A DNA stretch of 48,470 nt from positions 1 to 48,470 of the forward strand of contig JAYUEZ010000052.1 in assembly GCA_043738965.1 (NCBI GenBank), written 5' to 3'. Below the pieces are notes generated by a model that was not told where the DNA came from, searched no databases, and saw only the letters and a program-made list of their open reading frames with translations. A program made the position numbers and the translations under genes. This document shows positions 1 through 48,470 of the stretch, in pieces. How positions within the stretch are numbered: position 1 is the first letter of the stretch; every line of letters begins with the position of its first letter. Source of the stretch: Gammaproteobacteria bacterium (GTDB lineage Bacteria; Pseudomonadota; Gammaproteobacteria; Ga0077536).

Positions 1-2123
1 GCGTCGGTCGCGGCCGGCGTCACTGCCCGCACGGTGCGCACGAATTCGCGCATCGCGTCATTGTCATTGAGGTCGGCCTTGGGAAATACCTGAATTCGCG
101 CTTGACCGTTGGGCGCGAGAAATTGCTTGGTGATCTCTGCTGGTAGCGTCGCCTGTGTGATTTCTTCCGCCTCGAGTAGGCGGCGGAGTTTGATGAGCGT
201 CGGGACTAAGTCACCGAGCAGTTGGCTGCGGAGTGTCGGCAACGTGGTGCCCGGCCAACCAGGGTGCGCACTGATTCGATCGAGCGATTGCGTTAGTCGA
301 CGCACGCTTGCTGTCCACGCCGCGGTTTGTTCACCGGGGAGTGTTGTGCCGAGCGCGGCGCGGAATTCGCGTACCGCGCGAGCCTCGTCGTCAGCGTTTG
401 GTGGTGGCGCGGTAGTCGGCTCCAACACACCCGTCAGTGCGAGTTTGAGACCGTCCAGGATCTCTAGTTTCTCGGCTTGCGCGCTAGGCACAAAGCTCGT
501 CAAAGTCACGGTCTTGTCGACGGTTGGCAAGGCCGCGAGTTTGTTCGCTAGCGCATCGGCCGCGGGTGGCGAATCGGCGAGTGTTTCGATGGTATAGGGC
601 GCGTTAGCGGGATCGCGCGCCAAGTCGCGAAAGGCGGTGACACCAGGCGTGTGCGGATCTTTTAAGTTCAATGGATTCAGATCGAATCGAGCGCGCGGCG
701 CGACAACGAGGCACCCGGTGACCACAACTCCGGTGATCATCAACACCAATCGATGATGTCGATAAATCCAAGTGCCACTTTGATTACTTGCGGTGTGCCA
801 CCGCGCACGCGCATGTGGCGCCTTGAAGCGGCTCAAGAGCGCCGGTAACAAGGTGATGTTCACCAGCCACGCGAGCACCATACTCGAACCCGAAATAAGT
901 CCGAGTTGAGCCAGCCCACGGTAACTGGTCGGCACAAAAGCGAGAAAACTGATGGCTGCTCCCACCGCGGCCAACGACAGCGCTCCGCCTGCTTCGCGTG
1001 CGGCCGTGGTTAGAGCCGTCGTGCGCTCGGTGCCGCGATCCGCTTCTTCTAGGTAGCGCATTGAGTACTGGATCCCAAAATCGACCCCCATGCCGATAAA
1101 CAGCACTGCAAAGCACACCGAAATGATATTCAACGCGCCAACGCAAAAAGTCGCGAACGCCGCAGTCCATACCAAGCCAACCGCGAGCGTGATGAGCACG
1201 GACAAAACTAAAACGGGCGAGCGCAAACCAGCCACCAACACGAGGGCAACGAGGCCAAAGGACAGCGCAGTGGTGAGTTTGGCATCCTCGGCGACCGTCA
1301 CGAGTTCCTCGCTATCCATGACGTCGGCGCCGGTGAGTCGAATGCGCGTTCGAGGATGACTTTGCGCCATCTTGCCGACGACCTCGCGCAACGCATCGAG
1401 CGCGCGACCCACCGGTTGCACCTCGTTCGGATCGAGCGTGGCTTCCAATGCCACAAACGAGCGTTGAGGTGTGCCGGGATGCGCTTTGGTTTCGAACAAT
1501 TCATCGCGCCAATGAATCGGCTCTGGGTGATTGGCGAGAAGCTGTTCGACGGCGGTGCTCACGCGATCAAACAGGCGGGATAAGAGTCTTTGTTGTTCAG
1601 CGTTCGGCGTGTTGTTTAGGCCCCGCGTTAGAGTCGTGAATAAACCGCGCAGACTCGGATCGTGGGCCAGCGTGCCTAAGAAGGGCTCGGCGGCTTGCAA
1701 ACGCTCATCCAGCGCCCACAACTCGTCGGTCGAGAGATACAACAGGCCATGCGTCGCAAAGAATTCTCCGCCGCCAGGTTGGGATACCGAGCGCGCGATA
1801 TCGGGTCGCGCGCGGAGTGTTGTGGCCAGGAGATCCGCGACATCCTCTGCCTCGCCGGCATGTTCGGCTTCGGTAAAGATCACGATCCCGCCAGTGAGAT
1901 TCGGAAACGCGGCATGGAAGGCGCGCTGTGCTTGGCGGTGCGGAAGGTTGGGGTCGATCATTTTGGACGTATCGGTATCGATACCGAGGTGCGCGACGAC
2001 GTAGTACAAGGCACCGATGGTGATGAATGCGCACGCGATCACCGTGATCCAAGCATGACGCGTGGCGGTGGCGACGATGGCCGCGGTCAAGCGGCCGGGC
2101 AGGGTACGGAGCGAATCGCGCAT
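1..2123 (-). CDS. hpnN: Hopanoid-associated RND/MMPL transporter HpnN, N-terminal ~707 codons; the C-terminus runs off the left edge of the window
   Basis: This gene is not in the ORF track because no stop lies inside the window. My manual translation from the ATG at 2123 gives MRDSLRTLPGRLTAAIVATATRHAWITVIACAFITIGALYYVVAHLGIDTDTSKMIDPNLP...SQPGGGEFFATHGLLYLSTDELW...LAHDPSLRGLF, the N-terminal pattern I recall for HpnN. A spot check of the same frame at bases 1-60 found no stop (...DAMREFVRTVRAVTPAATD), and the track lists no competing ORF in that frame. It lies next to hpnJ/hpnI. Confidence 0.8.
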   Translation of the reverse strand, partial: MRDSLRTLPGRLTAAIVATATRHAWITVIACAFITIGALYYVVAHLGIDTDTSKMIDPNLPHRQAQRAFHAAFPNLTGGIVIFTEAEHAGEAEDVADLLATTLRARPDIARSVSQPGGGEFFATHGLLYLSTDELWALDERLQAAEPFLGTLAHDPSLRGLFTTLTRGLNNTPNAEQQRLLSRLFDRVSTAVEQLLANHPEPIHWRDELFETKAHPGTPQRSFVALEATLDPNEVQPVGRALDALREVVGKMAQSHPRTRIRLTGADVMDSEELVTVAEDAKLTTALSFGLVALVLVAGLRSPVLVLSVLITLAVGLVWTAAFATFCVGALNIISVCFAVLFIGMGVDFGIQYSMRYLEEADRGTERTTALTTAAREAGGALSLAAVGAAISFLAFVPTSYRGLAQLGLISGSSMVLAWLVNITLLPALLSRFKAPHARARWHTASNQSGTWIYRHHRLVLMITGVVVTGCLVVAPRARFDLNPLNLKDPHTPGVTAFRDLARDPANAPYTIETLADSPPAADALANKLAALPTVDKTVTLTSFVPSAQAEKLEILDGLKLALTGVLEPTTAPPPNADDEARAVREFRAALGTTLPGEQTAAWTASVRRLTQSLDRISAHPGWPGTTLPTLRSQLLGDLVPTLIKLRRLLEAEEITQATLPAEITKQFLAPNGQARIQVFPKADLNDNDAMREFVRTVRAVTPAATD

Positions 2124-2265
2124 TAAGGATAGTTAGAGGTAAGGGCTGGTAGCGATAGTGATGGCGCCAGCGGGCGCGGCACAGGATACGCAAATCTGGC
2201 GGCGATTTCAGCTTTCTCGCGCCGTGCTTTCATCATGCGCGCGGTCTCGCTAGTCTAGTCGACTT

Positions 2266-3141
2266 ATGACGTCGTCCTTAAACGTTTCTGTTCGCGATGA
2301 CCGCTTGTTCGGCGTGTGCATGTTAGCGACCGATCGTTCAATTGCCCCGACCGCACTCGCGCGCGCGGTCGAAGAACGCGGCCTCGATATGTTGTTCCTG
2401 CCCGAAAACAGTCATATCCCGCTCAATCGCAACCAAGAGTGGCCGCATGCGGAGGCGTTGCTCGATCCGTTGTCGCGACTCTACGATCCCTTTGTCGCGT
2501 TGGCCGCCGCTGCCGCGGTCACCGAACGCCTACTGCTGGGGTTTGCGGTGTGCCTGATGACGCATCGCGATCCGATCAACACCGCGAAAGCGGTTGCGTC
2601 GCTCGATCATCTGTCGGGGGGTCGAGTCATTCTTGGCGTCGCCGGTGGTGCGCTCGACGAGGCGATGCGCAATCACGGTGCGCCATTCAAGCAGCGCTGG
2701 CAGATTGTGCGCGACCGTACGTTGGCGATGAAAGCGATCTGGCGCGACGATGTCGCCGAGTATCACGGCGAGTTCGTTGATTTCGCGCCGATGTGGTCGT
2801 TCCCGAAACCGATCCAAGCTGGTGGCCCGCCGATTTGGATCGGGTCCAATTCCAAATGGGTACCGGGTCGGGTAGCCGATTATGCCGATGGCTGGATGGT
2901 CTATAACGGTCGTTACGTTGGCGACGCCGTACACGATCTTGCCATGGCGTGCGAAAAGCGTGGCCGTAATGCGGCCGAAGTGACGTTGGCGCTGATGGAC
3001 GCGCCGTGGGATGTTGGTGAAGCGAGCGGATTTCTCGAACAGGGCTTTTCCAAGCTGATTTTCTTAGTACCGCCCGACAGCCGCAACGTGGAAGCAGCGC
3101 TTGATCGGATCGCCGCCGTAGCTGAACGTTTGCGGACGTAA
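2266..3141 (+). CDS. LLM-class (luciferase-like) flavin/F420-dependent oxidoreductase
   Basis: The 291 aa ORF carries LDPFVALAAAAAVTERLLLG, RDPINTAKAVASLDHLSGGRVILGVAGG, AEYHGEFVDF and YADGWM. These resemble the Rv2161c-type LLM family as I recall it. Confidence 0.75.
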   Translation: MTSSLNVSVRDDRLFGVCMLATDRSIAPTALARAVEERGLDMLFLPENSHIPLNRNQEWPHAEALLDPLSRLYDPFVALAAAAAVTERLLLGFAVCLMTHRDPINTAKAVASLDHLSGGRVILGVAGGALDEAMRNHGAPFKQRWQIVRDRTLAMKAIWRDDVAEYHGEFVDFAPMWSFPKPIQAGGPPIWIGSNSKWVPGRVADYADGWMVYNGRYVGDAVHDLAMACEKRGRNAAEVTLALMDAPWDVGEASGFLEQGFSKLIFLVPPDSRNVEAALDRIAAVAERLRT

Positions 3142-3212
3142 TCGATACTTTTTTTGAAAAAGATCTGGTGCGAGATACTCGACCGAGTGTCCCGCACTAG
3201 ATCACGCTAAAC

Positions 3213-4637
3213 TTAAGCCCCATCGACCCGCTGGCGCAGGAACTGAAAGAATTCCACGCCCTCGCGTAAACGGCGTTTGGTCAGTTCCCAACTCTGCAGC
3301 ATTTCCCACGTGATTTCGCCAATTTTTCGCGGTCTGAAATAGAACCGCTTATAAAACGTAGCGAGCGCGCCAAAGATTTCCTCATGCGAGAGGTGGGGAT
3401 ATTCCAGCGAACTGATCTGCAGACCGTTGTTGGCGACAATCTGGCTACTGTCGCGCTTCAACCAGCCGTTCTCAAGCGCTTGCGAATACAGCGCGGTTCC
3501 CGGGTACGCCGCGGCCAGTGAAACCTGAATCGTGTGCGGGTTGATGTCCTGCGCGAAGCGAATGGTTTCTTCAATGGTGTCGCGGGTTTCACCGGGCAGG
3601 CCGACGATGAAGGTGCCGTGGATCTTGATCCCAAGCTTATGGCAATCGGCTGTGAACCGCCGTGCGAAATCAACGCGCATTCCTTTCTTGATGTTAAACA
3701 GGATCTGTTGGTTGCCTGTTTCGTAGCCTACGAGCAGCAGACGCAGGCCGTTGTCCTTGAGGACCTTTAGTGTTTCGTACGGCACATTCGCCTTGGCATT
3801 GCACGACCATGTAACGCCGAGTTTGCCGAGTAATTTGGCGGTGGCTTCGGCGCGCGGTAGATCATCGGTGAAGGTGTCGTCATCGAAGAAAATTTCTTTC
3901 ACTTGCGGGAAGTAGTTCTTGACCTTCGCAACTTCAGCGGCGACCACTTCAGGGCTCCGAGTTCGATACTTGTGTCCGCCAATGGTTTGCGGCCACAGGC
4001 AAAACGTGCAGCGCGATTTACATCCGCGGCCTGTATAAAACGAAACGTAGGGATGTTCCAGGTAGCCGATGAAATAATCTTCGATGACGAGATCACGTTT
4101 GTAGACATCGATGACCGACGGGAGGTCATCCATGTTCATGATGAGTGGCCGCTCGCTGTTCCGCACGGCGGCGCCGTCTTTCTGATACGTGATCCCGCGC
4201 ACTTCCGCCAATGGTTTGCCTTCGGCGATTTCCTTGATGGTGTAATCGAACTCACTCCCGGCGACAAAATCGAGCGCGCGCGAGGCGAGTACGCTGCGCT
4301 CCGGATCGATCGCGACGTGCGCGCCGACCATGCCGATCATGAGCTTCGGGTTAGCGGCTTTCATTGCCTCGGCAATTTTCACATCGTTGCTGAAAGAGGG
4401 CGTACTCGTGTGCAGCACGGCCAATTCGAAATCGCGTCCAGCAGTCGTTACATCGTCAACCCCGAGACCACGGGCTGGGGCATCGATCAAGCGACTGCCT
4501 TCGACTAACGCGGCGGGTTGCGCCAACCAGGTGGGGTACCAAAATGAACGGATTTCGCGGCGCGCTTGGTAGCGGGATCCGGCGCCACCATCGAAGCCAT
4601 CGAAGGACGGTGGATTTAGAAATAATGTCTTCATCAT
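3213..4637 (-). CDS. hpnJ: Hopanoid biosynthesis-associated radical SAM protein HpnJ (B12-binding/radical SAM)
   Basis: The 474 aa ORF has the N-terminus MKTLFLNPPSFDGFDGGAGSRYQARREIRSFWYPTWLA and a radical SAM cysteine motif in GRGCKSRCTFCLWPQ. Its ATG overlaps the hpnI stop by 4 nt (ATGA). Confidence 0.85.
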   Translation of the reverse strand: MMKTLFLNPPSFDGFDGGAGSRYQARREIRSFWYPTWLAQPAALVEGSRLIDAPARGLGVDDVTTAGRDFELAVLHTSTPSFSNDVKIAEAMKAANPKLMIGMVGAHVAIDPERSVLASRALDFVAGSEFDYTIKEIAEGKPLAEVRGITYQKDGAAVRNSERPLIMNMDDLPSVIDVYKRDLVIEDYFIGYLEHPYVSFYTGRGCKSRCTFCLWPQTIGGHKYRTRSPEVVAAEVAKVKNYFPQVKEIFFDDDTFTDDLPRAEATAKLLGKLGVTWSCNAKANVPYETLKVLKDNGLRLLLVGYETGNQQILFNIKKGMRVDFARRFTADCHKLGIKIHGTFIVGLPGETRDTIEETIRFAQDINPHTIQVSLAAAYPGTALYSQALENGWLKRDSSQIVANNGLQISSLEYPHLSHEEIFGALATFYKRFYFRPRKIGEITWEMLQSWELTKRRLREGVEFFQFLRQRVDGA

Positions 4638-5809
4638 CGCGAGGTAATCTCCTTCAATTCCAGCTGGCCGTGGCGATCGACCCTAAATGAATGACCACGC
4701 CATTCGACGTCTCGGCTGACAAAGCTTGTCGCCCAGACGCCGAAGCAAAGTAAATCGCGCACCACGGCGAGACCATAGAGCGCCGGAGAATGAGTGGCTG
4801 TCGCCGGATCAACCGAGAGCCGCGCCACGTCGTGCATGAGAACGCGCAAGCCTATCGCGAATGTGACCGCACTCAAGCCGATAATTGGATTCCCCGCGGC
4901 GACCGCTAATCCAAGTGCCGCGGGAACGACATACGTCAGGAAGGATAGTGTGTAGCCCAGCGGCTGCACTGAACGCACGGTGCGTGCCCAGCGCAGTTCA
5001 TGCGCTAGCAAACTGCGTAAGTTGGGTTCGTAGACAACGTTTTCGACCAAGTACGGAACAAGCGCGACTTCGTGACCGTGTTCAGCGACTAAATTACCCA
5101 GCATGTAATCGTCCGCGAGTTCGTTGGCGAGTCGTTCAAGCCCGCCGATCTCTTCCAGTACCGCGCGTCTAATGCCCATGGTCGCGCCGAAGCAGAAGCG
5201 AATTTTTTGAAATTTCAGTGCAACCAACACCGACGGCATGAACCACTCGTTGATAAACGTGGCGCCGAGAACTGACGATACGCCGCCGGCCGCTTTCCCT
5301 TTATACAAGCAAGTCACGGCACCGACATTTTGTTTTTCGAAACCGGCGGCGAGGTGGCGTAAATAATCCGCGCCGACTCGCATGTCACTGTCCGCGATTA
5401 CGAGTAAATCGTGTTTAGCGAGCTTGAGGCAATTCCACACATTCGAAATTTTGCGATTTGAACCGATTTGGAGACCGCTGACGGTGATGCTTAAATCGCG
5501 TTCCGGGAGATCAGCAAGTAATTGATGAATAACCTGGAGCGCTGCGTCATTGGGGTCGGCGACGCCAAAGACAATTTGGAAATTCGGGTAATCCTGTTCG
5601 CAGAACGAGCGCAAGTTCTGATAAAGATTGGCGTCGAGCCCGTACACGGGCTTGAGAACGCTTATTGGCGGGAGCGGCGTGGTTCGCAAATTTCCCTCGC
5701 GCCGCTGCTTCAGCATGCACCCAATCGCAAGAAGCACATACGCGCTCGCGGCAGCAAAATACACTGCGAAAAATATCGACATTAGGGCACCATTAAAGAC
5801 CAAGCGCAT
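4634..5809 (-). CDS. hpnI: Hopanoid biosynthesis-associated glycosyltransferase HpnI (GT2 family)
   Basis: The 391 aa ORF has an N-terminal TM segment, then VSVLKPVYGLD...QDYPNFQIVFGVADPND and a DSD motif (VIADSDMRV), followed by C-terminal TM segments. It is translationally coupled to hpnJ. Confidence 0.8.
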   Translation of the reverse strand: MRLVFNGALMSIFFAVYFAAASAYVLLAIGCMLKQRREGNLRTTPLPPISVLKPVYGLDANLYQNLRSFCEQDYPNFQIVFGVADPNDAALQVIHQLLADLPERDLSITVSGLQIGSNRKISNVWNCLKLAKHDLLVIADSDMRVGADYLRHLAAGFEKQNVGAVTCLYKGKAAGGVSSVLGATFINEWFMPSVLVALKFQKIRFCFGATMGIRRAVLEEIGGLERLANELADDYMLGNLVAEHGHEVALVPYLVENVVYEPNLRSLLAHELRWARTVRSVQPLGYTLSFLTYVVPAALGLAVAAGNPIIGLSAVTFAIGLRVLMHDVARLSVDPATATHSPALYGLAVVRDLLCFGVWATSFVSRDVEWRGHSFRVDRHGQLELKEITSR

Positions 5810-6057
5810 CCATCGAGCGCCACGCGTGCGGCAACGCGGACACTTCCCCAGGCACGTAAAGCCACTAGATCGAAACCAAGGGAGAACGGCATTACCACGA
5901 AAATTAGAAGCGCCGACGCGTAATTATGTTACAGGACAGGCGCGTAACCAAGCTTTGAGCGTCCTCAGCAGCGAAGGGCGAGCCTTCAATGCGATTTGTC
6001 TGAACGCGGGCTTAATGGGCAGCCGGGTGCCGTTCACCCTGCTGCAACCGGCCGTTC

Positions 6058-6077
6058 GCCGAATTTTCGGCCTTTTT
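6058..6077 (+). terminator. Terminator-like hairpin with a T5 tract and no upstream gene on the same strand
   Basis: The stem is GCCGAA..TTCGGC at 6058-6071, followed by C and TTTTT (6073-6077). An alternative outer stem is GGCCG/CGGCC (6050-6054 and 6068-6072). The stem is short, so the call is weak. Confidence 0.25.
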
Positions 6078-6143
6078 CCCTTGGCAGCAGACACGGCGCC
6101 GCCTACAACTGTCTATGATCTAGACTCACAGGATCGCAATCAT

Positions 6144-6482
6144 ATGCCGGTTTATGACTATTTTTGTGCCGCCAACGGCCAGACGGTTGCGGTGAAACAT
6201 GGGCTTGACGTTGAGTTAAGCACCTGGGGCGAGGTGTGTTACGCCGCGCAACATCCGCTGGGTGATACCGAGTTTTTAGCCCCAGTGGGCCGCGTGATCT
6301 CGGCACCCGCGTTGGCGTTCCCAGCCGGGAACTCGAAACTAAAGGAACTGGGCTTAACGAAACTCGTAAAACGTGACGATGGCGTATATGAAAACGTGAC
6401 GCGACAGGGCGACGAACATCGTTATATGCAACGAGGAAATGCCGATAGCCTACCGCATCTACATAAAAAAATTTCCGACTAA
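6144..6482 (+). CDS. FmdB-family zinc-ribbon-like small protein (cysteine-depleted variant)
   Basis: The internal ATG at 6144 of ORF 5628..6482 gives MPVYDYFCAANGQ..., matching the MPxYxYxC family N-terminus. The upstream 172 codons of the tracked ORF cover the hpnI promoter region and look non-coding. Confidence 0.55.
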   Translation: MPVYDYFCAANGQTVAVKHGLDVELSTWGEVCYAAQHPLGDTEFLAPVGRVISAPALAFPAGNSKLKELGLTKLVKRDDGVYENVTRQGDEHRYMQRGNADSLPHLHKKISD

Positions 6483-6489
6483 TGCAATG

Positions 6490-7143
6490 CTAATTCAGCG
6501 CGCGGATCCGGCTAATTTTTTGATTCTGAGATAAGCGATAAAAGGCGCGCAATTCGCGTAGAAAGCTCGGTTGCCAATGATGCGCTGGGAAGCGCCGGCG
6601 CAAATCCGCACAGTACTTGGCGGCGAAGTAATTTGCCTCGTGATAGCGAGTTCGCGCCTCGGTGGATAGGGCGGTATCGAAACTCACGTGTTCAAACAGG
6701 ACTTCATGTAACTTGGCTGGGATCGCGTTCGCCGTATGCCGGCCTAGGATTCGCGCGCAGGCGACGTACTTATCGACCTCCGCTTGCAATTCAATCTCGA
6801 ACAACGACACCGCGGTGTCATGGGTCGCGTTCCATATTAAGTAATGGAGATGGCTGACGCCTTCAAATGCAATTAAAAATTCAGCTAAGTTCCCCGCATG
6901 CAACGATTGCGTTGGGTCGTCGAGCCCTAAATGATTTAGCACGGTCTCATCGATATATAGCGACAGCAACACGTCGTCGGTGCTCGAACTGACGAGCACG
7001 CGCTCCAGATTTTGACTAGGCGCCGACTCTGGGGTGAGAGTCGCGGCAAGCGTCCGATCCGTGATCAAGTAGTCATAGACATCATAGCCAAGGGGCGTGG
7101 CGTAAACGGCCGCGAGTTCAGCCTGCATGCGTCGTAGGAGCAT
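6490..7143 (-). CDS. Conserved hypothetical protein
   Basis: This is a 217 aa ORF with no competing ORF, 6 nt downstream of the preceding gene on the same strand. I recognise no domain. Confidence 0.6.
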   Translation of the reverse strand: MLLRRMQAELAAVYATPLGYDVYDYLITDRTLAATLTPESAPSQNLERVLVSSSTDDVLLSLYIDETVLNHLGLDDPTQSLHAGNLAEFLIAFEGVSHLHYLIWNATHDTAVSLFEIELQAEVDKYVACARILGRHTANAIPAKLHEVLFEHVSFDTALSTEARTRYHEANYFAAKYCADLRRRFPAHHWQPSFLRELRAFYRLSQNQKISRIRALN

Positions 7144-7149
7144 AAACCC

Positions 7150-7779
7150 TCAGTGGCGAGCCAGGCTCGTCATTTGTCGGCTCGGAAATACGCCACGGCT
7201 ATGTAAATTGCCGAGCGCACGTTTACTCCCCGTGCGCAGCCAAATTTCGAAATCACGTAGCGTGTCGCCGCGAGAGCCTAAATGCGATTCATCTGCGACT
7301 TCGCCCAGGACATCAACTACCGCAGAAAATTTTCGCGCCAATTCGCCAAAAGGGGTGGCGTATGGAAAGTTGGTGACATAGGTAGCAAGCGCTGCGTTTA
7401 AATCGCGATAAGCAGCGCCACCCATCGCGATGTAATAGTCGACGTCAACGACTTTTCGCGCCAAGCTTCGCGAAAACATACCGGCGATAAACAAGGCAAT
7501 ATCCCCGAGGCGTTTCAATGCCACTTTCCGTTGCTGAGGCCCGTCGGCATACACCGCATCGGCAAATTGCATGGCGAGCGGCTTGATTTCGAGGCCATCG
7601 GCGCCGCGTGTGAAGAGTAGGGCTGGATCGGCGAACGACGACAATAATCGAACAAGGTAATCCGCGGTGCCGATACCTATCTCAAGCTCGCGATGCGCGA
7701 GGGCCGTCGTAAGTTGTCCGCGGAAATAATCTTCGACATTAAGCGTCGTGACCAGTGCGGGCGCATTCATCATAAGCAC
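7150..7779 (-). CDS. Conserved hypothetical protein
   Basis: This is a 209 aa ORF with coding-like composition, forming a tight pair with 6490..7143. I recognise no domain. Confidence 0.6.
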   Translation of the reverse strand: MLMMNAPALVTTLNVEDYFRGQLTTALAHRELEIGIGTADYLVRLLSSFADPALLFTRGADGLEIKPLAMQFADAVYADGPQQRKVALKRLGDIALFIAGMFSRSLARKVVDVDYYIAMGGAAYRDLNAALATYVTNFPYATPFGELARKFSAVVDVLGEVADESHLGSRGDTLRDFEIWLRTGSKRALGNLHSRGVFPSRQMTSLARH

Positions 7780-8028
7780 ACCTCGACTATCAGTTGGCCG
7801 GTCACTAATAGTATCGACGCGTGACCAGTTAGCTTGAAGCGCGTCCCTGAAAGTAAAGCATCTTTCATGCCGCCATGGGCGTTGATAAAAAGCAGGCGGT
7901 GATGAAAATCGATTAGCAGTCTATTGATTCGGCTGCCAACACCGTAACGCCGAGGCGCGGTTGACCAATTGCGTCGAAGTCGACGCCGAATGCATTCAAG
8001 CGTCGCCGTGCGGGTTAAATCGACACCC

Positions 8029-8057
8029 AAAAAGAAAGCCCCGCGGAGCGGGGCTTT
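8029..8057 (-). terminator. Rho-independent terminator of groESL
   Basis: The minus strand reads AAAGCCCCGC-TCC-GCGGGGCTTT followed by CTTTTT. It starts about 27 nt after the groEL stop. Confidence 0.8.
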
Positions 8058-8083
8058 CGAAGGAACGACGTAACGTATTAACG

Positions 8084-9733
<1,650 letters not shown>

Positions 9734-9757
9734 CTAAATTGATTCGTTGTGCCGGGA

Positions 9758-10048
9758 TTAGGCAAGGACGGCCATTAAGTCGTCTTCGCGCATAACCACG
9801 TATTCAACGCCGTCGACTTTCACTTCGGTTCCCGAGTACTTACCGAAGAGGACTTTTTCGCCGACTTTGACGTCGAGTGCGCGAACTTGTCCGTTCTCGA
9901 GTACTTTGCCGTTGCCGACGGCGATGACTTCTCCGCGCACCGGTTTTTCAGCGGCCGAATCGGGGATCACGATGCCACCGGGCGAGGTCTTGTCTTCTTC
10001 CAGGCGCTTAACCAGCACGCGATCATGTAAAGGACGGATCTTGAGCAT
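9758..10048 (-). CDS. groES: Co-chaperonin GroES (Cpn10)
   Basis: The 96 aa ORF begins [47 protein letters not shown]. An AGGAG RBS sits 8 nt upstream of the ATG. Confidence 0.97.
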
Positions 10049-10108
10049 AGTAATTTCTCCTTTAAAGCTCCGTTAACTTATTGAATGCAGTACTCATAAA
10101 GAATTTTA

Positions 10109-10135
10109 TTAGCACTCTCTTGCGAGTAGTGCTAA
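10109..10135 (-). promoter_or_regulatory. CIRCE operator (HrcA-type inverted repeat) upstream of groES
   Basis: The plus strand reads TTAGCACTC-tcttgcgag-TAGTGCTAA. This has one mismatch to the consensus TTAGCACTC-N9-GAGTGCTAA and lies between the promoter and the groES RBS. Confidence 0.85.
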
Positions 10136-10163
10136 TGATATGGGCGCATCACCAAGAATTCAA
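10135..10163 (-). promoter_or_regulatory. groESL promoter, readable as sigma-70-like or sigma-32-like
   Basis: The minus strand reads GCCCTGG-TTGAAT-N17-TATCAT, a sigma-70-like arrangement. The same DNA also reads TTGAA-N14-CCCATAT, which resembles the heat-shock consensus CTTGAA-N13-15-CCCCATNT. The -10 element abuts the CIRCE. Confidence 0.5.
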
Positions 10164-10181
10164 CCAGGGCGACTGATCTAC

Positions 10182-10775
10182 ATGTCTACCGACGAACTTA
10201 ACGGTGATTTGGCGCGACGGTTTCGCGTAAGGCGCCGTGACTCCTCGACGTTTGCCCGTCGGCTAGCGACAGCGCTGTGGCTGATGTTGCCCGCTGCAGC
10301 GGCTACCGTGGCTGCCGATTCGACGAAGCCGGCGTGCGAGTTAAGCGCCAATAACGCGCACTTTGAAGTGACTAGCACGCCGGATGACGGCGAATGGGGT
10401 GCGACCGTCGAAATCCGAGTGAGCGACGCAATGCAAACCCGCAACCGCCTGCTCGTGGTGGAAGAGCGACCGATCGAAGGCTGCTGGTGGGTGGATTTCG
10501 GCAAACCGAGGTCCAGTGGTCTCGTAATTGCGCTAGGTTCGGCGCCCGGCAACAACGCCGGCGTACGTGTTTACAAGATGAAAGCCGATTCCCTCGTGGC
10601 GATGTCGGTCGCGCCGCCTGCCGCGCCTGGGAATGAACGGTATCGATATTTGGTGATAAACGGCGTATTGCACGCCGTCAGCACGAACATTGCCGTTGCT
10701 GGCGAGCCCGCGGATTTTCGCTACGATTTCGATCGTGACGCCTGGGTTAACTCGCCACCCGACAAATCCCCCTAG
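10182..10775 (+). CDS. Hypothetical exported protein
   Basis: I chose the ATG at 10182 over the tracked start at 10140, which lies inside the groES promoter. A hydrophobic segment ALWLMLPAAAATVAA resembles a signal peptide. I recognise no domain. Confidence 0.5.
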   Translation: MSTDELNGDLARRFRVRRRDSSTFARRLATALWLMLPAAAATVAADSTKPACELSANNAHFEVTSTPDDGEWGATVEIRVSDAMQTRNRLLVVEERPIEGCWWVDFGKPRSSGLVIALGSAPGNNAGVRVYKMKADSLVAMSVAPPAAPGNERYRYLVINGVLHAVSTNIAVAGEPADFRYDFDRDAWVNSPPDKSP

Positions 10776-10792
10776 CTCGCGCTAACCAAAAA

Positions 10793-10808
10793 CGTGATTG
10801 CGCTCACG
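10793..10808. promoter_or_regulatory. CRP-box-like palindrome upstream of crp
   Basis: The site CGTGA-ttgcgc-TCACG compares with the consensus TGTGA-N6-TCACA. It lies about 100 nt upstream of the crp ATG. Confidence 0.45.
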
Positions 10809-10905
10809 TCCTTGCCCTATCGGCCCGCTGCTCGCCTATTTTCGCGACTGATTTCAAGCTATAAGCATAGAGTGTCGATATAGCAACAATACCTTCCGCG
10901 AGCAC

Positions 10906-11586
10906 ATGACGGGCATGGCCCTCGACAGCTTCAACATGAACGATTGCGTGCAGCCATTCCTGGCCCATTGCCATCGCCGACACTATCCGCCCAAATCAGC
11001 GATCATCCGCCAGGGCGACCGCGCGGGTGAGCTATTCTTCATTATCTCGGGCTCGGTCACCGTGTTGCTAGAAGATGACAAGGGGCACGAAATCGTCCTC
11101 GCCTATCTCAATAGCGGTGAGTTTTTTGGCGAAGTGGGATTGTTTGTCGACGACGGCAATCGCTCAGCGTTGGTGCGCGCGCGCACCGCGTGTGAAATCG
11201 CGCAGATAAGCTATCCCAAACTCAAAGCGCTTACCGATCTCTACCCGCGGTTGTTAACCTGTATGACCGCGCAACTCGCGAAACGCCTCCGTAACACTAA
11301 TCGTAAGCTAGGTGATTTGGCGTTTATGGATGTGTACGGTCGGGTAGCGAGGACGTTGCTCGATTTGAGCGATCAGCCGGATGCAATGACCCATCCGGAC
11401 GGTATGCAGATCCGGGTGACGCGTCAGGAATTGGCGCGCTTGGTCGGCTGCTCGCGCGAGATGGTCGGTAAAGTGCTGAAAGAAATGGGCGACCACAAGC
11501 AAGTTAATGTCGCCGGGAAAAATGTCGTGCTCATCGGCATTCGAACTCGCGGTGCTCGCCGACTCGCCACTGCCCAAGCGTCGTAA
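10906..11586 (+). CDS. crp: CRP/Vfr-type cAMP receptor transcriptional regulator
   Basis: The 226 aa ORF contains FGEVGLF....NRSALVRARTACEIAQISY, LAFMDVYGRVARTLLDLSDQPDAMTHPDGMQIRVTRQELARLVGCSREMVGKVLK. This is close to E. coli CRP, including the cAMP-contact Glu and Arg-Ser and the HTH. Confidence 0.9.
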   Translation: MTGMALDSFNMNDCVQPFLAHCHRRHYPPKSAIIRQGDRAGELFFIISGSVTVLLEDDKGHEIVLAYLNSGEFFGEVGLFVDDGNRSALVRARTACEIAQISYPKLKALTDLYPRLLTCMTAQLAKRLRNTNRKLGDLAFMDVYGRVARTLLDLSDQPDAMTHPDGMQIRVTRQELARLVGCSREMVGKVLKEMGDHKQVNVAGKNVVLIGIRTRGARRLATAQAS

Positions 11587-11697
11587 TTCGTAATTGCCGA
11601 TAGCGGGTCATCGGCCGACCCAATATACTATTGTCGCAACCTGTATGCCGTTCGATAGAGCCGATCTCGCCTTACCACACGTACGTTCACATCCGCA

Positions 11698-12870
11698 GTG
11701 TCGTCGCCTAAATTTCGATTCTTAATCGCGCTTGTTGTTAGCGTCGCCAGCGTGAATTTCACGCGCCCGAGTTACGCAGTAGGGCTTGCCGATGCCGACG
11801 CGGCGGTTGCGCGCGCTGATTATGCGAGCGCGATTCCATTGTATGAATCTCTCACGCAAGCGGGTGACACCGCGGCCATGGTAAAGCTTGCGAATTTGCT
11901 GCAAAAAGGCCAGGGAATTCAACGCGACCTCGCGCGCGCTTTAGCGCTGTATCAAACCGCGGCGGCGAGTGGCAATGCCGATGCAGAATACAGTCTCGGT
12001 AATTTGTATCTCCTGGGTGAAGGTGTGCCACAGAATGACGATTGGGCTTTCACGTACTATCGGCAAGCGGCACAACAAGGTCATCCGCTCGCGTTGAAGA
12101 ATGTCAACGAATTCTATCGTGCCGCGGGAGTCACGCCACCGACGCTGAGTAATCCAGCGCCGAAAACCGCGCCAGCGGCAGCCGCCGCGCCCGCCACCGA
12201 GTCGGTGACGCAGACCACTCCTGTCGAACTAACCACCGACGAACTCAATGCGATCGATCGCGCGCGGTCCGCCGGCATCCAAGTCAACCTTGAATCATCG
12301 GTCGTGGGCATTACAAACAGTGTCCATGATTTGAAAGCCACGCCGAACGCACGAGCCACGCTTGGGTTAGCCGACATAAAAAAGATTCTGCAAAACGGCG
12401 ATGTCGCGCACGCGCGCGCTGAATTAGAAATTCTCGCCGGCAACGACGAGCCGGAAGCGCAGTACCTGCTCGCTAAAACGTTGAGTAACACGCAAGGCAG
12501 CCAGACCGATCGCGAGCAAGCGCTTTTTTGGTTACGCCGCGCCGCCGAAGGCGGTTACGCCGATGCGCAATTCGAGCTCGCCGAGCATCATATGCGCGGC
12601 GACGGCGTTCCTCTCGACGAAGCCGAAGCAGTGAGTTGGTATCGCGCTGCCGCGCGCCAAGGCCATCACCTCGCGCGGCAGCAACTCGACCGGATCTATC
12701 GCGATGCGGGCCTACCGGATCCCGACACTGAAACGACCAACGGGTCGTCTACAAAATCGATCGATAGCGGAGCAAACGGTCCGCGTTCACAACTTGTAAT
12801 ACCAGTTAATAGTCCGTTCGTCGGCGCCGCATCCTGCGGTCACGATTCCGAATCGAAGGCGGCAGCATGA
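11698..12870 (+). CDS. Sel1-repeat (SLR/TPR-like) exported protein
   Basis: The ORF has a GTG start and a signal-like N-terminus. Sel1 motifs recur (AMVKLANLLQKGQGIQRDLARALALYQTAAASGNADAEYSLGNLYLLGEGVPQN... and a second block near the C-terminus), separated by an Ala/Pro-rich linker. Confidence 0.8.
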   Translation: MSSPKFRFLIALVVSVASVNFTRPSYAVGLADADAAVARADYASAIPLYESLTQAGDTAAMVKLANLLQKGQGIQRDLARALALYQTAAASGNADAEYSLGNLYLLGEGVPQNDDWAFTYYRQAAQQGHPLALKNVNEFYRAAGVTPPTLSNPAPKTAPAAAAAPATESVTQTTPVELTTDELNAIDRARSAGIQVNLESSVVGITNSVHDLKATPNARATLGLADIKKILQNGDVAHARAELEILAGNDEPEAQYLLAKTLSNTQGSQTDREQALFWLRRAAEGGYADAQFELAEHHMRGDGVPLDEAEAVSWYRAAARQGHHLARQQLDRIYRDAGLPDPDTETTNGSSTKSIDSGANGPRSQLVIPVNSPFVGAASCGHDSESKAAA

Positions 12871-13490
12871 ATTTTGGCGGTGAGTATGTGTTGCCAAAAT
12901 TGCAGCAACTTAAGGATCGGATCGCGAGCGTGGACAACTTACGTAGTCGTGCGGCCGAATATGCGACTGGCCATGTGCTCGATTTGAGCGCCGATGCGCT
13001 GGCGTCAAGCTTATATTTTTTTCCAGACACCATCACGTCGCTGACCGTGGTGACCACGAGCACCAAGCAGAACGCGCGCTTACGCCAGCGTGCCCGAACA
13101 ATGTCGTTTCCCATCGACATCCGCACCGCACCCAACGCACTGCTGCCGGTAAAAAGCGCCGCATTTGACTGTGTCGTCAGCACTTTTGCGTTATGTACCG
13201 TGCTCGATATTGAGGTCAGGTTGGGCGAGATCCGCCGGGTGCTAAAGCCCGGTGGCCGGTTACTGTTCGTAGAATACGGCTTGAGCCGGGAACCAAAAAT
13301 CGCGCGGTGGCAACACCGCCTCGCGCCGATTTATTCAGTATTCCGCTGGGCAACCCGCCCGCTCCGCTATATCGACGAAGTGGTGGGTAGTTCTGGTTTG
13401 TCGTTGAAACGCGCGGAGTGCTCTTACCTTGCGCGCCTGCCGCGCGCGCTCGGTTGTGTTTACGAGGGCGTTGCGCATAACGACATTTAG
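12867..13490 (+). CDS. Class I SAM-methyltransferase-fold protein (Methyltransf_11-like) with a degenerate motif I
   Basis: The C-terminal half carries FDCVVSTFALCTVLDIEVRLGEIRRVLKPGGRLLFVEYG...ARWQHRL. The ATG overlaps the Sel1 gene stop (ATGA). The expected glycine-rich loop reads VLDLSADALAS instead. Confidence 0.7.
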   Translation: MNFGGEYVLPKLQQLKDRIASVDNLRSRAAEYATGHVLDLSADALASSLYFFPDTITSLTVVTTSTKQNARLRQRARTMSFPIDIRTAPNALLPVKSAAFDCVVSTFALCTVLDIEVRLGEIRRVLKPGGRLLFVEYGLSREPKIARWQHRLAPIYSVFRWATRPLRYIDEVVGSSGLSLKRAECSYLARLPRALGCVYEGVAHNDI

Positions 13491-13587
13491 TGGGTCGTGC
13501 CGGGGTTTTAACCCTAGAGATATCTCATGCACACCATGTGCCTTACAGGTGAGCGTGGTGCGAAAGTTTCAAGGGTGAGTTAGCCGC

Positions 13588-15252
13588 TCAGGAAGACGAG
13601 CGTCGTCCCACCGCCCGCGGGCCGCTGAAAATCGCCAAGTCGGGCGCGATGATTTTTCCCATCCGGGAGACCCGCTGCCATTCTTCGTTACTAAGCCCGC
13701 CGCGCTCGGTATATAAATCTTCGACGAGTGCGCAGAATTTCGACACTTCCTCGGTGATGTAGTAAACCTCGCTCAAGCGCAATTTCGCCGCGATATTGCG
13801 CGGAGTCGAGGCGATTGCGTCTAACAATTGGTGCTCGGCTTGTTCGTAGTGACCATGTGCGATACTGGCGTCGATATCCGCGTCCTGTGCGGTGATTTGA
13901 ACCGGCGCTTCTAATGGCAATGGATTTCGATTGGTTGATTCAAATTCGATAACCGCCGACTCCACACTCGCCGCATGATCTTTCTTCTTTACCTGCAACC
14001 CACGAATCTCGCTCTCCATACGGACGCGGTTTTCTGCCTTGCGGGCGACTTCCGCTTTGAGATCAGCTTCGCCAGAGACACCGGCTACCAAATTATCATG
14101 CCGCTTCAAGCGTCGAAAAGTCCGCCAGCCGAACCATCCGAGTGTCGCCAGCGTGAAGAGGGCGGCACTCAGCGCGAAGCTCGAATCGGCTCCGGGCAGT
14201 GGTGGCGTTTGCTCGCCCTTTTGCGGATCCGGAGCTGAGATCGGACGTCGAACCGTTGGCTCCACCACGGCGGGCGCGGCAGCCTCATCGCTCACGGACC
14301 GTACCGTCGGCGCAATTGCCGGCGCCATCGGTGCGGTACTGAACGAGATCGGCTGATTGGCATTCGACGGCGTGGCGTATTTGGCGCGTAGCGCCGCGAA
14401 TTTGATCTCGAGATCCGCGAGTTGTTTCGCTAACGCCGGGTCGCGCTGTACTACGTTCACAGTGGCGGCGCTGGTTGGCGTTGACGCGGGTGTGGCCATT
14501 CCTACCAGTGTCGGCATCGAGCTAAATTCGAGGCCAGGCGTGATCGCGATATCTCGCGGCTTCTCCAGCGATTTTGTGGGCACTGCCGCGACTGCGTTTT
14601 CGGCCATCGCTAGTTGCAAGGTGACGCCAACTTTTAAGCGATTGATATCGCCGTCGACGAAGGCGTTCGGGTTTAGTTCGTGAATCCGCTTCATCAAGGC
14701 ATTCGGTGCTGCCCGCTCAAAATGGCGCGCAATCGACCACACCGATTCACTCGAACGAACCGGCCCGTAGCTGGTCGGCAGCGACGAAATTGGTTTCGTT
14801 GTGGAGCGCGGCGGGCGAATTCGTTGTCGCGGCAGCGCCGCGTCGGTAATCGGGCGAATGGGTAGTCCCGATTCAAGGTTGATCACATAGTGGCGCGCTA
14901 GTGTACGGTCCTCGGCGCTAACACGTAGGCGAAATGCGAGTTGGCTAACGGTCTGTACCTCGTCGGTGCTCAAATGGACATACGAATATCCACCCGCCGC
15001 GTGCACCACTTCGGTACGAATCTGGGCAAGTACTGCGCTCTGCGTGTCATACTGGTCAGCGAAAATATCGCGCGCCAAAGACGTCGCCACCGATCGTGCG
15101 CGTTCGGCCGGCGATAAATAAAGATCGACATAGGCATCCAACGGTTGGCCGTTGCGGCTGTGGGCATGCAATTCGCCAAGATCGAGCGCAAGGGCGAGCG
15201 TGGGGGAGGCACAGGCGAAAGCGGCCAGCAGCCGTTTGGTGGGAATTATCAT
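13588..15252 (-). CDS. fimV: FimV/HubP-family polar peptidoglycan-binding scaffold protein
   Basis: The 554 aa ORF has a signal peptide, the N-terminal motif LALDLGELHAHSRNGQPLDAYVDL and a LysM-like segment (YGPVRSSESVWSIARHF...LNPNAFVDGDINRLKVGVTLQL). It also has a TM segment (LFTLATLGWFGW) and a FimV C-terminal TPR-like motif. A GGAGG RBS is present. Confidence 0.8.
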   Translation of the reverse strand: MIIPTKRLLAAFACASPTLALALDLGELHAHSRNGQPLDAYVDLYLSPAERARSVATSLARDIFADQYDTQSAVLAQIRTEVVHAAGGYSYVHLSTDEVQTVSQLAFRLRVSAEDRTLARHYVINLESGLPIRPITDAALPRQRIRPPRSTTKPISSLPTSYGPVRSSESVWSIARHFERAAPNALMKRIHELNPNAFVDGDINRLKVGVTLQLAMAENAVAAVPTKSLEKPRDIAITPGLEFSSMPTLVGMATPASTPTSAATVNVVQRDPALAKQLADLEIKFAALRAKYATPSNANQPISFSTAPMAPAIAPTVRSVSDEAAAPAVVEPTVRRPISAPDPQKGEQTPPLPGADSSFALSAALFTLATLGWFGWRTFRRLKRHDNLVAGVSGEADLKAEVARKAENRVRMESEIRGLQVKKKDHAASVESAVIEFESTNRNPLPLEAPVQITAQDADIDASIAHGHYEQAEHQLLDAIASTPRNIAAKLRLSEVYYITEEVSKFCALVEDLYTERGGLSNEEWQRVSRMGKIIAPDLAIFSGPRAVGRRSSS

Positions 15253-15361
15253 AGCGACCTCCTGCTTACCATCCGAAGTGGTGGTAACGGTGCTGAAACT
15301 TGGGGCTTTTCCTGATATTGCAGAGTGCGCCGCCGACCTTTACCAGGGTTGCAACGGCTCC

Positions 15362-16030
15362 ATGGCACGTTATCGGCCAGGACTTCGAATTACTTCACGG
15401 ATAAAAGCCTTGGTATTGTCAAAGGACCCTCAAAAATCCGCGGGTAGCGAGCGCTTTGACGCCGCGTTTTATCGTCGCTTTTACCGCGCCCGCACCACTC
15501 GCGTGGCCACCTTCGAAGATTACACAGTCCGCGCCAGACTCCTCGCGTCCTATGCCGCATTGCTCCGCGCACCGATCCGTCGAATCCTCGATGTCGGCGC
15601 CGGTATCGGCCATTTTCGCAAGGCGCTACTGGGCTGCTTCAAACGCGCCGAATACGTTGGGATCGAAGTCAGCCAGTACGTGTGTGAACGCCATGGCTGG
15701 CTCAATCACTCGATCGTCGACTACGCGCCGGTCCGCGAATTCGACCTAATCGTATGCCACGATGTGCTGCAGTACCTGGCGCGCGCCGATGCAATTCGCG
15801 CGATCACGAATCTCAACGCGCTGTGCGGGCGCCTTCTCTACTGCACGGTACTCACGCGTGAAGATTGGAATGATAACTGCGACCAAACCCGCACCGATGG
15901 CGATGTCAACTTGCGCTCGGTCGCTTGGTACCGACGTCGCTTAGCGCACGATTTCCGTAAACTTGGAACTGGGGTCTATGTCGCGAATCGGTTTGCGTGC
16001 CAGTTAAGCGCGCTTGATCATCCGGATTGA
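15362..16030 (+). CDS. Class I SAM-dependent methyltransferase
   Basis: I chose the internal ATG at 15362, because the tracked start at 15152 overlaps fimV. Motif I is intact (RILDVGAGIGHF), followed by DLIVCHDVLQYL. Confidence 0.75.
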   Translation: MARYRPGLRITSRIKALVLSKDPQKSAGSERFDAAFYRRFYRARTTRVATFEDYTVRARLLASYAALLRAPIRRILDVGAGIGHFRKALLGCFKRAEYVGIEVSQYVCERHGWLNHSIVDYAPVREFDLIVCHDVLQYLARADAIRAITNLNALCGRLLYCTVLTREDWNDNCDQTRTDGDVNLRSVAWYRRRLAHDFRKLGTGVYVANRFACQLSALDHPD

Positions 16031-16097
16031 ATAAATGGGCGACGTTAAATGTAACGCGCTTCCGACAATCGCCCGGGCGGGGGTTATTTATTTGAAG

Positions 16098-17681
16098 CTA
16101 GCCTTCAGCCAGGCGCCCCGCGAAATAGTGCGCTAAATAATCTTCGAAACTAAGGGTATCGCCGGTCTCCAATGCGGTTTGTTTGTTGAGCGAATCTTCG
16201 GCGATGGTCCGGAACTGCTCGGCAACTGAATCAACCAGCACCGAATTTCGAAAATAATTCGCATGAGTGGTGGCGAGTTCCAAGGTGAAATCAAAAAACG
16301 ATTTCTTCTCCGCGCGAAGGGTCTGGAGCAGGCGCGCCGAGGGGAGGCGGTCGAGATCACTAAGCGCCGCGCGCTGGGTTTCGAGCGCCGCACGGTAAGG
16401 CGCGTCCGTGGTCGCGCGATCGAGAATGGTACAGATCGGTTCCATCGCGCTAAAAATCGCGGCTGCCCATTCCGTAATCGCAACCCGGCGGTCGCCTTGC
16501 ATTAGGCGCAGGCCCGGCTCACGCCCGCGTAAGGCGACCGTGAGTTCGTTGTAATCGATCGACCATTGCTCGACCGCCGCGATTGGCGGGCTGTCGGCGA
16601 GCAGACACAGAATTAAAAACGCCTCTAAAAAGTACATATGCTCGAGCTCGACGCCAGTCGGGCTGAAGCAGTAAACATCAAGCGCGCGCATTTCGACATA
16701 CTCGACACCGCGTTCATCCAACGCATGGGTGGGCTTTTCTCCGGCGCGAATGGTTCGTTTCGGACGAATGTAGCTGTAAAACTCGTTTTCCAGTTGCAGC
16801 ACATTGGTATTCAACTGGACGCGTTGATCACCGTCGTAAAGGCCAATCACTTCGTACTCGGGATAGGGTGTGACAATCGCACGCGCGAGGCTCGAGACAT
16901 AAGGTTCCAAGCCATCGTAAGACACATTGAGCGCGGCCTGATTCTTATTTTTATAACCGATGTCGCTCATACGTAGCGAAGTCGCGTACGGTAGGTAATG
17001 CGAACCTTCGTCGAAGGCTTTAAATCGAGTCGTTCGCCCGCCAAGAAACGAACTGCAAACCACTGGGCTATTGCCAAACAGGAACGGCACAATCCAACCC
17101 AAGCGGCGAAAATTGCGGATTAACGCAAAGTAACTGCGATCGATGAAATCGCGAAGCCGCCCGCGATCTTTTTCCACCGCTTGGAACAAGGGCCAGAACT
17201 CTTGTGGCAATGAGTAATTGAAATGCACGCCAGCGATTGCCTGCATGCGACGGCCATAACGATAGTCGAGACCCACTCGATACACATGCTTCATGCGACC
17301 AATGTTCGAGCGGCCGTAATCCGCGATTGGCACCGCGAGATCATCTTTTATCGCACACGGCATACTGGCACACCACAGAAGCTCGTCTGGGGTCAATTCA
17401 CGATAAATAAATTGATGGGTGCGATGCAGAAATTCCGCGACTTCGGTGTTCAACGAAAACGCCGGCGTGATTAATTCTGGTAACGCTTCTGAGTAATCAG
17501 TGGTGATGAAGGGATGGGTTAGCGCCGAGCCCCACGCACGCGGGTGTGGGGTGCTGGCGAGCGTACCATCGCGCCGGATTCGCAGGCTTTCTTTTTCTAA
17601 GCCACGTTTGCCCCCGGGCAGCGCGTCCGTACAACCCGCGGCATACATGAGATTGAGACGCTGTTGAGCAAGTTCGTACAC
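16098..17681 (-). CDS. gshA: Glutamate--cysteine ligase
   Basis: The block GKRGLEKESLRIRRDGTLASTPHPRAWGSALTHPFITTDYSEALPELITP aligns with E. coli GshA. I chose the GTG at 17681, which is preceded by GGAG-N5. The tracked start at 17813 adds an Arg/Cys-rich 44 aa extension that looks non-coding. Confidence 0.9.
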   Translation of the reverse strand: MYELAQQRLNLMYAAGCTDALPGGKRGLEKESLRIRRDGTLASTPHPRAWGSALTHPFITTDYSEALPELITPAFSLNTEVAEFLHRTHQFIYRELTPDELLWCASMPCAIKDDLAVPIADYGRSNIGRMKHVYRVGLDYRYGRRMQAIAGVHFNYSLPQEFWPLFQAVEKDRGRLRDFIDRSYFALIRNFRRLGWIVPFLFGNSPVVCSSFLGGRTTRFKAFDEGSHYLPYATSLRMSDIGYKNKNQAALNVSYDGLEPYVSSLARAIVTPYPEYEVIGLYDGDQRVQLNTNVLQLENEFYSYIRPKRTIRAGEKPTHALDERGVEYVEMRALDVYCFSPTGVELEHMYFLEAFLILCLLADSPPIAAVEQWSIDYNELTVALRGREPGLRLMQGDRRVAITEWAAAIFSAMEPICTILDRATTDAPYRAALETQRAALSDLDRLPSARLLQTLRAEKKSFFDFTLELATTHANYFRNSVLVDSVAEQFRTIAEDSLNKQTALETGDTLSFEDYLAHYFAGRLAEG

Positions 17682-17854
17682 GATTACTCCGATCCCTCGA
17701 CAATGCGACACGCGCAAACGGCAAGTATAGCAGCGCCCTTGGCGGGCTCGGCGAGTTTTAGCATTTACAAGCAAAAACGATGTCGCATACGATGCGTGTC
17801 GGCGCCGCCACAATTTATGGTTAAGCCACGCCGCTTCTGTCGCAAGAGGGAGTC

Positions 17855-19216
17855 GTGAAAAAGATCTTGATCGCCAATCGCGGCGAAATCGCGTGCCGAA
17901 TTATTCGCGCCGCGAAAGCGCTAAGACTTGAAACCGTCGCGGTCTATTCGGACGCGGATGAACACGCCCGCCATGTAAGCCTGGCCGACACGGCGATTCG
18001 GGTCGGACCATCCAAGGCGAGTGAAAGTTATCTCGTGATTGAAACCATCGTGGCCGCTGCGATCGCGAGTGGCGCGGACGCCGTGCATCCGGGTTATGGA
18101 TTTCTCGCCGAGAATCCAGATTTCGCCCGGCGGGTGGCCGACGCTGGCTTGATCTTTATCGGGCCCACGCCGGCTCAGATCGAAGCCATGGGCGACAAGG
18201 AACGCGCGCGACGCCTGGCGAGCGCGGTTGGATTGACCGTTGTTCCCGGCAGCGCGCGCTTCGCGGCCGGCGAATTGAACGGGTTATCGACGGCCGCTTC
18301 CGACATTGGTTATCCGCTATTAGTGAAGGCGTCAGCCGGCGGCGGCGGTATTGGCATGCGCCTCGTTGCCGATCCGACTCAGCTATTGAAAGTCGCGGAG
18401 GCGACACAAACCATGGCGGCGCGTTCGTTTGGCGATGGGACGATTTTCCTCGAACGGTTTGTACCGAAGGCTAGGCACGTCGAAATTCAGATCTTCGGCT
18501 TCGGTGACGGACGTGCGGTACATTTCTTCGAACGCGATTGTTCGGTACAACGACGATTTCAAAAAGTGATCGAAGAATCACCGGCACCTGGCCTGCCCGC
18601 CACCGTCCGCGCCCGCATGGCAGCGGCGGCGGTCGCATTGGCGCGCAGTCAACAGTATCGCGGCGCGGGGACCGTCGAATTCATTGTTGATGCGGCGAGC
18701 TTCGAATTTTTCTTTTTGGAAATGAATACCCGGATCCAGGTCGAGCACCCCGTTACCGAGATGGTGACCGGGCATGATCTGGTCGTCCTGCAGTTGCGCT
18801 TGGCCGGGGGTGATTCACTCGCCGACCTTACCCAGGACGTACTCGCCGCTCGTGGCCACGCGATCGAGTGTCGGATCTACGCCGAGAATCCAGCCAAGAC
18901 GTTTTTACCGTCGCCCGGCAAATTAAATACCTTTGTCATGCCACCGCCGAGCGCGCACGTGCGAATCGACACCGGCGTGCGTGAAGGCGATACCATCACG
19001 GCGTACTACGATCCGATGATTGCCAAGTTAATCTGTTGGGGCGAAACGCGCGGCGCCGCGCTCGAAACGCTCGACACAGCACTGGCGGCGACGCGGATCG
19101 AGGGGATTTCGAATAATGTCGAGTTTCTACGTCGTGTCGTAACTCACCCGGCATTTGTCGCCGGCGATGTGTTTACCGGATTCATCGAAGCTCATAAGCA
19201 AGCGCTTATCGGCTAG
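17855..19216 (+). CDS. Biotin carboxylase subunit (ATP-grasp)
   Basis: The 453 aa ORF begins MKKILIANRGEIACRIIRAAKALRLETVAVYSDAD and contains GYGFLAEN, GYPLLVKASAGGGGIGMR and NTRIQVEHPVTE. It has a GTG start with an AGGGAG RBS. Confidence 0.9.
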   Translation: MKKILIANRGEIACRIIRAAKALRLETVAVYSDADEHARHVSLADTAIRVGPSKASESYLVIETIVAAAIASGADAVHPGYGFLAENPDFARRVADAGLIFIGPTPAQIEAMGDKERARRLASAVGLTVVPGSARFAAGELNGLSTAASDIGYPLLVKASAGGGGIGMRLVADPTQLLKVAEATQTMAARSFGDGTIFLERFVPKARHVEIQIFGFGDGRAVHFFERDCSVQRRFQKVIEESPAPGLPATVRARMAAAAVALARSQQYRGAGTVEFIVDAASFEFFFLEMNTRIQVEHPVTEMVTGHDLVVLQLRLAGGDSLADLTQDVLAARGHAIECRIYAENPAKTFLPSPGKLNTFVMPPPSAHVRIDTGVREGDTITAYYDPMIAKLICWGETRGAALETLDTALAATRIEGISNNVEFLRRVVTHPAFVAGDVFTGFIEAHKQALIG

Positions 19217-19240
19217 CGTACGAACAGGGGATCAACCGCA

Positions 19241-20113
19241 ATGTTCTATGACGAACCACGCTTTCTGCCAGGCGGCGACCGCTTCATGGTCATTGAATTT
19301 GGTGACGAGTTGAATTTGGAACTCAATTTTCGTGGGCAAGGTCTGGCGCAGTTGATCGCGGAAAATAAGCTCAACGGAATCATTGAAACCGCGCCCTTTT
19401 TTGCATCGATTCTCCTTCACTATGATCCCGAGATCATCACGTTCGACGAACTCCAAGTTGAAATGGCGCGCTTGATTGCGTCGGTTACCACGCTCGACGA
19501 CGTCGAACTCAATAGTCGTCTGATCTATTTCCCCGCGGTTTATCTGGATCCGTGGAGTAGTGAGGCGATTGATCAATACATCGAAAAAATTAACCCCAAC
19601 AAAGAGCGTGATCCCGCCTTTATCGCCAAGCTGAATCATCTAACGGACGAAGCGCAGTTCGTTCGCGTGCATTCCGGCACGGAGTATTGGGTTGCCGCGT
19701 TGGGATTTTGGCCTGGCACGCCGTTTATGATGCCGCTCGACCCGCGTTGTCGACTGTTCGCGCCGAAATACAATCCGCCGCGGACTTTCACCTACAAGGG
19801 CACCATTGGCATGGGTGGCGGGGCGACGGCGATTTATCCAGTCGATGGTCCCGGCGGCTATCAAATATTCGCGCGAACGCCGGTTCCGATCTGGGACATG
19901 AAACAGCGCCTGCAACCGTTCAAAGCGGCGCCGTATTTATTGCGGCCTACCGACCGCATGAAATTTATTCACTGCAGCCTGGAAGAATTCGCGGCGATCG
20001 AACGGCAGTGTGAAGAAGGCACCTATGAAATGAACGTGGTCGGTTACCAAAAGATTTCGCTAAAACGCTATCGCGAGTGGGTCGCGACGCTCGATCACAC
20101 GGCGAGATTTTGA
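19241..20113 (+). CDS. Allophanate hydrolase subunit 1-like (KipI/PxpB-family) carboxyltransferase component
   Basis: The 290 aa ORF has the N-terminus FLPGGDRFMVIEFGDE and later GFWPGTPFMMPLDPRCRLFAPKYNPPRT...GMGGGATAIYP, typical of the AHS1 family as I recall it. Confidence 0.85.
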   Translation: MFYDEPRFLPGGDRFMVIEFGDELNLELNFRGQGLAQLIAENKLNGIIETAPFFASILLHYDPEIITFDELQVEMARLIASVTTLDDVELNSRLIYFPAVYLDPWSSEAIDQYIEKINPNKERDPAFIAKLNHLTDEAQFVRVHSGTEYWVAALGFWPGTPFMMPLDPRCRLFAPKYNPPRTFTYKGTIGMGGGATAIYPVDGPGGYQIFARTPVPIWDMKQRLQPFKAAPYLLRPTDRMKFIHCSLEEFAAIERQCEEGTYEMNVVGYQKISLKRYREWVATLDHTARF

Positions 20114-20134
20114 GTCAATTTGCGAGGCGCTGCC

Positions 20135-21103
20135 ATGTTGGAAGTCATCAAACCCGGACTCGAAACCAGTATTCAAGACTGGCCAGGACGTTACGGCTTT
20201 TTAAATGTCGGGTTTCCGTGGTCCGGCCCCATGGACGCGTGGTCGTTTCGACTCGCCAATTGCTTGGTGGGCAATGCGCCAGGCGAGGCCGCGTTGGAAT
20301 GCCAATTCATCGGCCCGACATTGAAGTTTCATCGCGCGACTGTGATAGCGCTCACCGGCGCCGAGATGCAAGGCAAGCTTGATGGCGTCCCGCTCCCGTT
20401 ATGGGAAAGTATCGCGGTAAACGCTGGCGCAACGCTTGAAATGAGGTTTGCCAAAACTGGCGCACGCGGTTACTTAGCGATTGCTGGCGGGATTCAGAAC
20501 GAAGCCTTCTTTGGATCCCGCGCGACGTTTCACAAAGGAGGCCTTGGCGGGATGGAAGGTCATGCGATCAAGGCCGGACAAACCATTCCGATCGGCGTCG
20601 GCGTAAGTACGGCAGGGCGCAAGGTTCGACTGAGTGCACGGCCGCCATTGGTCACCGACAAGTGCTGGCAGGTCGAAGTCGTCGCGGGCCCCAACGATGA
20701 TTGGATTGATGCAGCGGGCCACGCGAGATTTTTAGCCACGGACTGGAAGCTGTCATCGAAAAGCGATCGCGGTGGATTCCGCTTGGAAGGTCCGGAGTGG
20801 ACGTTCACCCACCGTGCCCATCACAAACTGCCCGAACACGGTTCAGATCCGGCCAATATTGTCGATCATGGGTATCCGGTGGGCGCGATTAATCTCGCCG
20901 GGCAAACGCCGATTATTCTCGTCAATGATGGCCCGAGCGGTGGCGGCTTTATTAATCCTTACACAGTCCCGCAGTGCGCGTTCTGGAAACTCGGTCAATC
21001 CAAACCCGGCGAAACCTATCGCTTCAATGTCATCTCGGTCGTGGAGGCGCAGTCGCGCGCCCGTGCGCTGACGGCACTGTGCACTGAATCCAGTATCGAA
21101 TAA
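20135..21103 (+). CDS. Allophanate hydrolase subunit 2-like (KipA/PxpC-family) carboxyltransferase component
   Basis: I prefer the ATG at 20135 (MLEVIKPGLETSIQDWPGRYGFLNVGFPWSGPMD) to the tracked TTG at 20120. The ORF contains VVAGPNDDW...SDRGGFRLEG...GAINLAGQTPIILVNDGPSGGGF. Confidence 0.85.
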   Translation: MLEVIKPGLETSIQDWPGRYGFLNVGFPWSGPMDAWSFRLANCLVGNAPGEAALECQFIGPTLKFHRATVIALTGAEMQGKLDGVPLPLWESIAVNAGATLEMRFAKTGARGYLAIAGGIQNEAFFGSRATFHKGGLGGMEGHAIKAGQTIPIGVGVSTAGRKVRLSARPPLVTDKCWQVEVVAGPNDDWIDAAGHARFLATDWKLSSKSDRGGFRLEGPEWTFTHRAHHKLPEHGSDPANIVDHGYPVGAINLAGQTPIILVNDGPSGGGFINPYTVPQCAFWKLGQSKPGETYRFNVISVVEAQSRARALTALCTESSIE

Positions 21104-21117
21104 GAGGAGAACTCGGT

Positions 21118-21336
21118 ATGGCGCACGAAGTTGAATTGCAGACCGCGGGGAACATGTGGAAGGTGATGGTCAAAGCCGGTGATCGCGTGCAAGCGGGCGA
21201 TACGCTATTCATCATGGAAGTGATGAAGATGGAAGTACCGCATGAAGCACCGGCCGCAGGCACGGTGACCGCCGTCAATATCCATGAAGGAGACGAAGGT
21301 TTGGATGCGGGGATGGTCGCGGTGGTGATTGAATAG
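21118..21336 (+). CDS. Biotin carboxyl carrier protein (small stand-alone biotinyl domain)
   Basis: The 72 aa ORF carries the biotinylation motif EVMKME within GDTLFIMEVMKMEVPHEAPAAGTV. An AGGAG RBS is present. Confidence 0.85.
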   Translation: MAHEVELQTAGNMWKVMVKAGDRVQAGDTLFIMEVMKMEVPHEAPAAGTVTAVNIHEGDEGLDAGMVAVVIE

Positions 21337-21361
21337 CCATGGCTTCTAGCCTCTGGCCGGC

Positions 21362-22843
21362 TTAAGGCGCCGCGGTCAAACCGCGTTCGGCCATGGCCAC
21401 CGCGCGAAACATCGCACGACCCTTGTTGAGCGTTTCTTCCCACTCCAAAGCCGGCACTGAATCAGCGACGACGCCGCCGCCGGCTTGAATGTAAAGTCGG
21501 CCATCCTTAATCACGGCGGTGCGAATCGCGATAGCCATATCCATGTTGCCGTTCCAAGAGAGATAGCCGACAGCGCCGCCGTAAATCCCGCGCTTCACGG
21601 GCTCCAGTTCATCGATGATCTCCATCGCTCGAATTTTCGGTGCCCCCGACAGGGTTCCAACTGGCAGCGTCGCGCGCAGTACATCCAGTGCATCATGACC
21701 TTTGGCCAGCGTGCCTTCGACGTTTGACGAGATGTGCATGACATGTGAATAACGTTCGATCACAAGTTTTTCGGTGACCCTCACCGAACCGGCTTGGGCC
21801 ACGCGTCCAAGGTCATTGCGACCGAGATCGATCAGCATCACGTGTTCGGCGATTTCTTTCGGATCCGCGAGCAGTTCGGCTTCCAAGGCGCGATCTTCTT
21901 CGGGCGTGGCGCCGCGTCGCCGTGTTCCAGCAAGTGGCCGTGATGTCATCGTGTCGCCTTCCAGGCGCACCAGAATTTCCGGCGAGGAGCCGACGATTTG
22001 AAACGCTTCAAGATCAACAAAAAATAAATACGGCGAAGGATTTAAATGACGGAGCGCGCGGTAGACGCTGATCGGCGTGGCCTTGAGCGGGGTCGACATG
22101 CGCTGCGAGGGCACCACCTGAAACACATCGCCCTCGATGATGTACTCTTTAATACGATCCACCGCCTGCATGAATCTCGCTTCGCCAAACTCCGAAACAA
22201 AATCGTGATCGGCAATTGCCGCGGAGTTGATTGCTTCGATGGGTAGTACCAATGGTTTGCGCAACAACGCTTCGAGTGTCTGCAGTCGAATGAGAGCCGT
22301 CTCGACGGCAGTGGTGATCGTCGGGTCGATGTAACAGACCAGTTGCATCTCGCCTTTCAGATTATCGAATATGACGTATTCATCCGCGACCATCAACAAG
22401 ATATCGGGCGTTTGCAGCGAATCAGGTGGCGTTGTCGCGGCTAATTTGGTTTCGACATAGCGGACGGTGTCATAACCGAAATAGCCGACTAAACCACCGG
22501 CAAAGCGGGCCGGTGCGAGAGCTGGAATTCTGGTGCGGTGGAGAAAGTCGCGAACGAATTCGTACGGGTCACTCGCGTGGTGGGTTTCGATCACCTGACC
22601 TGAGGTAGTTACGGTAATTTCGGCGCCGGAGGCACGGATCACGGTGCGTGCCGGTAGCCCAATGATCGAATAGCGACCCCATTTTTCACCGCCCTCGACC
22701 GATTCAAGCAGGTAGCTGAACGGCCCTGCGGCAAGCTTCAGGTACACGCTCAACGGAGTATCCAGATCGGCCAGCACCGTGCGCGTGATCGGTACACGGT
22801 TATAGCCAGCGGCGGCAAGCGCGCTTAGTTCATTCGGAGTCAT
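21362..22843 (-). CDS. trpE: Anthranilate synthase component I
   Basis: The ORF contains [38 protein letters not shown]...[20 protein letters not shown]...[23 protein letters not shown] prefer the ATG at 22843 to the tracked GTG at 22855. Confidence 0.93.
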
Positions 22844-23080
22844 TGATAATCCCACGAGTAATTCGCGACGGCGTCGGCACGAACGGAGCGGCCTAAGCGC
22901 CGGCGCGGAGCCCGGCAGCGTAATCCACGCGGATCACGGTAGCAACTCGCGCATACCCGATAACCGTCTCATCAGCCCGCGGTCGATGAATTTTTTTAGC
23001 GGGCGGTTACTGCGTGGGGACTAACGCGAAGTTCGCGCTAGTAAAGTGACCCGATCAACGAAGCGTGGCGGACGCTCGAA

Positions 23081-23290
23081 TTACGCCGACAAGCTGCGGT
23101 CGTTGGTGTAGAACAAGCCTTGGAGTTCCTGATTGTCGCCAAGCTCCAAACGCAGCAGCACCCTTGCGCCAAGCTTGCGCGCGCGGCGGAATACTTCATC
23201 CGACATCGCGAATGGCACAAACTCACCGTTCATATCTTGGTAGCCGTTAAAGCGCGCAATACGCCGATCAATCGACGGGATGGCTTTCAT
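23081..23290 (-). CDS. Small hypothetical protein (69 aa)
   Basis: The ATG at 23290 is preceded by GGAG-N7, whereas the tracked start is a TTG 12 nt upstream. I recognise no domain. Confidence 0.45.
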   Translation of the reverse strand: MKAIPSIDRRIARFNGYQDMNGEFVPFAMSDEVFRRARKLGARVLLRLELGDNQELQGLFYTNDRSLSA

Positions 23291-23596
23291 TCCTAACTCC
23301 AATGGTCCAGCGTTCGAAATCTTCTTAAATCTACTAGAGGCAAGAGCCGTTCCAGGCGCTCGACGCTAGCTTAGTTGTATGACCGAGATGCGACGAAGTT
23401 CAGCATTCGACTGACACAGCGAGAACCACGTCACGGTTCTATAGCGGCGTTGCCGGTGGTTCCTGAATTCCACGGCGCCACGCGCCACGCCGCGTGCTTG
23501 AGGGTGACGTTAATTGACGACAACAGTAGACGATTTGCGCGGGGCTAGAGGCTCATTGTCGCGGGAAGGAGCGGCTTGCGGTCAGTCCAACATGTC

Positions 23597-24631
23597 CTAG
23601 TGGGTTGGTGTTGATGAGTTCGTGCGCGCGCGAAACGGCGCTGCCAACGGTTCGCCTATGAACACGCCTTGGCCCGGCCAAACGACGCTTTTCCAATACG
23701 CTTCGATGAGGGACTCGCCGGCCAGGTAGTACTTCAATACCAGACCGGGATTCGGAAACTTCTGTGGAAAATTGCAAGGTTCGACGACGCTGCCGTAACT
23801 GCCGGTGGCGCCCGCTTCGAGCCAGCGTAGGGCGCTCATCTGTCCGTGACCGTCGAGTTGACCGCCAGCCGAGGTCAGGTGATCAGCCACCGCGCCCGGC
23901 AAGAAGCCCAAGGTTTCGAGTCCCGGTACCGCGGTCGTGCCTGTGAAATAAAACATCACGTCAAACCGATTGCGGATCCCATCGGCTTCGATGACGTCGA
24001 CAGGGATCGCCGGACTATACATAGCGCGAATAGCGGGAAATAGGGGGCTACGCGAATTCCGCGCGGTGTCGTGTGTGATGACAAGGTAGGCGCGCCCCCT
24101 CGGCAGCGACGCATCGCTATGTGCGCCGCGCTCGATGAGTTGGTGAACGTTATCCGGCGTCGTGCCCGCGAGGAGCATCGTCGGACGCATGCGGAAGTCT
24201 TGATACGGCGTGCGTGACGCGCTGTCGAAAAAAGGGTTCGGCGCGGTGGGTTTGCATCCCGTCGCACAAAATCGCGTGCCATAGCCAAAGGCGAATGCCG
24301 AACTGATCGACATGCAGCCCACGCGATACGGCAGCGTCCACGCTAACGCATAGGCCTGTACGGCGGGACTGGTCGCCGCCTTGACCTGGCGCTGGGCGTC
24401 CTCGAAATCGGCTGGCGCCAGGTTTTGCTGGGGTGGGCCGAGATGAATGCGAATGACATTGGCGGCGGGGACTTGGCGCCGGGCGCGATAGTACTCACCA
24501 GTGTCGACGCTTGCCGGATCATCGACGTTGATGATGATGGCGAGTTCAGCGGGCGAAAGCGCGCGCGCGCGCGGCGCGAGGGTTACGGCGAGGAGTAGCG
24601 CGAGCACACCTAACGAGTGACGATGCCTCAC
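23597..24631 (-). CDS. Secreted TIGR03790-like family protein (function unknown)
   Basis: The ORF has a signal peptide (GVLALLLAVTLAPRARA), the N-terminal LAIIINVDDPASVDTGEYYRARRQVP and the C-terminal LRWLEAGATGSYGSVVEP...YYLAGESLIEAYW...VFIGEPLAAPF. This matches my recollection of the TIGR03790 pattern. Confidence 0.6.
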   Translation of the reverse strand: MRHRHSLGVLALLLAVTLAPRARALSPAELAIIINVDDPASVDTGEYYRARRQVPAANVIRIHLGPPQQNLAPADFEDAQRQVKAATSPAVQAYALAWTLPYRVGCMSISSAFAFGYGTRFCATGCKPTAPNPFFDSASRTPYQDFRMRPTMLLAGTTPDNVHQLIERGAHSDASLPRGRAYLVITHDTARNSRSPLFPAIRAMYSPAIPVDVIEADGIRNRFDVMFYFTGTTAVPGLETLGFLPGAVADHLTSAGGQLDGHGQMSALRWLEAGATGSYGSVVEPCNFPQKFPNPGLVLKYYLAGESLIEAYWKSVVWPGQGVFIGEPLAAPFRARTNSSTPTH

Positions 24632-24647
24632 GGGTTGGAACGCAGGG

Positions 24648-25832
24648 CTAATGCGCTTTTTTCAGCGCCTTCATCGCCCGATCGAGACCATCAATGGTGA
24701 GTGGAAACATCCGATCCGAAAACAGTTGTTTTACTATGCCGATCGACGGGATATAGCTCCAATAGTCCTCAGGTTGCGGGTTCAGCCACACGGCGTGGGA
24801 GTAAACCGCCAACAGGCGTGCGATCCATGTCGCGCCCGCGTCTTCATTCCAATGCTCGATGCTGCCACCGACCGCCATGATTTCGTAGGGGCTCATGGTC
24901 GCGTCGCCGACGATGACGACTTTGTGATCGGCGCTAAAGGTGTTCATCAACTGGGCAGTGGGTAAGCGCACGTTGTTGCGCATTTGATTGTCGCGCCACA
25001 CGGTTTCATACACAAAGTTATGAAAGTAAAAATGCTCGAGATGTTTAAACTCGGTGCGTGTCGCTGAAAATAGTTCTTCGCACACTTTAACGTGCGGATC
25101 CATTGACCCGCCAACATCCAAAAACAGCAGCACCTTGGTGGTATTGCGGCGTTCCGGCACCAGTTTAATATCGAGCAAGCCCGCCCGCCGCGCGGTCGAG
25201 CGGATGGTATCGTCCAGATCCAATTCTTCCTCGGCGCCCTCGCGCGCAAAGCGCCTAAGCTTGCGCAGCGCAATCTTTATATTGCGCGTGCCAAGCTCGA
25301 CCTGGTCATCGAGATTTTGGTATTCGCGCTTATCCCACACTTTGACCGCCCGCCCCTGGCGTCCGCTCGCTTGGCCGATGCGGATCCCTTCCGGATTGTA
25401 ACCGTTGGCGCCGAACGGCGACGTGCCACCGGTGCCAATCCATTTATTACCGCCGTGATGGGCTTTTTTCTGTTCTTCCAAACGCTGCTTTAGCGTCTCC
25501 ATCAACTTGTCCCAACCGCCGAGACTCTCGATCAGCTTTTTCTCTTCATCGGTGAGATTTAGCTCTTTTTGTTTGCGCAACCATTCCAACGGGATCTCGC
25601 CCAGGATCTCGTCAAAGGCGGTTTGCTGACCGCGAATATAATCCCCGAACACCTGATCGAAACGATCGAAGAAGCGCTCGTCCTTGACCAAGGTGGCGCG
25701 TGCTAAATAATAGAAATCGTCGACACACGAGGTTGCCACCCCTGCTTCCAACGCCCCGAGCAGGGTCAGATACTCGGTGAGCGAGACCGGGATCTGGACT
25801 TTTCTCAGGCGATAAAAAAACTCAGTTAGCAC
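24648..25832 (-). CDS. VWA domain-containing protein (CoxE-like partner of a MoxR ATPase)
   Basis: The 394 aa ORF has the N-terminus MLTEFFYRLRKVQIPVSLTEYLTLLGALEAG and a MIDAS-like LLFLDVGGSM. It overlaps the upstream ATPase gene by 11 nt. Confidence 0.8.
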   Translation of the reverse strand: MLTEFFYRLRKVQIPVSLTEYLTLLGALEAGVATSCVDDFYYLARATLVKDERFFDRFDQVFGDYIRGQQTAFDEILGEIPLEWLRKQKELNLTDEEKKLIESLGGWDKLMETLKQRLEEQKKAHHGGNKWIGTGGTSPFGANGYNPEGIRIGQASGRQGRAVKVWDKREYQNLDDQVELGTRNIKIALRKLRRFAREGAEEELDLDDTIRSTARRAGLLDIKLVPERRNTTKVLLFLDVGGSMDPHVKVCEELFSATRTEFKHLEHFYFHNFVYETVWRDNQMRNNVRLPTAQLMNTFSADHKVVIVGDATMSPYEIMAVGGSIEHWNEDAGATWIARLLAVYSHAVWLNPQPEDYWSYIPSIGIVKQLFSDRMFPLTIDGLDRAMKALKKAH

Positions 25833-26679
25833 TGCGTCCTCGCGACATGAATACCAGGCGTTCGAACAGATGCATGTCTTGCTCGTTCTTCAACAAGGCG
25901 CCGTAGAGCTTCGGGATAGCTTTGCGCGAGTCTTTCTCGCGTAGCGCCTCGGGTGGAATATCTTCGGCGACCAGCAGCTTTATCCAATCAAGCAACTCCG
26001 AGGTCGATGGCTTTTTCTTCAAGCCGGGCAATTCCCGCAGTTCAAAAAAACATTGCATGGCTTCGGCGAGCAGACGTTTTTTAATGTCCGGATAATGCAC
26101 GTGAACAATATGATCCATGGTTTCCTGGTCCGGAAACCGGATGTAATGAAAGAAGCAACGGCGCAGGAAGGCGTCCGGGAGTTCTTTTTCGTTGTTGCTG
26201 GTAATGATGATGATGGGCCGTTGCACGGCTTTGATGGTTTCCTTGGTTTCATAGACAAAGAATTCCATGCGATCGAGTTCTTGTAATAAATCATTCGGGA
26301 ATTCAATGTCCGCTTTATCGACCTCATCGATCAGCAATACCGGCTGGACCGATGACTCGAACGCCTCCCACAATTTTCCTTTAAGAATATAGTTACGAAT
26401 ATCGTGGACTCGATTGTCGCCCAGCTGCGAATCACGCAAGCGCGCGACGGCGTCATATTCGTAAAGGCCACGGGCCGCTTTGGTGGTCGATTTGATATGC
26501 CATTGGATTAATGGGCGGTCGAGCGAGCGGGCGATCTCTTCCGCCAACATGGTCTTGCCGGTGCCTGGTTCGCCCTTGACTAAGAGTGGTCTTTCGAGCG
26601 TGATTGCAGCGTTAACCGCCATCATGAGATCGTCGGTCGCGACGTAGGTATCAGTTCCGGTAAAGCGCTCGGTGGCCAT
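25822..26679 (-). CDS. MoxR-like AAA+ ATPase
   Basis: Walker A is present in LLVKGEPGTGKTMLAEE and Walker B in VLLIDEVDKA, and the ORF also contains ITSNNEKELPDAFLRRC. I prefer the ATG at 26679 (MATERFTG...) to the tracked 26760. Confidence 0.88.
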   Translation of the reverse strand: MATERFTGTDTYVATDDLMMAVNAAITLERPLLVKGEPGTGKTMLAEEIARSLDRPLIQWHIKSTTKAARGLYEYDAVARLRDSQLGDNRVHDIRNYILKGKLWEAFESSVQPVLLIDEVDKADIEFPNDLLQELDRMEFFVYETKETIKAVQRPIIIITSNNEKELPDAFLRRCFFHYIRFPDQETMDHIVHVHYPDIKKRLLAEAMQCFFELRELPGLKKKPSTSELLDWIKLLVAEDIPPEALREKDSRKAIPKLYGALLKNEQDMHLFERLVFMSRGRSAN

Positions 26680-26840
26680 GATGGATTCCAATCGATGAAT
26701 TGTCGGGGCATTGTAATGCAAGGCGCGCCATGCGCGACCGGGCAACTTAGGGCTATGCAATCCTTAACTCGAAACGCATGTCGGCGGAATTAGCTGACCC
26801 AAGCAGGGTCCTATTCTCAAATATCGCGCGAAGGATTGGT

Positions 26841-27665
26841 ATGGATAGCGTGCATTTATCCGGCGTGAAAAGGTTCGTACTGGCCGCCTGCGCCGCGTTG
26901 GCCTTGCTCGTGATGAGTGGCGCCAGGGCGGATTTGGCGGCTGGTGTCGCCGCCTTTCGCGCCAGTGACTACGGCCGGGCCATCACCGAATTGACGCCGC
27001 CGGCCGCCGCCGGTGAAGCCGAAGCGCAGTTTTATTTGGGCGTTATGTACGCCGCAGGCTGGGGCACAGTGGCGGATGCCGCGGTCGCGCACTCCTGGTA
27101 TGAGCGCGCGGCAGACCAGGGCTTCGTTAAAGCCGAACATAATCTGGGTGCGATCTATCGCGATGGCCTTGGCGTGGCGCGCGACCCCGCGCAAGCTCGG
27201 CTCTGGTTTGAACGGGCCGCCAAGCATTCGAGCGCGCGAGCCGCCGCAGCCCTCGGCACAATGTATTACCGAGGAGACGGCGGCGCCCGTGATTTTGCCG
27301 CGGCAGTCGACTGGTGGCGGCGCGCGTTTGACGGGGGTGAGGCGGATGCGGGCTATAACCTTGGGATCGCCTACCGCCGAGGAGTGGGTGTTAGCCGCGA
27401 TTTCGCAATGGCCACTAAGTGCTGGGAGCGTGCTGCGCGCGCCGGCTCGATGCTGGCGCAAAATGCCTTGGGCTCAGCCTACTTAAGCGGCGAAGGGGTG
27501 GTTGCGGATCCCGTCAAAGCCTATGGCTGGTTTCGTCATGCCGCGGTCGGCGGCTTGCCCGTCGCGGCCCAAAATGCCGAGCTGCTATTCAATCAATTAT
27601 CAGAAACGGAGCGGGAGTCGGCGCGCGCGTTCGCGGCTGAATTGAACCTGCCGCATCAACCCTAG
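26841..27665 (+). CDS. Sel1-repeat exported protein
   Basis: The ATG at 26841 has an AGGA RBS, and the signal peptide reads FVLAACAALALLVMSGARA. Sel1 repeats occur in tandem (AEAQFYLGVMYAAGWGTVADAAVAHSWYERAADQGFVKAEHNLGAIY...). Confidence 0.8.
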   Translation: MDSVHLSGVKRFVLAACAALALLVMSGARADLAAGVAAFRASDYGRAITELTPPAAAGEAEAQFYLGVMYAAGWGTVADAAVAHSWYERAADQGFVKAEHNLGAIYRDGLGVARDPAQARLWFERAAKHSSARAAAALGTMYYRGDGGARDFAAAVDWWRRAFDGGEADAGYNLGIAYRRGVGVSRDFAMATKCWERAARAGSMLAQNALGSAYLSGEGVVADPVKAYGWFRHAAVGGLPVAAQNAELLFNQLSETERESARAFAAELNLPHQP

Positions 27666-27736
27666 ACCAAGCAAATTATCCGACCTGTTCAAGGAAAGCA
27701 CCACGTCGCCCGGATGTAAAAGACTGTGGCAGGTCT

Positions 27737-27751
27737 AATTGACCGTCAATT
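27737..27751. promoter_or_regulatory. Perfect 7-1-7 palindrome, a candidate operator upstream of the PilZ gene
   Basis: The sequence AATTGAC-c-GTCAATT lies about 88 nt upstream of the ATG at 27839. Confidence 0.3.
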
Positions 27752-27838
27752 TCCGTGATCTACGTCGCGAGTATGCGTTCGCGCGGCCGCTAAGCTTCTC
27801 CGCCAACGGAATAAAAAAACGGCTGAGGTAGTACTTCC

Positions 27839-28327
27839 ATGCCACATCTAAATCGCCCACTGATGGGCACCGCTCACCGCCCATCCACTTGGCAACCGAT
27901 GCCCGTCATGGACGGCGATCAACGCGTTTATCCCCGAATCGCGCTGGAAATTCCCGTCGCGTTCCGCAATGGGCTCGGCCAACACTGTGCGGCGCGGCTG
28001 CGTAACCTCGCACCGGACGGTTTGCAGGTTCAATGTAACGTCGTCACCGCGCAAATTATCCACCCGCTGGGGGGAAAGATTCAGGCCATGAACCAATCCA
28101 TTCTGCACGCGACCGCGGTGTTGCCATTGATGAGTGGGCCAGAGACTTTATCGGTGGGAGTACGGCTGGTCTATTCGGCGACCGTAAACGAGGAGTCCCG
28201 TTGTGTGTTGGGCTTCCAGTTCCTCGAACTGCGCCCGATCCCACGACGCTTGATCGACGCGTATTTTGCCGAGCAAATTAAACATCTCTACCCCGACGCC
28301 GACTGCGATGTGGGGCACGCCGCCTAG
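27839..28327 (+). CDS. PilZ domain-containing protein
   Basis: An RxxxR motif (RVYPR) is followed about 25 aa later by the (D/N)x(S/A)xxG motif (NLAPDG). The start could be a downstream Met. Confidence 0.7.
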   Translation: MPHLNRPLMGTAHRPSTWQPMPVMDGDQRVYPRIALEIPVAFRNGLGQHCAARLRNLAPDGLQVQCNVVTAQIIHPLGGKIQAMNQSILHATAVLPLMSGPETLSVGVRLVYSATVNEESRCVLGFQFLELRPIPRRLIDAYFAEQIKHLYPDADCDVGHAA

Positions 28328-29058
28328 TCGAGCCATCCGCCCGTGGCCTGCAGCGGGCGGCGCGATGCAGCGTCTTCGATCCATACCGCCAACGCACGGC
28401 GCGGTGTGGGCGCCGTCGGCACTGGAAGCGCCAGCCGTTTATCAAATTGCCGGTCATGGGCGTCCAGAGCGGTTTCGGTATCGGCCAAAACGACGAAATC
28501 ATGGCGTAATTGACGGCCAGCGTTTTCGCCACGCGCAATCGCGCTATTAATGCCACTCCCCAACACCGCGACGTGGACAATGAAATCGGTCCCGGGGATC
28601 AGCGGTCGCCACTGGATTTCGACTGCTGAGTTGATCATCCGCACCTCAAGATTCCCGACGTTCGCCGTCGCGCGCGGCAGCGTCGCGCCATCGAACCATC
28701 CCCGCCATTCGTGACCGTCGACGATAAATTCAGGCGTGTACACCCCGGCCGCGCTGTGTCCCGCCTGCGTGCGTTGCCGGTTACTGGCGGCATTTGATGC
28801 ATAACTATCCTGCCAGCCGAGGTCATCCCAATAGTCGACATGAAAGGCGACCGGCACGACCTCTTGCCACAGCCGCGAGTCATCGACCCAGGCCGAGAGC
28901 CAGCGATCAGCCGGTGGACAACTGCTACAGCCTTCCGAAGTATAGAGTTCGAGTAACGTGGTTTGAGTGGGGCCGGCGCGAAAACTAGCGGGCGCGGCCA
29001 GCGCCGCATCGCACGCCAGTCCGAGCAGCAGCAATAACACATCGGGGGTCAATCGCAT
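28324..29058 (-). CDS. DUF1223 domain-containing secreted protein (thioredoxin-like)
   Basis: A signal peptide is followed by LELYTSEGCSSCPPADRWL...VAFHVDYWDDLGWQD, the hallmark of DUF1223. Confidence 0.8.
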   Translation of the reverse strand: MRLTPDVLLLLLGLACDAALAAPASFRAGPTQTTLLELYTSEGCSSCPPADRWLSAWVDDSRLWQEVVPVAFHVDYWDDLGWQDSYASNAASNRQRTQAGHSAAGVYTPEFIVDGHEWRGWFDGATLPRATANVGNLEVRMINSAVEIQWRPLIPGTDFIVHVAVLGSGINSAIARGENAGRQLRHDFVVLADTETALDAHDRQFDKRLALPVPTAPTPRRALAVWIEDAASRRPLQATGGWLD

Positions 29059-29106
29059 CAGGGCCCTCGCAACCGTTCAAGCGCTGAGGCGGCAGCGAAA
29101 GGAACG

Positions 29107-31512
29107 CTACAGTTCGACGCCAATCTTGCCAGCAATTTCGTCGAGTAGCGAAAACACATTATTGGTGGCAGCCTGCTTGGCGGCCGCCGCGCGTTGTTTA
29201 ATACGTTCGGTTTGAGCCTGCTGGCGCGCGAGTTCCGCACGTTGTTCAGTTGAACCGTGGAAGCGTTCTTGTTCTTCGATCCATTCGTCGAGTTCGTGGT
29301 GCAGAAGCCGATCAAGTTCATTTTCCGAGCTGTAAGTGCGCTCCAGGCGTTGCGCGTTGCCGCGTTGTCGCTCGGCTGCGTTGGAGGTGGCAGTCTCGGC
29401 GTCAGACACCCCACGCGCCGCGTTCGCCACCCGCGTTTCGAGCATTTGTAAATGCGTACGTAAGTGAGTTTCGGTGGCCGCACTCGTGGTCTGACGCTCG
29501 CGCGCGACGGAAAGTTCACGCTCGGCGGCGTCACGCGCGGCTTCCGCGTTGGTTTTGGCCTGGCGCGCCACCGCCATTTCGGCGCGGATCCGTTCGGCTT
29601 CGGTGACGACGGCGGCACGCTCGGCCAGCAGGCTCTGTTGCAAGGTCGCGAGTTGTCGCTGCTGGGTCGCTTGATATTCCGCCATAATCCTGCGGGCTTC
29701 GTCCGCCGCGGCCTGGGAGGCCGCTTCGGCCGCCTGCTGTTCATGACGGACGCGCGCGATTTCGGCCGCGGAGCGCGCGAACTCAACCTCGAAGCGCTGC
29801 CGCTCACGCGCCAGTTCGGCGGTTAACGTGTCGCGGATTTGCTGTTCACGCTCCGCTATGGATTGTGCCTGGGCGTCTTCGCGCTTCTTGATTTCGCGCT
29901 CGAGCCGCTCGGCGGCGGCTAGGCGTTCACGGCTTTTCGACGATTCCAGTTCCAGTTCCTGCCACGCCTGATCCAAGGCCTTGCGCGTGTCGGTATGTTC
30001 CGCGTGCAATTGTTCAAGTCGCGCCGCTTGCTTGCGATAGACCTCCTCGAGGCGCTGTTCCTTTTCTTGCATGGCGTGCGCGATTTTGCGTTGCAATTCT
30101 TCGGCTTGTGCGTCCTGCGCCGTGCGCTGGCGCGTGGCTTCGGCCACTGCTGCGGCATGTTGGCGTTCGAGATCAGCCTTGAATTGCTGCGCTTCCGCCA
30201 ACTTGGTTTGGACCAGCGCAGCGGCTTTATCGATAGCGGCGCGCTCACCTTGCAAGCGCTGCTGTACATATTGTTCGGCGTCGCGTTTCGCGGCCGCCGC
30301 TTCAATCATCAAGCGCTGCGCCGTTTCGATTTGCAAGCGCGCGCGCTCGACGTCCGCCGCGAGCGACAGCGCCAGCGCTTCGGCGGCAACGAGTTCGTCG
30401 CGCGGGGCCGAGATGGTCGGCGCTGGCCTTGCGGCGACTGTGCGCGCCTGCTGCGCGCCGATTTCGTCGATCCCACCATTTTCGACGAAATACGCGTCAC
30501 AACCTTCTTCGGTTAACAGGAAGGCAGCAGCGGAACTGCGTCCACCGGTATCGCAATACGCAATATATTGGACGTCGCGGTCGATTCCCTTGAGTCGATT
30601 CCGCAACAAGCTGAGCGGTATGTTAATGCTGTTCGGTAGCCCGTTGGCACTATGTTCTTCTGGAAATCGCACGTCGAGCCAGCGCGCGCCAGCGGCGACC
30701 ATGGTGGTTGCCGTGGCGAGCGAAATCCCCTGGAGGACTGGGCGTTTGATGAGTTCAATGAAGTGCTCCTGAGTTAGACGGCCGAGTGCGCCGTCGGTCA
30801 GCATGCGCACCGTCGCGTTGCGCGTGGCGTTTGACACCAAGGCTTCTTCACCGAAGGTATCGCCAGGACCCAGCTCCGCCAAGCGAATTTCCTTTCCGAC
30901 TCGCGTGGCCCGGCACACTTCGCACGTTCCCGTCTGGATGACGTAGTAGTAATCGCCCGCCGCACCTTGCTGGATGATGACGTCGCCCGCCTTCACTTCG
31001 GTGGTTTCGAGGGTATCGATGAGGCGTTGGATATTGGACGGAGGGATTCGCGCGAATAACTCTGACTGGAGCAGGGTGGCTAACCAATCGTTGCTTCCAT
31101 CGGTCGTGTATTCTTCGATTTCGATGGCAGGTAAGGCCGCCAGCGCGCGCGCGTCGGTTCCGACGCTTAACAGCGTGTCGAGAACGCGACGATCGATCCG
31201 CAAGATCTGCGCATTGGTTACCGCCACGGCTGACATTTGGCGTGGCTGCAGCTGGGCCAGTGGATGAAACGACGTTGCCTCGCCACCGATGACTTTTTTG
31301 ATTAATTGGTCGCCCGCGACCATCTCCAATTCGCCGGCCAGCAAGTAAAACGAATAATGGTCGTTGTCCCCTTGCCGAAACAGGTACTCCTTGCGCCGCA
31401 ACGTCAGGATTTCCGCTGCCGCGAGCAATTGTTCCTGCTGCTTGGGTTGCAGATTGTTGATGGGAACCAACAATCCAAGACGTTCACGAAACGGGTTTTG
31501 AGCCTCTGCCAT
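29107..31512 (-). CDS. Tandem cyclic-nucleotide-binding + rhodanese + long coiled-coil protein (paralog A, 801 aa)
   Basis: The first cNMP-like domain looks degenerate (HPLAQLQPRQMSAVAV). The second has a PBC-like FGEEALVSNATRNATV. A rhodanese domain follows (WLDVRFPEEH...YIAYCDTGGRSS), then about 450 aa of A/E/R/Q-rich heptad-like sequence. Confidence 0.85.
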   Translation of the reverse strand: MAEAQNPFRERLGLLVPINNLQPKQQEQLLAAAEILTLRRKEYLFRQGDNDHYSFYLLAGELEMVAGDQLIKKVIGGEATSFHPLAQLQPRQMSAVAVTNAQILRIDRRVLDTLLSVGTDARALAALPAIEIEEYTTDGSNDWLATLLQSELFARIPPSNIQRLIDTLETTEVKAGDVIIQQGAAGDYYYVIQTGTCEVCRATRVGKEIRLAELGPGDTFGEEALVSNATRNATVRMLTDGALGRLTQEHFIELIKRPVLQGISLATATTMVAAGARWLDVRFPEEHSANGLPNSINIPLSLLRNRLKGIDRDVQYIAYCDTGGRSSAAAFLLTEEGCDAYFVENGGIDEIGAQQARTVAARPAPTISAPRDELVAAEALALSLAADVERARLQIETAQRLMIEAAAAKRDAEQYVQQRLQGERAAIDKAAALVQTKLAEAQQFKADLERQHAAAVAEATRQRTAQDAQAEELQRKIAHAMQEKEQRLEEVYRKQAARLEQLHAEHTDTRKALDQAWQELELESSKSRERLAAAERLEREIKKREDAQAQSIAEREQQIRDTLTAELARERQRFEVEFARSAAEIARVRHEQQAAEAASQAAADEARRIMAEYQATQQRQLATLQQSLLAERAAVVTEAERIRAEMAVARQAKTNAEAARDAAERELSVARERQTTSAATETHLRTHLQMLETRVANAARGVSDAETATSNAAERQRGNAQRLERTYSSENELDRLLHHELDEWIEEQERFHGSTEQRAELARQQAQTERIKQRAAAAKQAATNNVFSLLDEIAGKIGVEL

Positions 31513-31516
31513 GAGT

Positions 31517-31720
31517 TTAAGCGTCGAGATCAGGGATGAGTGCGCTCTTCAGTCGGGTGATCTGATCTTTAAGCTGCAATTTGCGCTTCTTCAGCCGTTT
31601 TATGAGCAATTCGTTTAGCGGTGCGGAATCGTTAAGGCGATGCACAATTTCGTCGAGATCCCGATGCTCGACTTGCAGCTCAAAAAGCCGGCGTTCGAGT
31701 GATTTTTTCCCGCCGTCCAC
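31517..31720 (-). CDS. DUF465 (YdcH-like) small coiled-coil protein
   Basis: The sequence LERRLFELQVEHRDLDEIVHRLNDSAPLNELLIKRLKKRKLQLKDQITRLKS is typical of DUF465. I chose the GTG at 31720, which is preceded by a G-rich SD (AAGGGTGGGG). The stop lies 4 nt before the paralog A ATG. Confidence 0.7.
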   Translation of the reverse strand: MDGGKKSLERRLFELQVEHRDLDEIVHRLNDSAPLNELLIKRLKKRKLQLKDQITRLKSALIPDLDA

Positions 31721-32137
31721 TACCCCACCCTTATATCGCCGAGTCCAGTTCACAGGTGCCGTTGACGTCCAAATTCTACGCCTAACGAACCAAAAATGCG
31801 GCACTAATCCGCGCGACTACCCGCTCAGGGTCAAATTCCGCTGGGCACCGCGAGTTCGGTAGGTATAATCAAACGCATCGATACGGGCCCTCAATGGCAT
31901 ACGGAATCTGCCGCGGGTACTGCCAATTCGCTATTTGTGACGCAACGGACATTTTTGTTGCTGAATCAAATGCCCCAAACGCCGATACCCGGTCCGCATC
32001 AGCCTAGTCGTGTGCCTAGGGCGAGGATCATAGAGAATGCGTGACCGCTATCACAAACACCTAGGTCTGGTCCTGCGCCACGCGATTTGGCTTGCTTTAA
32101 TTCGATCCTGTGAGAACGCACCTGCCCCACTTCGCCG

Positions 32138-35100
32138 ATGGAAATTATGTCGTCCGCACCTGACATGACGGCACCCGTGTCGCTCGAAAAACGCTTTGCC
32201 GCGGTTTTGCGCATGCTCGTTCCACTGAACGGGTTGTCGGTACCGCGGCGGCAGCAACTGTTCACGCAAGCCGACGTGCTACCAATCCGGCGCGGCAGTT
32301 ATGTCTTCCATGAAGGGGACAAGGACAGTTATACGTTCTTTTTACTCGAAGGCCATCTCGAACTCTTTTCGGGCCAGCAGTTAGTCAAGAAAATCACCGG
32401 CGGTACGGCGGACGCGGTGCATCCGTTGGCCCAGCTGCAGCCGCGTCAGTTGTCGGCGCGGGCGGTGAGTGATTCGAATGTCCTCCGCGTGAGCCGCGAT
32501 CTACTGGATAAATTGCTCGCGCTCGATGGCGCGGGTGAACCGCGCGACGTGCGTGTCAATGATATCGGCGCCGAGGATGATGCGGATTGGATGACGCGCA
32601 TGCTGCAGTCCGAACTATTCGGACGCGTGCCGGCGGCCAACATCCAACGGATTTTTTCGAGCCTTGAGCCGATTGAATTTAAGTCCGGCGACATCGTCGT
32701 TCGTCAGGGCGACCTCGGTGACTACTACTACGTGATCCAATACGGTCGTTGCCAGGTGAGTCGACAAATTGCCTCCGGCAAAATGCCGATCAAACTCGCT
32801 GAATTGGGGCCCGGCGATACTTTCGGCGAGGAAGCCCTGGTCGCCGACGCCAAACGCAACGCGACCGTGGTGATGTTGACCAATGGCACGCTAATGCGAC
32901 TGACAAAATCCGACTTTGTCGAGCTCATTAAAAAGCCATTACTAAGCGATATCAGTCATCAAGAAGCCATGCGCCTGGTCGATCAGCATGGCGCGTTGTG
33001 GCTCGACGTGCGCTTCCCTGAAGAACACAAACAGGGCAATTTGGAAGGCAGCCTGAACCTGCCGCTCAATACCTTGCGCATGCATGCGGAGCGACTCGAT
33101 CACGATAAGGTCTATATCGTGTGTTGCGACACCGGCTCGCGGAGTTCGGTCGGTGCTTTCCTGTTGTCGGAACGCGGATTTGATGTGCACTTTTTAGCGG
33201 GTGGCTTGAATCGCTATGGCCTGGTCAAACTCGCCGCGTCGCCACCAGCGGCACGTAAACCCGAGCTCAAGGTCGCCCAAGTAACGACTATGCCGGTGAG
33301 CGCCACCGTGCCGGCCTCGCAGCGCTCCGACGCCGAACGCCGTAGCAGCGGGCTCGCGGAGCAGGATTTTGACAACGAATCAATCGAAGCTGACCTGCGC
33401 GCGCAATCGCTGAAAGCGGAACTCGCGAAAGCCAACATCCAACTTGACGAAGCGCGGAAGCTCAAAGAACAAGCCGAACAGGCACGCCAAGAATCGACCA
33501 AGGTTGCCGCCGCGCAACTCGACGCCGAGCGCACGCGTCTCGGACAAGAAGCAACCAAGGCGCGACGAACCTGGGAGGAAGCGCAGCGCCTCAAGAGTGA
33601 GCTAGAACAGGCCAAGCAGGTGGCGCAACAAGCCGCGACACGGGCACGCAGCGAAGAGCAGGCCGAGCTGCTCGAAGCCAATCGCAAGCTCGAAGAAGCG
33701 CAACGCATCAAACAAGAGGTCGAAGCCGCGCGCGCGCAAATGGAGGTAGAGCTGCGCGAGCGAATTGCCGCCGAACAAGCGAAATTCGCCGCCGACGCAG
33801 AACGCGCGCGCCTGGAATACGAAACGCGCGCGCGTGAGCTAGCCGCCGCACAGGACCACCAGCGGCGCCAGGACGAAGCGCAACGTTTCAAGGAAGAGAC
33901 GGCGGCGGCGCGGGCGCAAATGGAGGTAGAGCTGCGCGAACGGATTGCCGTCGAACAGGACAAACTCGCGATCGATGTGGAACGTGCGCGAAGCGAACTC
34001 GAAACGCGCGCGCGTGAATTAGCTGAAGAGCAATTAGCACGACGGCGAATTGAAGAAATCGAACGGCAGAATGAAGGCGCGGCCGCGCTGCGCGCGCGAA
34101 TGGATATTGAGATCCGTGAGCGCGTCGCCGCGGAGCAGGCAAGAATGGCGGCAGAGGCCGATCACGCACGGTCGACCGCGGCAAGCACTACACGTGATGA
34201 AGAATTGGCCGATCTGCACGAAGTAGTGCGTAAATTGGAGGAAGCACAGCGGTTCAAAGAGGAAGCCGAGGCCGGGCGCGCGAAATTAGATCTTGAATTA
34301 CGTGAGCGGCTCGCGGCGGAGCAAGCCCAACTAGTCGCGGATTCCGCACAAGCACGCCAGGCCCTAGAGGATGAGGCGCGTCGTTTGCGCGCCGAACTTG
34401 AGACGCGGCAGCACGACATCGAAGCGACGTACGCGGCGCGTCTGCGCGCGCATGAGGCCATGGAAGCGGAGCTCGCGGCGCGGCGCCAGGTGGAAGCGTT
34501 GCAGCTTCGCGAAGAAGCCGACCGCGCGCGACTCGAACTCGAAGCCGCGTCCGAAGCCCGCCTACGCGAAGAGCAAGCCAAACTTGAAGCCGAAGCCGCG
34601 CGCACGCGCGCAGCGTGGGAAGACGCGCAACGCCTCAAGGCGCAATTGGAACTCGAAAAGCGCGAAGCAGAAAGTGAAGCCGTGTTACGGCGCGAACGCG
34701 AACAGGCTGGCCTGCAAGCCGCCAACGCGCGAATCGAAGAGGCGGAGCGCATGCGTCAGGAAGCCGAGGCGGCGCGCTCGCGCCTGGAAGCCGAGGCCGC
34801 GCAAAAACTTGCCGAAGAGCAAGAGCGTCTCGCGGCGGAAGCCGCGCGCGCACAACGCACGTGGGAGGAAGCGCAACGTCTCAAGGAGCAAATAGAAATC
34901 GAGAAGCGCAACGCGGAACAGGAAGCCGCGCTGCGCCATCAGGCCGAAGAAGAGCGCATTCAGGCGATGCGTGAGGACGCCGAGCGACGCCTACGCCAAG
35001 AAGAGAAAAAGCTCGAAGAAAGTTACGCGTGGCAGGCGGAAGAACTAGCGCGCCTGCAGCGCATGAAGGAAACCGCTGAGTTGCAGCTGGCGGACGAGCG

Positions 35101-35986
35101 TGACCGCCTGAAAGCCGAGTCTAACGAGGCCATGCTGCGTCTCGCCGAGGCCAAACAACTGCAAGTCGAGCTCGAACAAGCCCGCATCGCCAGCGCTGAA
35201 GAGGCCGAGCTTCGCCAGCAGCGCCAACTTGAAATCGAACGCAAATTACGCGACGAAATTCAAGCCAAGGTTGATGGCGAACGGCGCAAGCTCGAAGCTG
35301 AATTCGCGCGGAATGCCGAGGAGCTAGAGCGCGCGCGTCGTGAGAAAGCGGCCGCCGAAGCCGCACGGAGCGCGGCCGCCGAGGAAGCCGAACGGATCAT
35401 CGAGGAGTACAAGCAAACGCATCAACAAGTGCGCGCGCGCGAGGAAGAGAACCTCCGCGCCGAGCGCGCGCGTCTCGAGTCCGAAGCCGCGGCCTTGCGC
35501 GCTGCGTTGGGCGATGCGCAAAACGCGCGCGAGCAGGCGGTCACGGTGCAGCAGCGCCTGGAGCATCAGCTCCGGGAATTGGCAAGCGCGCGCGCGAAAG
35601 ACAGTGATTCACATAGCGCGCGTGAAGCCGAGTTAGCCTCTGATATCGCCGCCATCGAGGTTGAAGTCAGCGCGGCGCGCGCCAAGGCGTCCGCGGCCGA
35701 GGCGGCGCACTTGATGGTGCAACAAGCAGCGACCCGTAATCAGGAAAATCTCGCGCAGCATCGGCAGGACGAGGCAACAACGCGCGGGCGCTTTGAACAG
35801 GAGATTTCGGCGTGGTTACGCGAACAGGAATCCGCGCACGCGAGCCGGGCATCAAGCCAAGCCTTTGCCAATCAAAAAGCGCATCTCGAGCGAATCAAAC
35901 AACGCGCACAGGCGGCACGAGTCGCCGCCAAGCACCATGACCAAACATTGATCGAGGAGCTGGCAGCGCGCTTGAAGGACGAATAG
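32138..35986 (+). CDS. Tandem cyclic-nucleotide-binding + rhodanese + very long repetitive coiled-coil protein (paralog B, up to 1282 aa)
   Basis: The N-terminal ~390 aa are colinear with paralog A (HPLAQLQPRQLSARAV; FGEEALVADAKRNATV; WLDVRFPEEH...YIVCCDTGSRSS). About 880 aa of E/A/R/Q coiled coil follow. The C-terminal block LERIKQRAQAARVAA is shared with A (ERIKQRAAAAKQAA). The start could be ATG 32138, 32147 or 32165. Confidence 0.85.
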   Translation: MEIMSSAPDMTAPVSLEKRFAAVLRMLVPLNGLSVPRRQQLFTQADVLPIRRGSYVFHEGDKDSYTFFLLEGHLELFSGQQLVKKITGGTADAVHPLAQLQPRQLSARAVSDSNVLRVSRDLLDKLLALDGAGEPRDVRVNDIGAEDDADWMTRMLQSELFGRVPAANIQRIFSSLEPIEFKSGDIVVRQGDLGDYYYVIQYGRCQVSRQIASGKMPIKLAELGPGDTFGEEALVADAKRNATVVMLTNGTLMRLTKSDFVELIKKPLLSDISHQEAMRLVDQHGALWLDVRFPEEHKQGNLEGSLNLPLNTLRMHAERLDHDKVYIVCCDTGSRSSVGAFLLSERGFDVHFLAGGLNRYGLVKLAASPPAARKPELKVAQVTTMPVSATVPASQRSDAERRSSGLAEQDFDNESIEADLRAQSLKAELAKANIQLDEARKLKEQAEQARQESTKVAAAQLDAERTRLGQEATKARRTWEEAQRLKSELEQAKQVAQQAATRARSEEQAELLEANRKLEEAQRIKQEVEAARAQMEVELRERIAAEQAKFAADAERARLEYETRARELAAAQDHQRRQDEAQRFKEETAAARAQMEVELRERIAVEQDKLAIDVERARSELETRARELAEEQLARRRIEEIERQNEGAAALRARMDIEIRERVAAEQARMAAEADHARSTAASTTRDEELADLHEVVRKLEEAQRFKEEAEAGRAKLDLELRERLAAEQAQLVADSAQARQALEDEARRLRAELETRQHDIEATYAARLRAHEAMEAELAARRQVEALQLREEADRARLELEAASEARLREEQAKLEAEAARTRAAWEDAQRLKAQLELEKREAESEAVLRREREQAGLQAANARIEEAERMRQEAEAARSRLEAEAAQKLAEEQERLAAEAARAQRTWEEAQRLKEQIEIEKRNAEQEAALRHQAEEERIQAMREDAERRLRQEEKKLEESYAWQAEELARLQRMKETAELQLADERDRLKAESNEAMLRLAEAKQLQVELEQARIASAEEAELRQQRQLEIERKLRDEIQAKVDGERRKLEAEFARNAEELERARREKAAAEAARSAAAEEAERIIEEYKQTHQQVRAREEENLRAERARLESEAAALRAALGDAQNAREQAVTVQQRLEHQLRELASARAKDSDSHSAREAELASDIAAIEVEVSAARAKASAAEAAHLMVQQAATRNQENLAQHRQDEATTRGRFEQEISAWLREQESAHASRASSQAFANQKAHLERIKQRAQAARVAAKHHDQTLIEELAARLKDE
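33692..34417 (+). repeat. In-frame tandem repeats of about 180 bp (60 aa) inside paralog B
   Basis: Units begin at 33692, 33872, 34052 and 34238. The 26-mer GCGCAAATGGAGGTAGAGCTGCGCGA occurs at 33734 and again at 33914, exactly 180 bp apart. GAAACGCGCGCGCGTGA is also shared between units 1 and 2. Confidence 0.8.
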
Positions 35987-36013
35987 CTCCTGTCGTAACC
36001 CCGTATCGCGCGG

Positions 36014-36358
36014 TCAACGAATCGCACCCGATGACGGGTCGATGAAAATCGCTCCGTTCGGATGCGCCAGGCGCGCCCAAATCAGGGCTAAACCACGCAA
36101 GGTGATTTCGCCCCGGCGGCGATCGGCGCCGTCGGTGCTAAATTCAAATTCGTAACGACGCTCGATTGCCGGGCCGTCGACCCAACGCAGCCGCATACCG
36201 CGCAACGCTACCGAATCATCGAGCCGTTGTAGGCCAAGGTCGCGACAAAGTTCAGTGCTGATGACGAGCACGCGTTCGCGTCCGAGCACGCTCCAATGCC
36301 AAATACCCGCTGCGCCGAGTAACAAAGCGATGAGGGTGACCGCATCAGACATCGTCAA
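36014..36358 (-). CDS. DUF3301-like small membrane protein
   Basis: The 114 aa ORF has an N-terminal TM segment (AVTLIALLLGAAGIWHW), then ...LQRLDDSVALRGMRLRW...YEFEF, which fits my recollection of DUF3301. Confidence 0.7.
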   Translation of the reverse strand: MTMSDAVTLIALLLGAAGIWHWSVLGRERVLVISTELCRDLGLQRLDDSVALRGMRLRWVDGPAIERRYEFEFSTDGADRRRGEITLRGLALIWARLAHPNGAIFIDPSSGAIR

Positions 36359-36542
36359 GCCGCGTCGCCCGAAAATCCGTTAACGCATCGTCTTCCACCG
36401 CGTAGCGTAGCGCGATAGGACAGCAGCAGACCTCGCAATCTTCAATGTATTCTTGCGCGTTTTCCGAGAGATCGAGCACGCACGAGATCGAGGCGTCGCA
36501 ATACGGGCAGTGATAAAAATGCTCGGTCTCGAAACGATTCAT
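36345..36542 (-). CDS. CPXCG-motif cysteine-rich protein
   Basis: The 65 aa ORF contains FYHCPYCDASISCVLD...IEDCEVCCCPI. It overlaps the downstream gene start. Confidence 0.8.
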   Translation of the reverse strand: MNRFETEHFYHCPYCDASISCVLDLSENAQEYIEDCEVCCCPIALRYAVEDDALTDFRATRLDDV

Positions 36543-36602
36543 TGAAGAGGCGGCGCGACCTAAGGGTTCGAAAGAATAAATGGTCGTTGGCGCGCAATGA
36601 GC

Positions 36603-37085
36603 CTAGTCACGGAAATTTGTGAATTGCAACGGCAGCCCTAGCGCGGCGCCGCGCAAACTTGCCATCACGGCCTGTAAATCATCACGCTTCTTACCCGTGA
36701 CTCTCACTTGTTCGTCTTGAATTTGTGCTTGGACCTTGAGTTGTCCGTCTTTGATGAACTTGATGATTTTTTTGCCGGCTTCTTTATCAATGCCATGACG
36801 CGCGGTCAGCGTTTGTCGCGCTTCGCTCAGTGATTGCGACAGCGCGTCTTCTTCCAGGCATGCGACATCGATGCCGCGCTTGGCGATCTTGCCGCGCAAG
36901 ATCTCGATTACCTGTTTTACCTGGAACTCCGACTGCGCGATGATGGTCATGCGATGCGCGTCTTGCTCAATCTCGGTGCCGGTCCCTTTGAAATCGAACC
37001 GATTGGCGATTTCGCGCTTGGCTTGGTCAACGGCATTCGTCAGCTCATGTAGATTTACTTCCGAAACTACATCGAACGATGGCAT
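36603..37085 (-). CDS. yajQ: YajQ-family (UPF0234) nucleotide / c-di-GMP-binding protein
   Basis: The internal ATG at 37085 gives a 160 aa protein, MPSFDVVSEVNLHELTNAVDQAKREIANRFDFKG...KKRDDLQAVMA..LPLQFTNFRD. The tracked ORF adds an 85 aa N-terminal extension that looks spurious. Confidence 0.9.
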   Translation of the reverse strand: MPSFDVVSEVNLHELTNAVDQAKREIANRFDFKGTGTEIEQDAHRMTIIAQSEFQVKQVIEILRGKIAKRGIDVACLEEDALSQSLSEARQTLTARHGIDKEAGKKIIKFIKDGQLKVQAQIQDEQVRVTGKKRDDLQAVMASLRGAALGLPLQFTNFRD

Positions 37086-37241
37086 GGGGCTGCTCCAAAA
37101 AAAGATTGAGCATTCTAGCGTTCTTAGGGCGCTCTCCGACATGATTTCGCGTCTCCGTCGCGCCCAGGTCGAAATTAGCTCATTATTGGAATTACGTGAG
37201 ATCCTCACGGCTATCGAACAAACAAACTCACGGAACTGCTC

Positions 37242-40142
37242 ATGACCCAATCTTCCTTCACGCAGCACGGCGCACGGCGCATTGAATCGCTGAATATTGA
37301 ATTTCAATCGTATCGGCATCCGCGGACGGGAGCGCGTCATCTACACCTGGCCTGCGACGACGACAATAACGCGTTCATGGTGGCGTTTCCGACCATTCCT
37401 GAAGATTCGACGGGGGTGGCGCATATTCTCGAACACACCACCCTGTGTGGCAGTGAACGCTATCCAGTTCGCGATCCCTTTTTTATGATGCTCCGACGTT
37501 CGTTGAACACCTTCATGAATGCGTTCACCAGCAGTGACAGTACGGCCTATCCCTTCGCCACGCGCAATCGCAAGGACTTTGATAATTTGCTGGCGGTTTA
37601 TCTCGACGCGGTATTTTTTCCGAAATTAGATCCGCTCGATTTTGCGCAAGAAGGCTATCGCGTCGAACTGGCGGACGACGCCAGTGAAGGCGTTATCTAC
37701 AAGGGCGTGGTGTTCAACGAAATGAAGGGCGCGATGAGTTCGCCGGTGTCGCAGTTGTGGCATCATCTGCAAGCGGCACTGTTTCCGAATGCCGCTTATC
37801 GCTTCAATAGCGGCGGTGATCCGGCGGCGATCCCGCAATTAACCCATCAGCGGTTAAAAGCGTTTCATGCTCGACATTACCATCCGAGCCAAGCCGTTTT
37901 TCTGACCTACGGCAATTATTCGCCGCAGGATCATCAAGCGCGATTCGAAGCGCTGGCGCTGACCCGTTTCGAATCTTCGACGCAAATTATCGTCAGTGAC
38001 TTACAACCACGCGTCAACACCCCGCGAGCCGCGACGGTGACGTATGCCGTGGAGCAGGCCGCGGACGCAATCGACGCCACGCACATCGTGTGGGGCTGGC
38101 TGCTCGGTGAAACCGGGCAGCCGCGGACAATGTTGGAGGCGCAGCTCCTAACCGGAGTGCTGCTCGAACATAGTGCGTCGCCGCTGCGGCATTACCTTGA
38201 GACCACCCGCTATGCGAAAGCGCCGTCCGAACTATGCGGTGTCGATGACTCGGCGCGGCAGCTCGCATTTTATTGTGGCGTGGAAGGTTCCGATCCACGG
38301 CACGGCGGTGGTCTCGAGGAGGAAATTCTTGCGCTACTCGCGCAAATTGGACGTGATGGAGTGCCGGCGACGGTGTTACACGCCGCGCTCGATAAAATCG
38401 AGATGGCACAACGCGACATCAGTGGCGATCACTATCCGTATGGCTTGCAGTTGATGAGTCGGGCGCTACCAGGCGCGATGTATCGCAGCGATCCGGTGGC
38501 GCTGCTCGATATCGATACCTTGCTCGCCGAACTACGTGAGGAAATTCTCGATCCCGCCTATTTCAAGCGCCTGATCGCGGAAATGCTGGTCAATAATCAG
38601 CATCGGGTTAGGGTCGTCATGACGCCCGATTCGAGCAAACGCAAACAAGACCAAGACGACGAACGCGCACGGCTGAAGGCCCTGTTTAATTCACTATCGG
38701 ATGCGGATAAAACCGATCTCGCGCGCCAAGCCGAAGCCCTGTCGGCTCGTCAAGCGCGGCGCGATGATCCCGATATCTTGCCGAAAATTACCTTGGCCGA
38801 TGTGCCGGCTTCCGCGGCGCCGGTCATCGGCCAGGTGGAATCGATCAATGGGCGCCGCGTTCACGCTTATCGGCGCGGGACGAACGGCTTGGTCCACGCG
38901 CAAATCGTCTTCGATTTGCCCGCGTTGACCGCCGAAGAATTGGCGCTGCTGCCATTATTCTCGGCCTATCTGCTGGAGTTCGGCGCGGGTCGCGAAACGT
39001 ATCTGGAAACGCAGACGCGTCGTTCGCAATTTGGTCATTTCGCGGCGACCAGCGTGGTCCGTAGTCGGGTTTCAGATCTCACCCAACATCATGCCCAGTT
39101 CGTGGTGTCGGCCAAAGGCTTACGCCGTCACACGTCAGCGTTGCTGGCGACGGTCGATGAAATTGTTACCGTCGCTCGCTTCGACGAAGCCGAACGCTTG
39201 ATGGATTTATTGACCCAAACGCGCGCTGATTTAGAGCTTGGCATCAGCGAGCGTGGCCATCAATTGGCCATGCATAGCGCCGCCCGTGGCTTGTCGAAGA
39301 GCGGTTGGCTATCCGATGAATGGGACGGGCCCAGCAACATTCGACAAGTTCAGCAGCTCGAAGCATTGGCCGGCAAAGATCCGGCCTCCTTGCAACGATT
39401 ATTCGCGACCTTCGTTAACTTGCGTCGGCATCTTCTGCGGGCTCAACGCGAGATATTGCTGGTGGGCGAAGAGGAAGCACTGGTGCTCGCGCGTGACGTA
39501 CTCCAGGGTGGCGCGCCGTCAACGGCGACCACCAACGCGCCAGGCTTTGCCATCCCCGAGCCGCCAGCGGCGCGCGCGACGGCGTGGCTCGCGAATGCCG
39601 ATGTGAATTTTTGCGCGAAAGCCTATCCGGCGGTGCCCGAAGGCCACGCCGACGCCCCGGCGCTAGCTGTCTTGGGCCGCTATTTGAGCGATGGCTTTTT
39701 GCATCCGGCGATTCGCGAGAAGGGCGGCGCCTATGGCGGCGGCGCGAGTTTCGATAGTGACAGTGGTTGTTTCTTTTTCTATTCGTACCGTGATCCACGA
39801 TTGACTGAGACGCTGGTCGATTTCGATCGCGCGCGCGACTGGTTCGCCAGCACCGATGACGCCTTACGACTGGAAGAGTCGATTTTGGGCGTTATTCGCG
39901 CGCTCGATAAACCGCGCTCGCCGGCCGGCGCCGCGATCGACGCGTTCTATAGCCAGCAACAAGGACGCACCCCAGAGTTTCGGGCGCGGTTTCGCGGTCA
40001 GGTATTGGGTACTAGTTATGAGGATCTCGCGCGCGTCGTGTCGCGCTATCTAAGCGGTCATCCGGGTAGCGTCAGTGTAGTGACGCATCCGGGAGAACGC
40101 GCGACAATAGACGCGCTTGGATTGCATGCCGAAACCTTGTAG
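37242..40142 (+). CDS. M16C-family (PreP/insulinase-like) zinc metalloprotease
   Basis: The 966 aa ORF has the inverted zinc motif HILEH in GVAHILEHTTLCGSERYPVRDPFFMMLRRSLNTFMNAFTSSDSTAYPF, and its length is typical of PreP-like enzymes. Confidence 0.9.
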   Translation: MTQSSFTQHGARRIESLNIEFQSYRHPRTGARHLHLACDDDNNAFMVAFPTIPEDSTGVAHILEHTTLCGSERYPVRDPFFMMLRRSLNTFMNAFTSSDSTAYPFATRNRKDFDNLLAVYLDAVFFPKLDPLDFAQEGYRVELADDASEGVIYKGVVFNEMKGAMSSPVSQLWHHLQAALFPNAAYRFNSGGDPAAIPQLTHQRLKAFHARHYHPSQAVFLTYGNYSPQDHQARFEALALTRFESSTQIIVSDLQPRVNTPRAATVTYAVEQAADAIDATHIVWGWLLGETGQPRTMLEAQLLTGVLLEHSASPLRHYLETTRYAKAPSELCGVDDSARQLAFYCGVEGSDPRHGGGLEEEILALLAQIGRDGVPATVLHAALDKIEMAQRDISGDHYPYGLQLMSRALPGAMYRSDPVALLDIDTLLAELREEILDPAYFKRLIAEMLVNNQHRVRVVMTPDSSKRKQDQDDERARLKALFNSLSDADKTDLARQAEALSARQARRDDPDILPKITLADVPASAAPVIGQVESINGRRVHAYRRGTNGLVHAQIVFDLPALTAEELALLPLFSAYLLEFGAGRETYLETQTRRSQFGHFAATSVVRSRVSDLTQHHAQFVVSAKGLRRHTSALLATVDEIVTVARFDEAERLMDLLTQTRADLELGISERGHQLAMHSAARGLSKSGWLSDEWDGPSNIRQVQQLEALAGKDPASLQRLFATFVNLRRHLLRAQREILLVGEEEALVLARDVLQGGAPSTATTNAPGFAIPEPPAARATAWLANADVNFCAKAYPAVPEGHADAPALAVLGRYLSDGFLHPAIREKGGAYGGGASFDSDSGCFFFYSYRDPRLTETLVDFDRARDWFASTDDALRLEESILGVIRALDKPRSPAGAAIDAFYSQQQGRTPEFRARFRGQVLGTSYEDLARVVSRYLSGHPGSVSVVTHPGERATIDALGLHAETL

Positions 40143-40169
40143 AACGAACCGCCAGCGACGGACCCGCGG

Positions 40170-40601
40170 ATGAAGATCGATTTTGACGAAGACGAAGCCG
40201 GGTTTTATGAAGCGCGCGCGCTGTTCTCGCTCACCCGCGAAGCGCGTCACGTGCTACACGCCCATCATGATCTTGAGCTCCTGCAATTTTTGCACGATGC
40301 CGCGGGCGAACATATGGCGCGCGGCGAATTCGATGGTCTGCGCGCACGCGTCGGGATCAGCGACGAGGTGTGGCCGAGCTTTTCGATTATCAAACATCTG
40401 TGGCGCCGCACCGTGGGACCGACTGACGTCGAAACAGATCTGAGTGAGCAACGCAGCGCTGCGCTAGAGCGCGCCGAACGCGCTGAGCGATTGATATTTG
40501 AAGCGCTGGCCGAATCCGCCAAACTAGCCCGAGAGCGCGACGAAGCCCGGGCCGAAGCACTGCGCCTACGCCAGGCGCTAGCGGCGTCGGACAGCAAATA
40601 A
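40170..40601 (+). CDS. Hypothetical protein with a C-terminal coiled-coil-like tail
   Basis: This is a 143 aa ORF, 27 nt after the protease gene. I recognise no domain. Confidence 0.5.
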   Translation: MKIDFDEDEAGFYEARALFSLTREARHVLHAHHDLELLQFLHDAAGEHMARGEFDGLRARVGISDEVWPSFSIIKHLWRRTVGPTDVETDLSEQRSAALERAERAERLIFEALAESAKLARERDEARAEALRLRQALAASDSK

Positions 40602-40607
40602 TCAACG

Positions 40608-42089
40608 TTATTTGCGGCGGAAATAGCGCGTAATCAAATCCGCGTCATCGAAATGCCGACGCCCGACAAACGCGGTGGCGTGATGGCCGCGGCTCCGCAT
40701 CGCGCCGGGCGCTGGCACGCCGAGCGGCCACAGTACAAAGCGCTCGCCACGTTCGCTGCCCGCGATGACGCCATCCGTGCCAAAGATGCCGCGGCGCCGC
40801 TGTGCGGCGTCCTGCGGCAGACTGCGTAACACGTCATAGTCGGCGCGTGCGAGGGCGATCGGCGGCGTGGTGTCTGCGTAACCAATGCCACGCACATAGT
40901 GCGTGGCGCTTGCCAATTCGACGACCACTTGACCGGCTTCCGGAATTTCGAATGGAACCCACGGCGGTTCGGTTCCGGCCTCAGTTGGTTTACGCAGCGC
41001 CAAGCGCGGCGTCGGAAACCAAAGGTGATAGCAACCACAATTGTGAATGCTGTCGTAGAGTAGCGCGTGGCCATCATCGTCCAAGGTCACACGCCAGGTG
41101 AGACCGTCCAACGCGCCCGCCAATAAATCGAGGGGTCCAGACGACGGGCGTGCCGCGAACCACACCACATAATTCAATTGCAACAACAGGCGCGATTCGA
41201 ACCGCGTATAGCTCAAGTAAGTAAAAACCGTCGGTGCACTGGTATCGACCGCCACGCGGCCGTGCCGCCACACGGGATGACCGATGCGGTCATTGTCGCT
41301 CAGTGTCGCGATCCGCCATTGCGGCGCATGGCGCGCAAATAATTGGGCGAGTAGGGCGTCAGGCACGGTAGGGAACTGGAGCGCATCGCGGGCAAACGCC
41401 ATTGGTGTCATCGGAGCGGCCTCGCTCGATCCATAAGTGAGCACCCCTGCGTCAGACGCGGACAAGTGCGGTGCGACCGGGAAATCACGTTGCAGTCCCG
41501 CGAGTCCCGACAAGGCGAAGCGTGCGGCCACCGGATAGATGCCGACCACTCGCTGCCAAGTGCGATAGTCATCGGGTACCACGGCGGCGGCGCGCACCGC
41601 GTTGAACCGCTGTGGGTCACTGGCGATTTCGGTTATTAGTGATTGTCGGCATTCGTCCAGCGCGAGACGCGTTGGCAGGGGTTCGCGATGCACTCCCGCG
41701 AGATTCACGAGCTCATGTTGGCGCGCGACGGCATCGAGGGCCGCCAACCGCGCGAGCCACGTCGCGCGGCCGACTGGATCTTGTACCGTCGCCCCGACGG
41801 CGGCGAGCAGACGATCGATACGTAAAAATGGAAATCCGAGAACGCTGGCCGCTTCCGCATCGCGTAAGCCGGCCCGTTCGACCACGACATCCAGTTGTTC
41901 GAATGCCGCGACGCACGCGGCCGACGAGCGTTCGACCAGCGCGAGTGAGGTGTTAGGGAGTTCTGCACACCCGCTTAGTCCGAGCAGGAAGAGCAGAGCA
42001 AGGCGTGCGAAATAGAGACGGCGAAAGGTAATGCGCGCGGCTCCTTCAGCGGTGCCCCAGCGTGTAGAATCGAGCCAAACTAATTCCAT
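40608..42089 (-). CDS. Conserved hypothetical lipoprotein
   Basis: A lipobox LLGLSGC follows RRLYFARLALLF. The start is uncertain, either ATG 42089 or a possible ATT at 42032. The ORF contains WRVTLDDDGHALLYDSIHNCGCYHLWF. Confidence 0.6.
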   Translation of the reverse strand: MELVWLDSTRWGTAEGAARITFRRLYFARLALLFLLGLSGCAELPNTSLALVERSSAACVAAFEQLDVVVERAGLRDAEAASVLGFPFLRIDRLLAAVGATVQDPVGRATWLARLAALDAVARQHELVNLAGVHREPLPTRLALDECRQSLITEIASDPQRFNAVRAAAVVPDDYRTWQRVVGIYPVAARFALSGLAGLQRDFPVAPHLSASDAGVLTYGSSEAAPMTPMAFARDALQFPTVPDALLAQLFARHAPQWRIATLSDNDRIGHPVWRHGRVAVDTSAPTVFTYLSYTRFESRLLLQLNYVVWFAARPSSGPLDLLAGALDGLTWRVTLDDDGHALLYDSIHNCGCYHLWFPTPRLALRKPTEAGTEPPWVPFEIPEAGQVVVELASATHYVRGIGYADTTPPIALARADYDVLRSLPQDAAQRRRGIFGTDGVIAGSERGERFVLWPLGVPAPGAMRSRGHHATAFVGRRHFDDADLITRYFRRK

Positions 42090-42097
42090 TGTCGCGA

Positions 42098-43150
42098 ATG
42101 TCGATCATCGATTCCGAAACCTCGCAGGTCGCCGAGACCGTTTTATCCGCCTACGGAATAGAGCCCGCGAGCTTAACGCAGCATAGTGGTGGCTTGATCA
42201 ATCTGACGCTAAAAGTCGTCACGCGAAACGCGGACATGTGGATTCTACAACGCTTGCATCCGGTATTTCCGCCGGCCATTAATTCCAACATCGATGTAGT
42301 GACTCGCTATTTGGCCGAGCACGGCGCGTGCACCCCGCGCCTGCAACACACGCTAAACGACGCGTTGTGGGTCGAAGTCGATGGGCAATCCTGGCGCGTG
42401 CTGACTTTTGTGCCTGGGCGCAGTTTCGCCACGCTGCCGGATCTAATTCATGCCACCGCGGCTGGCAAACTCCTCGGCGCGTTTCACGCGACCATGGCAG
42501 GGTTTACCGCGGACTTGCCATGTCCGAGACCAGCAGTCCATGACCCAGAGCGGCATCAAACGGCGCTCATCGCAGCGCTCGCGACGCACACCACGCATCG
42601 TTTGCATGACGAAGTGCGGAAGCTCGCTAGTGTTATCGCCAATCAACTCGCCGCCTTGCCGGCGCTGCCCGCGACCGCGCCGCGGCTCATTCATGGTGAT
42701 CCCAAACTCTCCAATCTATTGTTCGATGCCGACGCTCGGCCGCTGTGTTTGGTGGATCTCGATACGCTAATCCGCGCGCCACTGCCCTTTGAACTCGGCG
42801 ATGCGTTTCGATCCTGGTGCAACCTGAGCGCGGAGGATGCACTGACCGCCACATTTGAATTGTCGCTATTCGCGGCGGCGATTGCTGGTTATGCGGCAAC
42901 AGCTGGTGAGTTCATAACCGCCACGGAAGCGAGCGCGATCGTGCTCGCCACCGAAATCATTTGTCTCGAATTGGCGATGCGCTTTGCGGCCGATGCGCTG
43001 AACGAAAGCTACTTTGGTTGGGATATCACACGCTTCGGTTCGTCCGGCGAACACAATCTCCGCCGGGCGCGGAATCAGCTGCTAGCAGCGCGCGCCGTGC
43101 GCGCGCAATGCCATGACGCCGCGCGAATCGTCACGCGAGCGTTCGCTTAG
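42098..43150 (+). CDS. Aminoglycoside/choline-kinase-type phosphotransferase (APH family)
   Basis: A Brenner-like catalytic loop LIHGDPKLSNLLF is followed by LVDLDTL. I prefer the ATG at 42098 to the tracked TTG at 42089. Confidence 0.75.
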   Translation: MSIIDSETSQVAETVLSAYGIEPASLTQHSGGLINLTLKVVTRNADMWILQRLHPVFPPAINSNIDVVTRYLAEHGACTPRLQHTLNDALWVEVDGQSWRVLTFVPGRSFATLPDLIHATAAGKLLGAFHATMAGFTADLPCPRPAVHDPERHQTALIAALATHTTHRLHDEVRKLASVIANQLAALPALPATAPRLIHGDPKLSNLLFDADARPLCLVDLDTLIRAPLPFELGDAFRSWCNLSAEDALTATFELSLFAAAIAGYAATAGEFITATEASAIVLATEIICLELAMRFAADALNESYFGWDITRFGSSGEHNLRRARNQLLAARAVRAQCHDAARIVTRAFA

Positions 43151-43231
43151 ATTCGCCATGATTTTGAATATCCATGAGTTCGGCATGCACCGTGGCAACC
43201 CGATTCGGGATCTACGTGTTAGTCTTTTGCG

Positions 43232-44278
43232 ATGAATCCAATCCCAAACACCGACTACATCTCTTGGCACGAAGAGCGCCAGTCCGCCTGGCTATACCGC
43301 ATCATCGCGCGCGGCGAAGCAGATCCAAAACTCGCGCACATGTTTAACGCGCTGGCGGACGCGGCGGATGATCAAGCTGAAATATGGGCGACGTCGATCA
43401 AGCCTGCGCCGGAATTTAAACCCGGCACGCGCGCCCAAATCGTGGCGTGGCTGATTCGTAGCTTTGGCCCACGCGCACTCAAACCGGTGTTGGCGGCAAT
43501 GAAGGTGCGCGGACTGTCGGCATTGCAGGCGAGCGCGGCGGTCGTCAGCCATGCGATGCCGACGCAGGTGAATGAGGTAGGCGCGCGGCATCGTGGGGTC
43601 GCTGGCGGTGGTAATTTGCGCGCGGCGGTATTCGGCGTAAATGACGGACTCATCTCCAATACCTGCTTAATCATGGGTATCGCGGGCGCCGGTAGTGATC
43701 ACGCCGCGATCGTCGCGACCGGGACCGCCGGACTACTCGCTGGCGCGTTATCGATGGCGGCGGGGGAATATGTTTCGATGCGCGCGCAACGCGAAGTTTT
43801 TGAATCGCAGATCGCGCTCGAACGCGCCGAACTCGCGAGCTATCCCGATGAAGAAGTCGAGGAACTCGCGCTCATTTACAACGCGCGCGGGCTTGATCTG
43901 AACGCCGCGCGCGATTTCGCGCGCGAATTGATCAAGCATCCGGAACACGCCTTGGACACGCTGGCCCGTGAAGAGCTCGGCCTTAATCCCGATGATCTAG
44001 GCTCGCCGTGGGGCGCGGCGCTGGCATCGTTCGGCGCGTTTGCCGCGGGAGCCTTGCTGCCGCTGCTGCCGTTGGCTTTATTCAAGAACGGCAATCCGCT
44101 CGTGGCAACCGCCGCCGTTGCCACCTTCGGCCTCATGTCAATCGGCGCCGCGCTCAGTTTATTCACCGGGCGCAGTGTGTGGTGGAGCGGGGCACGCATG
44201 GTCTTGATCGGTGGCGCGGCAGGGGCCGCAACTTATCTGATTGGGCGCTGTTTCGAAGTCGGACTCGCCAATTTGTGA
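43232..44278 (+). CDS. VIT1/CCC1-family metal transporter with an N-terminal ferritin-like-looking extension
   Basis: The VIT signature [25 protein letters not shown] is present, followed by a soluble acidic helix region and C-terminal TM segments. Confidence 0.8.
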
Positions 44279-44361
44279 CGCCGTCCGTCCGCTTCTCAGG
44301 ACTCAATCTCGTTAGAATAAGCGCACCCCAGCGCATGCTGGGCAAAGCCCTGGGAGGCATC

Positions 44362-45291
44362 ATGGATACTGGCGGCCTATTCGTTTTGGGCTTTGTCGCA
44401 CTCGTCATTGTCACGCTCTACAAGGGCGCCAAGATTGTGCCGCAAGGCTTCGAGTGGACGGTTGAGCGCTTCGGACGTTACCGCACCACCTTGTCGCCTG
44501 GGCTCGGATTAATTGTTCCCTACATCGATAGCATCGGCCGCAAGGTCAACATGATGGAACAAGTCCTCGAGGTGCCCTCGCAGGAGGTCATCACGCGGGA
44601 CAATGCGGCAATCAAAGTCGACGGGGTCGTGTTCTATCAAGTACTCGATGCCGCGCGCGCTGCCTATGAAGTGAACAATCTCGAATACGCGATTTTGAAC
44701 TTGACGATGACGAATATTCGCACCGTGCTGGGTTCTATGGATCTCGATGAGTCGCTCTCGAATCGCGATGTCATCAATACCAAACTGCTAACCGTGGTCG
44801 ATCAAGCGACGCATCCGTGGGGCCTCAAAGTAACCCGCATTGAGATCAAAGACATCACGCCGCCGCCGGCACTGGTCGAGGCCATGGGGCGCCAGATGAA
44901 AGCGGAGCGCGAAAAACGTGCTTCGATACTCGAAGCCGAGGGCGCGCGACAGGCTTCCATCCTGAAGGCCGAAGGTGAGAAACAGGCGGCGGTGCTCGAA
45001 GCGGAAGGGCGTCGCGAAGCGGCGTTTCGCGACGCTGAGGCGCGCGAACGGTTGGCGGAAGCTGAAGCGCAAGCCACGCGCGTGGTATCGGACGCCATCA
45101 GCAGCGGCAGCGTGCAAGCCGTGAATTATTTCGTCGCGCTTAAATATGTCGAAGCCTTGCACAGCATTGGGCTCGCGCCGAATCAAAAAATCATCTTCAT
45201 GCCCATGGAAACCGCCGGTCTGCTCGGCGCACTGGGCGGCATTGGCGAAATCGCCCGCGAGGCATTGCAGGGTCAGGTTAAAAAATCGTGA
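44362..45291 (+). CDS. SPFH/band-7 (stomatin-like, QmcA-type) membrane protein
   Basis: The ATG at 44362 is preceded by GGGAGG. An N-terminal TM segment is followed by [33 protein letters not shown]...[16 protein letters not shown]...[15 protein letters not shown]. Confidence 0.9.
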
Positions 45292-45740
45292 GTCCGTTTG
45301 GCGTGACGTTAGGCTATTGGCACTGGTTGATTCTAGGCGTCGTGCTCATGATCGCCGAGACGTTGCTGCCGGGGAGTTTTCTTATTTGGCTCGGCGTTGG
45401 TGCCGTGGTCGCGGGCTTAACGTTGCTCGCGTTCCCTGGGCTTGCGTGGCAGGCGCAGGTGGTGATCTTCGCGCTGGTGGCGGTGGCGGCGATCATGAGT
45501 TGGCGGCGCTATCGAATCGCGAATCCAGAAGTGACCACGCATCCCAATTTGAACCGGCGTGGTGAATCTTACAGGGGCCGCCATTTCACGTTGGACTCGC
45601 CCATTGTCGATGGCGTCGGTCGTATCCACGTCGATGACACGTTGTGGCGCGTTGAAGGCACTGACTTGCCAGTCGGCACGCGAGTGATGGTAGTCGACGT
45701 TGCGGGAACGACCTTACGCGTCGCACCCGCGAAGAGATAA
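45288..45740 (+). CDS. NfeD-family membrane protein
   Basis: The GTG start overlaps the SPFH stop (GTGA). TM helices are followed by a C-terminal OB-like [14 protein letters not shown]...[16 protein letters not shown]. Confidence 0.85.
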
Positions 45741-45744
45741 CAAA

Positions 45745-45772
45745 GGAAGCTCTGCAAAAGTGCAGAGCTTCC
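45745..45772 (+). terminator. Strong perfect hairpin just after the nfeD stop (probable terminator, no U-tract)
   Basis: GGAAGCTCTGCA-aaag-TGCAGAGCTTCC forms a 12 bp perfect stem starting 5 nt after the TAA. No T-run follows on the plus strand, and TTTGTTAT follows on the minus strand. Confidence 0.5.
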
Positions 45773-45823
45773 CAATAGAAATCGAGGACAGAATTAGCTC
45801 AGCCCCCGCGAAATGGAGGAATC

Positions 45824-46585
45824 ATGGATCTTGGACTAAAAGGTAAAGGCGTCATCGTGACTGGCGCGAGTAAGGGCATCGGTCGCGCCATCGCCCTGGA
45901 ATTCGCGCGCGAGGGCGCGCATGTCGCGATCTGCGCACGTGGCGCCGAAGCGCTGGAAAAAACGCGCGGCGAGCTCGCTGCACTGGGCGGCAAAGTACAC
46001 GCCGCGAGCTGTGATGTCGGTGATGCGAAATCACTCGGAGCGTTTCTCGATGCCGCGCACGCCGCGCTCGGGCGCGTTGATGTGTTAGTTAACAATCCGT
46101 CCGGCTTCGGCGTGACCGATAACGAAGACGGTTGGGCCGCGAGCTTGTCGGTGGACATGATGGCCGCCGTGCGCGCGACCTGGAAAGTCGTGCCGTGGCT
46201 GGAACAGCAAGGCGGCGGCGCCATCATCCACATCAGTTCGATCTCGGGACTCGAAGCGAGTTTGCCCGGTGTCGCGGCCTATGCCGCGGTGAAGGCGGGA
46301 TTGATCAGTCACTCAAAGAGCATGGCGATGGAACTCGCGCCCAAAGGCATTCGCGTCAACTGCGTGGCCCCTGGCTCGATCGATTTTCCCGATGGCTTTT
46401 GGGACGGCGTGCACAAAGGCAATAAAGCTTTCTACGACGGCGTGGTCAGCACGATCCCGTTTGGCCGGATGGGCAAACCGGAAGAAATCGCGAATGCCGT
46501 GGTGTTTCTCGCGTCCACCAAAGCGAGTTGGGTTTCTGGTGTCATGCTGCCGGTCGATGGCGTGCAGCATAAGAGCAATCTCTGA
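45824..46585 (+). CDS. SDR-family oxidoreductase (FabG-like)
   Basis: The ORF has TGASKGIGRAIA, NNPSG, the catalytic segment S...YAAVKAG and PGSIDFP. It is 253 aa long. Confidence 0.9.
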   Translation: MDLGLKGKGVIVTGASKGIGRAIALEFAREGAHVAICARGAEALEKTRGELAALGGKVHAASCDVGDAKSLGAFLDAAHAALGRVDVLVNNPSGFGVTDNEDGWAASLSVDMMAAVRATWKVVPWLEQQGGGAIIHISSISGLEASLPGVAAYAAVKAGLISHSKSMAMELAPKGIRVNCVAPGSIDFPDGFWDGVHKGNKAFYDGVVSTIPFGRMGKPEEIANAVVFLASTKASWVSGVMLPVDGVQHKSNL

Positions 46586-46603
46586 ACCGTGGCGGCGGCA
46601 GAC

Positions 46604-47005
46604 TTATTGCCAACCCACGGGATCGAATCCGCGATCTCGTAAACAACGCTCGACATACGCGCGATAAGCGGGATTGGGCGCCGGCGCTGAAAACAGCGAA
46701 TTGATCAGCGCGAACGTCGCGCCAGTGGCAGCCCCAATCCCAGCGCCGCGCCCGGCCGCGCCAGCAATCGCGCCACCCACGACGCCTGTCGCTGCACCGA
46801 CGGCCGCTCCCTTGGTACTGTCGCGTGCAATTTGTCCGACTTGTCCGCCAGTCGGTTGCGCGCCAGCGCCAATCGCCATTTGTTGACACTCGGCAATCGC
46901 CGAGTCAGCGTTGGCGGGTGTTCCGCTCGCGGAATAGAGGACCGGTTTGTTGGTCGCGCAGGCAGCGAGCGCGAGCGGTAGAAGTGCGTAAACAACTTTC
47001 TTCAT
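46604..47005 (-). CDS. Glycine-zipper outer-membrane-type lipoprotein
   Basis: The internal ATG at 47005 gives MKKVVYALLPLALAACA with a lipobox. A glycine zipper follows (GAAVGAATGVVGGAIAGAAGRGAGIGAATGA). Confidence 0.7.
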   Translation of the reverse strand: MKKVVYALLPLALAACATNKPVLYSASGTPANADSAIAECQQMAIGAGAQPTGGQVGQIARDSTKGAAVGAATGVVGGAIAGAAGRGAGIGAATGATFALINSLFSAPAPNPAYRAYVERCLRDRGFDPVGWQ

Positions 47006-47133
47006 GTCAGACCTTCCTGGATTGGTCGTCGAAACTAGTGCGCTGGCATTGTAATTAAAGGTAAGGCTAATCAACATGCGCCCGCAGGGTCGAACGATTC
47101 CGTATACTGTCACGCCAATGATTTAGGATCGTC

Positions 47134-47865
47134 ATGGCGCAGACTGCTGCATTGTCTCGTTGGGTAATCCGTGCGGGGTTGGCGTGTGGTTTTATCGCGC
47201 CTGTCTGGTGGGCCTTGATCATCGCGTACTGTGCCACGCAATTCCCCGGGTATAGCCATCTCACCAATTTCATCAGCGAACTCGCCGCGCGCGGCAGCCC
47301 CACGCAAGCGCTCATGCGTAACGCGGGCTTCATTTTTACCGGGGCGCTTTATCTGATTTTTGCGCTGGCGCTCAGTTGGCGCTTCCGGCGTGATTGGCGA
47401 GCGGCATTCGCGATCCTCGCGCTGGCGCTCGGCGGCGCGGCGCGCATTGGCGCGGGGCTTTACCCCTGCGAGCCGGGATGCGATCCGCACGTCATTTCGC
47501 TCACTCAAGAATGGCACGGGCGTTTCGCCGAAGCCGGCTATTGGCTGATGATGCTCGCCGCTGTCTTGTGGGGAGTGGTCGGTAATCGTTATACGCGCCT
47601 GCGGCATTTGATGGCCCTCGGCATCGGCACCGCGGCGTGGTGCGCGACGTCGTTGGTGTTGATGACTCTCTATGCCGAATGGCAAGGGCTTTTCCAGCGG
47701 CTGGCGAGTGGAATTTTGTCGTTGTGGGTTGTGGTATTCGCCACCGCGGTGTGGCGGTTACCGGCCGAATCTGACCGGGTGGAAGCAGTAGCGTTTGCGC
47801 CCGCCGGTCCGCGCTTGAAACGCCGCGAACGACGCGCCGCCGCGCGCCGGCGCGTGTCGCGCTGA
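47134..47865 (+). CDS. DUF998-like polytopic membrane protein
   Basis: The 243 aa ORF has multiple TM segments and the motif GYSHLTNFISELAARGSP, which I recall from DUF998. Confidence 0.7.
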   Translation: MAQTAALSRWVIRAGLACGFIAPVWWALIIAYCATQFPGYSHLTNFISELAARGSPTQALMRNAGFIFTGALYLIFALALSWRFRRDWRAAFAILALALGGAARIGAGLYPCEPGCDPHVISLTQEWHGRFAEAGYWLMMLAAVLWGVVGNRYTRLRHLMALGIGTAAWCATSLVLMTLYAEWQGLFQRLASGILSLWVVVFATAVWRLPAESDRVEAVAFAPAGPRLKRRERRAAARRRVSR

Positions 47866-47871
47866 ACCCGC

Positions 47872-48150
47872 ATGCATCGTCATTGCCCTAGCTGCCAGCA
47901 GCGTTCGATTTCGCTGTTCGGACTGATGTTCTGGCGCGTGCGCTGCCGCGACTGCGGCGCGGAGGTCGGCACTAATCCCGCGTGGCGGATCCCCATTCTC
48001 TCGGTCGAAATGATGGTCTGGCTATTGTCGATGAATTGGTTGCAAATGACGTACGGCCGCGGCGGTACGGTCATCGCCTTCGTCGTGTGGCTAATGGCTG
48101 ATCTTGTTGCGGATTGGTACACGCCGCTGGTCGCGCGGAAACGACCGTGA
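47872..48150 (+). CDS. Small membrane protein with an N-terminal CxxC...CxxC zinc-ribbon-like motif
   Basis: The 92 aa ORF has CPSCQQ...CRDCGAEV followed by two hydrophobic helices. Confidence 0.45.
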   Translation: MHRHCPSCQQRSISLFGLMFWRVRCRDCGAEVGTNPAWRIPILSVEMMVWLLSMNWLQMTYGRGGTVIAFVVWLMADLVADWYTPLVARKRP

Positions 48151-48194
48151 CAAAACGGTGTTCCACGCCACCGCCGCTGCCGGTAGCTGCCGCG

Positions 48195-48470
48195 GTGGAG
48201 TCAACGACAGCGGACGCGCCTTATGCGACGCTGACCCCCGATCGGATCTTGGATGCGGTCGAATCGATTGGCCTGCACTGTGATGGCCGCCTGCTCGCGC
48301 TGAACAGCTATGAGAATCGCGTCTATCGCGTGGGCGTCGACGACGCCGAACCTGTCATCGCGAAATTCTATCGCCCTGGCCGATGGTCCGATCCCGCGAT
48401 CTTGGAAGAACATGAGTTCGCGCACGAGTTGGCCGAGACCGAGATCCCGCTGGTACCACCGCTTAAAAAC
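48195..48470 (+). CDS. srkA: Stress-response Ser/Thr kinase SrkA (RdoA/YihE), N-terminal fragment running off the right edge
   Basis: My manual translation gives ...YATLTPDRILDAVESIGLHCDGRLLALNSYENRVYRVGVDDAEPVIAKFYRPGRWSDPAILEEHEFAHELAETEIPLVPPL. This aligns with E. coli SrkA (LNSYENRVYQF...VVKFYRPERW...ILEEHQFA). The start is GTG 48195 or GTG 48147, and the latter overlaps the previous stop. Confidence 0.8.
   Translation, partial: MESTTADAPYATLTPDRILDAVESIGLHCDGRLLALNSYENRVYRVGVDDAEPVIAKFYRPGRWSDPAILEEHEFAHELAETEIPLVPPLKN

Follow-up and report, generated by a model that had tools for sequence, protein, structure and literature searches.

Divergent paralogs joining tandem CNB domains, a rhodanese, and a helical stalk: candidate non-CRP cAMP effectors

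The B/DUF465/A locus and its predicted promoters

The window, meaning the whole 48,470-nucleotide stretch of DNA analyzed, carries two large divergent genes, A and B, with a small gene between them (Table 1). Their ORF positions agree exactly with those in the initial annotation, and orthologues suggest that translation of B probably begins at the third ATG (position 32165). Both proteins have the same domain order: tandem cyclic-nucleotide-binding (CNB) domains, a rhodanese, and then a helical stalk. Pfam searches detected PF00027 twice in each protein (E 1.2e-32 in A and 9e-31 in B) and PF00581 in each (4e-11 and 3e-12, respectively). When the domains were excised and scanned singly, every one exceeded the Pfam gathering score used as the threshold (scores for A in Table 1; in B, 42.1 bits for CNB-A, 73.6 for CNB-B, and 52.4 for the rhodanese). 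The cNMP-binding and rhodanese calls of the initial annotation are therefore upheld, and all the motifs that it quoted were found in A and B. Its proposal that the two are paralogs is borne out by BLASTP, which gave 512 aligned columns with 41% identity (E 9e-121) and another alignment, at 32% identity, covering the final 426 residues (E 3e-15). Genes in the A position form a single clade across lineages, and the A/B duplication is ancient. At least 710 clusters are homologous to A, and the lengths of B-type orthologues lie between 840 and 1422 aa. The proteins lack transmembrane segments and the family is soluble and cytoplasmic; its named homologues are all MAG-derived, from uncultured bacteria. 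A and B are ancient paralogs within an uncharacterized family of soluble proteins.

Table 1. Genes, domains, motifs, and predicted promoter elements of the B/DUF465/A locus
Feature	Position	Strand	Details
Gene A	29107..31512	-	801 aa; A-type paralog, downstream of DUF465
A helical stalk	29113..30405	-	aa 370-800; four long predicted helices
A C-terminal block	29122..29346	-	LERTY..ELDEW..EQER..ERIKxRA..SLLDEIAxxL
A rhodanese	30445..30723	-	~aa 264-356; PF00581, 47.4 bits alone
A rhodanese active-site loop	30535..30555	-	C320-D-T-G-G-R-S
A CNB-B	30742..31089	-	~aa 142-257; canonical; PF00027, 82.4 bits alone
A phosphate-binding cassette	30808..30855	-	FGEEALVSNATRNATV; aa 220-235
A CNB-A	31138..31449	-	~aa 22-125; beta-barrel, remodelled pocket; PF00027, 38.9 bits alone
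A CNB-A pseudo-cassette	31228..31269	-	FHPLAQLQPRQMSA; aa 82-95
DUF465 gene	31517..31720	-	67 aa; GTG start at 31720; Shine-Dalgarno AAGGGTGGGG
-10-like element upstream of DUF465	31773..31778	-	TAGAAT, within GCGTAGAAT
CRP-type palindrome	32040..32055	.	CGTGACCGCTATCACA; TGTGA-N6-TCACG
Extended -10, predicted B promoter	32093..32101	+	TGcTTTAAT
Gene B	32138..35986	+	1282 aa; B-type paralog; stalk ~880 aa
B phosphate-binding cassette	32822..32869	+	FGEEALVADAKRNATV; aa 229-244
B rhodanese loop	33125..33145	+	C330-D-T-G-S-R-S
B helical stalk	33335..35983	+	nine EEAQR[LIF]K-type repeat motifs

The small gene encodes a basic DUF465 protein (PF04325, E 1e-12, Pfam), whose orthologues are 68 aa long and end in RLKKRKLxLKDxIxRLKSxLIPDLDA. 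Only 4 nt separate its stop codon from the ATG of A, indicating that the two form an operon. A survey of synteny, as the initial annotation had proposed, found the trio of genes at L001-L010, L019, and L021-L024, where the flanks vary; at L022 the whole trio lies on one strand, and it persists in distant lineages beside other genes. Judged from gene order, the conserved unit is a B-type gene, the 67-aa DUF465 gene, and an A-type gene, rather than the paralog pair described earlier, and it is retained by many uncultured Gammaproteobacteria. A is missing from three loci and so is dispensable in some genomes. Genes for crp (~17.5 kb from the A/B pair), a FimV_N-domain protein (~14 kb), pilZ, and yajQ do occur within the window, as had been pointed out in support of a polar role. 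The fimV, pilZ, and yajQ part of that argument is weak, because all three lie in a long, syntenic stretch of housekeeping genes and fall away in distant lineages that retain the trio. The crp link does hold, but it comes from the conserved CRP box that precedes B and not from gene proximity. No cyclase gene adjoins the trio.

The CRP box was present in all 17 examined loci having a B-type gene (17/17). Its half-sites are invariant, the spacer between them is variable, and the flanking sequence has diverged. The box keeps a fixed distance to B, lying 174-216 nt from a conserved B codon. An extended -10 element lies 41 nt downstream, which places the box centre near -61 of the predicted B promoter; at this element TTGCTTTAAT is column-conserved in an anchored alignment. 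Most close relatives have an extended -10 after the CRP box, giving class-I geometry. B has its own predicted promoter, in which the conserved CRP box stands at a class-I distance. Among 15 aligned upstream regions of DUF465, the -10-like sequence is found unchanged in 10 and with a single mismatch in 2 others. By its score (306 bits against an equivalog cut-off of 266) and the retained R-E of its recognition helix, the CRP encoded in the window is bona fide.

CNB domains and rhodanese

Residue conservation was assessed in 54 aligned homologues with mutual identity of only 45-71%, and motifs were counted over 137 scanned sequences. CNB-A, which carries the motif HPLAQLQPRQMSA in A and HPLAQLQPRQLSA in B, was modelled in A as a beta-sandwich with pLDDT ~90 (AF2). 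Its cassette is 2 residues below canonical length and lacks the Gly-Glu ribose contact but keeps the Arg. In the QLxPR pocket, Q87, L88, P90, and R91 are invariant in the 54 sequences, and the pocket segment ranks among the best-conserved stretches of the protein. The first CAP-type domain had been described as degenerate; the ribose contact is indeed lost, but this pattern of conservation marks CNB-A as a remodelled, selected site rather than a decaying domain.

CNB-B retains all canonical phosphate and ribose contacts (G-E ... R-x-A) at canonical spacing. F220, G221, E222, E223, L225, R231, N232, and A233 are invariant in the alignment, and FGEEAL..RNA occurs in 136/137 scanned sequences. 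The Asn after the cassette Arg, correctly noted earlier as replacing Ser/Thr, is likewise invariant; we know of no characterized CNB domain with Asn at this position, and the ligand could for this reason differ from cAMP. CNB-B continues into a hinge helix of ~9 residues, with F251, L254, and P258 invariant, that leads straight into the rhodanese.

The single-domain rhodanese, joined directly to this short helix in A, has its secondary structure present in the AF2 model, and its best NCBIfam rhodanese match is PspE. The active-site loop reads CDTGGRSS in one paralog and CDTGSRSS in the other and is of the short CX4R type, not CX5R. C320, D321, G323, and R325 of the C-D-x-G-x-R loop are invariant in the 54 sequences, in keeping with the earlier claim of a retained catalytic-loop Cys, and CD[TS]G[GS]RS was found in ~115/137. 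An Asp beside the catalytic Cys is unusual where anionic thiosulfate binds, and this counts against a catalytic reading.

The stalk and the tail-less homologues

The stalk of A spans ~430 aa and that of B ~880 aa. Both are acidic, rich in Ala (22-23%), Glu (14-19%), and Arg (12-14%), and nearly devoid of Pro and Gly. AF2, applied to the tail of A only, predicted helices H370-416, H422-524, H528-676, and H681-800; no relatives of the A stalk were found in Pfam or the PDB. Both tails had been called coiled coils. Position-specific conservation at a/d positions after the rhodanese (A377, A381, L384, A391, I395, A398, M402, A405) supports a true coiled coil directly following that domain, but the enrichment at heptad a/d positions is modest (z 4.4 in A and 3.2 in B) and B is partly like a single alpha-helix domain, with more i,i+4 Glu-Arg/Lys pairs than expected. 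The repeat motifs of B start at aa 437, 480, 519, 579, 701, 745, 828, 867, and 910, and residues 519-578 share 71% identity with residues 579-638. ERIKQRA lies near the C terminus of both proteins, as first described. A search with the C-terminal block returned only 29 matches in 1.84 billion representatives; nine of these, spanning 738-912 aa, end in the block as known members do, and the short matches inspected are family fragments. By this search, the block is family-specific. One variant, P0358, has the block swapped for a membrane anchor and an FGE-sulfatase-type domain.

A sensor without the tail is abundant in uncultured Burkholderiales. These homologues retain the cassette FGEEAL..RNAT and have the rhodanese loop CQSGRRS. 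The tail-less gene begins 9 nt downstream of a PDEase_II/MBL (class-II-type phosphodiesterase) gene, itself preceded by a CHASE2 + PF00211 class III cyclase gene whose product has the Lys/Thr substrate residues of the adenylyl-cyclase type. This cyclase-phosphodiesterase-receptor cluster recurs on four contigs, all from closely related Burkholderiales, and its layout is shared by L026 and L027; the context comes from one lineage, with members 75-95% identical. It strengthens the link of the family to cyclic nucleotides.

Proposed function and comparison with known systems

We tentatively read A and B as cAMP-gated rhodaneses on a stalk, which we consider a plausible account of the family. Rising cAMP, the most likely ligand, would lead cAMP-CRP to activate B and would also occupy the intact second-CNB cassette of both proteins. 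Nucleotide binding would shift the rhodanese and so gate access to, or reactivity of, the catalytic Cys, which would form or transfer a persulfide. Gating is suggested by the hinge, only ~9 residues long and continuous with the rhodanese; because inter-domain geometry is unreliable (pTM), we infer this step only from the short linker. CNB-A, with its ribose contact gone and its pocket invariant, may be an allosteric or partner-binding pseudo-site. The stalk would dimerize via conserved Ala/Leu heptads and space the sensor-enzyme head from a partner of the conserved C-terminal helix, and DUF465, going by adjacency only, could be a small helical stalk partner.

Somewhat unlikely, in our view, is a two-input scaffold in which the rhodanese Cys, persulfidated or oxidized, senses sulfide or redox stress instead of acting as a catalyst, and in which this signal and the cyclic nucleotide are integrated into a conformational output passed via the stalk to the C-terminal-helix partner or DUF465. 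The conserved trio has no obvious sulfur-acceptor gene, conservation is position-specific in both the stalk and the C-terminal block, a pattern expected of an element that transmits or docks, and P0358 suggests that the stalk connects the head to another site. AhpC, thioredoxin-reductase-like, glutaredoxin, and second rhodanese genes also lie near some members, although inconsistently. However, the tail-less Burkholderiales form keeps the Cys loop and cassette without stalk or C-terminal block, so the rhodanese must be the output there, and catalysis needs the full CX4R loop, including its invariant Gly and Arg, whereas a redox-sensitive Cys would not.

It is improbable that the CNB folds bind another small ligand and no 3',5'-cyclic nucleotide, which would rule the protein out as a cNMP effector. 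There are precedents in the nucleoside-binding trypanosome PKA-R, whose nucleoside-bound structures are among the fold matches, and in many CRP/FNR-family sensors; the invariant, atypical Asn and the clear loss of the canonical ribose contact from CNB-A would fit. Trypanosome PKA-R has lost the Arg, however, whereas CNB-B has every canonical contact at canonical spacing, and both the cyclase and cNMP phosphodiesterase flanking the tail-less homologues and the CRP box in the B promoter speak for a cyclic nucleotide.

We give slightly less credence still to a cytoskeletal or polar scaffold like FimV/HubP or CbpA, with the CNB domains controlling localization and the rhodanese vestigial. CbpA carries tandem CNB domains. 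It is a cAMP binder found at cell poles (PMC3019171). The stalks, very long, acidic, and repeat-expanded in keeping with the length range of B-type proteins, and the FimV_N-domain gene inside the window are compatible with such a role, but the invariant rhodanese loop is not that of a vestigial domain, the fimV-like gene is 14 kb off and, in the distant lineages with examined flanks, unlinked to the trio, and a membrane or peptidoglycan-binding domain is absent. A Pycsar-like anti-phage effector, switched on by an infection-induced cyclic pyrimidine, is highly implausible: A weakly matches the CNB part of Pycsar TIR effectors (PADLOC, E 1.6e-10 to 4e-6) and the phosphodiesterase beside the tail-less form has a weak Apyc1-family match, but the PADLOC matches span only the generic CNB domain, a TIR or transmembrane killing domain is absent, B and DUF465 have no PADLOC match, a PycC-type cyclase is not adjacent in the window, and the genes are embedded in a stable, syntenic part of the core genome rather than in a defense island.

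The tandem CNB module of the family resembles those of PKA-R and PKG. Structure prediction, among the checks first proposed, gave a model of residues 1-385 with pLDDT 84.4, in which relative domain placement is unreliable (pTM 0.48 and 0.31 in the models). Its top Foldseek matches are the tandem CNB folds of PKA RI-alpha and PKG (E ~2e-20); PKG and PKA-R tandem CNB domains are also the best PDB sequence matches (E 1e-25 to 1e-16), and the A CNB-B cassette equals that of PKA/PKG in length when aligned. The function of the family is not named in the full-text literature searched or in any annotated source, and homologue names are generic, which agrees with the earlier statement that no characterized protein has this architecture. 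With one of the two genes behind a conserved CRP-type promoter, A and B have the appearance of a novel type of non-CRP cAMP effector.

Domain content of A and B and the sensor module

On sequence evidence, the divergent paralogs A and B are rated here as putative cNMP receptors with a rhodanese output carried on a helical stalk, encoded in a conserved trio (B-type gene, DUF465 gene and A-type gene) that would be under CRP control. The ORF listing returned both genes at the coordinates of the initial annotation (see table), and Pfam assigned two cNMP_binding domains and one rhodanese domain to each product. When the domains were excised and scored alone, PF00027 gave 38.9 and 82.4 bits in A and 42.1 and 73.6 bits in B (cut-off 27.5 bits), and PF00581 gave 47.4 bits (A) and 52.4 bits (B), above the gathering score. 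Paralogy was confirmed by 41% identity over 512 columns (E = 9e-121) and 32% over the last 426 residues, and the motifs previously quoted were all found (HPLAQLQPRQ[ML]SA, FGEEAL..RNATV, CDTG[GS]RSS and ERIKQRA). The many ORFs in other frames within A and B were put down to the repetitive, GC-rich coding sequence. Literature searches for bacterial cyclic nucleotide-binding plus rhodanese proteins, with or without a coiled coil, did not recover the architecture of A and B and the source annotations do not describe it, in keeping with the earlier statement that no characterized protein of this kind was known. A scan of contigs from species-representative genomes identified 18 loci with homologues, all in MAGs, and where protein searches across the database or a look-up of clusters gave named members, these too came from MAGs only.

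The sensor module was modeled with AlphaFold2 (A 1-385, from a 54-sequence alignment). Mean pLDDT was 84.4; the acidic linker (127-138) and the Pro-rich stalk junction (362-369) were the sole low-confidence stretches, and the pTM of 0.48 makes the relative orientation of the CNB domains and the rhodanese unreliable. The top 50 Foldseek matches of the tandem CNB module in the PDB were all PKA-R or PKG (~250-300 aligned columns, E values down to 1.9e-20), and the same families were again best in a phmmer search of PDB sequences with A (E = 1e-25). Invariant residues, in A numbering, were read from 54 homologues that are 45-71% identical to A. The phosphate-binding cassette of the second CNB domain (CNB-B), FGEEALVSNATRNATV, is of canonical length, with Gly-Glu and Arg at canonical spacing; F220, G221, E222, E223, L225, R231, N232 and A233 are invariant, as are the hinge residues F251, L254 and P258, and the sole oddity is the invariant Asn following the Arg. 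The cassette region of the first domain (CNB-A), FHPLAQLQPRQMSA, departs from the canonical form in that it has no Gly-Glu and is two residues shorter. It had earlier been described as degenerate, but the pocket segment is among the best conserved in A (Q87, L88, P90 and R91 are invariant), which shows CNB-A to be remodeled and not decaying. The HTH_Crp_2 and Crp Pfam models matched neither A nor B and both matched the CRP encoded in the window; the lack of a helix-turn-helix rules out a CRP/FNR transcription factor and makes source names such as "CRP-like cAMP-binding protein" misleading for A and B. The CNB-B barrel of A also contains a CxxC pair, for which C205 is the counterpart residue in B. 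Its first Cys is kept in most gammaproteobacterial members and is Phe in the Burkholderiales homologues that have no stalk (the tail-less form); the pair could be a second redox-active site.

The rhodanese loop reads C-D-T-G-G/S-R-S, and C320, D321, G323 and R325 are invariant in the 54 homologues. It is of the CX4R type (CDTGGR), with the Cys at its start. Bordo and Bork in 2002 reportedly set out a loop-length rule in which short CX4R loops belong to sulfurtransferases and CX5R loops to Cdc25 and Acr2, and by that rule we take the A/B loop to be of the short, sulfurtransferase type. A Cdc25/Acr2-type phosphatase or arsenate reductase is ruled out by a loop one residue shorter than CX5R; the active-site loop of Cdc25 is CE[F/Y]SxxR (PMC2887360). 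The nearest NCBIfam rhodaneses were PspE (37.1 bits) and GlpE (16.9-28.5 bits), scores so far under the equivalog cut-offs (102 bits each) that orthology to either was rejected. Because only a ~9-residue helix (248-256) separates the last strand of CNB-B from the rhodanese in the AlphaFold2 model, we infer that the rhodanese would occupy the place of the usual C-helix lid of CNB-B.

The helical stalk and its C-terminal block

The tails of both proteins are rich in Ala (22-23%), Glu (14-19%) and Arg (12-14%), have almost no Pro or Gly, contain 18-19% strongly hydrophobic residues and carry net charges of -22 (A) and -42 (B); no transmembrane segment was predicted in either. The stalk matched no Pfam family and no PDB sequence, and Foldseek matches to the full-length model were restricted to the N-terminal CNB part. 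AlphaFold2 placed the A stalk in four long helices (370-416, 422-524, 528-676 and 681-800), with pLDDT mostly 75-92 and a pTM of 0.31. The coiled coil proposed for both proteins was upheld in part: a conserved a/d pattern is found in A at 377-405 (A377, A381, L384, A391, I395, A398, M402 and A405) and again at 588-602 (A588, A595 and A602), but sustained heptads are only modest. Heptad a/d enrichment relative to shuffled sequences was significant but modest (z = 4.4 for A and 3.2 for B), strong heptad windows amounted to only 33% (A) and 19% (B), and i,i+4 Glu-Arg/Lys pairs are overrepresented in the B tail, as in single alpha-helix domains. The last ~80 residues form a conserved block, LERTY..ELDEWV.EQER..ERIK.RA..SLLDEIA.QL; together with the a/d pattern, this block shows that the stalk is more than low complexity. 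When the last 102 residues of A were compared with 1.84 billion representative proteins, only 29 matches were obtained. The nine of 738-912 aa carry the block at the C terminus, as in known members, and the five short matches inspected are fragments that finish in this block as well, a distribution that makes the block family-specific.

The B stalk contains nine EEAQR[LIF]K-type motifs (motif scan) and a repeated 60-aa unit at 71% identity (pairwise comparison); Tandem Repeats Finder reported only a trivial 27-bp repeat. Orthologue lengths range from 840 to 1422 aa for B-type proteins vs 731 to 848 aa for the A type. Two homologous proteins from the MAG Gammaproteobacteria BMS9Abin26 (P0357 and P0358, 1336-1342 aa) have the same head (the two CNB domains plus the rhodanese) and an E/A/K-rich stalk, and at their C termini a transmembrane segment and an FGE-sulfatase (PF03781) domain replace the usual block.

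The conserved trio, its CRP-type box and the tail-less form

The small intergenic ORF is a DUF465 gene, as first assigned (PF04325, E = 1e-12; 48.2 bits against a cut-off of 25). Its stop codon lies 4 nt before the ATG of A, a spacing that makes DUF465 and A an operon. DUF465 orthologues are strongly conserved and basic, with a C-terminal ...RLKKRKLxLKDxIxRLKSxLIPDLDA; no function was found for the family in the literature and no solved structure by sequence search. When loci of single-copy and tail-less family members were scanned with a 12-orthologue DUF465 profile, none contained the gene, and a 72-aa ORF upstream of the gene in locus L029 proved unrelated.

Synteny of the pair with DUF465 had been put forward as a check in the initial annotation, and the order divergent B-type gene, DUF465, A-type gene was kept in 10 of the 18 loci from species-representative genomes; the A-type gene is absent in three more. 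In those (L011, L012 and L018, all species-representative MAGs), DUF465 and the B-type gene occupy the same syntenic block, and A is therefore dispensable or sited elsewhere. Distant lineages carry the trio between other flanks (L019, L021, L023 and L024), and in L022 the three genes share a strand, with ppk/hemD/prfH-like genes on one side and a Rap1a gene on the other. In a neighbor-joining tree of head modules, the A-position genes form a single clade, so that the A/B duplication is older than these lineages. The GC content of the window is even (54-63%), and neither tRNAs nor Rfam families were detected in it. The trio sits in a syntenic housekeeping block of M16 peptidase, YajQ, DUF3301, trio, PilZ, Sel1, MoxR-like AAA and VWA genes. 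The fimV-like, pilZ and yajQ genes once cited in favor of a polar role are real and lie in the window, but they belong to this long block and are no longer nearby in distant lineages keeping the trio; they provide no functional evidence.

Several further observations concern the surroundings. A MoxR/MadB-like AAA ATPase and VWA_CoxE pair lies near the A side of the trio, and also in L019, L021 and L023. A DUF1223 gene, whose product has a signal-peptide-like N terminus and a CSSC motif, follows A by 48 nt in the same orientation. Within the group of close relatives, just the window and L001 have this gene, and another lies near the trio in distant L021. The sizeable ORFs that lack a Pfam family (see table) include three consecutive ones that follow a Cpn60-family gene in the same direction, and a syntenic 344-aa one adjoining the VWA gene. 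The MAG records L002 (CAMATU010000001.1) and L003 (CAZKRY010000001.1) are titled Klebsiella pneumoniae or uncultured Klebsiella; this taxonomy looks wrong, because locus and synteny match uncultured groundwater/lake Gammaproteobacteria. Groundwater and lake water were the sampled sources for L001-L007.

Features of the window and of loci with the tail-less form
Feature	Position	Strand	Remarks
A	29107-31512	-	801 aa
A, CxxC pair C197-E-V-C200	30913-30924	-	
DUF465 gene	GTG start 31720	-	67 aa; Shine-Dalgarno AAGGGTGGGG upstream
GCGTAGAAT element with -10-like TAGAAT	31773-31778	-	exact in 10/15 aligned DUF465 upstream regions, one base off in 2 more
Second, weaker CRP-like half-palindrome TGTCCGTTGCGTCACA	31936-31951	- (reading)	~100 nt from first box, towards DUF465
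CRP-type palindrome CGTGACCGCTATCACA	32040-32055		other strand reads TGTGA-N6-TCACG; one mismatch to TGTGA-N6-TCACA
Extended -10 TGnTTTAAT (window TGcTTTAAT), predicted B promoter	32093-32101		read from conserved TTGCTTTAAT
B	32138-35986	+	1282 aa
ORF(s) without Pfam family	6490-8168	-	
Cpn60-family gene	8084-9721		
ORF without Pfam family	10140-10775	+	
CRP	10906-11586		
ORF without Pfam family	23597-24631	-	
MoxR/MadB-like AAA ATPase and VWA_CoxE pair	24648-26760	-	
DUF1223 gene	28324-29058	-	
ORF without Pfam family	40608-42089	-	
Tail-less signaling cluster, L020	1318-11231		
Tail-less signaling cluster, L025	2325-12197		
Tail-less signaling cluster, L026 and L027	2250-12139		
Tail-less signaling cluster, L016	5534-11487		

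The CRP-type palindrome before B is one of only two such matches across the 48 kb of the window, where chance would give a mean of 0.72. A box of this type was found upstream of 17/17 B-type genes examined (window, L001-L007, L009-L012, L018, L019 and L021-L023), with invariant half-sites, a variable spacer and diverged flanks; it lies 174-216 nt from the conserved Pro codon of B and 169-451 nt from DUF465. In the window and most of its close relatives, the box is followed after 41 nt by the conserved TTGCTTTAAT, of which L021 has a near-match. The extended -10 read from it would place the box center at about -61 (~-60.5/-61.5 from the predicted start near 32108), predicting class-I CRP geometry for B; in class I CRP promoters, a TGTGA-N6-TCACA box is centered near -61.5 from the transcription start. 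The CRP encoded in the window scored 306 bits against an equivalog cut-off of 266; its recognition helix reads GCSREMVGK, and its cassette is of the R-S type.

Sites similar to the second, weaker box are present in L002, L003, L007 and L018, and in L009, L010, L019 and L022 the second box is just 33-43 nt from the first. As an ordinary CRP activation site for DUF465 this box was rejected, being ~177 nt upstream of the predicted start near 31766 and hence too far. On the DUF465 side, CCGCATTTTT is found ~15 nt upstream of the -10-like TAGAAT. In closer relatives, a conserved GC-stem and T-run (gcgg...ccgcATTTTT) precedes the GCGTAGAAT element and, as read from sequence, resembles a small terminator or attenuator hairpin.

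Tail-less heads of 345-370 aa, with the cassette FGEEALV.EAKRNAT and the loop CQSGRRS, occur in uncultured Burkholderiales. Clustered at 90% identity, the family comprises at least 710 stalk-bearing and at least 3397 tail-less clusters. On four contigs from closely related Burkholderiales, the tail-less gene is part of a tight same-strand cluster in the order PP2C, FHA, CHASE2 + class III cyclase, MBL/PDEase_II phosphodiesterase, [2xCNB + rhodanese], GAF-MshEN-T2SSE ATPase and GAF-HD-GYP, and L026 and L027 share the same layout. Only 9 nt separate the phosphodiesterase gene from that of the tail-less receptor. The residues that define the substrate are Lys (DKYIGD) and Thr (YTAMGDAVN) in the clustered cyclases, a combination that in class IIIb cyclases points to ATP. 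In L025, a pilin gene lies near the cluster.

Ligand, mechanism and comparison with known systems

The CRP box before B and the cyclase and phosphodiesterase genes beside the tail-less form make cAMP the most likely ligand of the CNB module, and the same context suggests that the rhodanese is the output domain. cAMP would bind CNB-B, and the short hinge would shift the position of the rhodanese and so gate its Cys; CNB-A may act as an allosteric or partner site, the stalk may dimerize and dock via its C-terminal helix, and DUF465 may bind the stalk. In the main rival the direction is reversed: the Cys would receive a persulfide or redox signal, and the output would be the stalk. As the ancestral mode, a Cys input is disfavored by the stalk-less form, in which the rhodanese is the only possible output. 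A Pycsar-type defense effector was rejected: only the generic CNB part of A matched PADLOC effector models (B and DUF465 matched none), neither A nor B has a killing domain of the TIR or transmembrane kind, no cyclase adjoins them, and they lie in a core syntenic block. In the most novel scheme, A, B and DUF465 might together form a heteromeric stalk machine, induced by cAMP-CRP and gated by cAMP, that carries sulfur as persulfide, or a signal by persulfidation, to a remote docking site. Cyclic-nucleotide signaling would then be coupled directly to sulfur trafficking, a connection not known before, and in Burkholderiales the tail-less form might govern an ATPase pathway of the type IV pilus or MSHA-like kind; as a whole, we consider this scheme rather unlikely.

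Few cAMP effectors other than CRP are known, among them CbpA, mycobacterial Pat, Bd1971 and channels. Should cAMP gate the rhodanese, A and B would represent an abundant, conserved class of non-CRP cAMP effector with a rhodanese output, the first link of cyclic-nucleotide signaling to sulfur/persulfide chemistry and the first functional context for DUF465. Despite the uncultured hosts, recombinant testing is feasible, given the CRP box, the cyclase-phosphodiesterase-receptor cluster, the invariant catalytic loop and the DUF465 partner. Global regulation by cAMP in most bacteria proceeds via CRP only (review, PMC11139211).

The closest relatives of A and B in both sequence (phmmer, E = 1e-25) and fold (Foldseek, 2e-20) are PKA RI-alpha/RII-beta and PKG, in which two CNB beta-barrels likewise follow one another and carry N3A and hinge helices; the CNB-B cassette is of equal length and has the same Gly-Glu and Arg contact residues. 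Unlike these matches, the bacterial A and B lack a kinase partner, an inhibitor sequence and a docking domain, their CNB-A lacks the Gly-Glu and has a shorter cassette, a directly fused rhodanese replaces the C-helix "lid," and the cassette Arg is followed by Asn in place of the usual Ala, Ser or Thr. The 67-aa gene product resembles the DUF465/YdcH family (PF04325) in its basic KKRKL.LKD motif and differs from the family at large in its association with CNB-rhodanese-stalk genes, which is specific to the paired form. CbpA of Pseudomonas aeruginosa is, like A and B, a non-CRP tandem-CNB protein, but is not known to have a rhodanese, a stalk, a paralog pair or a DUF465 partner. Endoh and Engel in 2009 reportedly found cbpA itself to be Vfr/cAMP-regulated, which would parallel the CRP box before B. 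The CbpA protein (PA4704) binds cAMP and is found at the cell poles (PMC3019171; PMC11139211).

GlpE and PspE of Escherichia coli share with A and B the rhodanese fold, a CX4R loop that contains the Cys and leads into a helix, and the DVR..E motif; A and B differ in joining the rhodanese to a sensor and a stalk and in having Asp after the Cys. A and B are not categorically new, in that fusion of a CNB domain to an enzyme is a known theme. The mycobacterial cAMP-dependent acetyltransferase Pat, whose CNB domain was the best NCBIfam match overall (E = 1.5e-12), and the CNB-EAL phosphodiesterase Bd1971, which was among the PDB matches, follow the same logic of a CNB sensor joined to an enzymatic output; A and B differ from both in their rhodanese output, their tandem instead of single sensor and their added long helical stalk.
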